A program made the position numbers and the translations under genes. DNA of 64,000 nt, from the NCBI GenBank assembly GCA_016195325.1, contig JACPZX010000019.1:8628-72627 (forward strand). The letters run 5' to 3'. Positions 1 to 64,000 of this stretch are shown one piece after another; within the stretch, counting starts at the first letter, position 1, and every line of letters starts with the position of its first letter. The stretch comes from Acidobacteriota bacterium (GTDB taxonomy: Bacteria; Acidobacteriota; Polarisedimenticolia; JACPZX01). The notes under the pieces were generated by a model that was not told the origin of the DNA, did not search any database, and worked only from the letters and a program-made list of their open reading frames with translations.

Positions 1-205
1 GGCCCTCAGGTCCGAGGTGAAGTCGGGGCGCCGGACCCCGCGCGACGAGGAGTAGGCCCGCCTCCCCTCGGGAACCAATCGTCGCGACCGGGGTCTCATC
101 CGCCCGTGTGATGGCAACTCGCGCGCGGCCCATCGATGGTAGTCTGCGGCCGCTCGTGACGAGACCGGCTGCGCCGCCTTGGCCTTGCAGGCGCCTGGGG
201 GAGTC

Positions 206-3091
206 ATGGAGACCCTGTTCATCCTCGCCGCGATCGCGTTCACGCTCGCAGGCCCCGTCGCGTTCGCCATGGCGCTCAAGGCCGGCGGGCGCTCGAAGCG
301 GCTCGAGGAGCGGGTTCTGGATCTGGAGAGGCGGCTCGAGTCGGCGGAGCGCCGCCCAACCGCCCCGTCGCCTGCGGCCGCGGCCGTGGCGGTTCAAGCG
401 CCCGTGGCGGCTCCCGCTCACGGAACCTCTCCGGTGATCGTCCCCTCGTTCCGGACCCTCGCGACCGCACGACCGCTCCCCGCGATGCCGCCGCCGGCGG
501 CCTCCCGGCCCGCCGAGGCCGCCCCCCCGACGCTCCCGCGACGGCGCGACGTCGCGGGGTGGGAGGCGAAGATCGGCGGCTCGTGGCTCAACCGGATCGG
601 CGTCACGATGGTCGTCATCGGGATCGCCTTCGCGCTCGGTTACTCGCTCACGGTCCTCGGCCCCGCGGGGAAGGCGGCCCTCGCAGCCCTCGTCTCGATC
701 TCGATGCTCGCGGCGGGGATCGCCTTCGAGAAACGCGAGGCCTTCCGGCTCTACGGCCACGGGCTGGTGGCGGGCGGCTGGGCCGCACTCTATGCGACCG
801 CCTACGCCGTGCACGAGCTCGAGGCGACGCGCCTCGTCGAGGACCCGGTCGCCGGCTTCGCCCTGCTGATGGCCGTCGGCGCCGCCATGATCGTCCACTC
901 GCTGCGCTACCGGAGCGAGGGGATCACGGCCCTCGCGTACGCGCTCGCGTACGCGGCGATCTGCCTCCACAGCATCAGCGCGTACACCCTCTTCGCCGGA
1001 ACGATCCTCTCCGCCGGGATGGCCCTCCATCTTCTGAGGCGCCAGTGGTACCGGCTCGCCCTGGGGGGCGTCGTCGCGACCTACGGCTGCCTCTTCCTCT
1101 GGTACACGCGCCAGGCGGAGATGACCGCGGCCACGCTGAAGATCGGCCTCTCGGCGCTCTGTCTCGACTGGCTCACGTTCCTGATCGCCGATTTCGCGCC
1201 GGAGTCGCCGCGGGAGAGCGACAGGGAACACAGCCGCGCGGTGGCCCTCGTCAACGCCATGGCCGCCGGGGGACTCTCCTGGCTCGCGTGGAACAGGTTC
1301 GACGCCGCCGGCTCGTGGGTCCCCCTCGCGGCGCTCGGCCTCTGCTACGCCGTGACCTCGGCGGCGCTCCGCTCGATGGGCCGGGCGGCCGTGCACCCGG
1401 TGCACTCCGTCGCGGCGGCGCTCTGCGTCGGCTTCGCGGCGTTCGAAGGGCTCGACCTTCACGGAGCCACGTGGATCTGGCTCGCGGAGGCGCAGGCCAT
1501 CGTTCTCATCGGCGTCGCGCTGAAGGACCGCTTCCATCGGACGCTCGGATGCGCCCTCTTCCTCGCGCCCACTCTTGCGATCGTCGCCGATCAGGCCTCC
1601 GCCCGCATGGACCGGGTCGAGGCCATCTGGGTTCCCTCCCAGTTCGCCCTCACGGCGGCGGCCTGCGCCGCTTTCTACCTGACCTTCGCGAGGCTGCGAG
1701 CCTTCGCCCTGCGTCGTCTCTTTTCGTTCGGCGCGCTCGCGCTCATCCTTCTCGGCCTCTGGGTCCAGCTCCCCCGCGTCTACGTCGCGCCGGCCGGCGC
1801 GCTCCTCATGGTCATCCTCTTCGAGCTCTCGTCGGTCCGGCGGATCGTGGAGCTGCGCGTTCAGTCGTACGTCACGGCCCTCTTCACGGCGGCCGCCGCG
1901 GCCACGCTCACCGCACCCTCGACCGACGAGCTCATGGGCCACGCGGCGCGCCTTCCGGCCCTCCTCGCGGTGGCGGTCGCGTTCTTCGTCGTCTTCGCGA
2001 GCCGGCGGCGCGAGAGCGCTCCCCTCACGGAGTTCGACGTCACGCTGCAGAGCGCTGCCCCGTGGACCGGGACGGCCCTCGTCGCGCTGACCGTCTGGCT
2101 GTCGGCGAGGCCCGTGATGGTAGGGCCGGCGTGGATCCTCGCCGCCCTCGCGCTCGTCGAGGCCGGCATCGCCCTCAGGGAGCGCGCGCTCCGGCAGCCT
2201 GGCTACGCCCTCCTCCTTTGCGGGCACGCGAGCCTCCTCGTGTCGAACCTCACCGCGACCGAGATGGTGAGCGGGGTGTCGATCCGCGCCGCCACGATCG
2301 TCCCGTCGATCCTCGCGTCGTACTACCTCTGGTGGCGGCTGCGGGAGGCGGGCTCGGCCGCGGCGCCGGAGCGCGTCACGGACGGAACGGACGAGGGATA
2401 CGGACGATTCCTGGCCTACGCGGCCGGCGCGATGACCGGCCTCTTCGTCCGATTCCAGTTCGGCCTCGACGGGGCGGCGCTCCGGTGGTCCCTCACGATG
2501 GTGGGGCTCCTCGTCGCCGGCCATTACCTCAGGGACGCGGACCTCAGGCTCCAGGGATACCTCCTCGGCTTCGCGGCCTTCCTTCGCGCCGTGGGGCTCG
2601 ACCTCGACTCCGCGCCCCCCATCCTGGGGATGAACGGGCCGTTCTGCGTGGCGACGGCGAGCGTCGCGTCGTTCCTCGCCGCCGCGATCCTCCTCCGGGC
2701 GCGGCGAAGGGACGCCGCGAGCCGGGGGGCGGAGCGGAGGACGCTGCCGCTCGAGTCCCGGCTCGAGGCGATGGGGTTCGACGTGATGTCGATCCTCGCC
2801 GTGGCGATCGCGGCGGTCTACTCGTACCGAACGGCCTCCGGCTCGATGCTGATCGTGGCGTGGGCGATCGAGGGGCTGGTCGTCACCGCCGCCGGCTTCC
2901 TCATCCAGGCGCGCACCCTGCGCTTCGCGGGCCTCGGCCTCCTCACGACCGGACTCGCCATGACGATCTACCGCACCGTCACGACCTTCGACACCTTCGG
3001 GCGCATCGTCTCGTTCCTCGTCCTCGGCTCGGTCCTCCTCCTGGTCTCGTACGCCTACACGCGCTTCCGCGGCCCGCACAGGACGTCATGA
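206..3091 (+). CDS. large polytopic membrane protein, DUF2339-like
   Basis: ORF 179..3091. ATG at 206 is preceded by GGGGGAG. N-terminal TM helix, coiled segment LEERVLDLERRLESAERR, Pro/Ala linker, then more than 20 hydrophobic helices. Stop overlaps the next start (ATGA at 3088). Confidence 0.7.
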   Translation: METLFILAAIAFTLAGPVAFAMALKAGGRSKRLEERVLDLERRLESAERRPTAPSPAAAAVAVQAPVAAPAHGTSPVIVPSFRTLATARPLPAMPPPAASRPAEAAPPTLPRRRDVAGWEAKIGGSWLNRIGVTMVVIGIAFALGYSLTVLGPAGKAALAALVSISMLAAGIAFEKREAFRLYGHGLVAGGWAALYATAYAVHELEATRLVEDPVAGFALLMAVGAAMIVHSLRYRSEGITALAYALAYAAICLHSISAYTLFAGTILSAGMALHLLRRQWYRLALGGVVATYGCLFLWYTRQAEMTAATLKIGLSALCLDWLTFLIADFAPESPRESDREHSRAVALVNAMAAGGLSWLAWNRFDAAGSWVPLAALGLCYAVTSAALRSMGRAAVHPVHSVAAALCVGFAAFEGLDLHGATWIWLAEAQAIVLIGVALKDRFHRTLGCALFLAPTLAIVADQASARMDRVEAIWVPSQFALTAAACAAFYLTFARLRAFALRRLFSFGALALILLGLWVQLPRVYVAPAGALLMVILFELSSVRRIVELRVQSYVTALFTAAAAATLTAPSTDELMGHAARLPALLAVAVAFFVVFASRRRESAPLTEFDVTLQSAAPWTGTALVALTVWLSARPVMVGPAWILAALALVEAGIALRERALRQPGYALLLCGHASLLVSNLTATEMVSGVSIRAATIVPSILASYYLWWRLREAGSAAAPERVTDGTDEGYGRFLAYAAGAMTGLFVRFQFGLDGAALRWSLTMVGLLVAGHYLRDADLRLQGYLLGFAAFLRAVGLDLDSAPPILGMNGPFCVATASVASFLAAAILLRARRRDAASRGAERRTLPLESRLEAMGFDVMSILAVAIAAVYSYRTASGSMLIVAWAIEGLVVTAAGFLIQARTLRFAGLGLLTTGLAMTIYRTVTTFDTFGRIVSFLVLGSVLLLVSYAYTRFRGPHRTS

Positions 3092-4035
3092 AGGCGGCCC
3101 GTTCCGTCGTCCTCCTCGCCATCGCCGCGGCGCTCGGCGCCGGGCTGTACCTCGCGTCGCGCGGCGATGGAGCGGATCGGCGCGATCTCCAGGCGGTGGT
3201 GACGCTCGGGGGAGATGCCGTCCACGACGCGATCCATCCGGCGCTCGATCTCACCCGCATGAGCGACGCCGACGAGGCGGCGCTCGGGGTGGCGATCGAT
3301 CGCGAGATCCGCGCGCACATGACGGTCGGCGGCGATCCGCGGACCATGCGCTACCTCCGCCGCGTCCTGCGCGCGCTCACCCCCGGGGGGACCCGTGGGG
3401 GCATTCCCTTCGACATCGATCTCGTCCGCTCGCCCGAGGTGAACGCCTTCGCGGTGGCCGGCGGCCGGCTCTACGTGACGGAGGGGATGATGGCGTTCGC
3501 CCGGAGCGAGGCGGAGCTTGCGACCGTCATCGGCCACGAGATGAGCCACGTCGAGCTGCGGCACTGCGTCGCGCGGCTGCAGATCGAGACGGCGGCGCGC
3601 AAGGCCTCCCCCGCGCTCGCCGACCTCGCCCGCATCGGCTACGAGATCGCCCTTCTCGGATTCTCCGAGGAGCAGGAGCTCGCCGCCGACAGGAACGGGG
3701 CGCTCCTCGCCGCCAGGGGCGGGTACGATCCCTGGGCGGCCCACGGCGTGTACGCCCGATTCGCCGCCGCCGAGAAGGGGCGCAACCGCAAGCCCTCCCG
3801 AAACCCGGCCGTGGAAGTCGCCGTAATGCTCCCCGACGCGGTGAGGCAATACCTCGCGACGCACCCGCCGGCCGACCAGCGGATCGAGTCGGTGCGCGGC
3901 GCCCTCCAGGCCGACCCGGCGCTGTGGCGCGGGGAGCCGCGATACGTGGGTCGGACGAATTTCGACGAGCGCGTCGCGCGGCTCGACGAGGCGAGGGTGA
4001 ACGAGTGGATCGTGCGCGAGGCCGCCCCGGACTGA
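3088..4035 (+). CDS. M48-family zinc metallopeptidase (secreted or membrane-anchored)
   Basis: In-frame 3' part of ORF 559..4035; the upstream part is an Arg/Pro/Gly-rich shadow. ATG at 3088. Signal anchor MKAARSVVLLAIAAALGAGLYL. HExxH motif in VIGHEMSHVELRH. Confidence 0.8.
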   Translation: MKAARSVVLLAIAAALGAGLYLASRGDGADRRDLQAVVTLGGDAVHDAIHPALDLTRMSDADEAALGVAIDREIRAHMTVGGDPRTMRYLRRVLRALTPGGTRGGIPFDIDLVRSPEVNAFAVAGGRLYVTEGMMAFARSEAELATVIGHEMSHVELRHCVARLQIETAARKASPALADLARIGYEIALLGFSEEQELAADRNGALLAARGGYDPWAAHGVYARFAAAEKGRNRKPSRNPAVEVAVMLPDAVRQYLATHPPADQRIESVRGALQADPALWRGEPRYVGRTNFDERVARLDEARVNEWIVREAAPD

Positions 4036-4052
4036 GCCGCCGAATCGGGTGG

Positions 4053-5078
4053 ATGGCCGTCTCGATTCTCGCCGCCGTCACCGCCCCCCTCCCCGCGGCG
4101 TCGCCCGCGGCCCCGCACCCGGAGGCGGGCCCGGCCGCTGCGCCGGCGCCGGCGCCGTCTGCGGTCGAATCGATCCGCGAGGCGGCCGCCGTCCTGAGGC
4201 CCCTGGCCGCCTCCGACCTGACGCGCGCCTTCCTCGATGCGACCTCCACCCTGAAGTCGATCGCCCCGCGAACGCTCCTGAGGAACGCGGCGAAGACGCG
4301 GTACTACACGAAGACCGAGGCGGCCTCCCTGCCCGAGGCGGAGAGGTCGGCGCTCACCGAGACGACGATCGAAGAGCCCTTCTACTACAACACCCGCTAC
4401 GGCTCTCCCCTCGCATACGTGCGCCCTCTCGAGATCCTCGCCGCGGCGGGGACGTCGAGGCTCACGGGTCTGAGGCTCCTCGACTTCGGGTACGGATCGA
4501 TCGGGCACCTGAGGCTGATGGCGGCGCTCGGCGCCGAGGTGGTCGGCGTCGAGGTCGACCCGCTGCTGCGCGCCCTCTACGCCGCGGGGGGAGATCAGGG
4601 GAAGGTCGAGGGGAAGGGGGGTGTCACGGGAAGCCTGCGCCTCGTCGACGGGCAGTACCCGGCGACGGAGCAGGTGAAAAAGGAAGTCGGGGAGGGATTC
4701 GATCTCATCGTCTCGAAGAACGTCCTCAAGAAGGGTTACATCCACCCGGAGCGCCCCGCCGACGAGAGGCTCCTGGTCCATCTCGGCGTCGACGACGAGA
4801 CGTTCGTGGGGACGCTCCACGCGGCGCTCAGGCCCAGCGGGCGCGTCCTCATCTACAACCTCTGCCCGGCGCCGGCTCCCCCCGACAAGCCCTACATCCC
4901 GTGGGCCGACGGGCGATCCCCCTTCGCGCGGGAGATGTGGGAGCGCGCGGGGTTCCGGGTGGTCGCCTTCGACGCCGACGACGGTCCGGCGGCCCGCGCC
5001 ATGGCGCACGCCCTCGGCTGGGATGCGGATCTCTTCGCGACCTTCACGCTCGTGGAGAAGCCGCCCCCGACGCGCTGA
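4053..5078 (+). CDS. putative class I SAM-dependent methyltransferase-like protein with N-terminal signal-like region
   Basis: 3' part of ORF 3924..5078 from ATG 4053. LLDFGYGSIGHLRLMAALGAEVVGVEVDP resembles SAM-binding motif I. Assignment is tentative. Confidence 0.55.
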   Translation: MAVSILAAVTAPLPAASPAAPHPEAGPAAAPAPAPSAVESIREAAAVLRPLAASDLTRAFLDATSTLKSIAPRTLLRNAAKTRYYTKTEAASLPEAERSALTETTIEEPFYYNTRYGSPLAYVRPLEILAAAGTSRLTGLRLLDFGYGSIGHLRLMAALGAEVVGVEVDPLLRALYAAGGDQGKVEGKGGVTGSLRLVDGQYPATEQVKKEVGEGFDLIVSKNVLKKGYIHPERPADERLLVHLGVDDETFVGTLHAALRPSGRVLIYNLCPAPAPPDKPYIPWADGRSPFAREMWERAGFRVVAFDADDGPAARAMAHALGWDADLFATFTLVEKPPPTR

Positions 5079-6000
5079 GGATCCCGTCCTCGAGCCACGA
5101 CTCGACGAGCTGGGCGACGCGCCGCGCCGCCGCCGTCTCGGGCTCCTCCCCGACGGTGGGGCCTTCGTCCCGTGAGAGGTCGTCGAAGACGAGTTCGCCG
5201 ACTCGCGGGAGCGACGCCCCCCCCGCGGCCATCTCGATCAGGCACCGCCGCTCGTCCTCGCGGACGGTGCGGTGGTGGACGGCGAATCCCTTCCGGTAGA
5301 CGCGGATCGACGACGCGGCGGCGGCCGGTGGCTCGATCTCGAGGGGCTCGGCGTCGTGGACCTCGCACGTCTCGACCGACGCCGAGTGCGTCCCGTGCCG
5401 CTCGGGCTCCGCCGCGAGGTCCTCGACGCGGCGCCAGAGCGGCGCGACGCTCCAGGCGAGGTCCAGGAGCCTGAAGGCGGGGACGACGCGCAGGCCCAGA
5501 TCCGCGACCGCCTCGGGCGGGAGGCGTGTGAGATCGCCGCGGGTGAGAGGGGGCGCGTCGGCCTCGTCGAAGACGTCCACGCGGGCCCACTCGAGGCGCG
5601 CGAGATCGGCGAGGAAGGGGAACTCCCCGCGGGAAGCGTGGCGTTCGAGGTACGCGGGGAGCGCCTCGCCGAGATAGCGCAAAGACCAGTGTCCGCTTGG
5701 GTGCGCGAGGAGGTAGTCGGTGGCGAGGTTGTGGAAGCGCGCGCCGCCGATCACCGCGCGGAGCTTGGGGAAGTCCTCGGCGAGGGCGTCGCGCAGCCGG
5801 TAGAAGTACATGTCGGCGTAGATGTCGAGACGCTCCGTCGCGTCGAGCCGATCGTCGGGGCGGACCAGCGACGAGAGATCCGCGCTCGAAAGCGTTCCCG
5901 CCGCGACGAGATCCGCGGCCCCCGGGCCGACGCCGGTCGGCGCGGAGATCAGGTCCCACACGAGGCGCTCGACGCGATCGAGATCAGGCGCGGAGGACAT
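5044..6000 (-). CDS. DUF2063-family protein (BufC-like partner of an MNIO enzyme)
   Basis: ORF as given. RLDIYADMYFYRLRDALAEDFPKL and the overall layout are typical of DUF2063 proteins encoded right after DUF692 genes. It overlaps the upstream gene by 17 nt. Confidence 0.8.
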   Translation of the reverse strand: MSSAPDLDRVERLVWDLISAPTGVGPGAADLVAAGTLSSADLSSLVRPDDRLDATERLDIYADMYFYRLRDALAEDFPKLRAVIGGARFHNLATDYLLAHPSGHWSLRYLGEALPAYLERHASRGEFPFLADLARLEWARVDVFDEADAPPLTRGDLTRLPPEAVADLGLRVVPAFRLLDLAWSVAPLWRRVEDLAAEPERHGTHSASVETCEVHDAEPLEIEPPAAAASSIRVYRKGFAVHHRTVREDERRCLIEMAAGGASLPRVGELVFDDLSRDEGPTVGEEPETAAARRVAQLVESWLEDGILSASGAASPRA

Positions 6001-6811
6001 CGGCCTCGATCTCCTTCGCCCTCAGGCTCTCGGCCTCGAGGCGGTCCCATTCGGGGATGTTCCCGTCCCACTCGACCAGCGCCGGGATCGCGCCGAATCT
6101 CCTCACCGCATGGCGGTAGAGATCCCAGACCTCGTCGCGGACGGGGTGATCGTGGGTGTCGAGAAGGTGCGTGCCGTGATCCGAGTGGCCCGCGAGGTGG
6201 AACTGCCAGACGCGCTCGACCGGGATCGCCTCCACGTACTCGACGGGATCGAACCGGTGGTTCACTGAACTGACGAAGATGTTGTTCACGTCGAGGAGGA
6301 TGCCGCAGTCGGACCTCTCGGCGACCTCGCGGAGGAAGTCCCACTCCGTCATGTCGGAGGCGGTGTAGGTCAGGTACGACGAGACGTTCTCGAGGGCGAT
6401 CCGCCGCCCCAGCGCCTCCTGCACGCGCGCCACGCGCGAGGCGACGTGATCGAGCGATTCCTCGGTGTACGGGAGCGGGAGGAGATCGTGGGCGTTGCGG
6501 CCGCCGACGCCGGTCCAGCAGAGATGGTCCGAGACCCAGGCCGGCTCGACGCGCGCCGCGAGGTCCTTGAGGCGCGCCAGGTACGCGTCGTCGAGGGGGT
6601 CGGTGGTGCCGATCGAGAGGCTCACGCCGTGCAGCACGACGGGGTAGTCGCGGCGGACGCGGGTGAGGACGTCGAGCGGCCTGCCGCCGCGCACCATGAA
6701 GTTCTCGGAGATGACCTCGAACCAGCCGACGCGGGTGGGGGCCTGAAGGACGCGCTCGAAGTGATCGCGCCTCAACCCGACGCCGTGACCGAGAGAGGGA
6801 CGATCGCTCAA
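5984..6811 (-). CDS. DUF692 / MNIO (multinuclear non-heme iron oxidase, MbnB-like) enzyme, BufB-like
   Basis: GVGLRRDHF, WFEVISENFM, HGVSLSIG, DHLCW, LENVSSY and DVNNIFVS are hallmarks of UPF0276/DUF692 TIM-barrel proteins. Confidence 0.85.
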   Translation of the reverse strand: MSDRPSLGHGVGLRRDHFERVLQAPTRVGWFEVISENFMVRGGRPLDVLTRVRRDYPVVLHGVSLSIGTTDPLDDAYLARLKDLAARVEPAWVSDHLCWTGVGGRNAHDLLPLPYTEESLDHVASRVARVQEALGRRIALENVSSYLTYTASDMTEWDFLREVAERSDCGILLDVNNIFVSSVNHRFDPVEYVEAIPVERVWQFHLAGHSDHGTHLLDTHDHPVRDEVWDLYRHAVRRFGAIPALVEWDGNIPEWDRLEAESLRAKEIEADVLRA

Positions 6812-6895
6812 CCTGTCACCTGGCCCCCAAAAACTCGAGGCCCCGGCGCCGTGAGCAGCGCCGGGGCCCCTGAACTCACGAACCGGTTGCGTCGA

Positions 6896-7183
6896 TTACG
6901 CCTTCTTCTTGTCGGGGACGACGGTGCCCTTCTGATCCTTGCACTCCTTCTCGCTGCCGACCTTGACCCAGCCCTTGCCCTTGCACGAGTTCTTCCCGGA
7001 GCACTCGTGGCTGCCGTCGGCGGCGGAGCACTCTCCCTTGCCGGCGCAGGAGTTCACGCCCGCACACTTGACCGTCTTCGCGTCTTTCGCGTCCTTGCCC
7101 TCGGCCGCGAGGACGAAGCCCGAGGAGAGGAAACCCACAGCCGCCGTCGCGACGAGCAGTCCCGTGATCTTCTTGCCGTTCAT
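6896..7183 (-). CDS. bufferin-type RiPP precursor (Sec signal peptide plus 6-Cys core)
   Basis: 95 aa. Signal peptide MNGKKITGLLVATAAVGFLSSGFVLA. Core with two CxGxNSCxGKGxC-like motifs (CAGVNSCAGKGEC and CSGKNSCKGKGW..EC), 6 Cys in total. RBS GGAGG is 8 nt upstream. It sits directly upstream of the DUF692-DUF2063 pair. Confidence 0.8.
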   Translation of the reverse strand: MNGKKITGLLVATAAVGFLSSGFVLAAEGKDAKDAKTVKCAGVNSCAGKGECSAADGSHECSGKNSCKGKGWVKVGSEKECKDQKGTVVPDKKKA

Positions 7184-7774
7184 TCTTTGCCTCCAGCGTC
7201 ATGGGAGCCGACTCTGCGCGAGCGAGGCTCCCGGTTCGTCATGACCGCGCCGCGGGGTCGCGACCATTCGCAATCGCCTTGAGCGCGGGTAAAGCTCCAA
7301 ACAAACTGGACAGCCTAGCGGAATCGACACGGGTTGGCCAGAGCCAGCCGCCCGGAGCCGGCCGTCCCCAGCGTCTACGATGCCACCGGCCGGCCGGATG
7401 TTTCACCGTGACGGGCGAAAAGCCCCACCCACGGCCGGGTTTTCCCGGTCGACCTGCGGCGCGGGACCCGAGGGGCGGCGGCTCGCGGCCCTGAACAAAT
7501 CGACAGGGGGGTCGGTTCCGGTCGCCCGGCGCGCGACCGAGCGCCGCTGTCTGCGTGACACCACCTCCGCTTCACGGACTCCCGTCGGCCGTGCCTCCCC
7601 CGACCAAGCAGGGGGCGTGCCACGCGTCCGGCCGCGTTGCGGAATGCCGGTGCGCGCGGATCCTGTTGCAGGGCAGGGGGCTCCACGAGATCGCCAGGAG
7701 GGCGTGGCGCGTCCCGATCGGGCGCGCGTCAGCGCCGGGCGGACTCGCGTCAGGGTTTTCCGGACGGCCCGAGG

Positions 7775-8197
7775 TCAGCGCGACTTTTTCTCCGGCAGGC
7801 TCACGCTCATCAGCACCTTCGCCGTGTCGGCCGTGGATCTGTACATCGCCTCCATCCGGAAGACCATCGAGCGAGGTCGCACGTGAAGGTCGCGGGCCGC
7901 CACGCCGTGCGCGCCGATGAGATCCCCCAGCGCATCGAAGGCCGCGAGGTTGACCCTCGCCTCCCCGTCCGTCCCGATCGACCGCACGTCGAGGTTGACG
8001 AGCCAGCGGTGGTAGAACATCTCGGACTCGATCGGCCGCAGCGTCACCTCGACGGTCCCGCAGGTCATGGAGAAGGGAGCGCTCCCCGCGAACTCCGGCG
8101 GCCGCAGCTCCTTCGTGCACGTCGCCGCGCGCGCCGGCGCCGCGAGGCCGAGTCCCGCGACGGCGGCGACGAGCGCAAGCCATGCGGCTCGCGTCAT
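7775..8197 (-). CDS. secreted hypothetical protein (140 aa)
   Basis: 3' part of ORF 7775..8329 from ATG 8197. GGAGGGAGG lies upstream, and the ATGA overlaps the yceI stop. Signal peptide MTRAAWLALVAAVAGLGLAAPARA. No family recognised. Confidence 0.55.
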   Translation of the reverse strand: MTRAAWLALVAAVAGLGLAAPARAATCTKELRPPEFAGSAPFSMTCGTVEVTLRPIESEMFYHRWLVNLDVRSIGTDGEARVNLAAFDALGDLIGAHGVAARDLHVRPRSMVFRMEAMYRSTADTAKVLMSVSLPEKKSR

Positions 8198-8814
8198 GGT
8201 CCTCCCTCCTTCCGGAAATGGATCTCGAACGAGAGATCGACGCCGTCCTGCGCGTGGTTGAGCGCGACGCTCGGATCCGGGACGCCGAACTCGCTGAGCT
8301 TGATCGCCACCGACCCCGACATGATCCACGCGGGCCCCGCGGAGCGCGAGAGGACGTCGACCGCGACGCGATGCGTCACCCCGTGGATCGTCAGATCGCC
8401 GTCCACCGAGAGGCGCGCTCCGCCGTCCGCCGCGGGGTCGCCCGCCCGGCGCGGCGGGCCGATCGATCGGAACTCGAGGGTCGGGTACTTCGCGACCTCG
8501 AGGTGCTCCTCGCGCATCTTGCGATCCCGCCGGCCGATTCCGGTCACGATCGTCGCCGCGTCGACGGAGAGGGCGACGGCGCCGTCCGCCCGCGGATCCC
8601 CCGACGCGGACCTCAGCCCTCCCGTGACGGCGCGCGTCGTCCCGGTCACGTCGTGCCAGAAGGTGTGGAGGACGAACTGCACGTGGCTCGGCGCGCTCTC
8701 CGCGATCCAGAGGGCGGGGGGGGCGGCGGGCGGGGGCGGCGCGGGGTCGACCGCGGCGCTCGCCGGCGGCGTCGCGCAGAGGGCGAGGGCCGCGGCGAGA
8801 AGGAGGGCTGTCAC
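8194..8814 (-). CDS. YceI-family (polyisoprenoid-binding-like) periplasmic protein
   Basis: 3' part of ORF 8194..9564. GTG at 8814 overlaps the KAS stop (GTGA). Signal peptide VTALLLAAALALCA. FVLHTFWHDVTG, GIGRRDRKMREEHLEVAKYPTLEF and GDLTIHGVTHRV are typical of YceI. Confidence 0.8.
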   Translation of the reverse strand: MTALLLAAALALCATPPASAAVDPAPPPPAAPPALWIAESAPSHVQFVLHTFWHDVTGTTRAVTGGLRSASGDPRADGAVALSVDAATIVTGIGRRDRKMREEHLEVAKYPTLEFRSIGPPRRAGDPAADGGARLSVDGDLTIHGVTHRVAVDVLSRSAGPAWIMSGSVAIKLSEFGVPDPSVALNHAQDGVDLSFEIHFRKEGGP

Positions 8815-10082
8815 CCGCGCCGCAGCACGAGCACGGAGTTCTTCGACCCGAAGCCGATGCAGTTGCACACCGCCCATTCTATCGAAGAGGCCCGCGGCGA
8901 GCCCGCCACGTGATCCAGCTCGCACTCCGGGTCCGGGTGATCGAGGTTGACCGTCGGCGGCAGATTCCCCTCGACGAGCGCGAGGGTCGACGCCGCGACC
9001 CCCAGCGAGCCGCTCGCCCCCTGGGGGTGCCCGAAGACGGACTTCGTCGCGCTGCACGGGGGAGGGGCCGCGCGCCGGCTGAAGGCCCTCCGGATCACGC
9101 GCGCCTCGACGACGTCGTTCTGCCGGGTCGCGGTGCCGTGAAGGTTCACGTACCCGACCGCCTCGGGCGGGCACCCCGCGTCGGCGAGCGCGATCTCGAT
9201 GGCGCGCGCCGGCTCCTCGCCCAGCGGGTCGAGCGACACTCGGTGGTAGGCGTCGCACGTCGCCCCCCATCCCGCGACCTCGGCGAGGGGCATCGCGCCG
9301 CGCGCGAGGGCGTGCTCGCGTTCCTCGAGGACGAAGATCCACGCCCCCTCGCCGATGACGAAGCCGTCGCGATCGCGATCGAAGGGGCGCGAGGCCCGCT
9401 CCGGCGTCTCGTTGAAAGCGGTCGAGACGACCTTCATGCGGCAGAAGCCCGCCATCAGCGCGGGGGTGATGCACGACTCGACCCCGCCGGTGAGGATCAC
9501 GTCGGCCACACCGGCGCGGATCGACTGCGCGGCGTAGCCGATGGCGTCGGTGGACGACGTGCACCCGGTGGACAGGACGTGGCTGAAGCCGGTGATGCCG
9601 AGCGCAATCGAGATGTCGCTGCTGAGGCTCCCGACGAACGACGTCGAGATGGCGTAAGGATTGATGAGGCGCGACTCCCCGCCGAAGTAATGGCGGTACT
9701 GCCTCTCGCCGAACTCGATCCCACCCGCCCCCGATCCGATGACGATGCCGAGCCCGCGCCGCGACGCCGCGTCGAGGGAGATGCCCGCGTGGGCCAGCGC
9801 CTCGCGGGCGGCCGCCACCCCCATGGGGCTCGCGCGCGACACGCGCCGCTCGTCGCCGGCCGCCATGTGCGGCGCCGGATCGAAGCCGCGCACCTCCCCC
9901 GCAACGCGCGACACGAGATCGCCCGCCGGAAAGAGGGTGATCGGGCCGGTGCAGCTCACGCCGGCGAAGAGGGCCCGCGCGAAGGCCTCTCTCCCCTCCC
10001 CCGCGGGCGTCACCATCCCCATGCCGGTGATCACGGCGCGGCGCCGCGACGACGCCGTCGCCCCCGGAGCGACGGCGGTCAT
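8811..10082 (-). CDS. beta-ketoacyl-ACP synthase, KAS I/II (FabF-like)
   Basis: 423 aa. AVITGMGMVTP N-terminus. Catalytic Cys in STGCTSS, His in DAYHRVS and NLHGTAT, C-terminal GFGSKNSVLV. Confidence 0.85.
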   Translation of the reverse strand: MTAVAPGATASSRRRAVITGMGMVTPAGEGREAFARALFAGVSCTGPITLFPAGDLVSRVAGEVRGFDPAPHMAAGDERRVSRASPMGVAAAREALAHAGISLDAASRRGLGIVIGSGAGGIEFGERQYRHYFGGESRLINPYAISTSFVGSLSSDISIALGITGFSHVLSTGCTSSTDAIGYAAQSIRAGVADVILTGGVESCITPALMAGFCRMKVVSTAFNETPERASRPFDRDRDGFVIGEGAWIFVLEEREHALARGAMPLAEVAGWGATCDAYHRVSLDPLGEEPARAIEIALADAGCPPEAVGYVNLHGTATRQNDVVEARVIRRAFSRRAAPPPCSATKSVFGHPQGASGSLGVAASTLALVEGNLPPTVNLDHPDPECELDHVAGSPRASSIEWAVCNCIGFGSKNSVLVLRRG

Positions 10083-10194
10083 CGCAAAGTCTCCGCGGTC
10101 ATCGCAGGGTCCCGGCAGTCATCGCAGGGTCTCCGCGTTCATCGCAGGGTCTCCGCGTTCATCGCAGGGTCTCCGCGGTCATCGCAGGGTCTCG
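10080..10194 (-). repeat. 20-bp tandem repeat, 5.75 copies, spanning the FAD-oxidoreductase stop and the KAS start
   Basis: Units CATCGCAGGGTCTCCGCGKT start at 10080, 10100, 10120, 10140, 10160 and 10180 (the last is partial). On the minus strand each unit reads GGAGACCCTGCGATGA, that is SD plus ATG plus overlapping TGA. Confidence 0.95.
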
Positions 10195-11402
10195 ATGACG
10201 AGAGGGCGCATGAAGTCCGGGGCGAGGAGCTTCCGGGGATCGCGGCACCCCGACGTCACGGCGATGAGCGTCGCGGCGAGGTCCTCGCGCCGGGCGAGGG
10301 CCGAGGCCACGCGCCGCGCGACGGGAGGGGCCGCGAGGAGCGCCTGGAGGGCCCGCGAGATCGCGTGGCGCGGGCGGAGCGCCGATCGGAGCGCGCGCTC
10401 GTACTCGCGGAGCGCCTCTTCCGCCGGCGCCGCGGCGCGAAGGATGAGGCTCGCCGCGCGCGCGGCCATCGCCCCGCCGGCGAGCGCGGCGTGGATCCCC
10501 TCGCCCGTGAAGGGATCGACGAAGGCCGCGGCGTCTCCGGCGATGAGGAGGCGGCCCGCGCCGAATCTCGACGTGCCACGGGCGAGAGGGCCCGCGCCGC
10601 GCACCCCGGTCACCCGCCGCGCCCCCGCGAAGCGGCGGCGCAGCTCGTCGCTCGAATCGATCAGACGGCGCAGAAGGGCGCCCGGATCCCGCGCGCCGTC
10701 GCGAAAGAGGCGCAAGCTCACGACCGCCGCCGCCCCGGCAACCCCGGGGCCGATCGGCGAGACGCCCACGTACCCGAGCGAGCCGCCGCCGAGCACGTGC
10801 ATCTCCCCCGCGTCCGAGAGATCCGTCACACCCTCGAACCACGCGGCCACGGCGTACCGGACCGGCCAGCGCGAGGGGCCTCCCCACCCGCGCCGCGCCG
10901 GTGTGAGCGCGTGCCGCCCACCCGCGTCGACCGCGACCTCCGCGTGGACGACGAGCGGCCCCGTCTCCTTCCCGCTCGCGCGCGCGACGACCCGGCCGCC
11001 GGCCTCCTCGATCGCCTCGACGCGCACCCCCTCGATGACGCACGCCCCGGCCGCCCGCGCGGCGCGCGCGAGGCCGACGTCGAGATCGCGGCGGCCGAGC
11101 GCCCAGCCGATCTCACCGGGGGGGAACGGCAGCGGAACGCGGGTCGCGTCGACCGAGAGGCGCATCCCGCGAAGGGGGGCCGCCCGCGCGGCCAGGAGGG
11201 AGTCGACCAGGCCGGCGTCGCGCAGGAGGCGCACCGAGCCCGGCGTGACGAAATCGCCGCAGATCTTGTGGCGGGGGAGGACTCCTTTTTCGAGCACGAC
11301 GACGCGGAATCCATCGCGCGCGAGGCTGGCCGCAGCCATGACCCCCGCCGGGCCGGCGCCCACGACCAGCGCGTCGCACTCGAGCCGCGCGGCGCCGCTC
11401 AG
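10179..11402 (-). CDS. FAD-dependent oxidoreductase, geranylgeranyl-reductase family
   Basis: 3' part of ORF 10179..11891. Rossmann motif DALVVGAGPAGVMAA, and GDAAAFVDPFTGEGI near the C-terminus. No ATG/GTG/TTG lies upstream of the GxGxxG motif. Candidate starts are CTG 11402 (CTGA overlap with the methyltransferase stop) or GTG 11363 (which would truncate beta-1). The start is uncertain. Confidence 0.75.
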   Translation of the reverse strand: MSGAARLECDALVVGAGPAGVMAAASLARDGFRVVVLEKGVLPRHKICGDFVTPGSVRLLRDAGLVDSLLAARAAPLRGMRLSVDATRVPLPFPPGEIGWALGRRDLDVGLARAARAAGACVIEGVRVEAIEEAGGRVVARASGKETGPLVVHAEVAVDAGGRHALTPARRGWGGPSRWPVRYAVAAWFEGVTDLSDAGEMHVLGGGSLGYVGVSPIGPGVAGAAAVVSLRLFRDGARDPGALLRRLIDSSDELRRRFAGARRVTGVRGAGPLARGTSRFGAGRLLIAGDAAAFVDPFTGEGIHAALAGGAMAARAASLILRAAAPAEEALREYERALRSALRPRHAISRALQALLAAPPVARRVASALARREDLAATLIAVTSGCRDPRKLLAPDFMRPLVIETLR

Positions 11403-12124
11403 GACGCCTCCCGTCCGTTCGAGTGGCGGTACGTGACGACGAGCCGGGCCGACCCCTGCCGGCGCACGCTGAGCCCCTCCCCCGGAAGCGCCACGGCGGC
11501 GGCGCGCATCTCGCCGGGGGTCAGCGCGCGACGCACCGACAGCGGTCCGTCGTGGAGCGTGAGCCGGTTGCGGGTCGTGAGGCGGGTGAGCGCCCAGACC
11601 GCGGAGTAGGCGAGAGCGGAGCGCCTCAGGTCGGCGACGACGAACCCGAGCCGCGTGACGCGGCGCATCTCGTCGAGCACGGAGGCGACCCCCGCGTCGT
11701 CGAGGTGGTGGAGGACGAGCGAGGAGTACGCGAGGGCGAAGGCGCCGTCGGCGTGCGGCAGCCGCCGGCCGTCGCTCTGGCACAGGGCGACGTCCCGGCC
11801 CGCGCGGCGCCGCGCCGAGGCGAGGGTCAGCATGCGCGAGTCGATGTCCGAGGCGACGATCCGCGGCACGAGGCCGCGGCGTCTCGCCCACGCCGAGACC
11901 TGGTGCGCGATGTCGCCGCCGCCGGCCCCGACGTCGAGGACGCGAAGCTCGCCTCCGCTCGGGAGATCGCGCGCGAGATCGGCCAGCCGGGAGACGACGA
12001 CCCTCGCGCCGCCGGTCAGGCGGCTGTAGCGGCCGAGATCGGCGAGGTTGTGGTCGAGCTCGGCCGCCGTGAAGGCGGTGCCGTCCATGATCTCGGGCGT
12101 GCGCGCGCGGACAGGGAAGAGCAT
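11399..12124 (-). CDS. class I SAM-dependent methyltransferase
   Basis: 241 aa. Motif I is RVLDVGAGGGDI. The post-I acidic residue is in ASDID. YSSLVLHHLDD. Confidence 0.8.
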   Translation of the reverse strand: MLFPVRARTPEIMDGTAFTAAELDHNLADLGRYSRLTGGARVVVSRLADLARDLPSGGELRVLDVGAGGGDIAHQVSAWARRRGLVPRIVASDIDSRMLTLASARRRAGRDVALCQSDGRRLPHADGAFALAYSSLVLHHLDDAGVASVLDEMRRVTRLGFVVADLRRSALAYSAVWALTRLTTRNRLTLHDGPLSVRRALTPGEMRAAAVALPGEGLSVRRQGSARLVVTYRHSNGREAS

Positions 12125-12205
12125 CGTCTCACCTCGGTCACGTCATCATAACAGCGCGCCGGAAGTCCGCTATCCAATCGGGCGTCGCGTTCATACAATG
12201 CCGCC

Positions 12206-15200
12206 ATGCCCATCGTGGCCGACGGGATCGCAGCGACGCCCTCCGCCCCCGCGGGCGACTCCCGGGCGGCGACCCCTTCCGTGCTGCGAGGCGGGGGATG
12301 GCTTCTTCTCGCCGTCTTCCTCGTCTCCGGGGCGAGCGGGCTGGTCTACCAGGTGGTGTGGAGCCGCGAGCTGACGCTCGTCTTCGGCTCGACGACGCAG
12401 GGGGTCGCCACCGTTCTCGCCGCCTTCATGGGAGGCCTCGCGCTCGGATCCTGGGCGGCGTCGCGCCTCGGCGATCGCCTCGCGCGCCCCCTCCGAGCCT
12501 ACGCCGGGCTCGAGGCGGGGATCGCGCTCGTGTCGCTCGCGGTCCTCGTCCTGATGCCGGCGCTCAACGCGGCGTACCGCGCGATCTACCCGCTGGTCCA
12601 TCTCTCGCTCCCGGGGCTGACGCTCGTGCGATTCCTCCTCGCGTCGGCCTTTCTCCTGCCGGCGACGACGCTGATGGGGGCGACGCTCCCGGTCCTGGCC
12701 GCCTCCTCGGAGAAGCGGGGGGGGATCGCCGGGCAGGGGGCCTCGACGCTCTACGCCGTCAACACCCTCGGCGGCGCTCGCCCTCTCCGGTGCCGGCGCC
12801 CTCATCCTCGAGGTCGCGTGGACCCGCACCCTCTCCCTCGTCCTCGGCTCGTCGAACCACGCCTTCACGACGATGCTGACGACGTTTCTCATCGGGCTCG
12901 CCGCGGGGAGCGCCGTCGCGACGCGATTCCTGGGGCGCATCCGCAACCCGCTCGCTGTCTTCGCCTTCGTCGAGCTCGTCGTCGGGCTCGCCGTCTACCT
13001 CGGCACCTTCGTCTTCCCCGAGCTGCCGTACGCGTTCCTGGCGCTCTTCCGCGCGACGCGGAGCCAGCCGGCCCTCTTCCAGATCGGACGGTTCGTGCTG
13101 GCGGCCCTCGTGATGTTCGCGCCGACGTTCATGCTCGGCGCCACCTTCCCCCTCGGCGTGCGCTGCTGGCGGATGGGCGGCGTCGGGGCGGCGCGGCCCG
13201 TGGGCACCCTCTACGCGGTCAACACCCTCGGCGCCATCGTCGGCTCGCTCGCCGCCGGGTTCTTCCTGGTCCCCGTCGTGGGGCTGAGGCTGACGATCGT
13301 CGCCGGCGCGGTCGTCAATCTGACCGTGGGCGCCTTCCTCCTCTCCGTCGCGCCGTCCGAGAGCCGGCGCCGAAGCCTGTTCCTGGCCGGGCTCGTGGTG
13401 GTGATGCTTCCCGCGATCCCCGGGGGGGCGTCCGAATGGAACCCTGTCGTCATGACGAGCGGCGTCTTCCAGTACGCCCCCCGTTACGCGCCGCAGTTCC
13501 CCACGCGCGCCTCCTTCTTCGCCTACCACGACGCACACCGCCAGCTCTTCTACAGGGACGGGCCGACGACCACCGTGACGGTGGAGAAGCGCCCGCTCAC
13601 CAAGGGAGGCCACGTCTGGCTGGTGCTCACGGTGAACGGGAAGGTGGACGCCTCGTCGATCGGCGACATCGAGACGCAGGTCCTCCTCGGGCAGTTCCCT
13701 CTCCTCGCGGCGCGCGATCCCCGGCGCGCGCTCGTCATCGGATGGGGAAGCGGCGCGACCGCCGGCTCGATGCTGACCCTCCCCTCGCTGCAGACGCTCC
13801 GCGCCGTCGAGATCGAGCCCGCCGTGATCGAGGCCTCGCACTTCTTCCGGGAGTTCAACCACGACCCGTACGGGGACCCGCGCCTCTCGCTCGAGATCAA
13901 CGACGCGCGGCACGCGCTGCTGGTCGACGACACGACGTACGACGTCATCGTCTCGGAGCCGTCGAACCCGTGGCTGAGCGGCCCCTCGCGCCTCTTCACG
14001 CGCGAGTTCTTCGAGATCGTGCGATCGCGCCTCGCCCCGGACGGCATCCTCTGCCAGTGGGTGCAGCTCTACGGCCTCGACCCGGACGCGTACCGCGCCC
14101 TGCTGCGGACGCTCGGCTCGGTCTTCGAGGACGTCGTCGTGGTCAAGGGCTCCCCCGGCGACACGCTCGTGATGGCGAGCCCGAAGCGCATCCGCTTCGA
14201 CGTGGCCCGGATGGCCGAGCGCATGGCCATCCCCTCGGTCGCCGCGGATCTCTCGCGGCTCCAGATCGCGGACCCTGAGACGCTCCTCACGCGCTTCCGC
14301 GTCGGCGGCCGCGCGATGACGGCGTTCGCCGGGGTCGGGCCGCTCAACACAGACGACAACGCCCTCATCGAGTTCGCGGCCCTGAAGAACCTCTACGACG
14401 AGACGCACTTCCAGAACGACGAGCTGCTGCTCAAGGCCCCCTCCTCCCCGCTCGACCGGGTCGATGTCGCCGGCCTCTCCCCCGAGGCCGCTGCGCGGTT
14501 CCCGATCGACTTCGCGGCGGCGCTCTCACGCGCCGGCCTCGACGATCGCGCGCTCGATGCGCTCGTGCGCGCCAACTCACCCCGCATCTCCGAGGCCGCG
14601 CTCGCGGAGGGGTCGGCCATCCGCGGCGACATCGACCTGCGCGCGGGGAAGCGCGCCGAGGCCCGCGAGGCGTGGAAGAAGGCGCTCGCGCGGAATCCCG
14701 GCTGCGTCGAAGCCGCGGCGAGCCTCGGCCTCGATCTCGCGGACGGGGACACCGGGGCCGGCGAGGCGGCGTGGCTCCTCGCGGCGACCGTGGCGGCGGA
14801 GCCGGACTCCGCCGACGCGCGCGTCGCGCTGGCCCGCGCCCTGCGCGCCACGGGTCGCCACGCCGACGCCATCGACGAGCTGAAGGCGGCCGAACGGATC
14901 GGCCCGTCCCCGGCGACCGCCCCCTTCGTGCACATGCTGTGGGGGAGGAGCTGCCTCGCTCTCTCCGACCCCGCGTGCGCCGCGCGCGAGATCGGGCGCT
15001 ACTTCGACGAGTGGCCCGAGCTGACGAAGCCGGCGCGGATGAGCGTCGACGCCGCGCTCGACCTCGGCCGCGCGGAGCTGACGCTCGGGAGAAAGCAGGC
15101 GGCGCTCGAGCACCTGAAGCTCGCCGTCGACACGGCCGCGGCGGTCGCGTCGTGGGAGCGCGACCAGGCGGACGCCGCCTCGCGCCGGGGGGACGGCGAC

Positions 15201-15518
15201 GCCGTCGAGAGCCATCTGCGCGCCGTCCTCGAGTGGAGCCCTGCCGATGCGGCGGGATACCGCCGGCTGGGCGACTTCCTGATGGGCGGGAAGCGATGGG
15301 AGGATGCGCTCGGCGTCTGGTCACAGCTCCTGAAGCGTCACCCCGACGATCTCACCGGCCTCACGCGCTCCGTCGAGACCCTCGAGCACCTCGACCGGGC
15401 CGACGCGGCGGCGCCGCTCCTCGGGCGGCTCATCGATCTCGAGGAGGATCCCGATCGCGTCCGGATGTTCCAGGCGATGCTCGATCGCGCGAAGGGCGGA
15501 ACCGGCACAGCCCCCTGA
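12206..15518 (+). pseudogene. fused MFS-like / spermidine-synthase-like / TPR membrane protein, reading frame disrupted near 12776-12782
   Basis: The frame of ORF 12206.. is protein-like only up to GASTLYAVNTLGGA (about 12778). The frame of ORF 12873..15518 is protein-like from about 12771 (AALALSGAGALILEVAWTRTLSLVLGSS). The two halves are repeats of one module (SGASGLVYQVVWSR vs SGAGALILEVAWTR; LYAVNTLGG vs LYAVNTLGA). The helices expected after the first NTLG motif are missing. Downstream are the spermidine-synthase motifs VIGWGSGATAG and DVIVSEPSNPW, then C-terminal TPR repeats. It could also be two separate genes. Confidence 0.6.
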
Positions 15519-15552
15519 AAAAGGAGGAAGGCCCCTTCTCCTTCGGGGCCGG
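15519..15552. terminator. hairpin between convergent genes (GGCCCC-9nt-GGGGCC), with a T-run on the minus strand
   Basis: 15530-15535 GGCCCC pairs with 15545-15550 GGGGCC. On the minus strand the stem is followed by TTCCTCCTTTTT. It lies between the stops at 15518 (+) and 15595 (-). Confidence 0.45.
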
Positions 15553-15594
15553 TGGGTTGATTTCGGGGATGGGTGGCGGGATGAGGCCCTGGAG

Positions 15595-15999
15595 TCAGGC
15601 CTGGGGGTGGATGAATCCTTCGGAGGCCGTGGGGACGATGCGCACGTCGTCGAAGAGGCTCGAGCCGACGAAGGCGTTCCGCATCTCCGGGCCGGCGACG
15701 GCGACGACCGGCTGCAGAGGTCGCAGCGATCTGAAGGCCGCGATCGCCGTGAGCTCGCGGGCCGTGAACGAGAACAGGTTGACGAACAGGATGTCGACGC
15801 CGCCCCGGAGGCACCGTTCCATTCCCTCGGCGAGCGTGTCGAGAGCCTCGAGATCGACCTCGCGCCCGATCTTCATCATGCAGGCGTCGAGTGCCTCCGC
15901 GGGCCCGGTCTTGCAGATGAGAGCTTTCGGGCGGGTCGGCATCGGCGGGACGGGCTGAGCCACCATCGTTTCAGCAACGCTGGGCTGTCCGCTGGCCAT
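15595..15999 (-). CDS. hypothetical protein (134 aa)
   Basis: 3' part of ORF 15595..16695 from ATG 15999, with GGGAGAGGA 6 nt upstream. Non-shadow composition (KALICKTGPAEALDACMMKIGREVDLEALDTLAEGMERCL..). No family recognised. Confidence 0.55.
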   Translation of the reverse strand: MASGQPSVAETMVAQPVPPMPTRPKALICKTGPAEALDACMMKIGREVDLEALDTLAEGMERCLRGGVDILFVNLFSFTARELTAIAAFRSLRPLQPVVAVAGPEMRNAFVGSSLFDDVRIVPTASEGFIHPQA

Positions 16000-16277
16000 G
16001 ACGTTTCCTCTCCCGTGGATCGTCCGAGTGTCCATCGCTTTCATCACGCCATCGGGCATTGCAATCGCCAAGCCACGAAGCCGACGAACGGGACAGGCGC
16101 AACCGACGCGACCGAAGCGGTTGATTCGGAAGCCCCTGGCCCTGAGATACGGCCGGACTCCCCCCTCGGATGTTCCCGGAGAGGGTCCGGTTTCGGGGGA
16201 AGATGTGACCCGCCGGGGACAGTCGCGGGAGAAAAACCACCCCGGAGGGGAAAGCGCGGTGTCCGATCGGAGAAGGG

Positions 16278-16844
16278 TCAGGCCTTGAAAAAGAGGGCTT
16301 CCCGATCGCCGGAGCGATGGGTGTGGAGGAGCTCGAGGTTGAAGGCCCCGAAGAGGCGGATGATCTCCCGATTCTGGTAGGAGCCCGCGACCGGCCCCCG
16401 CTCTCCCACCGGCTCGCGCGTCACCAGCTCGTCGGAGGCGATCCGGTAGCGCGAACGCGTCGCGAGACCCAACGCGTTCACCGGGGGAAAGAAGGCGAGG
16501 ACGGCGCCTCCGGGGACGAGCGCCTCCACCAGGCGCGCGATCCAGGAGGCGGCCTGCTCCGGTCGAACTCGCGAGAGATGGTCCCAGAGGATCGCCCCCG
16601 AGAAGCTCGCGTCGTACGCGCGCGGCTCGACCGGCGATCCCTCGACCGAGACGCGCAGCCCCCTCGCGCCCAGGAACGAGACGTTGGCGCCGCACATCTC
16701 CCCGAAGAGAAGGAGGGAGGGTGAGGGCTGGAGCTTCTCCACGCGCTTGAGGAACGGGCGCAGCAGGGGGCAGGCGACGGCCGGCGGCGGAGCTTTCGCC
16801 GTCTCCGTCGCCTGCGCCCCGGCATTCGCGTCACGTCGGAACAT
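16278..16844 (-). CDS. hypothetical protein, possibly methyltransferase-fold (188 aa)
   Basis: 3' part of ORF 16278..17135 from ATG 16844 (AGGTGAG upstream). LLLFGEMCGANVSFLGARGLRV and PGGAVLAFFPP loosely resemble class I MTase motifs I and IV. Confidence 0.5.
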   Translation of the reverse strand: MFRRDANAGAQATETAKAPPPAVACPLLRPFLKRVEKLQPSPSLLLFGEMCGANVSFLGARGLRVSVEGSPVEPRAYDASFSGAILWDHLSRVRPEQAASWIARLVEALVPGGAVLAFFPPVNALGLATRSRYRIASDELVTREPVGERGPVAGSYQNREIIRLFGAFNLELLHTHRSGDREALFFKA

Positions 16845-16878
16845 CGAGCTCACCTGAGATTCTCGAGGGGTGGCGGCG

Positions 16879-17448
16879 CTAGATCTGCGCCGCGGCCGCC
16901 TTCCCCTGGGACGCCGCCTGCGTCTGGGTCTGCGATTGCGCGTGAGTCTGGACCTGGGCCTGCACGCGCTCCTTGATGCCCGCGACCGACTGCGCGGCGC
17001 TCCGGTCCCTGACCATGTCGACGCTCCCGCGGAACTGGGCGCCGTCCGAGATGGCGACGCGCGGCGCGTGGATGTCGCCGGTGAGTCGCCCGGTGTCGGC
17101 GATCTCGACCTTGTCGTCCGCGTTGATGTTCCCATTCACCTCGCCGACGACGATGACGCTCTTGGCGTGGATCTCGGCGTTGACGCGGCCGCTCGCGGCG
17201 ATGGTGATGTTGTGGTCCTTGAGGTCGATGCGCCCCTCGACGCGCCCCTCGACCGTGAGATCCTCGCTCCCCGACACCTCACCCTTGATGAAGAGCGACG
17301 TGCCGATGTTCGCCGCGCGCCCCTTGGCGTTCGACGAGGACGCCGACAACGGGGGAACGCCCATGGGGACGTAGGACGGTGTCTCGACCCGTGGCGCGGC
17401 GGGGCCCGACGGCTTGAAGTCCTTCTCGTTTTCCTTCTTATCCCACAT
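16879..17448 (-). CDS. bactofilin (polymer-forming cytoskeletal protein, DUF583)
   Basis: From ATG 17448 (GGAGAGAC upstream). Beta-helical repeats IKGEVSGSEDLTVEGRVEGRIDLKDHNITIAASGRVNAEIHAKSVIVVGEVNGNI..IADTGRLTGDIHAPRVAISDGAQFRGSVDM, and a Gln/Ala-rich tail. Confidence 0.85.
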   Translation of the reverse strand: MWDKKENEKDFKPSGPAAPRVETPSYVPMGVPPLSASSSNAKGRAANIGTSLFIKGEVSGSEDLTVEGRVEGRIDLKDHNITIAASGRVNAEIHAKSVIVVGEVNGNINADDKVEIADTGRLTGDIHAPRVAISDGAQFRGSVDMVRDRSAAQSVAGIKERVQAQVQTHAQSQTQTQAASQGKAAAAQI

Positions 17449-17485
17449 CGCTGTCTCTCCTTGTCCGAGCGTCGATGACTCGTGT

Positions 17486-17557
17486 AAAAGACAAAGCCCC
17501 GCGCGCATTGCGGCGGGGCTTCGGAAAATCGTTCCCGCCTCCCGGAGAGGGGGCGGG
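17486..17557 (-). terminator. two tandem rho-independent-type terminator hairpins downstream of the histone-fold gene
   Basis: On the minus strand, CCCGCC..GGCGGG (17534-17557) is followed by AACGATTTT. Then AGCCCCGC/GCGGGGCT (17495-17502 / 17513-17520, 8 bp perfect) is followed by TTGTCTTTT. Confidence 0.6.
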
Positions 17558-17567
17558 ACGGGAGCTG

Positions 17568-17753
17568 TCAGAGATCCTGGGGCCTGAGCGTCTTCCTCTT
17601 GTTCGCGAGGGCCCGCGCTTCCGCACCGGCGAGAATCTCGCGCACCTTCTTGTCGAGCGCCCCGTAGAAATCACCCGAGACGTTGCACTTTCGAACCGCG
17701 TCCTTCGTGCGGCTCTTCGAGATGATGAGCTCGGCCTTGCGCTTCCCGGCCAC
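17568..17753 (-). CDS. small histone-fold (bacterial histone / DUF1931-like) DNA-binding protein, 61 aa
   Basis: GTG 17753 with GGAGGTG 6 nt upstream. VAGKRKAELIISKSRTKDAVRKCNVSGDFYGALDKKVREILAGAEARALANKRKTLRPQDL. ANKRKTLRPQDL parallels the archaeal histone motif AGRKTIKAEDI. The layout parallels the Bdellovibrio Bd0055 singlet histone, as recalled from memory. Confidence 0.6.
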   Translation of the reverse strand: MAGKRKAELIISKSRTKDAVRKCNVSGDFYGALDKKVREILAGAEARALANKRKTLRPQDL

Positions 17754-17843
17754 GTCGCACCTCCGATGAGTCCTGATGAATCGTCGACCGGGCGCCATTA
17801 TGCATGAACGGCCTCGGGAGTCAAAAGCGGCGCGAGTGTCGAG

Positions 17844-17852
17844 TGTTAGAAT
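17844..17852 (+). promoter_or_regulatory. candidate extended -10 promoter (TGTTAGAAT) for the rpoH-like gene
   Basis: TG-n-TAGAAT lies 28 nt upstream of ATG 17880. No good -35 was found. Confidence 0.4.
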
Positions 17853-17879
17853 AGGCCCGGACCGTCTCGCGTCAACCTC

Positions 17880-18836
17880 ATGCCCAAGAAACGAGCGAAG
17901 AAGGAAGACCTCCCCGTCCTCGCGAGCGCCGCCGCGCCGCCCGGCCTTCCCGCGATCCCCGAGGAGGCCCCCCTCCCCGCCGATCCCCTGAGGCGGTATC
18001 TCGCCGAGATTCGCGGCTTCCCCCGCCTCACGCGCGAGGAGGAGCACGCCCTCGCCGTCCGCGTGCGCGAGGGGGGCGATCGCGACGCGGCCGCCCGCCT
18101 CGCGACGGGGAACCTCAGGCTCGTCGTCCAGATCGCCATGGACTACCGCCGCTCGTACCTCAACATGCTCGACCTGATCCAGGAGGGGAACATCGGCCTC
18201 CTCCAGGGGATCAAGAAGTACGACCCGTACCGCGGCGTCCCCTTCTCCGCGTACGCCGGCTACTGGATCCGCGCGTACCTGCTCAAGTACCTCCTCGATC
18301 ACTGGAGCCTCGTGCGCGTCGGCACGACGAACGCCCGCCGGAAGCTCTTCTACAACCTCAAGCGCGAGCAGGAGCGCCTTCGAAGCCTCGGCATCACCGC
18401 GGGAACGAAGCTCCTCGCGCGGAATCTCGACGCCGACGAGCAGGACGTCATCGAGGTGAGCCAGGCGCTGAAGGGGCGCGACGTCTCGATCGACGCCCCC
18501 GTCGGCCGCCCCGGAAGCGACGACGACCGCTTCGTCTGGGAGACGATGGCGGCGGGGGGCGACGCCCCCGACGAGCAGGTGGCGCGGGCCGAGATGCAGG
18601 CGATCCTCAAGGAGAAGATCGCCGAGTTCGCGAAGACGCTGAAGGACAAGGAGCGCTACATCCTCGAGACGCGCCTCGTGGCCGAGGAGCCCGCGACGCT
18701 CCAGGAGATCGGCGATCACTACGGGACCACGCGCGAGGCGGTGCGTCAGATGGAATCGAAGCTGATCGCGCGACTCCGGGAATACCTGAAATCCGAGATC
18801 AAGGACCTCAGGCGCTTTGAAGTGAAGAGCGAGTAG
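17880..18836 (+). CDS. rpoH: RNA polymerase sigma-70 family factor, RpoH (sigma-32)-like
   Basis: Region 2 is NLRLVVQIAMDY..DLIQEGNIGLLQGIKKYDP..FSAYAGYWIRA. RpoH-box-like segment WSLVRVGTTNARRKLFYNLKR. Region 4 is LQEIGDHYGTTREAVRQMESKL. Confidence 0.85.
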   Translation: MPKKRAKKEDLPVLASAAAPPGLPAIPEEAPLPADPLRRYLAEIRGFPRLTREEEHALAVRVREGGDRDAAARLATGNLRLVVQIAMDYRRSYLNMLDLIQEGNIGLLQGIKKYDPYRGVPFSAYAGYWIRAYLLKYLLDHWSLVRVGTTNARRKLFYNLKREQERLRSLGITAGTKLLARNLDADEQDVIEVSQALKGRDVSIDAPVGRPGSDDDRFVWETMAAGGDAPDEQVARAEMQAILKEKIAEFAKTLKDKERYILETRLVAEEPATLQEIGDHYGTTREAVRQMESKLIARLREYLKSEIKDLRRFEVKSE

Positions 18837-20400
18837 AGGCCGCCTCGCGGAGCCGCGCCGCCACGCGCGGCTGGCCGATCATCTTCACGAACGGGCCGAT
18901 GCGCGGCCCCTGATCCTGCCCGCAGAGCACGCGGTAGAGCGTGCGGAAGAAGGGCCCCGGCTCGAGCCCCGCCTCCCTCGGGATCGCGAACGCCTGGTGG
19001 TGGATCTCCTCCGGCGTCTTCTCGAGGTCGAGGAAGTCGGCGTACTTCCTCACGAGATCGACGTGATCGGCCGGAACCTCGGCCGGCCGCTTGTTGGGCT
19101 CGACGTGATCGCGATAGTACGCGGCCGCGTGCGCGACGAGCTGCTCGAGGAAGGCGTCGCTCCCCGGGATCGAGCCGCGGTAGTTCCGCACGCGCCCCGC
19201 GATCATCGCCGCGTCGGCGATGCCGACGTTCGCCATCACGGTGAAGAGGAGAGTGTACGAGACCGGGTACTCGTACGGGCTCGCCGCCGGGAGATCGGGC
19301 CACACGAACTCCAGCTCGTCACGGAAGGGGTCGGGCTTCCCCTCGGCGTAGTGCTTTCCGATCAGGTCGAGGTACTCGTCCACCGTGCGCGCGACGACAT
19401 CCCACGAGAGCTTCTTCGCCTTGCGGGGGTTCTTGATCAGGAAGAGGAGCATCGACTCGCGCGGCGCGTACGTGAGCCACGTGTCGACGGTGAGCCCCTT
19501 CCCCACCGACTTGCTGATCTTGCTCCCCGTCTCGTCGAGGAACATCTCGTAGAAGGAGTCCACGGGCGGCGTTCCGCCGAGGATCCTCACGATCTTCTTC
19601 GACAGATCGGCCGACTCGATGAGGTCCTTCCCGTACATCTCGTAGTGGACGCCGAGGGTGAACCACCGGAGCGCCCAGTCGACCTTCCAGCCGACCTTCA
19701 CGCGCCCTCCCGTCACGGGCATCTCGGCCGCGCGACCGCATCCCGGGCGATCGCCGGTCGCCACGTCGCAGGCGTAGTCGATCGTGCCGCGATCGGCGTG
19801 GTAGCCGATGACGCGCGTCGAGTAGATGCGCCCGCACGCCTCGCAGATCGGGAAGAAGGGCGACCACTCGGCGCGCTTCGACTCGTGGAGGGTCGGGAGG
19901 ATGACCCCGCGGACCTCCTCCACCTTCTCGAGGATGAGACGGAGCCCCCCGTCGAAGACGCCGCTGCGGTACTGATCGTGCGAGGCCTTGAAGGTGTAGC
20001 GGAAGCCGTAGCGATCCAGCATCTCGCAGAGAAGCGCGTTGTTGTGGTGCGCGTACGAGGGGTGGCAGCCGAACGGGTCCGGGATGTCGCAGAGGGGCTT
20101 GCCGAGGTGCGCCGCCAGCGTCGCCGGCATGTTCAGCGGGACCTTGCGGAGGCCGTCCATGTCGTCGGAGAAGACGACGATCTCCCAGCCTTTGTCGGTG
20201 GCCGCCCCCGGGGCCGTCCCTCCCGCGCGCACGTCGCTGAGCGCCATCGCCACCCACGTCGTGCGCGCCACCTCGGCGAAGGTGCCGATGTGCGGCGCTC
20301 CCGATGGGCCGTACCCCGTCTCGAGGCGGATCGGCGCGGCGTCCGGGAAGACGGTAAGGATTCTCTCGGCCTCGCCGTACGGCCACAGCGTTCGCGACAT
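18808..20400 (-). CDS. lysK: lysine--tRNA ligase, class I
   Basis: 530 aa. HIGH-type motif SGAPHIGT and KMSKS-type motif KISKSVGKG. The overall N-terminus is typical of class I LysRS. The 3' end overlaps the convergent rpoH-like gene by 29 nt. Confidence 0.9.
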   Translation of the reverse strand: MSRTLWPYGEAERILTVFPDAAPIRLETGYGPSGAPHIGTFAEVARTTWVAMALSDVRAGGTAPGAATDKGWEIVVFSDDMDGLRKVPLNMPATLAAHLGKPLCDIPDPFGCHPSYAHHNNALLCEMLDRYGFRYTFKASHDQYRSGVFDGGLRLILEKVEEVRGVILPTLHESKRAEWSPFFPICEACGRIYSTRVIGYHADRGTIDYACDVATGDRPGCGRAAEMPVTGGRVKVGWKVDWALRWFTLGVHYEMYGKDLIESADLSKKIVRILGGTPPVDSFYEMFLDETGSKISKSVGKGLTVDTWLTYAPRESMLLFLIKNPRKAKKLSWDVVARTVDEYLDLIGKHYAEGKPDPFRDELEFVWPDLPAASPYEYPVSYTLLFTVMANVGIADAAMIAGRVRNYRGSIPGSDAFLEQLVAHAAAYYRDHVEPNKRPAEVPADHVDLVRKYADFLDLEKTPEEIHHQAFAIPREAGLEPGPFFRTLYRVLCGQDQGPRIGPFVKMIGQPRVAARLREAASTRSSLQSA

Positions 20401-20483
20401 GAAGGCGGATCTCCGTGCTCAGGATAGCAGCGCACCCCGCTTGGATCCTCATCGATCGAGGTGCTACGGTGCTGGATCGCCCG

Positions 20484-23400
20484 ATGAACAGACTCCTCTC
20501 CCTCCGCCCCGAAGATCTCGGCTCCCTCGCCGACGCGCGCATCGTCGCGCGGGGCCGGGAGTGCGTCCGCTGGGGGCTCCTCAGCGACCTCGTCGAGAAG
20601 CACGGGCAGATCGAGGCCCTCGTCGCCGAGCGTCACGGCGTGAGGTGCCGCGTCCTCATCCGCGAGGGCTCGCGGGGCCTCGTCACGTCGTGCACCTGCC
20701 CGCAGGCGACCGACAACGGCGAGACGTGCAAGCACATCGTCGCCGCCCTCCTCGCCTGGATGTCGCGCCGCGACGGCGGCTCGGGGGCCCCGCCCCTCGT
20801 GGAGGAGACGGCTCCCTCCCCCTCTCCCGAGGCGATCCACTCGCTGCGCTCCCTCATCCGCCTCGTGCGCGACAACGAGATCGAAGCCTCCTCCCACACG
20901 GGCAGCCTCCCCGAGATCCCTCGGGCGCGCCGCGCCTGGCGCCCGAACGCCCCGCGCGAGGCGGAGGTGCGTCACGACCCCGCCGACATGCTCGCCGCCC
21001 TGCTCCCGCGCGGCGTCCCGATCCGCGTCGCCGTCGATCGCGGCGGCCACACGCACGGCCTCGTCATCTCATTCCTGAAGGACGAGAGCGCTCTCACGAA
21101 GCGACGGAAGCACCGCAGGGTGGCCCCCGAGGCCACGGCCTCCGCCGCCGAGCCCGCCGTCACCCTCACGATCCCGCCGGGCGACGTCGGCGCCGCCCTC
21201 CGCGAGCTCGACTCCCTCGAGCGCGTGAGCTGGAGCGAGAGCGCCGACGCGCTGCGCGTCTACTACTCCCCGGTGCGCATGCGCCTCCACGCCGACTACG
21301 CGAAGGACGGCGTCCTCGTCCTGAGCCCCGTCGCGATCGTCAGGGACGGCCGGAGCGGCAGCCGCGTCATCGAGCCGATCCATCTCCACGAGGGCCTCGA
21401 CGGAACGGTGTGGGTCGAGGACGGCCCCGACACCCTTCGCCGCGTGGGCCTCTGGACCGCCCTCCTGGAGCAGTACTCCCCCGACTTCAAGCCCCGCGTC
21501 CTCGAAGGGCACGACGTCGTCGAGTTCCTCGCCCGCGGCCACGACGTGGGCTGGCGCGAAGGGCTCGATCCTTCCGACCGCGTCCGCGGCAGCCGCATCT
21601 TCGACGACGTCGCGCTCGCCCGCGTCGAGGTCGCCGAGGCGCCGGGAGGGTGGCTCTACCTCGACCCGATCTACCGCGCCGGCGATCACGCGCTTCCCCT
21701 CGCCGACATCCTCGAGGCGCAACGCGCCGGCGGCCTCCTCCGAAAAGGCGACGACTGGATCCTGATCCGCGGCGGCGCCGCATGGACGCGCGGGGCTCGT
21801 CCTCGCGTCCTCTCCGCCCCGATCGGCGTCGGCCTTCCCGCCGTCGAGCCCGTCGACCTGAGCGCGGCGGCGATCCCGGAAGGGGCCGAGCTGATTGACG
21901 GCCGCATCCGCGCCTCGAAGATCGCGTACCTCAGGAAGCGCGCCGAGTGGGGGCCGCAGATCGAAGTCGTCGCCGATCCCGCGGTCGCGCGCTTCGAGGC
22001 CTTCCTCCGCCGCGAGGGCCCTCCCGTCAAGGCTCCAAAGATCGTGGGGATGGTCGGGAAACTTCGTCCTTACCAGCTCGATGGCTATCGCTGGCTCTGG
22101 TTTCTGCGCGAGGCGCGGTTGGGGGGAATCCTCGCCGACGAGATGGGGCTCGGGAAAACGCACCAGGTCATGGCCCTCCTTCTCGCCGTCTACGCGAAGC
22201 CACCGGCCGACTCGACCGATCCTGTTCCGGGGCCGAGCCTCGTCGTCTGCCCCCGCTCGGTCCTCGACCACTGGGAGGCCAAGGTCAAGGCGCACGCGCC
22301 GTCTCTCGATCCTCTCGTCTACCACGGCCACGAGCGCGAGAGCGATCGCGAGCTTCTCGCCTCCCGCAAGCTGGTCGTGACGACCTACGGCGTCCTGGCG
22401 CGCGACATGGATCATCTCGCGCCGATCGCCTGGGAGCACGTCATCCTCGACGAGGGGCAGCAGATCAAGAACGCTTCGACCAAGGCCGCTCGCGCGGCCC
22501 GGAAGCTCCAGGCGTCGCACCGGCTGGTCCTGACGGGGACGCCGATCGAGAACCACATCGAGGAGCTGCGGTCGATCACCGACTGGGCTCTTCCGGGGTA
22601 TCTGGGGTCGGCGGAGTCTTTCCGCAAGAAGTTCGCCCGGCCGATCGAGTCCGGGGATCGAGTGGCTCTCGAGACTCTCAAGCGGGCGATCGAGCCTTTC
22701 AAGATGCGGCGGCTCAAGTCGCAGGTCTTGACGGACCTTCCGGCGAAGATCGAGGACGAGCGGCGCGCGGAACTGACGCCTCATCAGGCGGTGCTCTATT
22801 CAGAGATTCTGGCTCGGGCGGCTTCGGCGGGGGTTCTGGATTCTTTGAAGGACCCTTCGAAGACCGTGGACTTCGTTCACGTCTTCGCGGTCCTGTCTCG
22901 TTTGAAGCGGCTTTGCGATCATCCGGCGCTGGTTCTCGATGGCAAGCCGGCTCGCAACATGACTTCGGGGAAGTTCGAGGTCTTCAAGGAAGTCCTGTGT
23001 GAAGCGCTGGAGGCCGGGGAGAAGGTCGTCGTCTTCAGCCAGTACCTCGAGATGCTCGACATGATCGAGGCTCATCTGGACTCTCTCGGGGTGAAGCATT
23101 CGGGGCTTCGCGGGGCGACGCGCCAGCGCGGCGCGGCGGTTCGTGCGTTTCAGGATGATGAGACGTGTCGGGTGTTCGTCGCGTCTCTCCTGGCCGGCGG
23201 GTTGGGGATCGATCTGACGGCGGCTTCGGTGGTCATTCACTATGACCGGTGGTGGAACGCGGCTCGCGAGGACCAGGCGACGGACCGGGTGCACCGGATC
23301 GGGCAATCGCGTGGCGTGCAGGTCTTTCGGCTCATCACCAAAGGCACGCTTGAGGAACGAATCGATCAGATCATTCGGGAGAAGCGGCGGCTGGCGGACT

Positions 23401-23507
23401 ACCTCGTCGAGACGGATCCGGCGTTGGGGCTCAAGGCGCTCAGCCGCGAAGAGCTGCTTCGGATTCTGGCGCCGGTGGAGGCGCCGGTGGTCGTCGCGCG
23501 GGACTGA
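20484..23507 (+). CDS. SWIM zinc-finger / SNF2-family helicase
   Basis: From ATG 20484. SWIM motif CTCPQATDNGETCKHIVAAL. SNF2 motifs LRPYQLDGYRWL, ILADEMGLGKT, ILDEGQQIKN and LTGTPIEN. Helicase-C motifs are GGLGIDLTAASVVIHYDRWWNAAREDQATDRVHRIGQ. Confidence 0.85.
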   Translation: MNRLLSLRPEDLGSLADARIVARGRECVRWGLLSDLVEKHGQIEALVAERHGVRCRVLIREGSRGLVTSCTCPQATDNGETCKHIVAALLAWMSRRDGGSGAPPLVEETAPSPSPEAIHSLRSLIRLVRDNEIEASSHTGSLPEIPRARRAWRPNAPREAEVRHDPADMLAALLPRGVPIRVAVDRGGHTHGLVISFLKDESALTKRRKHRRVAPEATASAAEPAVTLTIPPGDVGAALRELDSLERVSWSESADALRVYYSPVRMRLHADYAKDGVLVLSPVAIVRDGRSGSRVIEPIHLHEGLDGTVWVEDGPDTLRRVGLWTALLEQYSPDFKPRVLEGHDVVEFLARGHDVGWREGLDPSDRVRGSRIFDDVALARVEVAEAPGGWLYLDPIYRAGDHALPLADILEAQRAGGLLRKGDDWILIRGGAAWTRGARPRVLSAPIGVGLPAVEPVDLSAAAIPEGAELIDGRIRASKIAYLRKRAEWGPQIEVVADPAVARFEAFLRREGPPVKAPKIVGMVGKLRPYQLDGYRWLWFLREARLGGILADEMGLGKTHQVMALLLAVYAKPPADSTDPVPGPSLVVCPRSVLDHWEAKVKAHAPSLDPLVYHGHERESDRELLASRKLVVTTYGVLARDMDHLAPIAWEHVILDEGQQIKNASTKAARAARKLQASHRLVLTGTPIENHIEELRSITDWALPGYLGSAESFRKKFARPIESGDRVALETLKRAIEPFKMRRLKSQVLTDLPAKIEDERRAELTPHQAVLYSEILARAASAGVLDSLKDPSKTVDFVHVFAVLSRLKRLCDHPALVLDGKPARNMTSGKFEVFKEVLCEALEAGEKVVVFSQYLEMLDMIEAHLDSLGVKHSGLRGATRQRGAAVRAFQDDETCRVFVASLLAGGLGIDLTAASVVIHYDRWWNAAREDQATDRVHRIGQSRGVQVFRLITKGTLEERIDQIIREKRRLADYLVETDPALGLKALSREELLRILAPVEAPVVVARD

Positions 23508-23665
23508 AGTTCCTGCTTCCGCGCTTGTTCAGGCGGGAGGGTTTGCTTACCGTGCTCGGGATTCTTTCGACTCTTCCTTCGGGAGTTGGCCGTGGTGGCA
23601 CCAGTGAGCGCGTTCGCCTCGAATCTCGCTTTCCCGTATCTCCGATTTCATCCAGAGCGCCTGAC

Positions 23666-24193
23666 ATGGCACTGATTCCACCGAACTCCGTCGCGCTCGC
23701 GGGAGAGTTTGCGGTCCTATCTCAACTCGTTCTTCGTGGGTATGACGCTAGCCTGACCATGGGCCACACGAAGGAGATCGACATCCTGGTGTTTCATCCC
23801 GCCACGCGAACCAGGTATGAGGTTGAGGTCAAGACGAATCTGGAACGCCGAAATCGGCCGACTGAGTCGAGGCTCTATGGACAAATCGTCACCGCTTGGC
23901 AGATGAACGAGAAACACGAACGAATTCAGACGCCCAGTCTGTTCTACTGTTTCGTTCACATCAACTGGAAGCGGGGCGATCCATCGCCCGACGCTTTTCG
24001 ATTCTTCATGGTCCCGAGCAAGGTGGTGGCGCAATACGTGCGCGATGAGCATCAATACTGGCTCGACGCCGACTCAGCGCACAAGCTTCAGCCACGTCGT
24101 CTCTTTCGGATCGGTCTTCCGAATCAGCGAAAACTTGGTCTCCCGTCGCCCTCCGCAGAGAAGTACGAGAACAATTGGCAGTTCAAGGTGTGA
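23666..24193 (+). CDS. hypothetical protein with a PD-(D/E)xK-nuclease-like N-terminal core
   Basis: From ATG 23666. GEFAVLSQLVLRGYDASL..EIDILVF..YEVEVKT resembles the D..(D/E)xK layout of Hjc/restriction-endonuclease-fold proteins. Local GC is clearly lower than in the flanks. Confidence 0.4.
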   Translation: MALIPPNSVALAGEFAVLSQLVLRGYDASLTMGHTKEIDILVFHPATRTRYEVEVKTNLERRNRPTESRLYGQIVTAWQMNEKHERIQTPSLFYCFVHINWKRGDPSPDAFRFFMVPSKVVAQYVRDEHQYWLDADSAHKLQPRRLFRIGLPNQRKLGLPSPSAEKYENNWQFKV

Positions 24194-24254
24194 GACACCA
24201 CGTGGGTCGAAACAGGTCGCAGCGCAGGCTGGCCAGCCTCGCCGGAGGAACGCG

Positions 24255-24283
24255 TTGACTTGTAGCCCCGAAGGGGCTACCAT
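24255..24283 (+). promoter_or_regulatory. sigma-70-type promoter with an embedded palindromic operator for the toxin-antitoxin pair
   Basis: TTGACT (24255-60), 17 nt spacer, TACCAT (24278-83). The GTG start at 24290 lies 7 nt after the -10 element, which suggests a leaderless mRNA. The spacer contains the perfect palindrome GTAGCCCC-GAA-GGGGCTAC (24262-24280). Confidence 0.55.
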
Positions 24284-24289
24284 CCCACC

Positions 24290-24571
24290 GTGATCAGGCG
24301 CGCTGTCATCGCGGAGCGGGCACGTCGGCAGCTTCGACGGGCTCCCGGACACATTGTAGAAAAGCTCATGGCGTGGATCGAAGCCGTCGAGGAGGATGGG
24401 TTGGAAGCGACCCGACGGGTGCGCGGCTTCCACGATGAAGCCCTCAAGGGGAAACGCCGAGGCCAAAGGTCCATACGACTCAGCCGCCAGTGGCGCGCGA
24501 TCTATGACATTCGCAAGGACGGCGGCGCTCAACTCGTGTCAGTTGAAGAGGTGACACCCCATGTCTACTGA
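24290..24571 (+). CDS. type II toxin, RelE/ParE (HigB-like) family
   Basis: 93 aa. GFHDEALKGKRRGQRSIRLSRQWRAIYDI..VSVEEVTPHVY is typical of the RelE-fold toxin C-terminus. It overlaps the downstream XRE gene by 11 nt. Confidence 0.75.
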   Translation: MIRRAVIAERARRQLRRAPGHIVEKLMAWIEAVEEDGLEATRRVRGFHDEALKGKRRGQRSIRLSRQWRAIYDIRKDGGAQLVSVEEVTPHVY

Positions 24572-24899
24572 GAGAGGCACTCCGCGCCGTAAGCGCGGCA
24601 AGTCGGACGCGATGACCTTCCTCGAGAAGTTGAGTGGTGGCCCGCTCACGCTTGCCGCGCTCCTTCGGTCCATCCGGCAAGGTGAGGCCAAGACGCAGGC
24701 GGAGTTTGCCGAAACGCTGGGAATCTCGAAGCAGCATCTTTCTCACATCGAGAACGGACGAAAGGTCGTCAGTCCAGAACGGGCCGCCCGATGGGCTTCG
24801 CTTCTGGGCTATGCAGAGTCTCAGTTTGTACGGCTTGCGCTGCAGGATGAACTTCACCGAGCTGGGCTTCGATACACTGTGACCGTTGGCGCGGCGTGA
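24561..24899 (+). CDS. XRE-family HTH antitoxin (HigA-like)
   Basis: HTH segment TQAEFAETLGISKQHLSHIENGRKVVSPERAARWASLLG. Confidence 0.8.
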   Translation: MSTERGTPRRKRGKSDAMTFLEKLSGGPLTLAALLRSIRQGEAKTQAEFAETLGISKQHLSHIENGRKVVSPERAARWASLLGYAESQFVRLALQDELHRAGLRYTVTVGAA

Positions 24900-24955
24900 C
24901 GCCGACGCCGGCAGGAGATCGCGCGGGTCAACCGGGTCTTCAAGGTATCGAGTCC

Positions 24956-25153
24956 ATGATCGACCTGCTGAGCGGCACTCCCGTCTTCTCCGGAACCAGG
25001 GTGCCTGTCCAAACGCTTCTCGACTACCTCGAAGCGGGTGATCGCCTCGACGATTTCCTCGAAGATTTCCCAACGGTGATTCGCGAGAAGGCGGTGGCCG
25101 CTCGCGACCTCGCTCGGGAGGCGCTGACCCAGCATGCGAGTCCTCCTCAATGA
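24956..25153 (+). CDS. DUF433-family protein (antitoxin-like)
   Basis: From ATG 24956. SGTPVFSGTRVPVQTLLDYLEAGDRLDDFLEDFPTV is the DUF433 signature. A GTG at 24896 (GTGA overlap with the antitoxin stop) is an alternative start. Confidence 0.7.
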   Translation: MIDLLSGTPVFSGTRVPVQTLLDYLEAGDRLDDFLEDFPTVIREKAVAARDLAREALTQHASPPQ

Positions 25154-25277
25154 GTGCCTTCCCAGTCGCCTGAAGCGGGAACTCGTCGAGCTGTGGCACA
25201 TCCCCCGGCAGGACTCATTCCCTCCGCCGCCGCGGAAAATGCTCGCGCGTCGTCGACAACGCGGGGTGGTAGGCTGA
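25134..25277 (+). pseudogene. remnant of a DUF5615 (PIN-like, Mut7-C-type) toxin gene
   Basis: 47-codon ORF not in the track. MRVLLNECLPSRLKRELV matches the conserved N-terminus of the PIN-like partners of DUF433. The rest (ELWHIPRQDSFPPPPRKMLARRRQRGVVG) is unrelated and ends early. Confidence 0.35.
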
Positions 25278-25283
25278 TGCGCG

Positions 25284-25787
25284 ATGGCGCACGAGAGGGC
25301 TGGTGACGTGCAGGAAGAAGATCGACTCGTAGAGAAGCTCCGAAAGATCGAGGCTCTTTTTGCCAGACCCTCGACGGACGGCGAACGCATCGCCGCCGGC
25401 AACGCGCTCGAACGGATTCGCGCCCGCCTCCGTCAGCTCGAGGCGTCGGAGCCTCCCGTCGAGTACCGGTTCTCACTGTCCGACATCTGGTCGCAGTCGC
25501 TCTTCGTCGCGCTTCTTCGCCGGTATGGTCTCAAGCCCTACCGTTATCCGGGGCAGCGAAGGACGACTCTGATGGCACGGGTGACCCGGAGCTTCGTGAA
25601 CGACACGCTCTGGCCCGAGTTCCAGCAGTTGAACGAGACGCTCCGCGAACATCTTGCCGAGGTCACGCAGCGGATCATCGCGCAGGCAATCTGTCCGGAT
25701 GTCTCCGAGGCCGAAGTTCGGGCCGAACCGGCGGGCATGGAGGGCAAGGCGTCGGCGCCCGTGCAATCCGCGTTCGAATCCATGTGA
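25284..25787 (+). CDS. hypothetical protein (167 aa), N-terminus DUF2786-like
   Basis: ORF as given. LVEKLRKIEALFARPSTDGERIAAGNALERIRARL resembles the DUF2786 helix pair. The remainder was not recognised. Confidence 0.5.
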   Translation: MAHERAGDVQEEDRLVEKLRKIEALFARPSTDGERIAAGNALERIRARLRQLEASEPPVEYRFSLSDIWSQSLFVALLRRYGLKPYRYPGQRRTTLMARVTRSFVNDTLWPEFQQLNETLREHLAEVTQRIIAQAICPDVSEAEVRAEPAGMEGKASAPVQSAFESM

Positions 25788-25894
25788 GAGGGTGGGGACC
25801 CGGATCTCGCCTCGAGTTCTCGCCATCATGAAACAGCACTGGTTCGAGACCCCTGTGACGACACCCATGGTTCGACCGAGGGAATGAGGCGCAG

Positions 25895-26917
25895 ATGACC
25901 AGCTCCGGCTCGCGCCCCGGCGGCGAGGTCGTCGTCTATCAGGCCCCGGACGGCGAGGTTCGGGTCGACGTCAGGCTGGATCGGGATACCGTCTGGCTCT
26001 CCCTCAACCAGATGGCGGACCTGTTCGACCGCGACAAGTCGGTGATCTCACGGCACTTGCGAAACGTCTTCGGGTCTCGGGAACTGGAGCGAACGGCAAC
26101 TGTTGCAAGAAATGCAACAGTTCAGCGCGAGGCCGGCCGTGAGGTTGTTCGAGAGATCGACTACTTCAACCTCGACGCCATCCTCTCGGTCGGCTACCGC
26201 GTCAACTCGAAGCGAGGCACCCAGTTCCGCATCTGGGCCACGCGCACTCTTCGGGAGCACCTCGTCCGGGGCTACACGCTGAACCAGCGACGGCTGGCCG
26301 AGCGCGGCCTGGGCGACATCGAGCAGGCCGTCGCGCTGATGGCGAGGACGCTCAAGACCCACGCCCTGGTGACCGAGGAAGGGCGAGCCGTCCTCGACGT
26401 GGTCCGCCAGTACACGCGGGCCTGGCGCCTGCTTCTCGAGTTCGACGAGGAGCGGCTAGCCGAAGGGCCGGCGCGGCCCCTCCCGCCCCGAGTGCCGATC
26501 GCCCTCGACGAGGTCCGAGCTGCCGTCGCCGCGCTGCGCGACGAGCTCTTGAAACGAAAGGAAGCCGGAACGCTCTTCGGCCAGGAAATGGGCGAAGGAC
26601 TGGCCCGGATCGTCGGCGCGATCGAGCAGAGCTTCGACGGCGCCCCGCTCTACCCGAGCGCGCAGACCCGGGCCGCGCACATCCTTTACTTCGTGATCAA
26701 GGATCATCCCTTCGGCGACGGCAACAAGCGCATCGGCAGCCTGTTGTTCCTGGATTACCTGAGGCGCCACGAAATCTTATTGCGGCGCGACGGAACCCTC
26801 CGCCTGGCCGACAACGCCATGGTTGCGCTGGCGCTCCTGATCGCGGAGAGCGAACCACGTCAGAAGGAACTCATGACCCGCCTCGTCCTGAACCTGCTCG
26901 GAGACGAGGTGTCGTGA
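25895..26917 (+). CDS. RhuM-family / Fic-DOC fusion protein
   Basis: The N-terminal half has VWLSLNQMADLFDRDKSVISRHL..ILSVGYRVNSKRGTQFRIWATRTL (RhuM). The C-terminal half carries the Fic/Doc motif HPFGDGNKRIGSLL. Confidence 0.85.
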   Translation: MTSSGSRPGGEVVVYQAPDGEVRVDVRLDRDTVWLSLNQMADLFDRDKSVISRHLRNVFGSRELERTATVARNATVQREAGREVVREIDYFNLDAILSVGYRVNSKRGTQFRIWATRTLREHLVRGYTLNQRRLAERGLGDIEQAVALMARTLKTHALVTEEGRAVLDVVRQYTRAWRLLLEFDEERLAEGPARPLPPRVPIALDEVRAAVAALRDELLKRKEAGTLFGQEMGEGLARIVGAIEQSFDGAPLYPSAQTRAAHILYFVIKDHPFGDGNKRIGSLLFLDYLRRHEILLRRDGTLRLADNAMVALALLIAESEPRQKELMTRLVLNLLGDEVS

Positions 26918-26960
26918 GCGCCAGAAGGTGCCCGCACGAGATCGTCGACCCTTCTCCCCC

Positions 26961-26989
26961 TTGACACCCCATCTCCCCCGTCGTGTGAT
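26961..26989 (+). promoter_or_regulatory. candidate promoter TTGACA-17-TGTGAT upstream of the oxidoreductase gene
   Basis: Perfect -35 at 26961-66 and a weak -10 at 26984-89, 27 nt before TTG 27016 (RBS GGGAGG at 27001). Confidence 0.3.
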
Positions 26990-27015
26990 CTCCCCATCAC
27001 GGGAGGCGCACCACG

Positions 27016-27930
27016 TTGCGTTACGAAGTCATCGTCGTCGGAGGGAGCTTCGCGGGGCTGTCCGCCGCCATGCAGCTCGCGCGGGCGCGGAGGCGCGTCC
27101 TGGTCCTCGACGCAGGATCGCCGCGCAACCGGTTCGCGAGGCTGGCCTACGGCATCTTCGGACACGACGGGCTCGCCCCCGCGGTCATCCTGGCGAACGC
27201 GCGGACGCAGCTCCTCAACTACAGCACCGCGACGATGGCCGACGACCCGGCAACCCATGCGGCCGGGGCCCGCGGGGAATTCGCCGTCACGACGGCCGGC
27301 GGCGCCGCGCACACCGCCTCGCGTCTGGTTCTCGCCACCGGCGTGAGCGACGATCTCTCGACGATCCCGGGGATGGAGACGCGCTGGGGTGTCAGCGTGC
27401 TCCACTGCTTCTACTGCCACGGGTATGAGGTGGCGGAGAGGCGGCTCGGCGTGCTGGCGACCAACGAGCGGGCCCTGCAGACGGCGATGCTCCTCCCGGA
27501 CTGGAGCGACCACGTGACTCTCTTCACCCACGGCGCGCTCGCGCTGAGCGGAGAGCAGATGGACGGGCTCCGCGCGCGCGGCGTCGCCGTCGAGGCGTCG
27601 CCGGTGGTCGCCCTGCTCGGCGACGCGCCCGCGCTCACCGGGCTCCGGCTGGCGGACGGCCGCGTCGCGCCGCTCGACGCCCTCTTCACCAGCCCGCATG
27701 TTCGCATGGCCAGCCCGCTCGCCGAGCAGCTCGGCTGCGAGTTCGAGCAAGGTCCGTCCGGCCCTTTCATCCGCACCGGCGCCGACAAGCAGACCACCGT
27801 GCCGGGCGTCTACGCCGCGGGAGACGCCGCCCGTCCGGGACACAACGCCTCGTGGGCCGCCGCGGACGGCGTGACGGCGGGAATCTCCGCCCACCAGTCG
27901 CTCACTCTCGCCCGGGCCGCGTGCCGCTGA
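27016..27930 (+). CDS. NAD(P)/FAD-dependent oxidoreductase (thioredoxin-reductase-like)
   Basis: TTG start with GGGAGG upstream. YEVIVVGGSFAGLSAAMQLARA dinucleotide motif. A second Rossmann motif around RLGVLA. GVYAAGDAA C-terminal FAD motif. Confidence 0.8.
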   Translation: MRYEVIVVGGSFAGLSAAMQLARARRRVLVLDAGSPRNRFARLAYGIFGHDGLAPAVILANARTQLLNYSTATMADDPATHAAGARGEFAVTTAGGAAHTASRLVLATGVSDDLSTIPGMETRWGVSVLHCFYCHGYEVAERRLGVLATNERALQTAMLLPDWSDHVTLFTHGALALSGEQMDGLRARGVAVEASPVVALLGDAPALTGLRLADGRVAPLDALFTSPHVRMASPLAEQLGCEFEQGPSGPFIRTGADKQTTVPGVYAAGDAARPGHNASWAAADGVTAGISAHQSLTLARAACR

Positions 27931-28000
27931 GGTCCGACCCACACCACGCGCCTGTGTCCACTCGCCTGGTAAAGGCAGGTTATCCGGATATACTTCCCTC

Positions 28001-29170
28001 ATGGGCAAGATTATCCGACGCCTCCTCGAGCTCCCCGACACGGCCAGGCACTCCGTGTTCCTCTGGGGTCCCCGGCGCGCCGGGAAGTCGTGGTGGATCC
28101 GGGAGAACCTCCCCGAGGCTCCGCGGATCGACCTCCTCCAGACCGACGTCTACACCGAGTATGCGAGCCGCCCCTCCCTCCTTCGGGAGAGGTACGCCGC
28201 GAGACTTTCGGGACCGCGCCGCCCCATCGTGATCGACGAAGTCCAGAAGCTCCCCATCCTCCTGGACGAAGTCCACTGGCTGATCGAGAACGCGAAGCGG
28301 ACCTTCGTCCTCACCGGGTCGAGCGCGCGGAAGCTCCGGCGCGGCCACGCGAACCTCCTCGCCGGCCGCGCGCGGCGCCGCGAGATGCCCCCCCTCTGCT
28401 TCCCCGAAGTGGATCGCTACGATCCCGAGCGGCTCGCCGTGAGCGGCCTCCTCCCCCCGCACTACCTTTCGGATGATCCCCTCGACGACATCCGCTCCTA
28501 CGTCAACGACTACCTGAAGGAGGAGATCGTCGCCGAGGGGGTGGCCGTCAGCCTCCCCGCCTTCAGCGATTTCCTCCGGGTCGCCGCCATCACGAGCAGC
28601 GAGCTGCTGAACTACACGAACGTCGCCCGCGAGGTCGGCGTCTCGGCGAAGATCGTCCGCGGCTACTTCGATCTCCTCGAGGACACGCTCCTGGGGTTCC
28701 GCGTCGCCCCGTGGACGAAGAGTCGCAACCGGCGGCTCATCCTCACGCCGAAGTTCTACCTCTTCGACGCCGGAGTCGCGAACTTCCTGGCCCGCCGCCG
28801 TCCCGAGCCCGGCACCCCGGAGTTCGGCAAGACGATCGAGCACCTCGTCCTGATGGAGCTGATGGCCTGGCGGGCCTACCGCGACCCCGACATGGAGATC
28901 CGGTACTGGCGCGCCAGCACCGGACAGGAGATCGACTTCCTCGTGAACGACCGCGAGGTGGCGATCGACGTCAAGGCCTCCGCCCGAGTGCCGGACCACG
29001 CGCTGCGATCGCTCGGCGTGCTCGCCGAGGACGGTCCCGTGCGCCGCCGGATCGTGGTCTGCCTCGAGCGCCAGCCCCGCGTCGTCGCGGACCGCCGCGG
29101 TGAGATCGCGGTCCTCCCCCTCGCCGTCTTTCTGGAGAGACTCTGGGGCGGGACGATCGTGGCGGGTTGA
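28001..29170 (+). CDS. AAA-family ATPase with DUF4143 C-terminal domain
   Basis: Walker A is LWGPRRAGKSWW and Walker B is PIVIDEVQKLP. The downstream VAPWTKS..KFYLFDAGV pattern is typical of DUF4143 ATPases. There is a paralog at 52912. Confidence 0.8.
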   Translation: MGKIIRRLLELPDTARHSVFLWGPRRAGKSWWIRENLPEAPRIDLLQTDVYTEYASRPSLLRERYAARLSGPRRPIVIDEVQKLPILLDEVHWLIENAKRTFVLTGSSARKLRRGHANLLAGRARRREMPPLCFPEVDRYDPERLAVSGLLPPHYLSDDPLDDIRSYVNDYLKEEIVAEGVAVSLPAFSDFLRVAAITSSELLNYTNVAREVGVSAKIVRGYFDLLEDTLLGFRVAPWTKSRNRRLILTPKFYLFDAGVANFLARRRPEPGTPEFGKTIEHLVLMELMAWRAYRDPDMEIRYWRASTGQEIDFLVNDREVAIDVKASARVPDHALRSLGVLAEDGPVRRRIVVCLERQPRVVADRRGEIAVLPLAVFLERLWGGTIVAG

Positions 29171-29344
29171 CGTGCGGAGGAGCTTGACGCCCCGCGGCTC
29201 GTCCCGATTCCGGGACCCCCCGGTGTCACGCCCGAACACACCACCCCCCGCGTCGAGACTCCCGACCGAACCATTAATCCTTCCCGTCCAGCGAGATGGC
29301 TCCAGGCGACAAGCTCTGGCTCGAAGCATGCACTCCCCCCCGAC

Positions 29345-31780
29345 ATGCTGATCGAACGACTCGCCGCCATCCTCGACGACCTCCGGCTCGCCATCCGGTC
29401 GCTCGCCCGCACCCCTGGCTTCGTCCTCATCGCCGTCCTGACGCTGGGGCTCGGCATCGGCGCGAACACCGCGGCGTTCAGCGTTCTCAACGAGATTTTC
29501 TTCCGCCCACTCCCCTACGCCGACACCGGACGGCTCGACCGCATCTATCGCGTCACACCCGAGAACACCCGCGGCGGCATCTCCCCGGCCGATTACCTCG
29601 AGCTGAAGACCGAGACGAAGCGCTACGGAGAGATCGCCGCCTACGCCTTCTCGAACATGAGCCTCGCAGCCCCCGGAGAGCCCGCCGACATGGCCCAGGG
29701 CCTTCGCATCTCGGCCGAGTTCCTCACCACGCTTCAGGTGAAAGCCCGGCTCGGCCGCGACTTCCGCCCCGAAGAGGTCGCGGGCAACCACCACGTCGTC
29801 CTCATCAGCCATCGCTCCTGGCAGAACCGGTTCGCGGGAGACGCCGGCATCATCGGCCGCATCGTCCGCGTGGACGCGGAGCCCTGCGAGATCGTCGGCG
29901 TGCTCCCCGAATCGGTCGAGGACTGGCGCCATCTGGGGGCGATCGACCTGTACCGACCGCTTGCCTTCACCGAGAGCGACAAGACCGACCGCAACGCCAC
30001 ATGGATCCGTCTCGTCGGGCGACGCACCGGCACCCGCACGGACGCCGAAGGGTTCATCGCGGCCTTCGGCCGCCGCCTGGCGACGGAGTACCCCGCCGCC
30101 AATGCCGGGAGCACCTGGCGCACCCTCCCGATCAACGTCGCGGTGGCCCCGGACAAAGGCCCGGCGATCTTCGGGATGCTGATAGGCCTTTCGGTCTTCG
30201 TGCTGCTCATCGCCTGCTCGAATCTCGCGAACCTCCTGCTCGCGCGGACGATGGCGCGGGCTCGCGAGTTCGCGGTGCGATCCGCCCTCGGCGCCTCGCG
30301 CGCGAGGCTGCTGCGCCCGCTCTTCGCCGAGTCGCTGCTCCTGGCCCTCGCGGGCGGGGTCCTCGCCCTTCTCGTCACGATGTGGACCAACGACTGGATG
30401 TCGAGGATGGGCCAGGCGACCTTCAGCGGCGCGTTCCTGGTCGTCATCGACTGGCACGTGCTGGCGTGGACGTTTGGCGCGTGTCTGTTCACGGCCGTCG
30501 CCTTCGGCGTCGCCCCCGCGCTCTTCGCCATGAGGCTCGATCCGAACACGACGCTCAAGAGCGGAGGGCGCGGCGCCACCGGCGATCGCGGCCATCAGCG
30601 CTTCCGCAGCCTCCTCATCGTGGGCCAGTTCGCCCTCGCGATGGTCCTGCTCGCGGGGGCCGCCCTCTTCATGCGCGGCGTCCAGGAGGCGAACGACCGC
30701 CGCTTTGGCTGGGAATCCGACCGTCTCGTCAGCGGCACCACGCTCCTTCCGACGGCGACGTACAAGGGCGCCACGGAGATCACGGAGTTCCAGCGCCTCG
30801 CCCTGCAGCGTCTCGAGGCGCTGCCCGGCGTCTCGTCCGCCAGCATCTCCTACGTGATGCCCTTCCTCGGCCTGGCCGAGGCGCGGAAGTACCTCGTGGC
30901 CGGACGCGTGACGCCCGAGCCCGGCCGTGAGCCCGTCGCCGCCATCAACGGCGTCAGCCCGCACTACTTCGAGACCGTCGGCACGCGCGTGATCGAGGGG
31001 CGCGCCTTCGACGGGCGCGACCTCCTCGGTTCCCCGAAGGTCTTCCTGATCAACGAGGCGATGGCCCGGGGCCTCTTCCCCGGCGAGAGCCCGCTCGGCA
31101 AGCGCATCGCGCGGGCCGGCGTGAAGACGATCGAGTGGGGGGAGATCGTCGGCGTCGTCGGCAACGTCCAGTCGGTCATCCCGGATCAGGCCGCCATCGC
31201 CTTCCAGCTCTACCAGCCGATGGCCCAGGAGCCGCGCCCCGGCGGCGAGATCGCGGTTCGCACCGCAGGCGTCGCGCCTTCCGCGCTCGTCCCGAGCATC
31301 CGCACCACGATGGCGTCGCTCGACGCCGACCTGCCGATCCGCGATCTCCAGCCCGCCACGACGGCGATCGCGAAGGCGACCTACTCGTGGCAGGTCCTCG
31401 GCAGCATGCTCTCGTTCCTCGCCGTGGTCGGGCTCGCCCTGGCCTCCCTCGGCATGTACGGCGTCATCGCCCGCACGATGGCCCAGCGCACCAGCGAGTT
31501 CGGCATCCGCCTCGCGCTGGGAGCCCTCGCCTCGGACATCACCCGACTGGTTCTCGGCGCGGGGGCGAGGCTGGCGCTCGCCGGCTCATCGCTCGGCCTC
31601 GTCGGCGCCTTCGGCATCTCGCGGCTGCTCGCGTCGCTCTTCCCCGGCCTCATGACGAGCAGCGTCCCCGTGCTGAGCGGCGTGACGTTGCTGCTCATGG
31701 CGATCGCCCTTCTCGCCTGCTACATGCCCGCGCGGAACGCCTCGAGAATCAACCCCATCGAGACGCTTCGAGCGGAGTAG
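29345..31780 (+). CDS. ADOP-family duplicated FtsX/MacB-like ABC transporter permease
   Basis: 811 aa. DLRLAIRSLARTPGFVLIAVLTLGLGIGANTAAFSV N-terminus. Two MacB-PCD plus FtsX modules. IRLALGA and the C-terminal INPIETLRAE. Confidence 0.85.
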   Translation: MLIERLAAILDDLRLAIRSLARTPGFVLIAVLTLGLGIGANTAAFSVLNEIFFRPLPYADTGRLDRIYRVTPENTRGGISPADYLELKTETKRYGEIAAYAFSNMSLAAPGEPADMAQGLRISAEFLTTLQVKARLGRDFRPEEVAGNHHVVLISHRSWQNRFAGDAGIIGRIVRVDAEPCEIVGVLPESVEDWRHLGAIDLYRPLAFTESDKTDRNATWIRLVGRRTGTRTDAEGFIAAFGRRLATEYPAANAGSTWRTLPINVAVAPDKGPAIFGMLIGLSVFVLLIACSNLANLLLARTMARAREFAVRSALGASRARLLRPLFAESLLLALAGGVLALLVTMWTNDWMSRMGQATFSGAFLVVIDWHVLAWTFGACLFTAVAFGVAPALFAMRLDPNTTLKSGGRGATGDRGHQRFRSLLIVGQFALAMVLLAGAALFMRGVQEANDRRFGWESDRLVSGTTLLPTATYKGATEITEFQRLALQRLEALPGVSSASISYVMPFLGLAEARKYLVAGRVTPEPGREPVAAINGVSPHYFETVGTRVIEGRAFDGRDLLGSPKVFLINEAMARGLFPGESPLGKRIARAGVKTIEWGEIVGVVGNVQSVIPDQAAIAFQLYQPMAQEPRPGGEIAVRTAGVAPSALVPSIRTTMASLDADLPIRDLQPATTAIAKATYSWQVLGSMLSFLAVVGLALASLGMYGVIARTMAQRTSEFGIRLALGALASDITRLVLGAGARLALAGSSLGLVGAFGISRLLASLFPGLMTSSVPVLSGVTLLLMAIALLACYMPARNASRINPIETLRAE

Positions 31781-31835
31781 AATCGCCCCGGCGCACGTCG
31801 TGCTGCGGAATGAGGCGTGACGCGAGGAGGGGCGG

Positions 31836-32567
31836 ATGAGCGACCCGACATGCGATTGTTTTCTCGCGCCGGACAAGAAGTGGCGTGAGGTCGAGTTTCA
31901 CGCCGAGCTCCAGGACACTCAATGCGACGCCTGGAGACGCCTGGAAGGAATGATCGAGGAGGCGGCGCTCGACGGGCGGGCGGAGTTTGCGCCGATGCAG
32001 AAGATGACCGGGGAGGACGTGGAGCGAATCATCACCCTTCCACGATCCATCCGGAAGCTTCGATCCGTCAAACACCTCGTGCTGTATGACACCTTCCTCG
32101 TCCGGGTTCCGAGAGAGATCGGGGAGATGTCGAGCCTCGAGAAGTTCACCCCGTACACCTCGTGGCGCCTTCACTGGCTCCCGTACGAGATCACCCGTTG
32201 CCGGAACCTCGTCGACAGCACGGTCAGCACGCGCTGTCTCTACGGCAACTTCAAGTACAGGCCGCCATTCCCCGCGCTTCCGGTGTCCACCGAGCGACGG
32301 GCCGCGATCACCGACCGGAACCTCCGCATGGGCTCGGAGACGACCGTCGCCTGCAGCGTGTGCGACGGACCGTGCACGGGACCCGTCCGGCAGGCGTGGA
32401 TCTCTCTGCTCGTCGCGACGGATGTGCTGCCTCTGCTCGTGAACGCGTGCTCCCGGCGGTGCCTCGACGCCCTCCCCGCACCCCCGCCTTACTACCTGCA
32501 GCGCCCCCACAGGGGAGGGTTGGGTCTCGAACAACCCGTACCGGAACAAGTGGGCCGAACCCTTTGA
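31836..32567 (+). CDS. hypothetical Cys-rich protein with leucine-rich-repeat-like segment
   Basis: LPRSIRKLRSVKHLVLYDTFLVRVPREIGEMSSLEKF fits LxxLxLxx-L--PxxIGxLxxL. CDC at the N-terminus and a CSVCDGPC..CSRRC cluster at the C-terminus. GC is lower than in the surroundings. Confidence 0.5.
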   Translation: MSDPTCDCFLAPDKKWREVEFHAELQDTQCDAWRRLEGMIEEAALDGRAEFAPMQKMTGEDVERIITLPRSIRKLRSVKHLVLYDTFLVRVPREIGEMSSLEKFTPYTSWRLHWLPYEITRCRNLVDSTVSTRCLYGNFKYRPPFPALPVSTERRAAITDRNLRMGSETTVACSVCDGPCTGPVRQAWISLLVATDVLPLLVNACSRRCLDALPAPPPYYLQRPHRGGLGLEQPVPEQVGRTL

Positions 32568-33316
32568 GTGGCGGCATCGTCCGTCACGAGCTGCCCGGGT
32601 CGGTGTCACGGCTCGTCGTGCTGGGCGACCCTCACGGCGCGCTCGAGGCCACCCGGGCCGTTCTCGAGAAGGAGATGGACGGTCGAACGCTGGCCGGCTG
32701 TGTCGGAGACGTCGTGGGATACGCCGACGGGCCTTCGAGCTCCGCGCTGGCCGAGTTCCTCCGGGACCAACAGGTCCCGACCGTCGAGGGGAACCACGAG
32801 GCATGGGTTGGACCCGATGGATCACTCTCCATCGTGGAGGGTCGCGTCTCCAGCCGGCAGCTCACTCCTGCGACGCTCGAGTGGATTCGGTCCCTTCCAT
32901 CGACGATCGAGTTCGGACGCGCGGCGCAGACCGCCCCCCTCGCCGTCATGGTGCACTCCATTCGTGAGCCTCGCTGGGATTGGATCGACGCCTCCAACGC
33001 GGGCGGCCTGGTCGACCGGCTCGGGCGCCCTCGGGTCGTCGTGAGCGGCCACAGCCATCGCCCGAGGTTCATCGTCGTGACCGCGGGAGGCGGCTCGCGC
33101 GTCGAGCCATTCGATTTCGAGGCCGACGCGGAGATCTCGATCGACCTGCCCGCGGTCGGATCCGTCCTCGTCGATTCCGGAAGCCTGGGCCGTGCCGAGC
33201 GGGATCCGGCCATCCCTGGCGGCCGCAGGACGACCGGTCGGGCTCGGTACGGCACCTACGCGATCGTCGATTTCGAGCGACAGGTCGCGATCCTCCGTCG
33301 CCACGGTCACGGGTAG
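32564..33316 (+). CDS. metallophosphoesterase (calcineurin-like, YfcE/MJ0936-type)
   Basis: 3' part of ORF 32162..33316. LVVLGDPHG, VGDVVGYA, EGNHE, VMVHS and VVVSGHSHRP are the metallophosphatase motifs. The likely start is TTG 32564, overlapping the upstream stop (TTGA). Confidence 0.7.
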   Translation: MSGGIVRHELPGSVSRLVVLGDPHGALEATRAVLEKEMDGRTLAGCVGDVVGYADGPSSSALAEFLRDQQVPTVEGNHEAWVGPDGSLSIVEGRVSSRQLTPATLEWIRSLPSTIEFGRAAQTAPLAVMVHSIREPRWDWIDASNAGGLVDRLGRPRVVVSGHSHRPRFIVVTAGGGSRVEPFDFEADAEISIDLPAVGSVLVDSGSLGRAERDPAIPGGRRTTGRARYGTYAIVDFERQVAILRRHGHG

Positions 33317-33358
33317 ACGGCCGCGGACTGCAGGCCGGGCTTCCCGTCCGCACGTTTC

Positions 33359-33400
33359 CCAAACTAGAAAACAGCCGACGTCCAAACTAGCATTCAGCCG
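33359..33400 (+). promoter_or_regulatory. two 19-bp direct repeats CCAAACTAG-N5-CAGCCG (23-bp period)
   Basis: 33359-33377 is CCAAACTAGAAAACAGCCG and 33382-33400 is CCAAACTAGCATTCAGCCG. They form a locally AT-rich patch 70 nt upstream of GTG 33470. Function unknown. Confidence 0.4.
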
Positions 33401-33469
33401 TCGCAGCGCATCCTTCGAATTCCTCGACAGAGCACCCCTACCCCTGAGTTCAACGACGACGAGTTCGAC

Positions 33470-33652
33470 GTGACACGCGCCAAAGGGCTGAGGGAGAGGA
33501 TTCAGGCCTTCCGCGCGAAGTACTCGGGAATCATGTCGCGGCTCGAGGCGACGGCGACGGAGCCCTCGAGCGGAAAACCGATCCGGATGCTCGGCATGAA
33601 CACGAGCCGCTTCAGGGACGGAAAGATCGCGTCGCGTGGAGGGCGCGCGTGA
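33470..33652 (+). CDS. small hypothetical protein (60 aa)
   Basis: GTG start, high GC3 (about 85 percent by hand count). The stop overlaps the next start (GTGA). No family recognised. Confidence 0.3.
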   Translation: MTRAKGLRERIQAFRAKYSGIMSRLEATATEPSSGKPIRMLGMNTSRFRDGKIASRGGRA

Positions 33653-34212
33653 AGGTGGCGCTCGGGTTCAAGGCCCACTCGGGGTGGGCGGCCCTGGTCG
33701 TCGTCGGCCGCACGGGCGGCGACGTCGTGGTCGTCGATCGGCGGCGCGTCGAGCTCGTCGAAGAGGCGTGGGCGAAGCAGCCGTACCACGCGGCGGAGAA
33801 TCTCCCGGCGAAGGGGGCGCGGGAGACCGTGACTCGCGGCATCGAGGCGGCGCACCGGATCGCGCTCCGCGAGATGCGCGCGGCGGTGACGCGGGAGAGC
33901 GAGCGCGGCCACGTGGTCGCGGCCTGCGCCGTCGTCGCCGGCAACCCGATGCCCGGCTGGAGCGTCGAGGAGATCCTCGCGGTGCACTTCCGGATGCACA
34001 AGGCCGAGGGGGCGCTCTTCCGGGACGCCCTGGCCCGCGCCGCCGAGGGGTGCGGCCTGAAGCTGGCCGAGGTCCCGGAGAAACAACTCGTGGCTCACGC
34101 CGGGAAGGCGATCCCGAAGCCCGCCGGTCCGCCGTGGGGGAAGGACCAGAAGGACGCGGCGCTCGCGGCGCGGATCGCGCTCGAGGGGGCACGGTTGGCA
34201 ACGCCTGAATGA
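33649..34212 (+). CDS. hypothetical protein (187 aa)
   Basis: GTG start. KVALGFKAHSGWAALVVVGRTGGDVVVVD looks like the three-strand N-terminus of an RNase-H-like/ASKHA fold but lacks the usual Asp. The rest is helical. No family recognised. Confidence 0.5.
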   Translation: MKVALGFKAHSGWAALVVVGRTGGDVVVVDRRRVELVEEAWAKQPYHAAENLPAKGARETVTRGIEAAHRIALREMRAAVTRESERGHVVAACAVVAGNPMPGWSVEEILAVHFRMHKAEGALFRDALARAAEGCGLKLAEVPEKQLVAHAGKAIPKPAGPPWGKDQKDAALAARIALEGARLATPE

Positions 34213-34305
34213 AAACCCGGACGATTATCAGGAAGGCCCAGATCGCGAATCATGTGGTACGCTCGCCTGCGGCGACCGTGGAGAGGACCCCATTGCGGAG
34301 GTGAG

Positions 34306-34878
34306 ATGGCCAACCGGATGATGGGAACTGTCACCGCATGTTTGAGCGCCGCCGTCCTGGCGGCAGCCGCCGGCTACGTCTTTGGCGTGAAACAAACTGT
34401 CCAGCAATCCACGCCCTCCGTCGTGCCGAATGAGCTGAAGGTGCCGCCGTTGACCGGACCGACTGGGCCGACCGGGCCATCTTCGAACTGCTCCGGGCAG
34501 TCGCCTCACCCAGTCACCGGAATGGGGCTCCCGGGATTCAAACTCCAATTGGATGGAGTGTCGGCGCCAGACCCGTTCAAGCCCAGTTTCAACCCGGTGA
34601 AGCTCCAACTGCATCACGTACTCAATGTGGCGAACGAGAGCGGCACGACGGTGGCAGTCTCCAAGGTGGGACTCTGGGTGGGCGTCACCAACGGCTTCGT
34701 CGAAAGCGATAGCACAAATGCGGGTTGCGGTTATCCGATGCTCACTCAGCCCACGTGCTCGTCGGTGGCGAACGGCGGGAGCTGCGATATCGGTTTCACC
34801 GGGACCGGTGCACCGACGACGGGTTTCATCGAAGTCATCACGAGCTCGGGCGTGATCATCGTGGCGCTCCAGTTCTAG
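34306..34878 (+). CDS. membrane-anchored or secreted hypothetical protein
   Basis: From ATG 34306 (GGAGGTGAG upstream). TM anchor GTVTACLSAAVLAAAAGYVFGV, a GPTGPTGP linker, and a Cys-containing beta-rich C-terminal domain. Confidence 0.5.
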   Translation: MANRMMGTVTACLSAAVLAAAAGYVFGVKQTVQQSTPSVVPNELKVPPLTGPTGPTGPSSNCSGQSPHPVTGMGLPGFKLQLDGVSAPDPFKPSFNPVKLQLHHVLNVANESGTTVAVSKVGLWVGVTNGFVESDSTNAGCGYPMLTQPTCSSVANGGSCDIGFTGTGAPTTGFIEVITSSGVIIVALQF

Positions 34879-34966
34879 CGGAGTCGACGCGCTCCGCGCG
34901 CGGGCTCATGTCGCGAGCAGCCGGAGGTTGACACGCCCCCCCGCCCCGGCTCAGACTCGGCCCCAC

Positions 34967-36568
34967 ATGATCAAGCCCCTGCTCTCCCTCGCGCTCGTCG
35001 CCGCGCTCGCGTGGACGGCGGCCCCCGCGCAGCAGATCCCGAACGGCCCCGAGTTCCAGGTCAACGCCTACTCGAGCGGGGCGCAGTTCCGACCGTCCAT
35101 CGCCCGCGACGGCGCCGGGAACTTCGTCGTCGTGTGGGAGGACGATGCGCGGGACGGCTCCATGGAGGGGATCTTCGGCCGCCGATTCGCGAGCACCGGG
35201 GCGCCGATCTCGGGTGACTTCCAGATCAACACCTACACCACGGCCGTGCAGTACCACCCCGCGGTGGCGATGAGCCCGTCGGGAGAGTTCGTGGTCGTCT
35301 GGATGAGCTACGGGCAGGACGGCTCCAACATGGGGGTCTTCGGCCAGCGCTTCGACAGCGCGGGGAACGCGGTCGGCGGCGAGATGCAGATCAACACCTA
35401 CACGCCGTCGCTCCAGTCCAACCCGAAGGCGGCGATGGCCCCCGACGGATCGTTCGTCGTGGCGTGGGACAGCTTCGGGGAGGATGGATCGTACGCCGGC
35501 GTCTTCGGCCAGCGATTCAGCAGCTCGGGGCAGCCGGCGGGGAGCGAGTTCCAGATCAACACGACGACGATGTACGACCAGATCGTCCCCCGCGTCGCCG
35601 CGGACGCCCAGGGGAACTTCCTCGTCGTGTGGGTCAGCCACGACGTCTCCGGCTTCGACGTCATCGGGCGGCTGTACGACAGCGGCGGCGCGCCGATCAC
35701 GGGGGAGTTCCAGGTCAACGCCTATACGACGTACGGCCAGTTCTACCCCGGAGTGAGCATGGGGGCGTCCGGAAACTTCGTCGTCTCGTGGACGAGCAGC
35801 CTTCAGGATGCCGGAACCCCCGGCGTCTTCGCCCGGCGGTTCGACAGCTCCGGCACGCCCCTCACGGGGGAGTTCCAGGTCAACACCTACACCACCAGCC
35901 AGCAGACGGCGTCGGTCGTGGCGATGGACGGGTCGGGCGGGTTCGTCGTGTCGTGGATGAGCGAGGGGCAGGACCGCCAGAGCTTCGGCGTCTTCGGCCG
36001 CCGCTTCGACAGCTCGGGGGCTCCCCTCGGCGGCGAGTTCCAGGTCAACACGTACACGACCGGCTATCAGGGAATTCCCTCCGTCGTGATGGACGCGGCC
36101 GGGAACTTCACGGTGGCGTGGGTCGACCAGTTCCAGGACGGCGAGTCGTGGGGGGTCTTCGCCCGGCAGTTCTGCAACGACACCGACGGCGACGGCCTCT
36201 GCGACGCCGAGGACATCCTCGTCACGAGCCCGATTCAGGGGGCCGTCCTCGACTGCTCAAGCCCTCTCCTGACCCGCCCGACGATCACCTGGGACGCCGG
36301 GAACTACGACAGGTTCCGGGTCACCGTCGCGACCGACCCGTCGTTCGCCGCGGGGACCGGGGTGACGAGCGGCAGCGGCCTGCTGACGTCCACTTCATGG
36401 ACGCCGCCGGGTAAGAAATGGAAGAGCGCGTGCGGCAAGGCGCAGGCGGCGAACCCGTCGAGCCCCGTCCTCTTCGTGAGGGTCTTCGGCGTGGACCTCA
36501 ACGTCTCGAAGCGCGATCCGCACCGGAAGACGTTCAGCCAGGTCGTGCAGGCGGGTGTGACGCCGTAG
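34967..36568 (+). CDS. secreted protein with eight ~47-aa repeats (EFQVNTYTT...GNFVVVW...QDGS..GVFGQRFDS.G) plus a conserved C-terminal domain
   Basis: Signal peptide MIKPLLSLALVAALAWTAAPA. There are eight tandem repeats. The C-terminal ~130 aa are shared with the paralog at 45311. The start is uncertain (TTG 34928 is the alternative). Confidence 0.8.
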   Translation: MIKPLLSLALVAALAWTAAPAQQIPNGPEFQVNAYSSGAQFRPSIARDGAGNFVVVWEDDARDGSMEGIFGRRFASTGAPISGDFQINTYTTAVQYHPAVAMSPSGEFVVVWMSYGQDGSNMGVFGQRFDSAGNAVGGEMQINTYTPSLQSNPKAAMAPDGSFVVAWDSFGEDGSYAGVFGQRFSSSGQPAGSEFQINTTTMYDQIVPRVAADAQGNFLVVWVSHDVSGFDVIGRLYDSGGAPITGEFQVNAYTTYGQFYPGVSMGASGNFVVSWTSSLQDAGTPGVFARRFDSSGTPLTGEFQVNTYTTSQQTASVVAMDGSGGFVVSWMSEGQDRQSFGVFGRRFDSSGAPLGGEFQVNTYTTGYQGIPSVVMDAAGNFTVAWVDQFQDGESWGVFARQFCNDTDGDGLCDAEDILVTSPIQGAVLDCSSPLLTRPTITWDAGNYDRFRVTVATDPSFAAGTGVTSGSGLLTSTSWTPPGKKWKSACGKAQAANPSSPVLFVRVFGVDLNVSKRDPHRKTFSQVVQAGVTP

Positions 36569-36584
36569 GAGTGGGGTGTCCGAA

Positions 36585-37655
36585 CTAACTCTGAGCCGGC
36601 GTCCCCTCACCTGAGCCTGCGGGCTTGGGGATCGCCGCGGCGTTCTCGGTCGTCTTCGGGAAGACGCTGAGCCCCTCGGCGCCGGGAATGGTCGCGCCGG
36701 GGACGGCGCGTCCCTCCTGGTAGGAAAATCCGATGTACGGATCCCAGTTGAACTTCCGGTCGACGACGATCGCCTCCTTGATGCAGAAGGTCTCGCAGAT
36801 GCCGCACGACACGCACGTGCGCTCGTCGACCCAGGCGACCTTGCCGGTCATGTCGGCCGGGTAGCCCCCTTCCTTCATGCGATCCGGCGCGTCGACCAGG
36901 TGGATGCAGTCGAAGGGGCAGGTGTCGATGCAGTACTCGCACCCCGAGCAGAGGTCCGGGATGACCACCGCCTTCGGGATGTCCTTCGCCTTGATCCTCT
37001 TCACGAGGTCGTCCCACTGATCCACGATGGCGTCGTACGGGCAGAAGATGCCGCAGACGCCGCAGTTGATGCAGAGGTCGGGCTCGATGACGAACATCTC
37101 CTTCTTGATGCCCGTGATCGCATTGGTCGGGCACTTCAGCTCGCAGATCTCGCAGCCCACGCAGTCGTTCGTGATGTAGTGGCCGCGCCACTCGTACTTC
37201 TCGCCGGCCGGAGCCCCCACCTTGTGCACGACGACCGTCAGCGTGCGGTTCCAGTACCGGACGTCGTACCCCACGGCCGTCTCGGGCATGTCGAAGTGAA
37301 CCGAGAACTTCTGGGGGAAGTCGGGAACGCGCCCGCAGAGCTGCGACGTCAGCGCGTCCTCGAGCGTTGCGTGCGCCCAGAGGACGTTTCCCTTCATCTC
37401 GACGTGGTACTTGTAGTCGGGAAGGAGATCGGGCATCCCGTGGCGGTACTTCAGGGGATGGTTCGGCGTGCGCGACGGGAAGCTGATCGTCGCGACGTAG
37501 CGATCGCCGTTGTCGACCATGCCGCTCGCGCGGCCGAACCGGCGGTCCAGCTCGAGAGGGTCGAGAGGATCCTCACGGTGGATGAGCCACTCCTTCTCCC
37601 ACCCGTCGACGTCTTTCAGCCCCGCGATGCTCTCGAGCTCCGCAACCGTTTCCAA
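36585..37655 (-). CDS. 4Fe-4S dicluster-domain protein with an unassigned ~170-aa N-terminal domain
   Basis: Four cluster motifs: CVGCEICELKCP, CINCGVCGIFCP, CSGCEYCIDTCP and CVSCGICETFC. The N-terminal domain (..RYVATISFPSR..FSVHFDMPETAVGYDVRYWNRTLTVVVHK) loosely resembles an HSP20/CS beta-sandwich. Confidence 0.8.
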   Translation of the reverse strand: METVAELESIAGLKDVDGWEKEWLIHREDPLDPLELDRRFGRASGMVDNGDRYVATISFPSRTPNHPLKYRHGMPDLLPDYKYHVEMKGNVLWAHATLEDALTSQLCGRVPDFPQKFSVHFDMPETAVGYDVRYWNRTLTVVVHKVGAPAGEKYEWRGHYITNDCVGCEICELKCPTNAITGIKKEMFVIEPDLCINCGVCGIFCPYDAIVDQWDDLVKRIKAKDIPKAVVIPDLCSGCEYCIDTCPFDCIHLVDAPDRMKEGGYPADMTGKVAWVDERTCVSCGICETFCIKEAIVVDRKFNWDPYIGFSYQEGRAVPGATIPGAEGLSVFPKTTENAAAIPKPAGSGEGTPAQS

Positions 37656-37741
37656 GAAACCGCCCTCCCGAACGCGTCTGCCTGATATCGGGGATTCTAC
37701 GGGCCCGACCCATGCGGGTCAAGGAAGCCTGCTCCCGCGCC

Positions 37742-38206
37742 CTACGGCATCGACGGGCGGAGCACCTTGAGAATCAGCGTCGTCAGCTCCGTCGCCTGGA
37801 CGTCGGGTTTGTCCCCTCCCGACTCGGCCGCGAAGCGTACGCGGATGCGCGGCGGTCCCTCCCCACCTCGCCCAGGATCCCGCCCCGAGATCTCCAGAAC
37901 GACCCCCTTGTCGCCGTAGTTGAAGACCGCCGTGACCCTGACGTCCTGCCCCGCCTTGAGCACGACCGGCCGCGCCGTGTCGTTGTGCCGCCACCCCTTG
38001 ATGTCGAGCGCCGGCGCCGGCTGCCCCCCCGGCTCCGGCAGGTGCAGATCGGCGAGCAGCCGAAAGTCATGCCCATCGCAGACGGTGACGACCTGATCGA
38101 GCACCTCCTTCACCGCCGCCAGAGGCGCCCCGACTCCCACCCCCACCCAAGAGATCGCTCCGGCCAGCAGGAACCGCGCGATCCACGTGCCGGAGAGTCG
38201 CGACAT
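37742..38206 (-). CDS. small secreted hypothetical protein (154 aa)
   Basis: 3' part of ORF 37742..38515 from ATG 38206 (or 38218). Signal-like MSRLSGTWIARFLLAGAISWVGVGVGA. The upstream part of the ORF runs through a noncoding repeat. Confidence 0.5.
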   Translation of the reverse strand: MSRLSGTWIARFLLAGAISWVGVGVGAPLAAVKEVLDQVVTVCDGHDFRLLADLHLPEPGGQPAPALDIKGWRHNDTARPVVLKAGQDVRVTAVFNYGDKGVVLEISGRDPGRGGEGPPRIRVRFAAESGGDKPDVQATELTTLILKVLRPSMP

Positions 38207-38260
38207 GCCCCGTATCATCGAGACGAATGCCACCCGAGTCAAGGCACCCAACGAGCGGTT

Positions 38261-38438
38261 GGCGAGACTGTTTGCGGCGTGGGAGCGTCTGAGACGAACC
38301 CGGGTACCCGCGGAGGCGCCGGCGCCTCCTGTCATCGAACAAGACGGCGCCGCCGCAGCGGGTGGGTGAGCGAAGCCGAGGCCGAGCGCGATTACTTCAC
38401 GCGCGGAGGCCGGCTCCCACGACGCAAACAGTCTCGCC
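38261..38438 (+). repeat. structured intergenic element, copy A (family of three in this window)
   Basis: A 26-bp terminal stem (38261-38286 with 38413-38438, 1 mismatch), an internal palindrome GGAGGCGCCGGCGCCTCC, and conserved blocks CCCGGGTACCCG and CCGAGGCCGAGCGCGATTACTTCACGCGCGGAGGCCG shared with 56448..56610 and 56684..56870. Confidence 0.8.
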
Positions 38439-38501
38439 ACCCGCGCAACCGACCTCCGCCTTGACTTGCGATCGACCCCGCCCGCAAGATCGCGGGGACG
38501 C

Positions 38502-42344
<3,843 letters not shown>

Positions 42345-42376
42345 TGGGGGCCGGGGCGACGCATCGATAATTTTGA

Positions 42377-42405
42377 TTGACGGCCCCGCCGAATGACCGT
42401 ACGCT
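42377..42405 (+). promoter_or_regulatory. candidate promoter TTGACG-17-TACGCT
   Basis: Located in an AT-rich patch (GATAATTTTGATTGACG). If it is used, the transcript would start near 42412. That would favour GTG 42459 (GGAG 8 nt upstream) or GTG 42477 as the true start of the IPTL-CTERM gene. Confidence 0.3.
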
Positions 42406-43274
42406 TTGGCCGACTATCTTCCGTGTCGGCCCGCCGTCTCTTCCCGGAGCCTACGAGGGTGACCCTGAGCCCCAACGTGCGCCGCGCCAACGTCCTCGCA
42501 GCCGCTGGCCTTCTCCTCGCCCTCGTCCCGTACACCCTCGCCTCCGCCGGAATCATCGAGCTGGGCCGCAAGGGGCAGCTGGCGGGCGGTAGCACGTTCA
42601 CCGTCATCGTCGAGGGGCGGACCTTCAGCGAGGGAAGCCACATCGTCACCGAAAACGTCGCGAGCATCGCCGAAAAGGTCCGGGCCAACATCGACGCGAG
42701 CCCCTTCTACACCGCGACCATTCCCGATCCAACCAACAACCCCACGAACATCACGATCTTGCGGGAGACGGGCATCGAGCCGTACTCGCTCGAGGTCTTC
42801 ATCAGCGACCCGAACATCGGCGGGGCCTTCGTCGACGCGGGCAGTCTCCCCTCCACGTCAGGCACCTTCCAGGGGGCGAACGCGATCGCTCACAACGGGA
42901 ACTTCGAGATCGACGTCACGGTCTTCTGCCCGGGGATGCCGCCGATGGTCTTCACGCACGTGGTCTCGACAGCCCCTGCCACGAAGACCGTTGCCGACGT
43001 CAACGCCGAAATGGTCGCGCTGCTCCGAGCGAGCGGCTTCTCCGTGAGCGGGCCGACCCTCGGCAACACCTACACCCTCTATGTGCAGAGCAACCAGCGC
43101 CTCCAGCGGATCGAGATGAACCGCACAGACACCGGCATCACCACGAGCGGCGTCGGTGAGACGACGCAGTCCCAGGCCAACGTCCCCACTCTCTCCGAGT
43201 GGGGCCTCGTCTTCCTGGCGGCTCTGGTGGCCCTCGGGGGCGCGCTTCTCCTTCGCCCCGGGTCTCCCGCCTGA
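42393..43274 (+). CDS. IPTL-CTERM sorting-domain protein (paralog 1)
   Basis: C-terminus VPTLSEWGLVFLAALVALGGALLLRPGS is the IPTL-CTERM type. The signal-like region LLLALVPYTLASAG and the body are collinear with the next gene. The start is uncertain (42393, 42459 or 42477). Confidence 0.75.
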   Translation: MTVRFGRLSSVSARRLFPEPTRVTLSPNVRRANVLAAAGLLLALVPYTLASAGIIELGRKGQLAGGSTFTVIVEGRTFSEGSHIVTENVASIAEKVRANIDASPFYTATIPDPTNNPTNITILRETGIEPYSLEVFISDPNIGGAFVDAGSLPSTSGTFQGANAIAHNGNFEIDVTVFCPGMPPMVFTHVVSTAPATKTVADVNAEMVALLRASGFSVSGPTLGNTYTLYVQSNQRLQRIEMNRTDTGITTSGVGETTQSQANVPTLSEWGLVFLAALVALGGALLLRPGSPA

Positions 43275-43277
43275 CGA

Positions 43278-43319
43278 CCGGTCCATGAGAGCCGGTCCAT
43301 GAGAGCATGAGAGGATGAG
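43278..43319 (+). repeat. short tandem repeat CCGGTCCATGAGAG x2, followed by CATGAGAG and GATGAG
   Basis: Units at 43278-43291 and 43292-43305, with partial units to 43319. It lies in the 51-nt spacer between the two IPTL-CTERM paralogs and supplies the purine-rich RBS region of the second gene. Confidence 0.85.
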
Positions 43320-43325
43320 CCGCGC

Positions 43326-44135
43326 ATGCGCCGATTGACGAGAACCCCGAGAGGCGCTGCCGCCCTTCTCATCGCACTCCTCCCGTGCACCCTCGTCTCG
43401 GCCGGCATCATCGAGCTGGGGAGGAAGGGTCAGCTCGCCGCGGGGAGCTCGTTCACGGTCCTGGTGGCGGGCACTCCTTTCTCCGACCCGAACCATGTGG
43501 CTGGTGAGGATGCCTCGGTCATCCTCGGGCGCATCCGGGCCCAGATCGCCGCGTCCGGCTACAACGCCGTCACCGTGACCAGTCCGACGGACCCCAACCT
43601 GAACGCGATCGGGATTACGAACGCGATGGGGATGGAGCCGGCCTCGCTTCAGGTCAACGTCTCCGACGCGAACATCGGCGGCGCCGTGGTCGACTTCGGC
43701 GCGCTCGGCGGAGCCACCGCGACCGTGGCGGGCGCCAACGCCGTCACCGGGAACGTGGGCGGCACCTTCGAGATCGACATCACCCTCACGACCGGGGCGC
43801 TCTTCACTCAGATCGTGACGACTCCCTCGAAGTCGGCCACGACGGTCAACAGCGATATGGTCGCGGCGCTCACGGCGAACGGATTCACCGTCGCCGGCCC
43901 GACGAACGGCCCGTGGACCATCTCGAGGGTGGGGGCGAACCTCGCGCGGGTTCAGATGAAACGCACGGACACGGGGATCAGCGTCAGCAACGTGACGCTC
44001 GTCTCGGCGCCCGCGCCCTCCGCGCCGGTGATCGTGGCGACCATCGGGACGCCGATCCCGACGCTCTCGGAGTGGGGGCTGGTCTTCCTCGCCGCGCTCG
44101 TCGCCCTCGCGGGGATCCTCCGCCTCCGGAGCTGA
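43326..44135 (+). CDS. IPTL-CTERM sorting-domain protein (paralog 2)
   Basis: Signal peptide MRRLTRTPRGAAALLIALLPCTLVSAG. Shared block GIIELGRKGQLAAGSSFTV. C-terminus IPTLSEWGLVFLAALVALAGILRLRS. Confidence 0.8.
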   Translation: MRRLTRTPRGAAALLIALLPCTLVSAGIIELGRKGQLAAGSSFTVLVAGTPFSDPNHVAGEDASVILGRIRAQIAASGYNAVTVTSPTDPNLNAIGITNAMGMEPASLQVNVSDANIGGAVVDFGALGGATATVAGANAVTGNVGGTFEIDITLTTGALFTQIVTTPSKSATTVNSDMVAALTANGFTVAGPTNGPWTISRVGANLARVQMKRTDTGISVSNVTLVSAPAPSAPVIVATIGTPIPTLSEWGLVFLAALVALAGILRLRS

Positions 44136-44197
44136 TCGCTCCCCTCCCGGCCTGTGGTACGATCCCCGCCCCGGCCCCCCGTTCCGAGGAGATCGCT

Positions 44198-45127
44198 TTG
44201 TCCGACGCGGTGTCCGCATATCTCGCCTCGATCCTCATCGGCTCCCCGCAGGTCCACGAGAACCTGACGCTCCTCCCCCTTCTCGCCTCCCGCGAGACGC
44301 CGGTCGAGTACGTCTCCCTCGACGACGCCCTGAAGTCGGGGCAGGTGGAGATCGCCGAGATCCACGAGGCGGGAAGCGTCCAGAACATCAAGGTCGTGAA
44401 CCGGGGGGCGAGCAAGGTCCTGATCCTCGACGGCGAGCAGCTCGTCGGCGCGAAGCAGAACCGGATCTCGAACGCGTCGTTCATCATCCCGGAGATGAGC
44501 GAGAGGGTCATCCCGGTCTCGTGCATCGAGGAGGGGCGCTGGCGCTCCACGTCGAAATCGTTCGGCGGCACCGACTCGATGTACGCCGCCTTCGGCCGGC
44601 GGGCCAAGCTCCACGACACCACGTCGATGCTCCGCGTGAAGCGCGAGTTCCGCTCCGATCAGATCAAGGTCTGGGACACGGTGAAGAAGTACCTCGGCGA
44701 GAGCGGGACGGCGTCGAGCACCGGCTCGTTCGTCGACTACCAGGACGCGAAGCGGGGGGACCTCGACGCGTACCTCGCCGGGTTCCGCTCGGAGCCCGGC
44801 CAGGTCGGGGTGATGGTCCTCATCGACGGGAAGCTCCAGGGGCTCGACACCTTCGGCCGCCTCATCACGTGGCAGGGGGTCTTCCGCAAGCTGATCCGCT
44901 CGTACGCCATGGACGCCATCGTGAGGGCGACCGTCGAGCCGGCACCCGGAGCCCGGGCCCCTCTCGCGCCTCAGGAATTCCTCGACGCCCTCGACGCCGC
45001 GCCTCGCGAGAGCTTCGATTCCCCCGGCGAGGGGGTGGACATCCGCATCGAGACCGACGCGCTCCTCGGCGCGGCGCTCGTTCTCCGCGACGGCGTGCTG
45101 CACCTGACCGCCTTCCCGAAGACCTGA
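44198..45127 (+). CDS. conserved hypothetical protein (309 aa; may correspond to the DUF6569 family, recalled from memory)
   Basis: TTG 44198 with GAGGAG 6 nt upstream. HENLTLLPLL..EYVSLDDALKSGQVEIAEI..VLILDGEQLVGAKQNRISNASFII..PVSCIEEGRW. Confidence 0.6.
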   Translation: MSDAVSAYLASILIGSPQVHENLTLLPLLASRETPVEYVSLDDALKSGQVEIAEIHEAGSVQNIKVVNRGASKVLILDGEQLVGAKQNRISNASFIIPEMSERVIPVSCIEEGRWRSTSKSFGGTDSMYAAFGRRAKLHDTTSMLRVKREFRSDQIKVWDTVKKYLGESGTASSTGSFVDYQDAKRGDLDAYLAGFRSEPGQVGVMVLIDGKLQGLDTFGRLITWQGVFRKLIRSYAMDAIVRATVEPAPGARAPLAPQEFLDALDAAPRESFDSPGEGVDIRIETDALLGAALVLRDGVLHLTAFPKT

Positions 45128-45145
45128 ACGGCCGGCGTGGAACGC

Positions 45146-45175
45146 TTGACAGCCCTCGACGCCCTTCTCTAGTAT
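45146..45175 (+). promoter_or_regulatory. sigma-70-type promoter of tRNA-Glu (TTGACA-18-TAGTAT)
   Basis: Perfect -35 at 45146-51 and -10 TAGTAT at 45170-75. The mature tRNA 5' end at 45183 is 8 nt downstream. Confidence 0.6.
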
Positions 45176-45182
45176 CCGCCTC

Positions 45183-45257
45183 GGCGCTATCGTCTAGGGG
45201 TCAGGACGGATGGTTCTCAGCCATCAGACCGGGGTTCGAATCCCCGTAGCGCTACCA
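45183..45257 (+). tRNA. tRNA-Glu (anticodon CTC), CCA encoded
   Basis: Hand-folded cloverleaf. Acceptor GGCGCTA/TAGCGCT (G-U at 1:72), D-arm GTC..GAC with TAGGGGTCAG loop, anticodon stem GATGG/CCATC with loop TTCTCAG, T-arm CGGGG-TTCGAAT-CCCCG, discriminator A, then CCA. Confidence 0.9.
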
Positions 45258-45310
45258 TGACCCTGCCCGCCCCTCTCGTTCCGCTCCCCACCCGCACGGA
45301 GGTTGAATCG

Positions 45311-47002
45311 ATGTCACGATTCACCGTCGCCGCTCTCGTACTCGCCTCGGGCATCACGTTGATTTCGGCCCAGCCCGTCAAGAACGGGCCCGAGATCCAG
45401 GTCAACACCCACCAGCCCGGCTCCCAGCAGCGCGCCTCCGTCGGCCGGGATGGCCTCGGAAACTTCGTGGTCGCGTGGCAGAGCGAGGGGCAGGATGGCT
45501 CAGGATACGGCATCTTCGGCAGGAGGTTCGGCGCGTCGGGCACCGCCGCCGGCGGCGAGTTCCAGATCAACACCTACACGCCGAACGATCAGTACGCTCC
45601 GAAAATCGCGATGAACCCGTTCGGCGAGTTCGTCGTCGTGTGGTACAGCTACCGCCAGGACGGGTCCGGATACGGCGTCTTCGGCCAGCGCTTCACGAGC
45701 GCCGGGTCCGCTCAGGGGAGCGAGTTCAGGATCAACACCAGCACCCTGGGAGATCAGTTCGACCCATCGGTCGCCATCGGCGACTCCGGCGAGTTCGTGG
45801 TCGCGTGGACCAGCTACGCCCAGGATGGCTCGGCGGACGGAGTGTTCGGCCAGCGCTTCGACAGCGCGGGCGTGCCCCAGGGGACCGAGTTCCAGGTGAA
45901 CACGTACACGACCAGCGACCAGCGGAAGGCGGCCGTCAGCGTCGGCCCGCTGGGCGAGTTCACCGTCGCGTGGGAGAGCTTCGGGCAGGACGGATCCAAT
46001 CTCGGGGTCTTCGGCCAGAGGTTCGACAGCTCCGGCGCCCCGCAGGGGGCCGAGTTCGCGGTGAACACCTACACGACCAACCGGCAGCAGCTTCCTTCCA
46101 TCGGCACGGACTCCTCGGGCAACTTCGTGGTGGCATGGCAGAGCCGCAACCAGGATGGCTCGGGCGACGGCGTCCTCGCCCGGCGGTTCGACAGCACCGG
46201 CGCCGCGCTGGGGACCGAGTTCCAGGCGAACACGTTCACGACCGGCAATCAGAACTCCGCCTCCGTCGGCATCGACCCCTTCGGCGAGTTCACGGTGGCG
46301 TGGCAGAGCTACGGGCAAGATGGCGACGGCTTCGGAATCGTGGGACGGCACTTCAGCTCCAGCGGTGCGCCCGCGGGGGGCGAGTTCCTCGTGAACTCCT
46401 CCACCACCGGCTACCAGACGCAGCCCGAGGTGGCCATGGACCCGCAGGGGGACTTCGTCGTCGTGTGGCAGGACGATTTCCTGACCGGTTCGTTCGGCGT
46501 CTTCGCCCAGAGCTTCTCCGGCCCGCTCTCGTGCCCTCCCGGCGATGCCGATGGGGACGCCGTCTGCGACAGCGTCGACAATTGCCTCTCCCTCTACAAC
46601 CCCGGCCAGGACGACACCGACCACGACGGTGTCGGGGACGCCTGCGACGTCATGATCACCGCTCCTCCCGGCGGAACGACCCTCGACTGCAACACCCCCC
46701 TGACCGTCCGGCCGACGATCACCTGGGACGGCGGGATGTACGACACATTCAGAGTGTTCGTCAGCCCGGATCCGAACTTTCCCGCGAACAACCGCGTCTC
46801 GAGCGGCGCAGGCGCGCTGAAGACAACGAGCTACACGCCCCCGGGGAGGAAATGGAAGGGAGCCTGCGCGAGGGCGAAGAAGGCGAACCCCACGGACCCC
46901 GTTCTGTTCATCAAGCTCTTCGGACAGGACCTCCAGGCCACGGCCGCCAACCCCGACCGGCGCACCTTCAGTAATGTCGTCAAGGTCTTCGTCACACCCT
47001 GA
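45311..47002 (+). CDS. secreted protein with eight ~47-aa EFQVNTYTT-type repeats, a TSP3-like Asp-rich segment and a conserved C-terminal domain (paralog of 34967..36568)
   Basis: ATG 45311 with GGAGG 8 nt upstream. Signal peptide MSRFTVAALVLASGITLISA. DADGDAVCDSVDNCLSLYNPGQDDTDHDGVGDACD is a calcium-binding-type repeat. The C-terminus RPTITWDGGMYDTFRVFV..PPGRKWKGAC matches the paralog. Confidence 0.8.
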   Translation: MSRFTVAALVLASGITLISAQPVKNGPEIQVNTHQPGSQQRASVGRDGLGNFVVAWQSEGQDGSGYGIFGRRFGASGTAAGGEFQINTYTPNDQYAPKIAMNPFGEFVVVWYSYRQDGSGYGVFGQRFTSAGSAQGSEFRINTSTLGDQFDPSVAIGDSGEFVVAWTSYAQDGSADGVFGQRFDSAGVPQGTEFQVNTYTTSDQRKAAVSVGPLGEFTVAWESFGQDGSNLGVFGQRFDSSGAPQGAEFAVNTYTTNRQQLPSIGTDSSGNFVVAWQSRNQDGSGDGVLARRFDSTGAALGTEFQANTFTTGNQNSASVGIDPFGEFTVAWQSYGQDGDGFGIVGRHFSSSGAPAGGEFLVNSSTTGYQTQPEVAMDPQGDFVVVWQDDFLTGSFGVFAQSFSGPLSCPPGDADGDAVCDSVDNCLSLYNPGQDDTDHDGVGDACDVMITAPPGGTTLDCNTPLTVRPTITWDGGMYDTFRVFVSPDPNFPANNRVSSGAGALKTTSYTPPGRKWKGACARAKKANPTDPVLFIKLFGQDLQATAANPDRRTFSNVVKVFVTP

Positions 47003-47040
47003 GCGGGCGGGGGCGCCGTGACGGCGCTCCCGGCCGCACC

Positions 47041-48312
47041 GTGAGCGCGCCGCCGACCCCGCGCCCGGGTGGGGAAGCGGGCGACCTCGCGTCGTTGCGC
47101 ATCGATCGCGACGCCCTCGAAGTGCGCCGGGTGGGCGGCGGGTGGATCCGGTACGCCGTCGCCCTCGCGGTGGTCATCGCCCTCGCGCTCGCGGCGGTCG
47201 TCTCGTATCGCCGCTTCGTCGAGCCCCTCTCCATGCCGGAGGTCGAGATTGTCCGGGCCGAGGTCCTCGCCCCGGCCGCCGCGAACTCCCTTCTCACGGC
47301 GTCGGGTTACGTCGTCGCGCAGAGAAAGGCGGCGGTGACGACGAAGATCGCCGGCAGGCTCGTCGAACTGAAGGTGCGCGAGGGGAGCCGCGTGAAGGCG
47401 GGCGAGATGATCGCGCGCATCGAGAACCGCGACTACGAGGCGCAGCTCGACCAGTCGAAGCGGCAGCTCGAGGTCGCGCGCGCCGCGCGCGCGGAGGCGG
47501 TCGCCAGGGAGTACGCCTCCCGGCGCGAGCTCGAGCGGCAGACGCGCCTCCTCGCCGAGCGCGTCGCCAGCCAGAGCGGGTTCGACGCCGCCGAGGCGGC
47601 GCAGAAGATCGCCCTCGCGCAGATCGACTCGGCCTCCGCCGAGATCTCGCGTGCGGAGGGGGCGGTGACCGTCGCAGAGGTAAACCTGAGGAACACCTTC
47701 ATCATCGCCCCCTTCGACGGCGTCGTCACGACGAAGAGCGCCGACATCGGCGAGATCATCGCCCCCGTCTCGGTCGGCGGGCCGGCCTCTGGGAACAGCC
47801 TGGTCCAGATCGCCGACATGAGCAGCCTCGAGGCCGAGGTCGACATCAACGAGAGCCACATCAGCCGCCTCCACGAAGGGCAGCCGGCCACGATCGTCCT
47901 CGACGCGTACCCCGAGACCAGCTACCCCGGGCGCCTGAGGCAGATCGTCCCGACGGCCAATCGACAGAAGGCGACGATCCAGGGAAAGGTCGCCTTCGAC
48001 CGCAAGGGGGACGAGGTTCTCCCCGAGATGAGCGTGCGGGTCAACTTCCTCGAGGATCGCGCCGGGGGTGCCGCGGGCGCGGGGAAAGCGCGCGTCTTCG
48101 CCCCCGCCTCGGCGATCACGACCCGCGACGGCGCCCCCGCCGCGGTCGTCGTCAGGGACGGCCGCGCGTCGGTCGTCGCCGTGAAGCTCGGCCCCGAGGT
48201 GGACGGCCGACTCGAGATCACGTCGGGGCTCGCCGGGGGCGAATCGCTGGTGGTCAACCCCACGGACCAGATCCGGGAAGGGACGCGCGTCCGGCTCCGC
48301 TCGAAGAGCTGA
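47041..48312 (+). CDS. efflux transporter periplasmic adaptor subunit (HlyD/MacA-type membrane fusion protein)
   Basis: GTG start. TM anchor IRYAVALAVVIALALAAVV. Lipoyl-like hairpin VTTKIAGRLVELKVREGSRVKAGEMIARIE..IIAPFDGVVT, and a long coiled coil. Confidence 0.85.
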   Translation: MSAPPTPRPGGEAGDLASLRIDRDALEVRRVGGGWIRYAVALAVVIALALAAVVSYRRFVEPLSMPEVEIVRAEVLAPAAANSLLTASGYVVAQRKAAVTTKIAGRLVELKVREGSRVKAGEMIARIENRDYEAQLDQSKRQLEVARAARAEAVAREYASRRELERQTRLLAERVASQSGFDAAEAAQKIALAQIDSASAEISRAEGAVTVAEVNLRNTFIIAPFDGVVTTKSADIGEIIAPVSVGGPASGNSLVQIADMSSLEAEVDINESHISRLHEGQPATIVLDAYPETSYPGRLRQIVPTANRQKATIQGKVAFDRKGDEVLPEMSVRVNFLEDRAGGAAGAGKARVFAPASAITTRDGAPAAVVVRDGRASVVAVKLGPEVDGRLEITSGLAGGESLVVNPTDQIREGTRVRLRSKS

Positions 48313-48327
48313 GGCGCGCGCTCAGGG

Positions 48328-49593
48328 ATGCGGCTCTCAGAGCACGAGACGCTGACGGGCCGGCACTACGTCATCCTGGGGATGGCCTGGGCCGGGTGGC
48401 TCTTCGACTTCTACGACCTGATCCTCTACTCGTTCCTGTACTCGTTCATCGGCGCCGATCTCGGGCTGACGAAGGCCGACCATGCCCTCGTGATGGGGGC
48501 CTCACTGGGCGCGACGGCCCTCGGCGGGCTCGTCTTCGGATTCCTCGCGGACCGATTCGGCAGGCGCGCGGTGCTGCAGTGGACGATCCTGGTCTACAGC
48601 GGCGGAGCGCTTCTCTGCGGCTTCGCGAACACCCTCCCGCAGCTCCTCGCCTTCCGCGCCCTCACCGGCCTCGGAGTCGGCGGCGAGTGGGCCGCCGGGC
48701 ACACGCTGATCGCGGAGACGTTCCCGCCCGCGAAGCGCGGGCGCTTCGGCGCGCTCATGCAGACGGGCGCGCCCCTCGGCGTCGGGCTCGCGGCCCTCGT
48801 CGGGTCGTTCGTGGCGCCCGCCATCGGGTGGCGCGCCACCTTCATCCTCTCGGCGACCCCGGCCATCCTCGTGACGATGATCCGGCGGCACATGCCCGAG
48901 TCGGATCTCTGGCTTGCATCGCGCGCGCGGGCGCCGTGGACGCCCCTCGAGGATCTTCGCGAAGTCCTCTTCGGCTCGCTCGCCTGGACGTCGTTCCGCG
49001 CCTTCGTCCTGACCGCCTGCAACATGTCGTCGTACTGGTTCACGAGCATCTGGCTCCCCGCCTACCTCCGCGAGGAGCGCGGGATGTCCGTCGCGAAGTC
49101 GGGGCTGTGGATCCTCGTCATCGTGAGCGGCGAGCTGGTGGGGTACGCGACCTTCGGCTTCGTCTCCGACCGTTTCGGCAGGAAGCGCTCGTACGCGCTC
49201 TACGCCGGGGTGATGTCGATCGGCCTCGTGATGATCACGGTCGCCTGGAATCTCATCGCCGGGCAGCCGTTCCTGATCCTGATCTTCATGGCGGTCGTCG
49301 GCATCGGCACCGGGACGTGGTCGAACTTCGGCCCGTACTACTCGGAGCTCTTCCCCACGCACCTCAGGAACACCGGCGTGGGCGCCGTCTTCAACGCCGC
49401 GCGGGGGATCCAGTTCGTGACCCCCATCGTCATCGAGCGCGTCTCGCACGCGTGGGGGCTCGCCGGGGGGATCTCCCTCGCCGCCGCGTTCAGCGCCGCC
49501 GGGGCGATCTGGGTCTTCACGCTCCCCGAGACGCGAGGGCGCGTGCTGACCGTCACGGAGCGCGGCTCGGCCGGATCGCTCGATTCCCCTTGA
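48328..49593 (+). CDS. MFS transporter
   Basis: 12 hydrophobic segments. MFS motif A-like GFLADRFGRR. LAFRALTGLGVGGEW. Confidence 0.85.
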   Translation: MRLSEHETLTGRHYVILGMAWAGWLFDFYDLILYSFLYSFIGADLGLTKADHALVMGASLGATALGGLVFGFLADRFGRRAVLQWTILVYSGGALLCGFANTLPQLLAFRALTGLGVGGEWAAGHTLIAETFPPAKRGRFGALMQTGAPLGVGLAALVGSFVAPAIGWRATFILSATPAILVTMIRRHMPESDLWLASRARAPWTPLEDLREVLFGSLAWTSFRAFVLTACNMSSYWFTSIWLPAYLREERGMSVAKSGLWILVIVSGELVGYATFGFVSDRFGRKRSYALYAGVMSIGLVMITVAWNLIAGQPFLILIFMAVVGIGTGTWSNFGPYYSELFPTHLRNTGVGAVFNAARGIQFVTPIVIERVSHAWGLAGGISLAAAFSAAGAIWVFTLPETRGRVLTVTERGSAGSLDSP

Positions 49594-49711
49594 CCGGCGC
49601 GGGCTCTTGGGTGTATAAGCAGCGCAACTGTTCGCGCGGCCTCATGGGGGTGCGGCCGGGTGACAGATGGAGCGCGCGCAGACGCCCCGCGTCCCTGGCG
49701 CGTGAATTCCC

Positions 49712-50089
49712 ATGCCCCCGCGTGCCCCGGCCAAGCCCCCCGACTCCCCGCTTCCGATCGAGCCGCGGCGCATCGAGAGGTGCCCGTACTGCGGGAAAGA
49801 CCGCGCCATCCTCACCGTCAAGGAAGCCACCGAGCTCGCCACCGTGAACCGGAAGACCATCTCCCGCTGGATCAGGAGCGGCACGCTCGAGCACTGCGTC
49901 CTGCCGAGCGGCGCGGTGAGGATCTTCAAGGACAGCCTCATCCGGATTCCGGGTGTTCCCGGCGAGCACGATCACTCGGAGGGGGCGGGGGGCACCGCGA
50001 AGGCCACCCCCTCGCGCGCCGACGCCGCCTCCCCGTCGAGATCGAAGGCTCGGCGCCCGCTCGGACGGACGTCGTCTCAGCGACGGTAG
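49712..50089 (+). CDS. helix-turn-helix (excisionase/MerR-like) DNA-binding protein
   Basis: LTVKEATELATVNRKTISRWIRSGTLEHCVLPSGAVRIFKDSL is typical of excisionase-family HTH domains. The C-terminus is low-complexity. Confidence 0.6.
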   Translation: MPPRAPAKPPDSPLPIEPRRIERCPYCGKDRAILTVKEATELATVNRKTISRWIRSGTLEHCVLPSGAVRIFKDSLIRIPGVPGEHDHSEGAGGTAKATPSRADAASPSRSKARRPLGRTSSQRR

Positions 50090-50478
50090 GTCGCGACGGA
50101 GCTCTCCGTCTCCCAGACGCGGACCTCGGCGACCGGGAGGCCGTGCAAGGCGGCCGCGTCGAAGATCACCATCGCGATCGCCTCGGCGGTGGGGCTGACG
50201 TCCATCAGGAAGATCGGCTCGCCGAGATCCGTGAGCGGCTTCACGAGGGGATCGTCGCGGCGCAGGAGCATCCGGTGATCGAGGTGGGCGTCGACCCACC
50301 CCCTCACCTGATCGCCGATCTCGCTGAAGTCGGCGACCATGCCGCGCCGGTCGAGGGCTTCGGCCTCCAGGCGGATCTCGACGCGCGCGTTGTGGCCGTG
50401 GGCGTGCGCGCACTTCCCGTCGTAATCGAGAAGGCGGTGGCCGTAGGAGAAGAAGACGGTTTCGGAGACGGAATACAT
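50077..50478 (-). CDS. queD: 6-carboxy-5,6,7,8-tetrahydropterin synthase (6-pyruvoyl-tetrahydropterin synthase family)
   Basis: From ATG 50478. FSYGHRLLDYDGKCAHAHGHNARVEI..GMVADFSEI..LDHRML are the zinc-His and catalytic-Cys motifs of QueD/PTPS. Confidence 0.8.
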   Translation of the reverse strand: MYSVSETVFFSYGHRLLDYDGKCAHAHGHNARVEIRLEAEALDRRGMVADFSEIGDQVRGWVDAHLDHRMLLRRDDPLVKPLTDLGEPIFLMDVSPTAEAIAMVIFDAAALHGLPVAEVRVWETESSVATYRR

Positions 50479-50629
50479 GGCGGCGGCCACGCTAACACAC
50501 CCCCTGAGGGCCGGGCCATCGAGCGGGCGCCGCTGTTGACCGGTCCGGAAAGGCGGGGGTAGACTCGCCTCGAGCCCGCGCCATCGCCCATCACCCTCCT
50601 CCCGCCGCGTTCCGCGGACCGAGAAGCCC

Positions 50630-51670
50630 ATGCGCGCCATCGTGAAGGAAAAGAAAGCCACCGGGCTCACACTCGCGGAGATGCCGGCGCCGAAGGTCGG
50701 ACCCGGCGACGTCCTCATCCGGGTGAAGCGCGTCGGGCTCTGCGGCACCGACCTCCACATCTACCATTGGAACGCGTGGGCCGAGCGGCGCATCCATCCC
50801 CCTCTCGTCATCGGCCACGAGTTCGCGGGGGTCGTCGAGGACGTGGGGTCGATGGTGACCGGCTTCACCCCCGGCGAGAAGGTCACGGCCGAAGGGCACA
50901 TCGCCTGCGGCGCCTGCTTCCAGTGCCGCACGGGGCTCGGGCACATCTGCCGGAAGGTGAAGATCATCGGGGTGGACGTCCACGGCGCCTTCGCCGATCT
51001 CATCGCGATGCCGGCCGGAAACGTCTGGAAGATCGATCCACAGATCTCCCTCGATGTCGCGGCGTTGCACGATCCTCTCGGGAACGCATTCCACACGGTC
51101 ATGTCGAGCGACGTCCGCGGCAAGCGCGTCCTCGTCCTGGGGAGCGGACCGATCGGCCTCTTCTGCGTCGCCATCGCGCGCGCGTCGGGGGCCGCCCGGG
51201 TCATCGCCTCGGAGATCGCGCCGGGCCGGCGGGCGATGGCGGCGAAGATGGGGGCGCACCGGACGATCGATCCGACGGCGGAGTCGGTGCCGGACGTCGT
51301 GCGCGAGGAGACGGAGGGGGCCGGGGCCGACGTCGTCCTCGAGATGTCGGGGAACCCCCAGGCGATCCGCCAGGCGCTGAAGGCGGCGCGCGACGGGGCC
51401 GACGTCTCGCTCCTTGGCCTTCCCGGCGAGGAGGTCCCGATCGACGTCACGAACGACGTGATCTTCAAGGGGATCACGCTGCGCGGCATCGTCGGCCGGC
51501 GCATGTACGACACGTGGTACCAGATGCGCTCGTTCCTCCTCGCGGGGCTCATCGATCCGACGGTGGTCATCACGCACCGGTTCGCGATGATCGAGGTCGA
51601 GTCGGCGATGCAGGCGATCGCGGGCGGGGCGGGAAAAGTGCTGTTCAATCTCGAGGAGATGCCGCGATGA
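50630..51670 (+). CDS. tdh: L-threonine 3-dehydrogenase
   Basis: 346 aa. VGLCGTDLHIYHWNAWAE..VIGHEFAGVV..GHIACGACFQCRTG..LVLGSGPIGL. Followed by kbl with an ATGA overlap. Confidence 0.9.
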   Translation: MRAIVKEKKATGLTLAEMPAPKVGPGDVLIRVKRVGLCGTDLHIYHWNAWAERRIHPPLVIGHEFAGVVEDVGSMVTGFTPGEKVTAEGHIACGACFQCRTGLGHICRKVKIIGVDVHGAFADLIAMPAGNVWKIDPQISLDVAALHDPLGNAFHTVMSSDVRGKRVLVLGSGPIGLFCVAIARASGAARVIASEIAPGRRAMAAKMGAHRTIDPTAESVPDVVREETEGAGADVVLEMSGNPQAIRQALKAARDGADVSLLGLPGEEVPIDVTNDVIFKGITLRGIVGRRMYDTWYQMRSFLLAGLIDPTVVITHRFAMIEVESAMQAIAGGAGKVLFNLEEMPR

Positions 51671-52857
51671 ACCAGGCTTTTCGGGCCCGGCTGGACGGGG
51701 AGCTGCAGGGCTTCAAGGCGGCGGGCGTCTACAAGAAACTCAACCACATCGAGTCGCCGCAGGCGCCGTGGGTGCAGATGGAGGGGCGGGGAAAGGTGCT
51801 CGTCCTCTCCTCGAACAACTACCTCGGCCTCGCCGCCGAGCCCGACGTCGTCGAGGCCGGGAAGAACGCCCTCGCCACGTACGGCGCGGGCACCGCCTCG
51901 GTGCGCTTCATATGCGGGACCTTCGCGGTCCACCGCGCCCTCGAGCACGAGATCGCCCTCTTCCTCGGGACCGAGTCGGCCCTCAGCTACGTCTCCTGCT
52001 GGAACGCGAACACGGGGCTGACGGCGACCTTCCTCGGCGAGGAGGACGTCCTCATCTCCGACGAGCTGAACCACGCCAGCATCATCGACGGCGTGCGCGC
52101 CACGAAGACGAACCGCAAGGTCTACAAGCACTCCGACATGAAAGAGCTCGAGGCGCACCTCGTCGCGGCGAAGTCCGCCCGCCACCGCTTCATCTTCACC
52201 GACGGCGTCTTCAGCATGGAGGGAGATCTCTGCCGCCTCCCCGACATCATGGATCTCGCGCGCCGCCACGACGCGATCGTCGCCGTGGACGACTCGCACG
52301 GCACGGGGGTCATGGGGCGGAGCGGGCGCGGCGTCCCCGAGCACTTCGGCGTGCACGGCCTCGTGGACGTCATCACCTCGACGCTCGGGAAGGCCCTCGG
52401 CGGTGCGGCGGGCGGCTTCACGGCGGGGCCCCTGGCCCTCACCGACTACCTCACGCAGCGCTCCCGGCCGCAGCTCTTCAGCAACGCGCTGCCGCCGACG
52501 GTCGCGGGCTCGGCCCTCGCCGCGATCAAGTTCGTCCAGACGCACCCCGAGCGGGTCGAGACGCTCCGCTCGAACGCAACGTACTTCAGGGAGAAGCTGG
52601 TGGAGTCGGGGTTGAAGCCCCTCGCGGGGGAGACGCCGATCGTGCCGATCCTCGTCGGCGAGACGGCGCTCGCCATCAAGATGAGCGAGCGGCTGCTGGA
52701 GGAGAAGGTCTTCGTGACCGGCTTCGGCTTCCCGGTCGTCCCCCAGGGGCACGCGCGCCTGAGGTGCCAGGTCTCGGCGGCCCACACGCGGGACGATCTC
52801 GACTTCGCGCTGGCCGCGCTCGTGAAGATCGCCCGCGAGGTGGGGGTGCTCCGGTAG
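51667..52857 (+). CDS. kbl: glycine C-acetyltransferase (2-amino-3-ketobutyrate CoA ligase)
   Basis: In-frame 3' part of ORF 50767..52857 from ATG 51667. SSNNYLGL, DELNHASIIDG, DDSHGTG and the PLP-lysine region STLGKALGG. Confidence 0.9.
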   Translation: MNQAFRARLDGELQGFKAAGVYKKLNHIESPQAPWVQMEGRGKVLVLSSNNYLGLAAEPDVVEAGKNALATYGAGTASVRFICGTFAVHRALEHEIALFLGTESALSYVSCWNANTGLTATFLGEEDVLISDELNHASIIDGVRATKTNRKVYKHSDMKELEAHLVAAKSARHRFIFTDGVFSMEGDLCRLPDIMDLARRHDAIVAVDDSHGTGVMGRSGRGVPEHFGVHGLVDVITSTLGKALGGAAGGFTAGPLALTDYLTQRSRPQLFSNALPPTVAGSALAAIKFVQTHPERVETLRSNATYFREKLVESGLKPLAGETPIVPILVGETALAIKMSERLLEEKVFVTGFGFPVVPQGHARLRCQVSAAHTRDDLDFALAALVKIAREVGVLR

Positions 52858-52861
52858 GTCG

Positions 52862-52900
52862 ACCTTGAAATCTCGGTGGACCACGCTGAGATTTCAAGGT
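52862..52900. repeat. 13-bp perfect inverted repeat ACCTTGAAATCTC-N13-GAGATTTCAAGGT
   Basis: Arms at 52862-52874 and 52888-52900. It is AT-rich for this genome and lies between the kbl stop (52857) and GTG 52912. No flanking T-run on either strand. Confidence 0.8.
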
Positions 52901-52911
52901 AAGCTTGCGGC

Positions 52912-54072
52912 GTGATCGAGCGCTCACGGCACGTCCGGAACCTCCTGGGACTCCTCTCCCGCCACCGCGTCGTGGCGATTCTCGGCGCCCGGCAGGTCGG
53001 CAAGACGACGCTCGCCCGGCGAGTCGTGGCCGGGTGGGATGGGCCCGCGACGTACTTCGACCTCGAGAAATTCGAGGACGTGGCCCGCCTGGACGACCCC
53101 ATGCTCGCCCTCGGCGGGCGACGGGGCCTGATCGTGCTCGACGAGATCCAGAAGCGGCCGGACCTTTTCCCCGCCCTTCGGGTCCTCGCGGACCGCCGCC
53201 CCGCGCCGGCCCGGTTCCTCGTGCTCGGAAGCGCCTCGCCCGAGTTGCTCAGACAGAGCTCCGAGTCTCTCGCCGGACGGATCGTGTTCCAGGAACTCCA
53301 CGGTTTTTCGGCGGACGAGGTCGGCGCGGCGAATCTCGAGCGCCTCTGGGCGCGCGGCGGCTTCCCCCGCTCTTACACCGCGCGCACCATCGGCCAGAGC
53401 GCGGAGTGGCGGCGCGCCTTCGTCCAGACGTTCCTCGAGAGGGACCTGCCGGCTTCCGGCCTGTCGTTCGACGGCGCGACGATGCGCCGGCTCTGGACCA
53501 TGCTGGCGCATTATCACGGGCAGATCTGGAACGCGTCGGAGTTCGCGCGGTCGTTCGGAGTCTCCGACACGACGATCCGTCGCTACCTCGACGCGCTGAC
53601 GTCGACGTTCGTCGTTCGGCAGCTCCTCCCCTGGCACGAGAACCTCGGCAAGCGCCAGGTGAAATCGCCCAAGGTCTTCATCGCCGACCCGGGGCTGCTC
53701 CACACGCTCCTGAACCTCCAGACAGTGGACGAGATCGAGCGGCACCCCAAGGCGGGGGCCTCATGGGAGGGGTTCGCGATGAGCGAGGTCGTCAGCAGAC
53801 TGGGAGCCCGCCGGGAGGAGTGCTTCTTCTGGGCGACGCACGCGGGAGCCGAGATCGATCTGCTCGTCGTGAGGGGCCGGCATCGTTACGGGTTCGAGTT
53901 CAAGCGCACCGTTGCGCCGCGCGTCACGCCCTCGATGACGATCGCTTCCCGGGACCTGCGGCTCACCCACCTCGACGTGATTCACGCGGGGCGCGAGACC
54001 TATCCGATGGCCCGAGGGATCCGAGCGCTTCCGCTCGCGCGAATCCTCTCGGGCCTTCGCAGGCTGAAGTAG
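52912..54072 (+). CDS. AAA-family ATPase with DUF4143 domain (paralog of 28001..29170)
   Basis: GTG start. Walker A is ILGARQVGKTTL and Walker B is LIVLDEIQKRPD. LLPWHENLGKRQVKSPKVFIADPGL. Confidence 0.8.
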   Translation: MIERSRHVRNLLGLLSRHRVVAILGARQVGKTTLARRVVAGWDGPATYFDLEKFEDVARLDDPMLALGGRRGLIVLDEIQKRPDLFPALRVLADRRPAPARFLVLGSASPELLRQSSESLAGRIVFQELHGFSADEVGAANLERLWARGGFPRSYTARTIGQSAEWRRAFVQTFLERDLPASGLSFDGATMRRLWTMLAHYHGQIWNASEFARSFGVSDTTIRRYLDALTSTFVVRQLLPWHENLGKRQVKSPKVFIADPGLLHTLLNLQTVDEIERHPKAGASWEGFAMSEVVSRLGARREECFFWATHAGAEIDLLVVRGRHRYGFEFKRTVAPRVTPSMTIASRDLRLTHLDVIHAGRETYPMARGIRALPLARILSGLRRLK

Positions 54073-54087
54073 TCGAGGCGCGCTCGC

Positions 54088-54756
54088 CTACTTCGTGAAC
54101 TTGAAGCAGCTTTGGTCGAGCGTGTAGCGCTTCTCCCAGTTCGGGTTCTTGTGGTCGTCCGCCTTGTTCGCGAGCATCTCGGAGGAGCCGGCGAGCTTGA
54201 AGCCGGCCTTCGTCGCCTCGGTCTTGATGACGTCGTCGGCGATCCGGTGCTGATCCTTGTCGCGCCCCTTGTCGGTGCGCGCGTCGACGACGCCGAAGAC
54301 GCCCGCGGGCTTGAGGGCCTTCTTCACGTTGTCGAGCACCTTAGCGAGCTGGTCCTCGGGGATGTCGTGGAAGTTGCGGATGGTGATCACGGCGTCCACG
54401 GATCCCTCCTTGAGCGAGGCGAGGCCGTCGGACTTCATGTGCTCGACGTTCGCGAGCGGGTTTGCCTTCAGCCGCGCGTCGAGCTTGTCGAAATTGTACG
54501 TCCCGATCGCGTAGACCTTTCCCTTCGGCCCGACGAGCTGGCTGAGAAGGTACGTGTTGTAGCCGTCGCCCGGGATGAAGTCGACGACGGTGTCCCCCGC
54601 CTTGATCCCCCAGTACGCGTACAGATCGTCGGGCTTGTTCGACGCGTCGCGATCCCTCTCCTCGGCCGTTCGTCCCGGGGCGTTCGGGTCGAGCTTCGCG
54701 TACGCGACCCCCGACACGAGCGCCACGGCGATCATCACTGCAGCCAGCTTCTTCAT
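54088..54756 (-). CDS. secreted class I SAM-dependent methyltransferase-like protein
   Basis: From ATG 54756 (GGAGGAAGAG upstream). Signal peptide MKKLAAVMIAVALVSGVAYA. VVDFIPGDGYNT motif I-like segment. VDAVITIRNFHD. Confidence 0.7.
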   Translation of the reverse strand: MKKLAAVMIAVALVSGVAYAKLDPNAPGRTAEERDRDASNKPDDLYAYWGIKAGDTVVDFIPGDGYNTYLLSQLVGPKGKVYAIGTYNFDKLDARLKANPLANVEHMKSDGLASLKEGSVDAVITIRNFHDIPEDQLAKVLDNVKKALKPAGVFGVVDARTDKGRDKDQHRIADDVIKTEATKAGFKLAGSSEMLANKADDHKNPNWEKRYTLDQSCFKFTK

Positions 54757-54856
54757 GAGCTCTTCCTCCAACGGTGCGGGCAACGATGTGGGACGGATGG
54801 CAGAAGGCGCACGGCCCCCTGCGGAACAACACGCGCGGCTTCCCCGGTATTCCCGG

Positions 54857-56381
54857 TCAGCCGGTGGTCAGCTTCCGGTACTTGATGCGGTGCGGCCGGT
54901 CGGCCTCGATGCCGAGGCGCTTCTTCCTGTCGACCTCGTAGTCCTGGTAGTTCCCCTCGAACCAGAAGGTCTTCGAGTCTCCTTCGAACGCGAGGATGTG
55001 CGTCGCGATCCGGTCGAGGAACCAGCGGTCGTGGCTGATGACGACGGCGCAGCCGCCGAAGTTGAGCAGAGCCTCCTCGAGCGCGCGCAGTGTGTCGACA
55101 TCGAGGTCGTTCGTCGGCTCGTCGAGAAGAAGGAGGTTCCCCCCCTTCCGGAGCGTCCGGGCGAGGTGGAAGCGGTTCATCTCGCCGCCCGACAGATCGG
55201 CGACGCGCTTCTGCTGGTCGGCCCCCTTGAAGTTGTACATCGCGCAGAAGGCGCGGCTGTTCATCGAGCGCTTGCCGAGCTGGACGACGTCGAGCCCGCC
55301 TGCGAGGGCGTCGTGGACCGTGACGTTCCCCTCGGGGCGCTCGCGCCCCTGATCGACGTACGCGGGGACGACCGTCTCGCCGACGGTCAGCTTCCCGCCG
55401 TCGGGCTTCTCGGTGCCGCGGCCCCGGCGGGATGTAGATCTCTCGCGTCTCGCTGCGCTCCTCGGCGTTCGACTCCTGGAGGAGCTGCTCGTAGGCGTTG
55501 AGGCGCGCCTTCCCCTTCGCCTGCCGCGCGCGCGGCGACATCCTTATCCAATCGAGCTCGCGCGCCAGCGTGCGCTGCCTCGCCGTTTCGGCCTTCTCCT
55601 CGTTGGCCAGCCTGTTCTGCTTCTGCTCGAGCCAGGAGGAGTAGTTTCCCTTCCACGGGATGCCTTCGCCCCGGTCGAGCTCGAGGATCCAGCCGGCGAC
55701 GTTGTCGAGGAAGTACCGGTCGTGGGTGACGGCGACGACGGTGCCCGGGAAGTCGTGGAGGTGCGTCTCGAGCCACGCCACCGACTCGGCGTCGAGGTGG
55801 TTCGTCGGCTCGTCCAGCAGAAGAAGGTCGGGCTTCATGAGGAGAACGCGGCAGAGCGCGACGCGACGGCGCTCACCGCCCGATATTTTCGTCACATCGG
55901 TGTCCGGCGCGGGACATCTCAGGGCGTCCATCGCCAGCTCGAGCGTCCGGTCGAGGTCCCAGCCGCCGGCCGCCTCGATGGCGTCCTGCACACGGCCGTA
56001 CTCGGCCATGAGCTTGTCCATCTCGTCGTCGGGGAGGGTCTCCCCCATCTTCTCGTTCAGCTCGTCGAAGCGCTTGAGGAGCTTCTTGACGTCGGCGGCC
56101 GCCTCCTCGACGTTCTCGAGGACCGTCTTCTTCGGGTCGAGGTAGGGGTCCTGCGCGAGGTAGCCGACGCGGATCCCCTCGGCGGGGACCGCCTCTCCGG
56201 CGAACTGCTTGTCCACGCCGGCCATGATCTTCAAGAGGGTCGACTTCCCGGCGCCGTTCAGCCCCAGGATGCCGATCTTCGCCCCCGGAAAGAACGACAG
56301 GTAGATCCCCTTGAGGATCTCCCGCTGCGGCGGGACGATCTTCCGCAGATTCTGCATCGTGTAGATGTACTGGTGTGCCAT
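54857..56381 (-). pseudogene. ettA: ABC-F translational throttle ATPase EttA, internally deleted and frameshifted at 55416/55417
   Basis: The N-part (frame of ORF 54753..56402, from ATG 56381) is MAHQYIYTMQNL..GLNGAGKST..LSGGERRRVALC..LLLDEPTNHLD..REIYIPPGPR. It then turns into an Arg-rich shadow. The C-part (frame of ORF 54857..55264 extended upstream) runs GTEKPDGGKLTVGETVVPAYVDQ..FNFKGADQQK..LSGGEMNR..LLLDEPTNDLD..RIKYRKL. About 51 codons expected between PPGPR and TEKPDGG are absent, including the second Walker A (GPNGAGKST). Confidence 0.75.
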
Positions 56382-56447
56382 AGGCGCGGGAGGATACTCC
56401 ACCGGCCGCCTTTCGCAAGCCTCCTCCCGCGGCCCCGGCGGCGGGCC

Positions 56448-56610
56448 TCATGGCGTCGGGGAAGACGGCCTCCGCGCGTGAAGTAATCGCGCTCGGCCTC
56501 GGCTTTGCTCGCCCACCCGTTCGGGCGGCGCCGGCGTTGTTTGATAGCAGGGGGCGCCAGCGCCCGATCGGGTACCCGGGCTCGTCCCAGACGCTTCCCC
56601 GACGCCATGA
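56448..56610 (-). repeat. structured intergenic element, copy B-left (reverse orientation)
   Basis: A 17-bp perfect terminal stem TCATGGCGTCGGGGAAG (56448-64) / CTTCCCCGACGCCATGA (56594-610). The reverse complement aligns block by block with copy A, including the identical 37-nt core. Confidence 0.8.
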
Positions 56611-56683
56611 TGCCCACCGCCGGTCACTCGATCGGCCCCGCTCGATGCGCCGCGTCAGCCGCATGGAACCCTGCCGCGCCGAC

Positions 56684-56870
56684 CGGCAGCGGCCGACATT
56701 GCGCTGGGGGAGCGTGCGGGACGAGCCCGGGTACCCGCGCAGGCGTCTGGAGCCTCCTGTTATCAAACATGCCGGCGACGCCGGAGTGGGTGGGCGAGCA
56801 AGCCCGAGGCCGAGCGCGATTACTTCACGCGCGGAGGCCGACTCCCCCGGCGCAATGTCGGCCGCTGCCG
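56684..56870 (+). repeat. structured intergenic element, copy B-right
   Basis: A 29-bp terminal stem 56684-56712 / 56842-56870 with a single T:G opposition. It has the same conserved blocks as copies A and B-left. Confidence 0.8.
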
Positions 56871-56948
56871 GGCGATCGATCGGCATCGTGCCGAGGATGT
56901 GCACCGAGGCGCTCGCGGACTGTAGAATCGCCCCCCGGAGGTGGCGGC

Positions 56949-57713
56949 TTGGCGACGGTGAAGATCGAGAGGAAGGAAGAGGTCGCGATCCTGCGGCTTT
57001 CGCGCGGGCATGGGAACGCGATCAACGAGGAGATGGTCGAGGACCTGCTGCAGGCGTGCAAGAACCTGCGCGGCGATCCGGAGGTCTGCGGCGTGCTCCT
57101 CGCCTCCACGGGGAAGCTCTTCTGCCCGGGGCTCGACCTTCAAGACCTCGTCCTCCTCGACCGGCGATCGATGGACCGGTTCATGGTGCGGTTCCGCGAG
57201 ATGCTCGTCTCGCTCTACACGCTGCCGAGGCCTGTCGTCGCGTCGATCTCCGGCGCGGCGATGGCGGGCGGGTGCGTCCTCGCGCTGACCGCCGACTGGC
57301 GGGTCCTGAGGCGCGGCGCGCCCATCGGCCTCAACGAGGTGAAGGTGGGGGTTCCGCTGCCGCTGAGCGTGACCGCCCTCCTGATGGACGCCGTCCACCC
57401 GACGGCCCTCGCCGAGGCGGCGCTCCTCGGGAACAACTTCGAAGGTGAGGCGGCCCTCGCGGCCGGCCTGGCGCACGAGCTGGCGGATGCGGCGGGGTTC
57501 GAGGAGCGCACTCTCGTGCGCCTCGCCGAGTTCACCTCGAAGGACCCGGCGTCCTTCTCGGCGACCAAGGCCCACCTCCGGGCCCCGACGGCGGCGCGGA
57601 TGAAGTCCGAGAACCCGTCGCACCGCAAGGAGTGGATCGACTGCTGGTTCTCGAAGGAGACGCGGCGGCGCATCGAGCAGATCGTCACCGGGCTGAAGAC
57701 GAGGAGCGCCTGA
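56949..57713 (+). CDS. enoyl-CoA hydratase/isomerase (crotonase) family protein
   Basis: 3' part of ORF 56505..57713. TTG 56949 with GGAGGTG 5 nt upstream (GTG 56958 is the alternative). VAILRLSRGHGNAIN..FCPGLDL..VASISGAAMAGGCVLALTAD. A TAGAAT -10-like hexamer lies at 56923-28. Confidence 0.8.
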   Translation: MATVKIERKEEVAILRLSRGHGNAINEEMVEDLLQACKNLRGDPEVCGVLLASTGKLFCPGLDLQDLVLLDRRSMDRFMVRFREMLVSLYTLPRPVVASISGAAMAGGCVLALTADWRVLRRGAPIGLNEVKVGVPLPLSVTALLMDAVHPTALAEAALLGNNFEGEAALAAGLAHELADAAGFEERTLVRLAEFTSKDPASFSATKAHLRAPTAARMKSENPSHRKEWIDCWFSKETRRRIEQIVTGLKTRSA

Positions 57714-57714
57714 G

Positions 57715-58161
57715 ATGACCGACTCCGAGGAATCGTGGGCCCACCCGTCGAAGCGGTACGCCTACCACCTCGCGGTCGAGGCGACGCTCCGCGACACCGA
57801 CGCGTTCGGCCACGTGAACAACGGCGTCTACGTGTCGTGGATTGAGGAGGTGCGGACGAAGTACGTCTTCGACCGGCGAGGGCTGAAAGACACGCACGAG
57901 CTGGCTTTCATCCTCGCCTCGGCCCGCCTCGACTTCCGATCGCCGGTGATGATGCTCGAGACGGTCGATCTTTTCTGCGCGCCGTCGCGCGTCGGCCGCA
58001 GCTCGTGGGACCTCGTCTACGAGGGGCGGGCCCGGAAAGACGGCCGCCTCGTCGTCGAGGCCCAGTCCACCCAGGTCCAGTACGACTACAAGGAGAGGAA
58101 GGCCGTGCCGATTCCCGACGACTTGAAGAAGATCCTCGAGAACGACCTGGTGATCACGTGA
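57715..58161 (+). CDS. acyl-CoA thioesterase, hotdog fold (4HBT/YbgC-like)
   Basis: LRDTDAFGHVNNGVYVSWIEEVRTKY is the catalytic Asp region typical of the 4HBT class. Confidence 0.8.
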   Translation: MTDSEESWAHPSKRYAYHLAVEATLRDTDAFGHVNNGVYVSWIEEVRTKYVFDRRGLKDTHELAFILASARLDFRSPVMMLETVDLFCAPSRVGRSSWDLVYEGRARKDGRLVVEAQSTQVQYDYKERKAVPIPDDLKKILENDLVIT

Positions 58162-59210
58162 GGGGGGCCGTCATCGCAACCGTCATCGCAGTCGCCTGGA
58201 GCGCCGCCGCGGCCGGCGAGGTCACGCAGGACCCCCGCGAGGTCCACCTCGCGAACATCCGGCAGCTCACCTTCGAGGGGGAGAACGCCGAGGGGTACTG
58301 GTCCCCCGACGGGAAGCAGATCATCTTCCAGTCGAAGCACGGGACGATGGGGTGCGACCAGATCTTCGTCATGAACGCCGAGGGGAGCGGCTCCCATCTC
58401 GTCTCGACCGGCGGCGGCCGCACGACGTGCAGCTACTTCTTCCCCGACATGAAGCGGATCCTCTACGCCTCGACGCATGCCGACTCGCCGGCGTGTCCGC
58501 CGAACCCCGACTCCACGAAGGGGTACGTCTGGAAGCTCTACCCGTCGTACGAGATCTTCTCCGCCCTTCCCGACGGCTCGGACGTGAAGCGCCTCACCGA
58601 CAACCCCGGCTACGACGCCGAGGCGACCTTCGCCCCCGACGGGAGCCGCGTGATCTTCACGTCGCTACGGAACGGGGACCTCGATCTCTACACGATGAAG
58701 CCCGACGGCACCGACGTGCACCGCATCACGAACGAGCCCGGGTACGACGGCGGGGCCTTCTTCTCGCGGGATGGCAAGCGGATCGTCTGGCGCGCCAGCC
58801 GGCCCGTGACGGACGCCGAGAAGGCGGCGTACCAGGAGCTCCTGAAGGAGAGCGCCATCCGGCCGATGGCCCTCGAGATCTACGTCGCGAACGCCGACGG
58901 TTCGAAGCCGAAGCAGATCACGTCGAACGGCGCGGCGAACTTCGGGCCGTACTTCTTCCCGGACGGCCGGCGGATCATCTACGCGAGCAACGTCGGCGAT
59001 CCGAAGGGTCGGAACTTCGACCTCTGGATGGTTAAGGACGACGGCACGGGGCTCGAGCAGGTGACCTTCAACGACACCTTCGACGGCTTCCCGATGTTCA
59101 GCCCCGACGGGAAGAAGCTCCTCTTCGCGAGCAACAGGAACGACGCGAAGCCGGGGGACACCAATCTCTTCGTCGCGGACTGGGTCGAGGGTAAGGGGAA
59201 GAAGAAGTAG
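58158..59210 (+). CDS. periplasmic TolB-like beta-propeller (PD40 repeat) protein
   Basis: GTG 58158 overlaps the upstream stop (GTGA). Signal-like VIATVIAVAWSAAAA. Repeated WSPDGKQIIF, FAPDGSRVIFTS, FSRDGKRIVW, FFPDGRRIIY and FSPDGKKLLF. Confidence 0.8.
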   Translation: MRGAVIATVIAVAWSAAAAGEVTQDPREVHLANIRQLTFEGENAEGYWSPDGKQIIFQSKHGTMGCDQIFVMNAEGSGSHLVSTGGGRTTCSYFFPDMKRILYASTHADSPACPPNPDSTKGYVWKLYPSYEIFSALPDGSDVKRLTDNPGYDAEATFAPDGSRVIFTSLRNGDLDLYTMKPDGTDVHRITNEPGYDGGAFFSRDGKRIVWRASRPVTDAEKAAYQELLKESAIRPMALEIYVANADGSKPKQITSNGAANFGPYFFPDGRRIIYASNVGDPKGRNFDLWMVKDDGTGLEQVTFNDTFDGFPMFSPDGKKLLFASNRNDAKPGDTNLFVADWVEGKGKKK

Positions 59211-59219
59211 CCCCCGAAT

Positions 59220-60566
59220 CTACTTCCTCATCAGCTCCATCACCGCCGCCGTCATCGCCTTGACCCCGGTCCTTATCGTCGCAGCGTAGACAGGCGCGTA
59301 AAGGCTCGAGTGAAGCGACGGCAGCGGCACCTTCGTCGCCTCGCTCTCGGCGACCTTCTTCGGGTCCACCGCCCCCAGCCAGAACTGGAAGAGGGGGACG
59401 CTGTGATCCGGAAGAGTGTAGAGGGCGAAGTCCTCCGCGCCGCCGACCGGCTCCATCCCCTTCACGTTCGCCGCGCCGAGCGCCGACTCGAAGACGGGGA
59501 CGATCCGCCTGACGAGCGCCGGGTTGTTGTACTCGGCCGGGAGGAACTTCTCGGGGTTGAGGCTGACGATTGGCTCCTTCCCCGGCGGCACCCCGGCGGC
59601 CATCGCGATCCCCTTCGCGATCCTCTCGATCGACGCGAGGACCATCTTCCTCACGTCGGGGTCGTAGGTGCGGACCGTGAGCTGGAGCTTCACCTCGTCG
59701 GGGATGATGTTGTGCTTCGTCCCGCCGTGGATGGAGCCCACCGTCACGACCGCCATCTTCCCCGGCGGCACCTCGCGGCTCACGATCGTCTGGAGCGCGA
59801 CCACCGTCTCGGCGGCGATGACGACCGGATCCTTCGTCGTGTGCGGGTAGGCGCCGTGGCCCCCCGCCCCACGAACGGTGATGTCCACGGTGTCCACCGC
59901 CGCGAACGTGTACCCCTCGACCCACCCGACCATCCCCGTCGCCAGCGACGCGTTGTCGTGGAGGGCCAGGGCGAAGTCGGGCTTGCCGAACTTCTGGTAG
60001 AGCCCCGCCGCGAGCATCGCCTCCGCGCCGCCGGGGGCGATCTCCTCCGCCGGCTGGCCGAGGAGGATCAGCGTCCCCTTCCATTGCCCCTTCATCTCGG
60101 CGAGGGCGCGCGCGACGCCGACGAAGACCGACATGTGGATGTCGTGGCCGCAGGCGTGCATCACCGACACTTCCATCCCGACGTCATCCTTGGTGTGGAC
60201 GGTGCTGGCGTAGGGAAGCCCGGTCTTTTCTTCGAGAGGGAGCGCATCGAGGTCGGTCCGCACCATCACCGTCGGCCCGTCGCCGTTCTTGAGGACACCG
60301 ACGACGCCGTACGCGGTGAGCAACGGGTCGGCGTACTTCCCGAAGTGGTCGGTGACGGTGAAGCCCGCAAGCTTGAGTTCTCCGGCGATCCGGGCCGACG
60401 TCTTCTCCTCGTGGTAGGAGATCTCGGGGTTCCGGTGCAGCTCCAGGTACAGGGAGTCGAGCGTTGGGCTCAGCCTGTCGAGAATCTCATCGATCCGGGC
60501 GCCGAAGGCCGGAAACCCAACGTTGACAAGGACAAGAAGGGCGACGAGGGGGCGGAAACGGACCAA
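59220..60566 (-). CDS. M20-family amidohydrolase (peptidase M20D-like), secreted
   Basis: LHRNPEISYHEEKT, MVRTDLDALP, MHACGHDIH, GQPAEE and HHP-type motifs. There is an N-terminal signal peptide. Confidence 0.85.
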   Translation of the reverse strand: MVRFRPLVALLVLVNVGFPAFGARIDEILDRLSPTLDSLYLELHRNPEISYHEEKTSARIAGELKLAGFTVTDHFGKYADPLLTAYGVVGVLKNGDGPTVMVRTDLDALPLEEKTGLPYASTVHTKDDVGMEVSVMHACGHDIHMSVFVGVARALAEMKGQWKGTLILLGQPAEEIAPGGAEAMLAAGLYQKFGKPDFALALHDNASLATGMVGWVEGYTFAAVDTVDITVRGAGGHGAYPHTTKDPVVIAAETVVALQTIVSREVPPGKMAVVTVGSIHGGTKHNIIPDEVKLQLTVRTYDPDVRKMVLASIERIAKGIAMAAGVPPGKEPIVSLNPEKFLPAEYNNPALVRRIVPVFESALGAANVKGMEPVGGAEDFALYTLPDHSVPLFQFWLGAVDPKKVAESEATKVPLPSLHSSLYAPVYAATIRTGVKAMTAAVMELMRK

Positions 60567-60570
60567 GGGT

Positions 60571-61653
60571 TCACTCCTTATATATACGGCGGCGCTTGAG
60601 GCTGGCGGCGTCCGGCGCCCCCCGCCTCACGGCGACCAGCTCGGCGACGATGCTGACGGCGATCTCCCCGGGGTCGTCGGCGCCGATGTCGAGGCCGATG
60701 GGGGCGTGAAGTCGGTCGAGGGTGGTCTGATCGAACCCCTCGGCCGCGAGCTTGTTCTTGAGGATCGCGACCTTCCGGGTGCTCCCGAGCATGCCGACGT
60801 AGCCGGCCCGGCTCCGGAGAGCCTGCCGCACGACGACCTCGTTGTGCTGGTGCCCCCGGGTCGCCGACACGACGTACGTGTGGGGGTCGACGGCGAGCGA
60901 TTCGAAGGCCGACTCCATCGGGAGGACGAGCGTCTCGTCGGCGTCGGGATGGCGGGCGGGGTTCGCGAAGGCCGGCCGGTCGTCCACGATCACGACCCTG
61001 AAGCCGGCGGTCCGGGCGACCTTCGCCGTCTGCTTCGTGACGTGGCCGCCGCCGAAGAAGAGGGCGGTGGGGGTCACGAGGATCGTCTCAAGAAAAACCC
61101 GACGATCGGCGACCGGCTCCAACCCGATCGCGTCCCTACCCATCAAGGATGTCGCGAGCCGCGCCGATTCCTCGTCCAGCCGCCGGTCGCCGATCGATCC
61201 GACCACCCGCCGGTCGGCGCGGACCAGGATTTTCCCGGCCGCGCCGTCTGAGGCCGCGTCGAGCGACGTGGCGAGGACGGCCTCCTCCCGCCGGGCGATC
61301 GCGTCGAGGCACGATCGCAGCACGTCGGCGACGGGGCCGGGGCCGAGGGCCTCCGTCATGACCTCGACGGTGCCGCCGCAGTTGAGACCTTCGACGCCGG
61401 CCTGGCTCTCGGTGAGCGTGAAGCGCCGGAGCCGCGGAGGGCCGCCGGCTCTGAGGATCTCGCGCCCCTCGGCGAAGATCTCGGCCTCGAGACATCCTCC
61501 GCCGACGGTGCCGCGCACGCTTCCGTCCTCGAGGATCAGCATCTTCGATCGGCGCGACATCGGAAGCGATCCGCGCGCGGAGACGATCGTCGCGAGGGCG
61601 ACGCGTTGGCGTGACTCGATCGCTTCGAGCGCGGCGTGAAGGATCTGTTTCAT
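60571..61653 (-). CDS. XdhC/CoxI-family accessory protein
   Basis: From ATG 61653. ALATIVSARGSLPMSRRSKMLI..GTVGGGCLE, and a C-terminal Rossmann-like segment LFFGGGHV..VVIVDDRPAFA. Confidence 0.8.
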   Translation of the reverse strand: MKQILHAALEAIESRQRVALATIVSARGSLPMSRRSKMLILEDGSVRGTVGGGCLEAEIFAEGREILRAGGPPRLRRFTLTESQAGVEGLNCGGTVEVMTEALGPGPVADVLRSCLDAIARREEAVLATSLDAASDGAAGKILVRADRRVVGSIGDRRLDEESARLATSLMGRDAIGLEPVADRRVFLETILVTPTALFFGGGHVTKQTAKVARTAGFRVVIVDDRPAFANPARHPDADETLVLPMESAFESLAVDPHTYVVSATRGHQHNEVVVRQALRSRAGYVGMLGSTRKVAILKNKLAAEGFDQTTLDRLHAPIGLDIGADDPGEIAVSIVAELVAVRRGAPDAASLKRRRIYKE

Positions 61654-61683
61654 GATGATCGCCCTCGAATTCTCGCTTTTTTC

Positions 61684-61711
61684 TTGACAGATGTAAAACG
61701 AGTGGTAAGTT
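61684..61711 (+). promoter_or_regulatory. candidate sigma-70-type promoter TTGACA-16-TAAGTT facing kamA
   Basis: Perfect -35 at 61684-89 and TAAGTT at 61706-11, in a low-GC stretch. This implies a leader of about 445 nt before ATG 62166. Confidence 0.4.
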
Positions 61712-62165
61712 AACCGCAACTTCGATCGCGATCGTGAAATTCATCTTCATGATCACGACGCGATCGACACCCGGCGACACGAGGTCGCGGCGCGGCGAAC
61801 GGAAGTTGGAAGAAACTGGAAGCAGGTCGTCGAAAGACGAAGCCGCCGCTGACTTGATGCCGGGTCGATTCGAGGCCGCCGTCGCGATGACGGTCGCCGA
61901 TGAGGACGCTGCAGCGGTCGGAACGACGATCGCCACCCGCGCATGACGGCGCCAGCGCCTGGAAAACGAAAACACTTCATTCCAACCGAGGCAACGGTCT
62001 CTCCCCGGCCTCATCCAGAGGTATGACACCTCTACATACGCATCAACCCACCCTATCCCCCATGCACGCGTCATCGGACCCTGTCCGAGGCCGCCAGAGG
62101 GCGCGGTAAATGTTCTCGTCACGCGCGCGGCGGAAGTCTATCCGGGGGCTGAATCAGAGGAGTTA

Positions 62166-63287
62166 ATGGAAACGGAGACGCGCAAACAGCCCAGTATCCA
62201 GAAGCCCGTTGACGCCGATCAGTGGAACGATTGGCGCTGGCAGATGCGGAGCCGGCTCTCGAGCATCGAGCAGCTCCGCGAGTACGTGAACCTGACACCC
62301 TCCGAGGAGAAGGGGATCAAGATGGCGACGGGACGCTTCCCGGTCGCGCTCACCCCTTACTTTGCCTCGCTTCTCGATCCGAACAACCCGCGCTGCCCGC
62401 TTCGGAAGCAGGTCATTCCGACGGCCCGCGAGCACCTCGTCTCGCCGCACGAGATGGTCGACCCTCTCGGCGAGGACTCCCACTCCCCCGTCCCGGGGAT
62501 CGTCCACCGATACCCCGACCGGGTCCTGCTCCTGCCGCTGAACATGTGCGCCGCGTACTGCCGCTACTGCACGCGCAGCCGCTGGGTCGGCGACGAGAAC
62601 GAGATCATCTTCGGGCCCCGCCTCGACGCGGCGATCGACTACATCCGGAAGAACAAGAAGATCCGCGACTGCCTCATCTCCGGCGGCGACCCGCTGCTCT
62701 TCAGCGACCGTCGTCTGGAGGAGCTCCTGACGCGCCTTCGCGCCATCCCGCACCTGGAGTTCATCCGGATCGGCACGCGCGTCCCGGTCTTCCTCCCCAT
62801 GAGGATCACCGACGAGCTGGTCGCGCTCATGAAGAAGTTCCAGCCCCTGTGGGTGTCGATCCACTTCAACCACCCGAAGGAGCTGACCCCCGAGGTGAGG
62901 GCGGCCTGCGAGAAGCTCGCCGACGGCGGCTTCCCCCTCGGCAGCCAGACGGTCCTCCTGAAGGGGGTCAACGACCGCGTCGAGATCATCAAGAAGCTCG
63001 CCCATGAGCTGCTCAAGATCCGCGTGCGGCCGTACTACCTCTATCAGTGCGACCCGGTCCAGGGGACGGCCCACTTCCGGACCCCGATCTCCAAGGGGAT
63101 CGAGATCATCGAGAACATGCGCGGCCACACCACCGGCTACGCCGTTCCCACCTTCGTCGTCGACGCCCCGGGGGGAGGCGGCAAGGTGCCGATGATGCCC
63201 AACTACGTCGTCAGCAAGGAGGAGAACGTCCTCACGGTCCGCAACTACGCGGGCAACATCTACCAGTACCACGAGAACGACGTGTGA
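62166..63287 (+). CDS. kamA: lysine 2,3-aminomutase family radical SAM enzyme (KamA family)
   Basis: RBS AGAGGAG. WNDWRWQMRSR N-terminus. Radical SAM cluster CAAYCRYCTR. SGGDPL and GVNDR motifs. Confidence 0.85.
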   Translation: METETRKQPSIQKPVDADQWNDWRWQMRSRLSSIEQLREYVNLTPSEEKGIKMATGRFPVALTPYFASLLDPNNPRCPLRKQVIPTAREHLVSPHEMVDPLGEDSHSPVPGIVHRYPDRVLLLPLNMCAAYCRYCTRSRWVGDENEIIFGPRLDAAIDYIRKNKKIRDCLISGGDPLLFSDRRLEELLTRLRAIPHLEFIRIGTRVPVFLPMRITDELVALMKKFQPLWVSIHFNHPKELTPEVRAACEKLADGGFPLGSQTVLLKGVNDRVEIIKKLAHELLKIRVRPYYLYQCDPVQGTAHFRTPISKGIEIIENMRGHTTGYAVPTFVVDAPGGGGKVPMMPNYVVSKEENVLTVRNYAGNIYQYHENDV

Positions 63288-64000
63288 AAGTCGGCCTCGC
63301 CTTCGACCACAAGGACGCCTTCGTCAGGCGTTCGGGGGATCCTCCCGACGCCGACACCGAGTGGGATTCGGAGGAGACGATCGCGCTTCTCGCGGAGGCG
63401 ATCCAGGGGCTCGGGCACGAAGTCGTGAGGCTCGGCGGGGGGCGCGACATCATCCGCCTCTCGGCGAAGGGTCCCCTGGGAGTCGATCTCGTCTTCAACA
63501 TCGCGGAGGGGCGGGACGGCCGGAGCCGTGAGGCGCAGGTCCCCGCCATCCTCGAGCTCCTGGGACTCCCGTACACCGGGTCCGACACCCTGACGATGGC
63601 GGTGAGCCTCGACAAGGGGATCGCGAAGCGGCTTCTCAGGGATCGCCGCGTCCCGACCCCCGATTTCGCCGTCCTCACCGATCCCGACCAGGTCGACTCC
63701 CTCCACCTCCCCTACCCTCTCTTCGTGAAGCCGATCCACGAGGGGACGGGGAAGGGGGTCACCTCCGACTCGGTTGTGCGGACGCCGCGCGCGCTGATGG
63801 ACCAGGTCGCGTGGATCGTCCACACATACCACCAGCCGGCCATCGTCGAGGAGTACCTGCCGGGGCGCGAGTTCACGGTCGGCGTCCTCGGAAACGACGC
63901 CCCCGAGGCGATCGGCACGATGGAGGTCCTCGTCGCCGACCCCACGGAGGCCAGCGTCTACTCCGCGTCGTCCAAGTCCGAGTGGGAGAAGAAGGTCCGT
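63284..64000 (+). CDS. ATP-grasp enzyme of the D-alanine--D-alanine ligase family (partial, runs off the window)
   Basis: GTG 63284 overlaps the kamA stop (GTGA). KVGLAFD.., VFNIAEGRDGRSREAQVPAILELLGLPYTGS, DKGIAKRLL, PLFVKPIHEGTGKGV and IVEEYLPGREFTVGVLG. Confidence 0.7.
   Translation, partial: MKVGLAFDHKDAFVRRSGDPPDADTEWDSEETIALLAEAIQGLGHEVVRLGGGRDIIRLSAKGPLGVDLVFNIAEGRDGRSREAQVPAILELLGLPYTGSDTLTMAVSLDKGIAKRLLRDRRVPTPDFAVLTDPDQVDSLHLPYPLFVKPIHEGTGKGVTSDSVVRTPRALMDQVAWIVHTYHQPAIVEEYLPGREFTVGVLGNDAPEAIGTMEVLVADPTEASVYSASSKSEWEKKVR

Follow-up and report, generated by a model that had tools for sequence, protein, structure and literature searches.

Ribosome hand-over between neighbouring ORFs is most efficient when the upstream stop and the downstream start lie at a spacing of -4 nt, and an SD element helps this transfer (PMC12548453). 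One way in which coupling can act is to open a structure that inhibits initiation, and a short uORF can bring ribosomes to the gene that follows (PMC12548453). The MIRUs are a natural example of repeat-borne ORFs that couple at -4 nt to a downstream gene, which makes their insertion harmless (PMC12548453). Here we describe a locus with a comparable arrangement in an Acidobacteriota-like MAG, obtained by short-read assembly of a groundwater metagenome, in which a gene junction has been amplified into a tandem array of short stop/start overlaps. The stretch of DNA that was analysed, 64 kb in length, is referred to as the window. We consider it probable, with some reserve, that the array is a slippage-born, lineage-specific junction repeat, tolerated because ribosomes keep reaching a structurally locked downstream start.

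The array lies on the minus strand within an operon that runs from a methyltransferase (MT) through an FAD-dependent oxidoreductase (FAD), a FabF-like beta-ketoacyl-ACP synthase (KAS) and a YceI-family gene to a gene for a small secreted protein, an order conserved in uncultured Acidobacteriota; a bufferin-type RiPP cluster is found downstream. The first gene encodes a class I SAM methyltransferase (11399-12124; PF13649/PF08241, with a PRK06202-like NCBIfam match below cut-off), and its start AUG is predicted to be accessible, with a probability of being unpaired, P(unpaired), of 0.98. The FAD gene (10179-11402; PF01494 FAD_binding_3) belongs to the geranylgeranyl reductase family, with a TIGR02032 match of 134 bits that falls below cut-off. 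Its sole possible start is the CTG at 11402, which overlaps the MT stop (CTGA), and the protein ends in ...PLVIETLR*, with the stop TGA at 10181-10179 inside the first unit of the array. The KAS gene (8811-10082; PF00109+PF02801; NF005589 at 418.6 bits, cut-off 387) starts on the ATG at 10082, in unit 6; no other canonical in-frame start precedes the conserved RRAVITGMG motif. An exact-sequence look-up of the protein returned no record. The GTG of the YceI-family gene (8194-8814) overlaps the KAS stop (GTGA), in a gene order that recurs at the orthologous locus L075, and the ATG of the small secreted-protein gene (MTRAAWLALVAAVAGLGLAAPARA..., 7775-8197) overlaps the YceI stop (ATGA); L075 has a 141-aa gene at the matching position. 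FAD and KAS are lipid-pathway genes. An earlier, sequence-only reading of this DNA had named an FAD-oxidoreductase and a KAS as the genes flanking the repeat and had stated that all other junctions of the operon are single 4-nt overlaps; the domain matches and the MT/FAD, KAS/YceI and YceI/next-gene junctions bear it out on both points.

That reading had also reported a junction repeat with a 20-nt period between FAD and KAS. The repeat was confirmed on the minus strand, both directly in the sequence and by TRF, which places it at 10075-10193 with period 20, 5.9 copies, 89% matches, 0% indels and a score of 189, the highest of any short-period repeat in the window. It consists of six head-to-tail 20-nt units (10074-10193; consensus GAGACCCTGCGATGACCGCG), each with an intact ATGA. 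Unit 1 is identical to the consensus GAGACCCTGCGATGACCGCG, units 2 and 3 are mutually identical neighbours (each GAGACCCTGCGATGAACGCG), and units 4, 5 and 6 read GAGACCCTGCGATGACTGCC, GGGACCCTGCGATGACCGCG and GAGACTTTGCGATGACCGCC, respectively; apart from the pair 2/3, units differ at 1-3 positions, and six positions have diverged over the whole array. The 15-mer core GAGACCCTGCGATGA, searched with up to two mismatches, matched six times in the window, always inside the array, against 0.38 matches expected, a count reached in 0 of 100 shuffles. No further copy of the unit was found elsewhere in the 64-kb window, and a degenerate two-unit pattern, which AGA-type units of the kind seen in the contig X6 described below would escape, had 0 matches in JGI metagenome contigs. 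A chain of six linked ATGA tetramers occurs only once in the window and 1.10 Mb of related loci, and 200 Markov simulations produced no ATGA chain of three or more links. The absence of indels and the conservation of ATGA in all six units (P about 0.2) are not statistically informative. A second ATGA chain is present in the window at 43285-43338.

Between the FAD stop and the KAS start, the array encodes five 7-codon mini-ORFs on the minus strand: MTAETLR (10159-10182), MNAETLR (10139-10162), MNAETLR (10119-10142), MTAGTLR (10099-10122) and MTAETLR (10079-10102). When recomputed, their peptides and their ATGs at 10182, 10162, 10142, 10122 and 10102 agreed in full with those given previously. 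The first ATG overlaps the FAD stop and the last stop (TGA, 10081-10079) overlaps the KAS ATG at 10082; the stop/start overlap claimed for each link is present as six consecutive ATGA. A further statement, that each start has a GGAG 8 nt upstream, holds for four of the six AUGs, namely those of mini-ORFs 2, 3 and 4 and of KAS, and fails for 10182 and 10102, which are preceded by CGAG and CGGG. The links fall within the stop/start spacing at which coupling occurs (-4 to +3), and an SD-like element is present at the same four AUGs. The first mini-ORF AUG has a predicted P(unpaired) of 0.25, and those at 10162, 10142, 10122 and 10102 are more open (0.78-0.84, with 0.81, 0.84 and 0.78 for mini-ORFs 2, 3 and 4). 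Because a spacing of -4 is the optimum for coupling (PMC12548453), this geometry appears well placed for serial termination-reinitiation. The five 7-codon ORFs have no plausible protein function; they are presumably translated, and they probably keep the FAD and KAS genes translationally linked.

The relay follows from simple arithmetic. In a tandem repeat of period p whose unit carries an ATGA, counting from the A of an ATG, the TGA one unit further on is reached after p+1 nt, and the two share a frame if and only if p = 2 mod 3, as is the case for 20; periods of 1 mod 3 give a relay at every second unit, and only multiples of three give none. With a period of 20 and an ATGA in the unit, the relay arises automatically, as a by-product of duplication that needs no design. 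The same duplication accounts for the chimeric peptides, which had been correctly described as MTA from KAS joined to ETLR from FAD, and for the new GGAG, whose first G is the end of one unit and whose GAG is the start of the next. We considered, and rejected, the idea that periods of 2 mod 3 have been selected: a TRF census of 1.17 Mb (the window and related loci) found seven arrays with at least three evenly spaced [AG]TGA, too few to reveal a significant excess, of which four had p = 2 mod 3, three p = 1 and none p = 0. This census is unbiased, whereas a separate chain-finding scan is biased towards the 2 mod 3 class. Of the six inter-unit substitutions, four are synonymous in the relay register (ACC>ACT twice, CTG>TTG and GCG>GCC) and one in each of the other two registers, which may be taken as a weak hint of a synonymous bias in the relay register (roughly P = 0.04).

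Comparison with related genomes, which had been suggested as a check, places the origin of the array within this lineage. The orthologous KAS proteins are 84% (L074 and L075), 81% (L001) and 76% (L002) identical to that of the window, and each of these loci has one 4-nt overlap at the FAD/KAS junction, CGATGAGC in L074 and L075 and GTGA in L001 and L002. KAS loci of about 50% identity from the genome scan, mostly in different contexts, were left out of this comparison. The closest relative, from a soil metagenome (L073, L076), shares 94% identity in KAS and 81% in FAD, and its FAD gene ends in ...ATC GAG ACC CTG AG, where the JGI contig stops. The JGI contigs of L073 and L076 both end before the junction is reached; that this is a break induced by a repeat was rejected, as a bridging Logan contig (X6, 842 nt) shows a single junction. 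In X6 the sequence is joined from window position 10171 to 10043, skipping 127 nt, that is, 100 nt (five units) plus 27 nt, and the letters abutting 10171 read, in the sense direction, CGC CGC GCG GTC ATC ACC GGC ATG GGG ATG. Only 12 nt separate GAGACCCTGAG from CGCCGCGCGGTCATC, the latter comprising the conserved RRAVITG codons, which leaves one junction and no array. This spacer aligns to ATGACCGCGGAG with two implied mismatches, its letters being known by alignment alone, and the KAS AUG of X6 is provisionally predicted to lie in a 10-bp stem, the start context including these 12 aligned-only nt.

The closest relative and the four orthologues therefore carry one copy of the junction, which supports the earlier view that the array is an amplified gene junction. 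By this comparison the array is a derived, lineage-specific feature, and it is younger than the split from the closest relative, because that relative, as represented by X6, has one junction and no array. Units diverge from one another by roughly 6%, and the two genomes by roughly 11.5% in the neighbouring stretch of FAD (18 of 157 nt), which fits this order of events. The lengths of the FAD C-terminal tail and of the KAS N-terminus vary among all orthologues, so the boundary is rich in indels and weakly constrained. The array most likely originated by replication slippage or unequal recombination of the CGATGA junction, at a place where the lengths of the FAD tail and the KAS N-terminus are free.

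The start at which the relay ends is predicted to be occluded. A 19-bp mRNA hairpin with one bulge and a folding energy of -33.6 kcal/mol covers the KAS AUG (10040-10086, minus strand), with the sequence UGCGAUGAC.CGCCGUCGCUCC-GGG-GGCGACGGCGUCGUCGC from 10086 to 10040. Its 5' arm is made of the end of unit 6 and KAS codons 1-6, and its 3' arm of KAS codons 8-13, within the 27 extra nt that are absent from X6. Folds of equal stability occur in 0.04% of 18,274 windows of 47 nt on both strands, the fold of the region has a z-score of -3.0 against shuffles, and the centroid structure retains this hairpin alone. The KAS AUG has a predicted P(unpaired) of 0.01-0.03, a degree of occlusion shared by 17-28% of random triplets, whereas four of the five mini-ORF AUGs reach 0.78-0.84. 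The inhibitory structure over a downstream start on which coupling by RNA unfolding would act is thus found at KAS. Occlusion as a conserved property of this junction was considered and discarded, given that the KAS starts of L074, L075 and L002 are open; L001, which has no relay, has an occluded one. In the predicted fold of the window locus part of the KAS SD is accessible, so that KAS may also be initiated independently. None of the RNA-seq runs searched for the operon carries the locus.

A second amplification of this junction was found in a more distant homologous operon on a metagenome contig, L077 (FAD 42% and KAS 66% identity). Its FAD-KAS boundary reads GGT[ATGA]CGGG[ATGA]GCGG[ATGA]GACG[ATGA]GCGCGCGG, with three copies of an 8-nt unit. 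The second TGA ends the FAD gene; after two 3-codon ORFs (MSG and MRR), KAS (MSARRVVISG) starts on the fourth ATGA. The sister loci L079, L085 and L078 have a single junction, and by this comparison L077 amplified the same FAD-KAS junction independently, a case of convergence. In L077 the predicted P(unpaired) is 0.05 for the KAS AUG and 0.82-0.84 for the mini-ORF AUGs; the KAS starts of the sisters are open (0.94 in L079, 0.67 in L085 and 0.45 in L078). An association between relay and predicted occlusion in both arrays (2/2) is suggestive only.

We propose that the array has persisted owing to its translational transparency, that is, because ribosome hand-over is preserved. With the KAS AUG in a very stable predicted hairpin, an arriving ribosome would help KAS initiation, which probably needs such a ribosome to melt the structure. 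A ribosome that ends translation of mini-ORF 5 would sit on the UGA/AUG overlap with the 5' arm of the hairpin in its mRNA channel, from where it could reinitiate on KAS. One source of these ribosomes could be termination at FAD followed by serial reinitiation, which would be inefficient over six links owing to multiplicative loss. A more probable source would be de novo loading at the accessible, mostly GGAG-preceded mini-ORF AUGs nearest to KAS, in which case the mini-ORFs would be ribosome-delivery uORFs and the array would still allow the hairpin to be melted, with the amount of KAS translation less tightly bound to that of FAD. From these features we infer that KAS depends on the mini-ORFs, and the array would be near-neutral instead of adaptive.

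The same features could have the opposite consequence for KAS. Decoy starts at 20-nt intervals, which are shorter than a ribosome footprint, could occlude each other and the KAS RBS; experiments in S. meliloti have demonstrated such occlusion by closely spaced upstream RBSs (PMC13285730). The array would then dampen or insulate KAS expression, which we consider unlikely. It is similarly doubtful that six reinitiation steps dilute the ribosomes derived from FAD to the point that KAS falls below the output of a single junction, although a multiplicative loss over six links would follow from a reinitiation efficiency below unity at each step (inference from PMC12548453). Against both effects stand the final mini-ORF, whose end is placed exactly at -4 relative to the KAS AUG and so in the most favourable position for hand-over, and the hairpin, which by itself would keep KAS silent if nothing upstream were translated.

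Alternatively, junction-derived ATGA relays could be a recurrent, selected solution in which accessible SD-AUG loading pads end on a locked start, although we think this improbable. There is a slim chance that such a relay frees KAS from strict dependence on FAD translation, with the ratio between the two set by copy number, and we give equally little weight to the view that this solution has converged in two Acidobacteriota-type lineages, as six 20-nt units here and three 8-nt units in L077, and possibly in the chain at 43285-43338.

A related proposal of the sequence-only reading was that copy-number slippage of the 20-mer provides a tunable or phase-variable coupling device, which as an adaptation would set KAS relative to the FAD enzyme. 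In favour of tuning, copy number does differ between close lineages (six here and one in X6), the same junction was independently amplified in L077, and the length of a VNTR upstream of M. tuberculosis fpg1 correlates with expression (PMC2734929). The array was inspected on Logan unitigs (k=31) of runs X1-X3. Exactly four unitigs make up the region in X1: one spanning 9500-10148 at depth 8.4, with units 6, 5, 4, part of 3 and unique flank; one spanning 10148-10510 at depth 7.7, with units 3/2 and 1 and the FAD gene; and two short ones of 39 nt at depth 19.6 and 41 nt at depth 12, with the flanks at about 8. This topology is that expected for at least two identical AAC-type units between unique variants. 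The depths of the repeated unitigs are 2.4x and 1.5x those of the flanks, which fits 2-3 AAC units and would allow a mixture of six and seven copies, but at about 8x coverage the excess is within noise; there are six copies in total, possibly seven in part of the population. The unitigs of X1-X3 contain no k-mers of alternative alleles, no alternative joints and no loose ends. Furthermore, with six diverged positions and only two identical neighbours, the array is a poor substrate for slippage, and every integer copy number regenerates a relay into the KAS ATG, so that slippage cannot switch KAS on or off and only graded effects are left. We were thus unable to sustain the proposed device, and regard it as quite unlikely. 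An adaptive tuning role gains some plausibility from L077 and the second chain at 43285-43338 and is still doubtful.

A function at the DNA level, in which direct repeats about two helical turns apart act as iteron- or operator-like sites or as an internal promoter, is very unlikely: the regular 20-bp spacing and the reported promoter activity of the MIRU region at senX3-regX3 (PMC4213456) would speak for it, but no sigma-70-like promoter or terminator was found in 9800-10500, an Rfam scan of the junction gave no family beyond chance, and the unit is a local coding junction that is absent from relatives keeping the same operon. Finally, an assembly artefact hiding a single true junction, which had been named as the refutation and which might be suspected of a short-read metagenome assembly whose unitigs break inside the array, can be set aside, because four distinct unit variants cannot be derived from one copy, because unitigs of three samples (X1, X2 and X3) reproduce the variant units exactly, because X1 unitigs join units 6-5-4-3 and 3-2-1 contiguously to unique flanks, as does an exact unitig across 9982-10161 in X3, a different sample, and because the X1 graph and depths fit at least two identical units.

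If the mini-ORFs are translated, the locus would offer a natural example of termination and reinitiation in series, through five 7-codon ORFs and onto a hairpin-locked start, and a test bed for the per-step efficiency of reinitiation and for 70S versus 30S carry-over. It also suggests a rule, that overlapping stop/start junctions may expand without breaking an operon as long as the length of the unit cannot be divided by three; the insertion of MIRUs in mycobacteria has already been explained by this logic, as a proposal, and it is met here in an unrelated phylum and with a locally derived unit. In practical terms, arrays of this kind fragment short-read assemblies, and at operon junctions they can mislead gene callers. 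Should the array be merely tolerated slippage debris, it would be a curiosity of modest importance.

Set against known systems, the array shares with phase-variable SSR contingency loci a tandem repeat at a translation start, in which slippage could change the number of copies. However, its 20-nt units are diverged, with only units 2 and 3 identical and 89% matches overall in place of an identical short-unit run, and its frame logic is kept at any copy number, making ON/OFF switching impossible; switching by frameshift or by promoter spacing is not found in this array, which has no promoter. It is not a classic phase-variation locus. With termination-reinitiation coupling it has in common the -4 overlap at each link, a GGAG in most of the upstream ORFs and an occluded final start, whereas the known cases involve two real genes and one junction, instead of six junctions by way of five 7-codon ORFs. 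Ribosome-delivery uORFs and bicistronic-design leaders (Shell et al. 2015, cited in PMC12548453; S. meliloti, PMC13285730) likewise consist of a short accessible ORF ending on the main start, with a hand-over that bypasses inhibitory structure, but they are single and located in 5' leaders, while the series described here is internal, repeated and derived from a duplicated junction.

The closest known analogue is the mycobacterial MIRU-VNTR, as in senX3-regX3. In both, tandem units lie between co-oriented genes of an operon, and the ORF of the unit joins the downstream gene at -4 nt so that expansion keeps coupling (Supply et al. 1997, Mol Microbiol 26:991, cited in PMC12548453). The copy number of MIRUs (77/53-bp units, PMC4213456) differs between lineages; for the present array the counts are six here and one in the relative with 94% KAS identity. 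MIRUs, in contrast, measure 40-100 bp, occupy about 41 dispersed loci and are thought to be mobile (PMC2734929), whereas the present unit has 20 nt, is locally derived, has no other copy in the window and belongs to an Acidobacteriota host. The array thus has the intercistronic -4 overlap of a MIRU-VNTR and differs from it in unit size and class: it works like a MIRU array while standing outside the MIRU family.

The FAD-KAS junction is also amplified in L077, a metagenome contig with a homologous operon (FAD 42% and KAS 66% identical), where three copies of an 8-nt unit, ATGAGMSG, lie at 1781-1811 (+ strand) and encode the mini-ORFs MSG and MRR. The junction is single in the sister contigs L078, L079 and L085, and the amplification in L077 is an independent event at the homologous FAD-KAS boundary of a distant metagenome relative. 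In folding predictions the KAS AUG of L077 is occluded, with a probability of being unpaired of 0.05.

The FAD gene of the window has no canonical start codon ahead of its GxGxxG motif. The sole start candidate, in the stretch 11399-11405 (minus strand), is CTG 11402, which overlaps the methyltransferase stop (CTGA) and is preceded, 4 nt upstream, by a GGGAGG Shine-Dalgarno sequence; this triplet is likewise predicted to be structurally occluded (probability unpaired 0.06).

The coding sequences flanking the junction (window 10179-10260 and 10040-10082, minus strand) were compared with those of the orthologous operons L001, L002, L074, L075 and L076. Both are hypervariable in length: the FAD C-terminal tail extends 8 to approximately 30 residues past the conserved ...PL(V/L)(I/L)E, the shortest version (IETLR*) being common to the window and to X6, the sample holding its closest relative, and the KAS N-terminus comprises 4-12 residues ahead of RR(A/V)VITG. 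Where the operon has diverged further and KAS identity is 35-45%, as in 21 loci in the L092-L154 range, including L142, L122, L154 and L105, a gene of approximately 145 aa separates FAD from KAS, giving a gap of 418-470 nt between FAD stop and KAS start. This gene, which by eye we take to be SRPBCC-like, carries a conserved ...ERWPE.LPHYRYV... motif and is mostly linked to both neighbours through single ATGA/GTGA overlaps.

Single-base, strain-level differences separate the window from unitigs of the groundwater source runs X1 and X2 at 9913, 10574, 10614 and 10714-10749. At the last of these, X1 contains two alternative 96-nt unitigs side by side (depths 4.5 and 4.63), indicating that at least two strains co-exist in the source samples.

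Downstream of the operon lies a bufferin-type copper RiPP cluster (5044-7183, minus strand), comprising a BufA2-family precursor (6896-7183; NF050166, 66.7 bits, above the cut-off of 60), an MbnB/TglH/ChrH enzyme (5984-6811; PF05114, 374 bits) and DUF2063/HvfC (5044-6000); the neighbourhood of L075 matches it. Elsewhere, a tandem repeat at 45820-46309 (+; 165 nt x 3.0, TRF score 453, 69% matches) has a period that is a multiple of 3 and is probably a 55-aa protein repeat.

Another ATGA relay occupies 43278-43338 (+). Its tandem, which starts 10 nt downstream of the preceding ORF's TGA (43272-43274), consists of CCGGTCCATGAGAG x2, CATGAGAG x2 and GATGAG, with periods of 14 and 8, each 2 mod 3. 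The mini-ORFs MRAGP*, MRA* and MRG* are joined by ATGA and followed by MSRACAD*, which crosses ATG 43326, where a gene encoding 269 aa, signal peptide included, starts.

ATGA-linked mini-ORFs also occur without being a repeat, in a chain conserved across three Thermoflexus/Chloroflexota contigs (minus strand, strand coordinates: L037 5257-5317, L038 11016-11076, L047 4853-4913). The mini-ORFs are MNVK and MMAT/MMTI, with spacings of 11 and 11, and the downstream gene, starting MSKIDTSAYYLDSHEWIRPANDGSDEW, is presumably GcvH-like, as judged by eye.

Follow-up and report, generated by a model that had tools for sequence, protein, structure and literature searches.

REPINs are REP doublets which form hairpins and are mobilised by Y1 transposases known as RAYT or TnpA-REP. 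The attC sites carry conserved R''/R' core sites at their ends around a variable centre, and are found in cassette arrays with an adjoining integrase gene. REPINs are about 80-110 nt long, and the REPs are small palindromes with a GTAG or CGTC tag (PMC3733652). The excision of REPINs is asymmetric, with about 6 bp of the right end staying behind and the hairpin being excised with a 5' tail (PMC3116915). In the Bacillus cereus group, bcr1 is a dispersed repeat of about 155 bp, in which compensatory changes keep up the double-stranded structure, and is regarded as a special class of mobile sequence (PMC3184786). MITEs, including Correia/NEMIS, Nezha, Chunjie and ERIC, are shorter than 300 bp, have terminal inverted repeats (TIRs), are predicted to form very stable hairpins, and are located in intergenic regions, with filled and empty sites among related genomes (PMC3184786). 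Most of what is known about REPINs, bcr1 and Correia elements comes from cultured Proteobacteria and Firmicutes, whereas the family presented here belongs to an uncultured soil lineage. It is a previously undescribed family of non-coding mobile repeats of ~190 bp in a high-GC genome background, in which the usual pattern is reversed, the interior being conserved while the ends vary yet stay paired.

The stretch analysed, hereafter the window, comprised 64,000 nt of an Acidobacteriota bacterium (Polarisedimenticolia; JACPZX01), namely positions 8,628-72,627 on the forward strand of contig JACPZX010000019.1 in assembly GCA_016195325.1. Three copies, designated A, B-left (Bl) and B-right (Br), were present at the places given in the initial annotation, as both sequence and alignment confirmed, and profile search revealed no further copies in the window (Table 1). 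The 37-nt core was identical in A, Bl and Br as reported, the blocks CCCGGGTACCCG and TGYYATCRAACA were common to the copies, and the 19-mer GCGCGATTACTTCACGCGC occurred exactly 3 times in the window against 0.1 expected. The similarity had been attributed to such blocks; the blocks were found as described, but the restriction to them was not, since an identity of about 82-86% among the three window copies spanned the entire interior, and one of about 82% their full length. The box CCGGGTACCCG, which includes the perfect 10-bp palindrome CGGGTACCCG, was a second invariant segment. Full copies were 186-195 nt long, apart from a 249-nt copy in contig L051 (sequences from relatives and metagenomes are referred to by L numbers) that contained a 63-nt insertion, and two subfamilies, type I and type II, were recognisable in the alignment.

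Table 1. Positions of the repeat copies, their parts and the adjoining promoter-like sites, numbered from the first nucleotide of the window.
Feature	Position	Strand	Basis or remark
Copy A, whole element, 186 nt	38257..38442	+	nhmmer, 8-copy profile, E 6.6e-49; alignments
Copy B-left (Bl), whole element, 189 nt	56435..56623	-	nhmmer E 7.1e-52
Copy B-right (Br), whole element, 189 nt	56683..56871	+	nhmmer E 3.8e-52
Copy A, 5' terminal inverted repeat	38257..38286	+	pairing detectable from 38255
Copy A, 3' terminal inverted repeat	38413..38442	+	pairing detectable to 38444
Bl arms	56594-56623 (5'), 56435-56464 (3')	-	inverted repeat, 30 nt, 93%
Br arms	56683-56712, 56842-56871	+	pairing detectable over 56680-56874
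Copy A, invariant 37-nt core	38376..38412	+	GGCC/GCGCG stem, 9-nt loop ATTACTTCA
Bl core	56466-56502	-	identical 37 nt
Br core	56804-56840	+	identical 37 nt
Copy A, invariant box CCGGGTACCCG	38300..38310	+	invariant in 8/8 aligned copies
154-aa gene promoter-like site TTGACT, 17 nt, GATGAT	38214..38242	-	-35 lies 14 nt from copy A 5' arm
Kinase promoter-like site TTGACT, 18 nt, CAAGAT	38461..38490	+	starts 18 nt after copy A 3' arm
ettA promoter-like site TTGCGA, 16 nt, TATCCT	56391..56418	-	-35 lies 16 nt after Bl 3' arm
Isomerase gene -10 box TAGAAT	56923..56928	+	downstream of Br; conserved in element-free L062

Each copy was closed by a long self-complementary stem, in agreement with the initial annotation. 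The RNAfold z values were -5.7 for A, -5.1 for Bl and -7.6 for Br, with 0 of 200 shuffles as stable in each case, and the fold energies of the window copies ranged from -97 to -128 kcal/mol (-107.6 for copy A). The stems were longer than first reported. By the inverted-repeat finder they reached 32 nt in A (94%), 30 nt in Bl (93%) and 33 nt in Br (94%), compared with the earlier 26, 17 and 29 bp respectively. The arms measured 27-33 nt in all full copies and were 93-100% complementary in 7 of the 8. The ends had been described as unrelated among copies, which was not borne out: they are diverged homologous 30-nt inverted repeats, with the rough consensus GGYGGYGGnCnnCATnGCGnCGnGGGAG. The identity between copies was 54-100% in the inner 13 nt of the arms and 65-88% in the outer 17 nt (29-53% for copy A vs the rest), and 77-98% in the interior. 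The arms are thus the fastest-evolving portion of a homologous element, with complementarity kept.

The structure predicted by RNAalifold consisted of the 30-bp stem, a continuing helix (columns 32-47 with 112-126) enclosing the 5' domain, and the core hairpin as the 3' branch, and a three-way junction was predicted for the conserved interior of ~130 nt. In the 8-copy alignment, 96% of cells were paired on the predicted structure, and changes on both sides were observed in 23 of 64 pairs, including 17/30 in the terminal stem and 5/10 in helix 2; these counts come from 8 sequences at about 6 loci, which served both to derive the structure and to test it. None of 500 shuffles reached the observed covariation values, and only 2-4 both-side-changed pairs were left when the partners were slid by 1-3 columns. 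Strong covariation in the terminal stem, together with one covarying interior helix, upheld the earlier proposal that pairing rather than end sequence is conserved. Helices 6 and 7, which belong to the core, were invariant in 8/8 copies. The local internal hairpin GGAGGCGCC/GGCGCCTCC of copy A, which had been thought to keep its pairing while changing in sequence, fared otherwise: it was paired in 68% across the family, no better than shuffles, while a competing long-range helix was 94% paired, and it was rejected as a family feature. On the sense strand, 12 G.U cells were counted vs 5 A.C cells, corresponding to roughly 8 vs 4 independent events, and the stems held four T.G wobbles vs one A.C. 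This excess of G.U over A.C is suggestive but does not reach significance, and in DNA hairpins, too, G.T is the least disruptive mismatch. A search for targets complementary to the 9-nt loop gave nothing convincing.

Both loci in the window were confirmed as divergent intergenic regions, in which the copies end 63, 66 and 78 nt before start codons, as had been noted from the sequence. The flanking genes encode a 154-aa hypothetical protein, a Ser/Thr kinase, EttA and an enoyl-CoA isomerase. Most promoters were assigned by eye, and that of the 154-aa gene was found by scan. The distance from the 3' arm to the -35-like hexamer was 12-18 nt in A, Bl and the copies of L051, L054 and L057, and 28 nt in Br. 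The -35/-10 boxes of the 154-aa gene were conserved in L063, L064, L067 and L068, the kinase promoter boxes were likewise present upstream of the orthologues in the element-free L066 and L067, and the ettA promoter-like site was conserved in the element-free L062. In the four tandem contexts, L051, L054, L057 and L058, a co-directional gene precedes the element, with 0-38 nt between its stop codon and the start of the element. The orientation of the element was that of the downstream gene in 6/6 informative loci (P about 0.016, assuming independent loci). Since the intergenic spacers of this lineage span just 40-80 bp, the restriction of surviving copies to the slot that separates the -35 box from the preceding gene or promoter may reflect a filter instead of targeting. 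The 3' "tail" CGACCTCC followed by TTGAC was considered as part of the element and discarded as a promoter feature, since it also precedes the -35 box in the element-free L067. A motif GA(T/C)CTCC(C) was observed just 5' of the -35 box at 38450-38466 of the window, 3100-3116 of L054, 1566-1583 of L057 and 255-272 of L067, and may be a lineage-specific upstream promoter element.

Further copies were obtained from metagenomes and related sequences. A metagenome scan with a degenerate core pattern yielded true copies in L051, L054 and L057, all adjoining unrelated genes, and in L058 a solo 3' core, which is truncated. The L051 copy is interrupted at the exact centre of the invariant palindrome, between CCC and GGGTACCCG, by its 63-nt insertion (1481-1543). 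This insertion has a 9-bp hairpin of its own, TTCGGCCGC/GCGGCCGAA, and is unlike everything else among the fetched sequences; its interpretation as an A-type arm fragment was dismissed, the local alignment score being no better than that against other copies. One close relative of the enoyl-CoA isomerase, with 87% amino acid identity, was detected on the JGI soil contigs L049 and L050, and the homologues of the kinase carried names such as Polarisedimenticolia, Thermoanaerobaculia and Acidobacteriota, at 35-49% identity, which makes an uncultured acidobacterial host probable. L063, a 78%-identical relative, has copy A and ends inside an arm, of which the inner 14 nt equal those of the window and the outer part differs. 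In practice, such repeats break metagenome assemblies, as exemplified by L063. Several other candidates were eliminated: the 48 loci from the 19-mer core scan of representative genomes were all chance matches of 20-28 nt, mostly in genes; 6 of the 11 metagenome-scan loci and one viral match were coding-sequence coincidences of the type ...ERD.FTR...; and an nhmmer match in L019 (E 5e-4) was coding sequence and not a copy. Similar DNA was found in no plasmid or phage record, and the viral collection contained nothing real.

Comparison between relatives showed that the element is mobile or unstable DNA, which is gained and lost between close relatives. In L049 and L050 the isomerase gene is identical over 765 nt, and a 188-nt indel removes Br, by which L049 has Bl and Br while L050 has Bl alone. 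In the more distant L062, L064 and L067 the element was absent; the ettA-isomerase spacer is 70 bp in L062, the spacer from the 154-aa gene to the kinase gene is 42 bp in L064 and 79 bp in L067, and these spacers hold only the same back-to-back promoters. The initial annotation had left the choice between a structured RNA and a mobile element. Mobility is now shown by presence or absence between near-identical strains, and the question has become one of ssDNA or RNA.

The indel between L049 and L050 is offset relative to Br: it takes in the 5 nt preceding the 5' arm, spares the last 6 nt of the 3' arm, and has GCCGC at each of its junctions. L050 retains 8-9 nt, CGCCGGTCG, which in L049 pair with the 5' end of the element. 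The window genome, though more distant, has Br at this site as well and with the same outer arms, so that the L050 state is most simply taken as a secondary deletion. This single case would be explained equally well by slippage between the 5-nt GCCGC direct repeats at the hairpin base and by an asymmetric enzymatic excision, as in REPINs. The complement left in L050 is then a remnant of an arm, which removes its support for the copying or targeting of flanking palindromes. That the element generates or targets palindromes had been suggested from the sequence, but the element-free orthologous sites contained no palindrome. Exchange between copies was also visible. The outer arms of Br in L049 match those of the window orthologue (88% and 94%), while its inner arms and interior match the copy of L057, from the same sample and another locus (92%/85% and 95%). 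The Br of L049 is thus a mosaic and copies exchange sequence, which is explained best by ectopic gene conversion with a homology-limited tract. Such conversion also accounts for a good part of the differences between the two orthologues of Br that look compensatory.

The divergence of Bl was compared with that of neighbouring sites. The L049 orthologue of Bl differed from the window copy at 10 of 189 sites (5.3%). Fourfold-degenerate sites differed at 26% in the gene for the isomerase and at 23.5% in ettA, and with a rate of 0.24 the binomial P for Bl was 4e-12. In the short spacers adjoining Bl, 14-38% of positions differed. A recombination tract behind this low divergence was rejected, because the 150 nt of ettA adjoining Bl differed at 6 of 25 fourfold sites (24%) and a 16-nt spacer contained 6 differences. 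At least 8 of the 10 changes preserve the predicted fold or leave it untouched. By type, the ten comprise a compensatory C-G to G-C pair in helix 2 (two changes), the replacement of a U.G wobble by U-A, a new T.G wobble within the stem, a substitution in the 9-nt loop, four changes at unpaired positions, and one that gives an A.G mismatch. Bl is therefore under purifying constraint in place, being about five times more conserved than neutral sites. Either the host makes use of this copy or something else keeps it intact, while a purely selfish, decaying insertion would not be expected to behave in this way. Br was overwritten in one strain and deleted in another, hence the copies are not equivalent. 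Between L049 (816-1004) and L050 (3-191), Bl has 2 differences despite the identical adjacent 765-nt gene; one changes the loop from ATGAC to ATGGC, and the other, CGGGTGGG to CGCGTGGG, breaks a predicted pair.

The searches for coding capacity, known RNA families and enzymes were negative. A small ORF through the element was discounted, as GC3 was 0.65-0.81 in every frame compared with about 0.9 in genes, indels between subfamilies shift the frame, copy A contains a stop, and the substitutions in Bl are not concentrated at third positions. At gathering score, Rfam returned only a tRNA for the window, and on the copies at E<=10 the best matches had E values of 1.5-5.7, far below the family cut-offs, in line with the earlier remark that the repeat could be matched to no Rfam family. 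Pfam scans of about 40 window ORFs revealed no transposase, integrase or RT domains, which likewise agreed with the report of no transposase or reverse transcriptase nearby. IS with ends like the arms were found neither in the window nor in the fetched contigs, and there were no solo palindromes of arm type in the window. No sense-direction promoter-like site was present upstream of the copies and no U-tract after the stem.

Among the described systems, REPINs share with the present family the non-coding nature, the intergenic location, the long hairpin as ssDNA or RNA and the common occurrence of compensatory changes, and neither has been described with target-site duplications (TSDs). The L049/L050 indel resembles REPIN excision in its offset of 5-6 nt, although it is a single case and GCCGC slippage explains it equally. 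Differently, in REPINs the arms, i.e., the REPs, are conserved and the spacer is variable, which is the reverse of the present family, in whose arms, the least conserved part, neither a GTAG/CGTC tag nor a sub-palindrome was found. bcr1 is likewise a structured mobile repeat with a non-conserved distribution and compensatory changes (PMC3184786), yet bcr1 has 5-bp direct repeats on its flanks and documented transcription, while the present family is without direct repeats; the host phylum is another and the sequence apparently unrelated. The likeness to classical MITEs lies in the TIRs, the small size, the absence of coding capacity, the intergenic location and the coexistence of filled and empty sites. 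However, classical MITEs have TSDs and conserved TIRs matching a parent IS; here no TSD was seen, no parent IS was seen in the window or the fetched loci, and divergence is greater in the arms than in the interior, opposite to what is typical of MITEs. Conserved terminal sequences together with TSDs had been named beforehand as the marks of an ordinary MITE; the ends proved to be related, whereas no TSDs were detected at the arm boundaries of 8 copies, including those with perfect arms of 30-31 bp.

The resemblance to other structured elements was smaller, and the earlier statement that no retron, attC or known RNA family fits held good, there being no adjacent RT or integrase, no core sites and no Rfam match. 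As in attC, it is the folded single-strand structure that is conserved and not the sequence. Nevertheless, the centre is the conserved part in the present family, the copies are solitary between housekeeping genes, the 3' ends lack GTTRRRY, and none of the window ORFs scanned encodes an integrase. The features of IS200/IS605 elements (PATE) were also absent: the 5' flanks of the copies share no motif that could serve as a fixed tetra- or pentanucleotide flank, and the 5'-proximal box CGGGTACCCG and the 3' core hairpin have unrelated sequences, instead of similar subterminal hairpins. A retron ncRNA was not indicated, with no adjacent RT and no RT domain among the window ORFs scanned.

Taken together, the family is best explained as a non-autonomous mobile palindromic repeat of ~190 bp, broadly MITE-like and closest in behaviour to REPINs and bcr1, a reading to which we assign a probability of about 0.55. 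The selected trait would be the fold of one strand, with G.T wobbles tolerated on the sense strand, and the selected form would most likely be ssDNA, used in mobilisation by a structure-recognising enzyme encoded elsewhere. The leading candidate for this enzyme would be an HUH/Y1 transposase of the RAYT or IS200/IS605 type. If only copies with an intact stem propagate, the arm sequence would be free to drift while pairing. Copies would survive only in a narrow permissive slot just upstream of promoters, and some may have been recruited there to bind proteins as DNA or to give upstream transcripts a structured 3' end. The ssDNA form is favoured by the lack of a sense promoter upstream of the window copies and of a U-tract, while a function as RNA is a serious alternative, above all where copies lie in 3' UTRs. 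Against this best reading, the roughly 40 window ORFs scanned include no mobilising enzyme, the arms are not REP-like, the copies number only about 8 independent ones, and the constraint on Bl is unexpected for a purely selfish element and points to a function at the level of the host. Should the enzyme partner be found, the family would provide a clean natural test of structure- versus sequence-dependent end recognition, and would show the co-option of an element beside promoters.

A structured RNA, acting as a cis 3'-UTR or leader element or as a small RNA, spread by duplication and selected for its RNA fold, is possible but on the whole unlikely. It would accommodate the covariation in the terminal stem and the interior helix 2, the 12 G.U cells against 5 A.C on the sense strand, the constraint on Bl in place with mostly structure-compatible changes, and the orientation shared with the flanking gene at 6/6 informative loci; moreover, the elements of L051, L054, L057 and L058, starting 0-38 nt after a co-directional stop, would be transcribed as 3' UTR. 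However, no copy has an upstream sense promoter-like site, a U-tract or an Rfam match, and the window copies lack an upstream co-directional gene and lie upstream of native promoters that are kept in element-free relatives, hence they are not in 5' UTRs. The presence/absence polymorphism, the mosaic and the truncated and interrupted copies are typical of mobile DNA. Homologous 30-bp terminal inverted repeats, a length under 200 bp, the non-coding, intergenic and strain-polymorphic character and the two subfamilies could also be reconciled with a cut-and-paste MITE derived from an IS with a DDE transposase, whose TIRs are subfamily-specific and whose TSDs have eroded. This origin is improbable, for TSDs are absent at 8 copies including perfect-arm copies that should be young, conservation is higher in the interior than at the ends, the window and the fetched contigs yielded no IS whose ends match, and three copies within 64 kb differ at 25-70% of outer arm positions, so that one sequence-specific transposase would struggle to recognise them all.

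That the outer stems are derived from the target, either by insertion into palindromes or by inverted copying of the flank, seems very improbable. The 8-9 nt CGCCGGTCG kept by L050 without the element, and the outer arms of Br common to the window and L049 despite interiors of different subfamilies, would be in its favour, but L050 is most simply a secondary deletion leaving part of an arm. The constant arm length of ~30 nt and total length of 186-195 nt, the lack of solo palindromes in the window and of palindromes at element-free orthologous sites, and the 65-76% identity of non-orthologous outer arms, by which these belong to the family, all speak against it. A further, rather doubtful interpretation is that the three-way-junction interior of ~130 nt is the functional module, perhaps a guide-, bridge- or recognition-type RNA or ssDNA for a recombinase encoded elsewhere, or else a regulatory platform at about -50 to -60 of promoters, which spread as a mobile unit and was then kept by the host, the variable stem merely closing the module. 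If true, it would explain the about fivefold conservation of Bl and the fact that the informative copies face the downstream promoter.

Several other features of the window were observed. The ettA gene (54716-56381, -) looks disrupted near 55424; its N-terminal frame is intact to ...EIYIPPGPR, after which some 55-60 residues, among them the Walker A motif of the second ABC domain, are lost and the remainder is in another frame. The gene may be a genuine pseudogene, or the assembly may have collapsed between the two ABC domains, which have a 125-nt internal repeat in common. At 10055-10213, about eight tandem 20-nt units of GCGGTCATCGCAGGGTCTCC are located at or just upstream of the start of a beta-ketoacyl synthase gene (8811-10082, -). 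Tandem repeats of 165 nt (55 residues) were present at 35049-36121 and 45391-46525, in the paralogous genes 34928-36568 and 45257-47002, for which there was no solid Pfam match. The region 5044-6811 (-) encodes an enzyme of the MbnB/TglH/ChrH family (E 5e-112) adjoining a DUF2063 protein, a typical RiPP-modification pair. Compared with the gene order of L064 (SNF2 helicase, FG-GAP, Fer4, 154-aa and kinase genes), the window has an extra block at ~23500-34900, with a stretch of lower GC content (0.63 at 22-26 kb) and a RhuM/Fic gene, which may be an inserted island. Two paralogous AAA_14/DUF4143 ATPase genes were also found, at 28001-29170 and 52912-54072.
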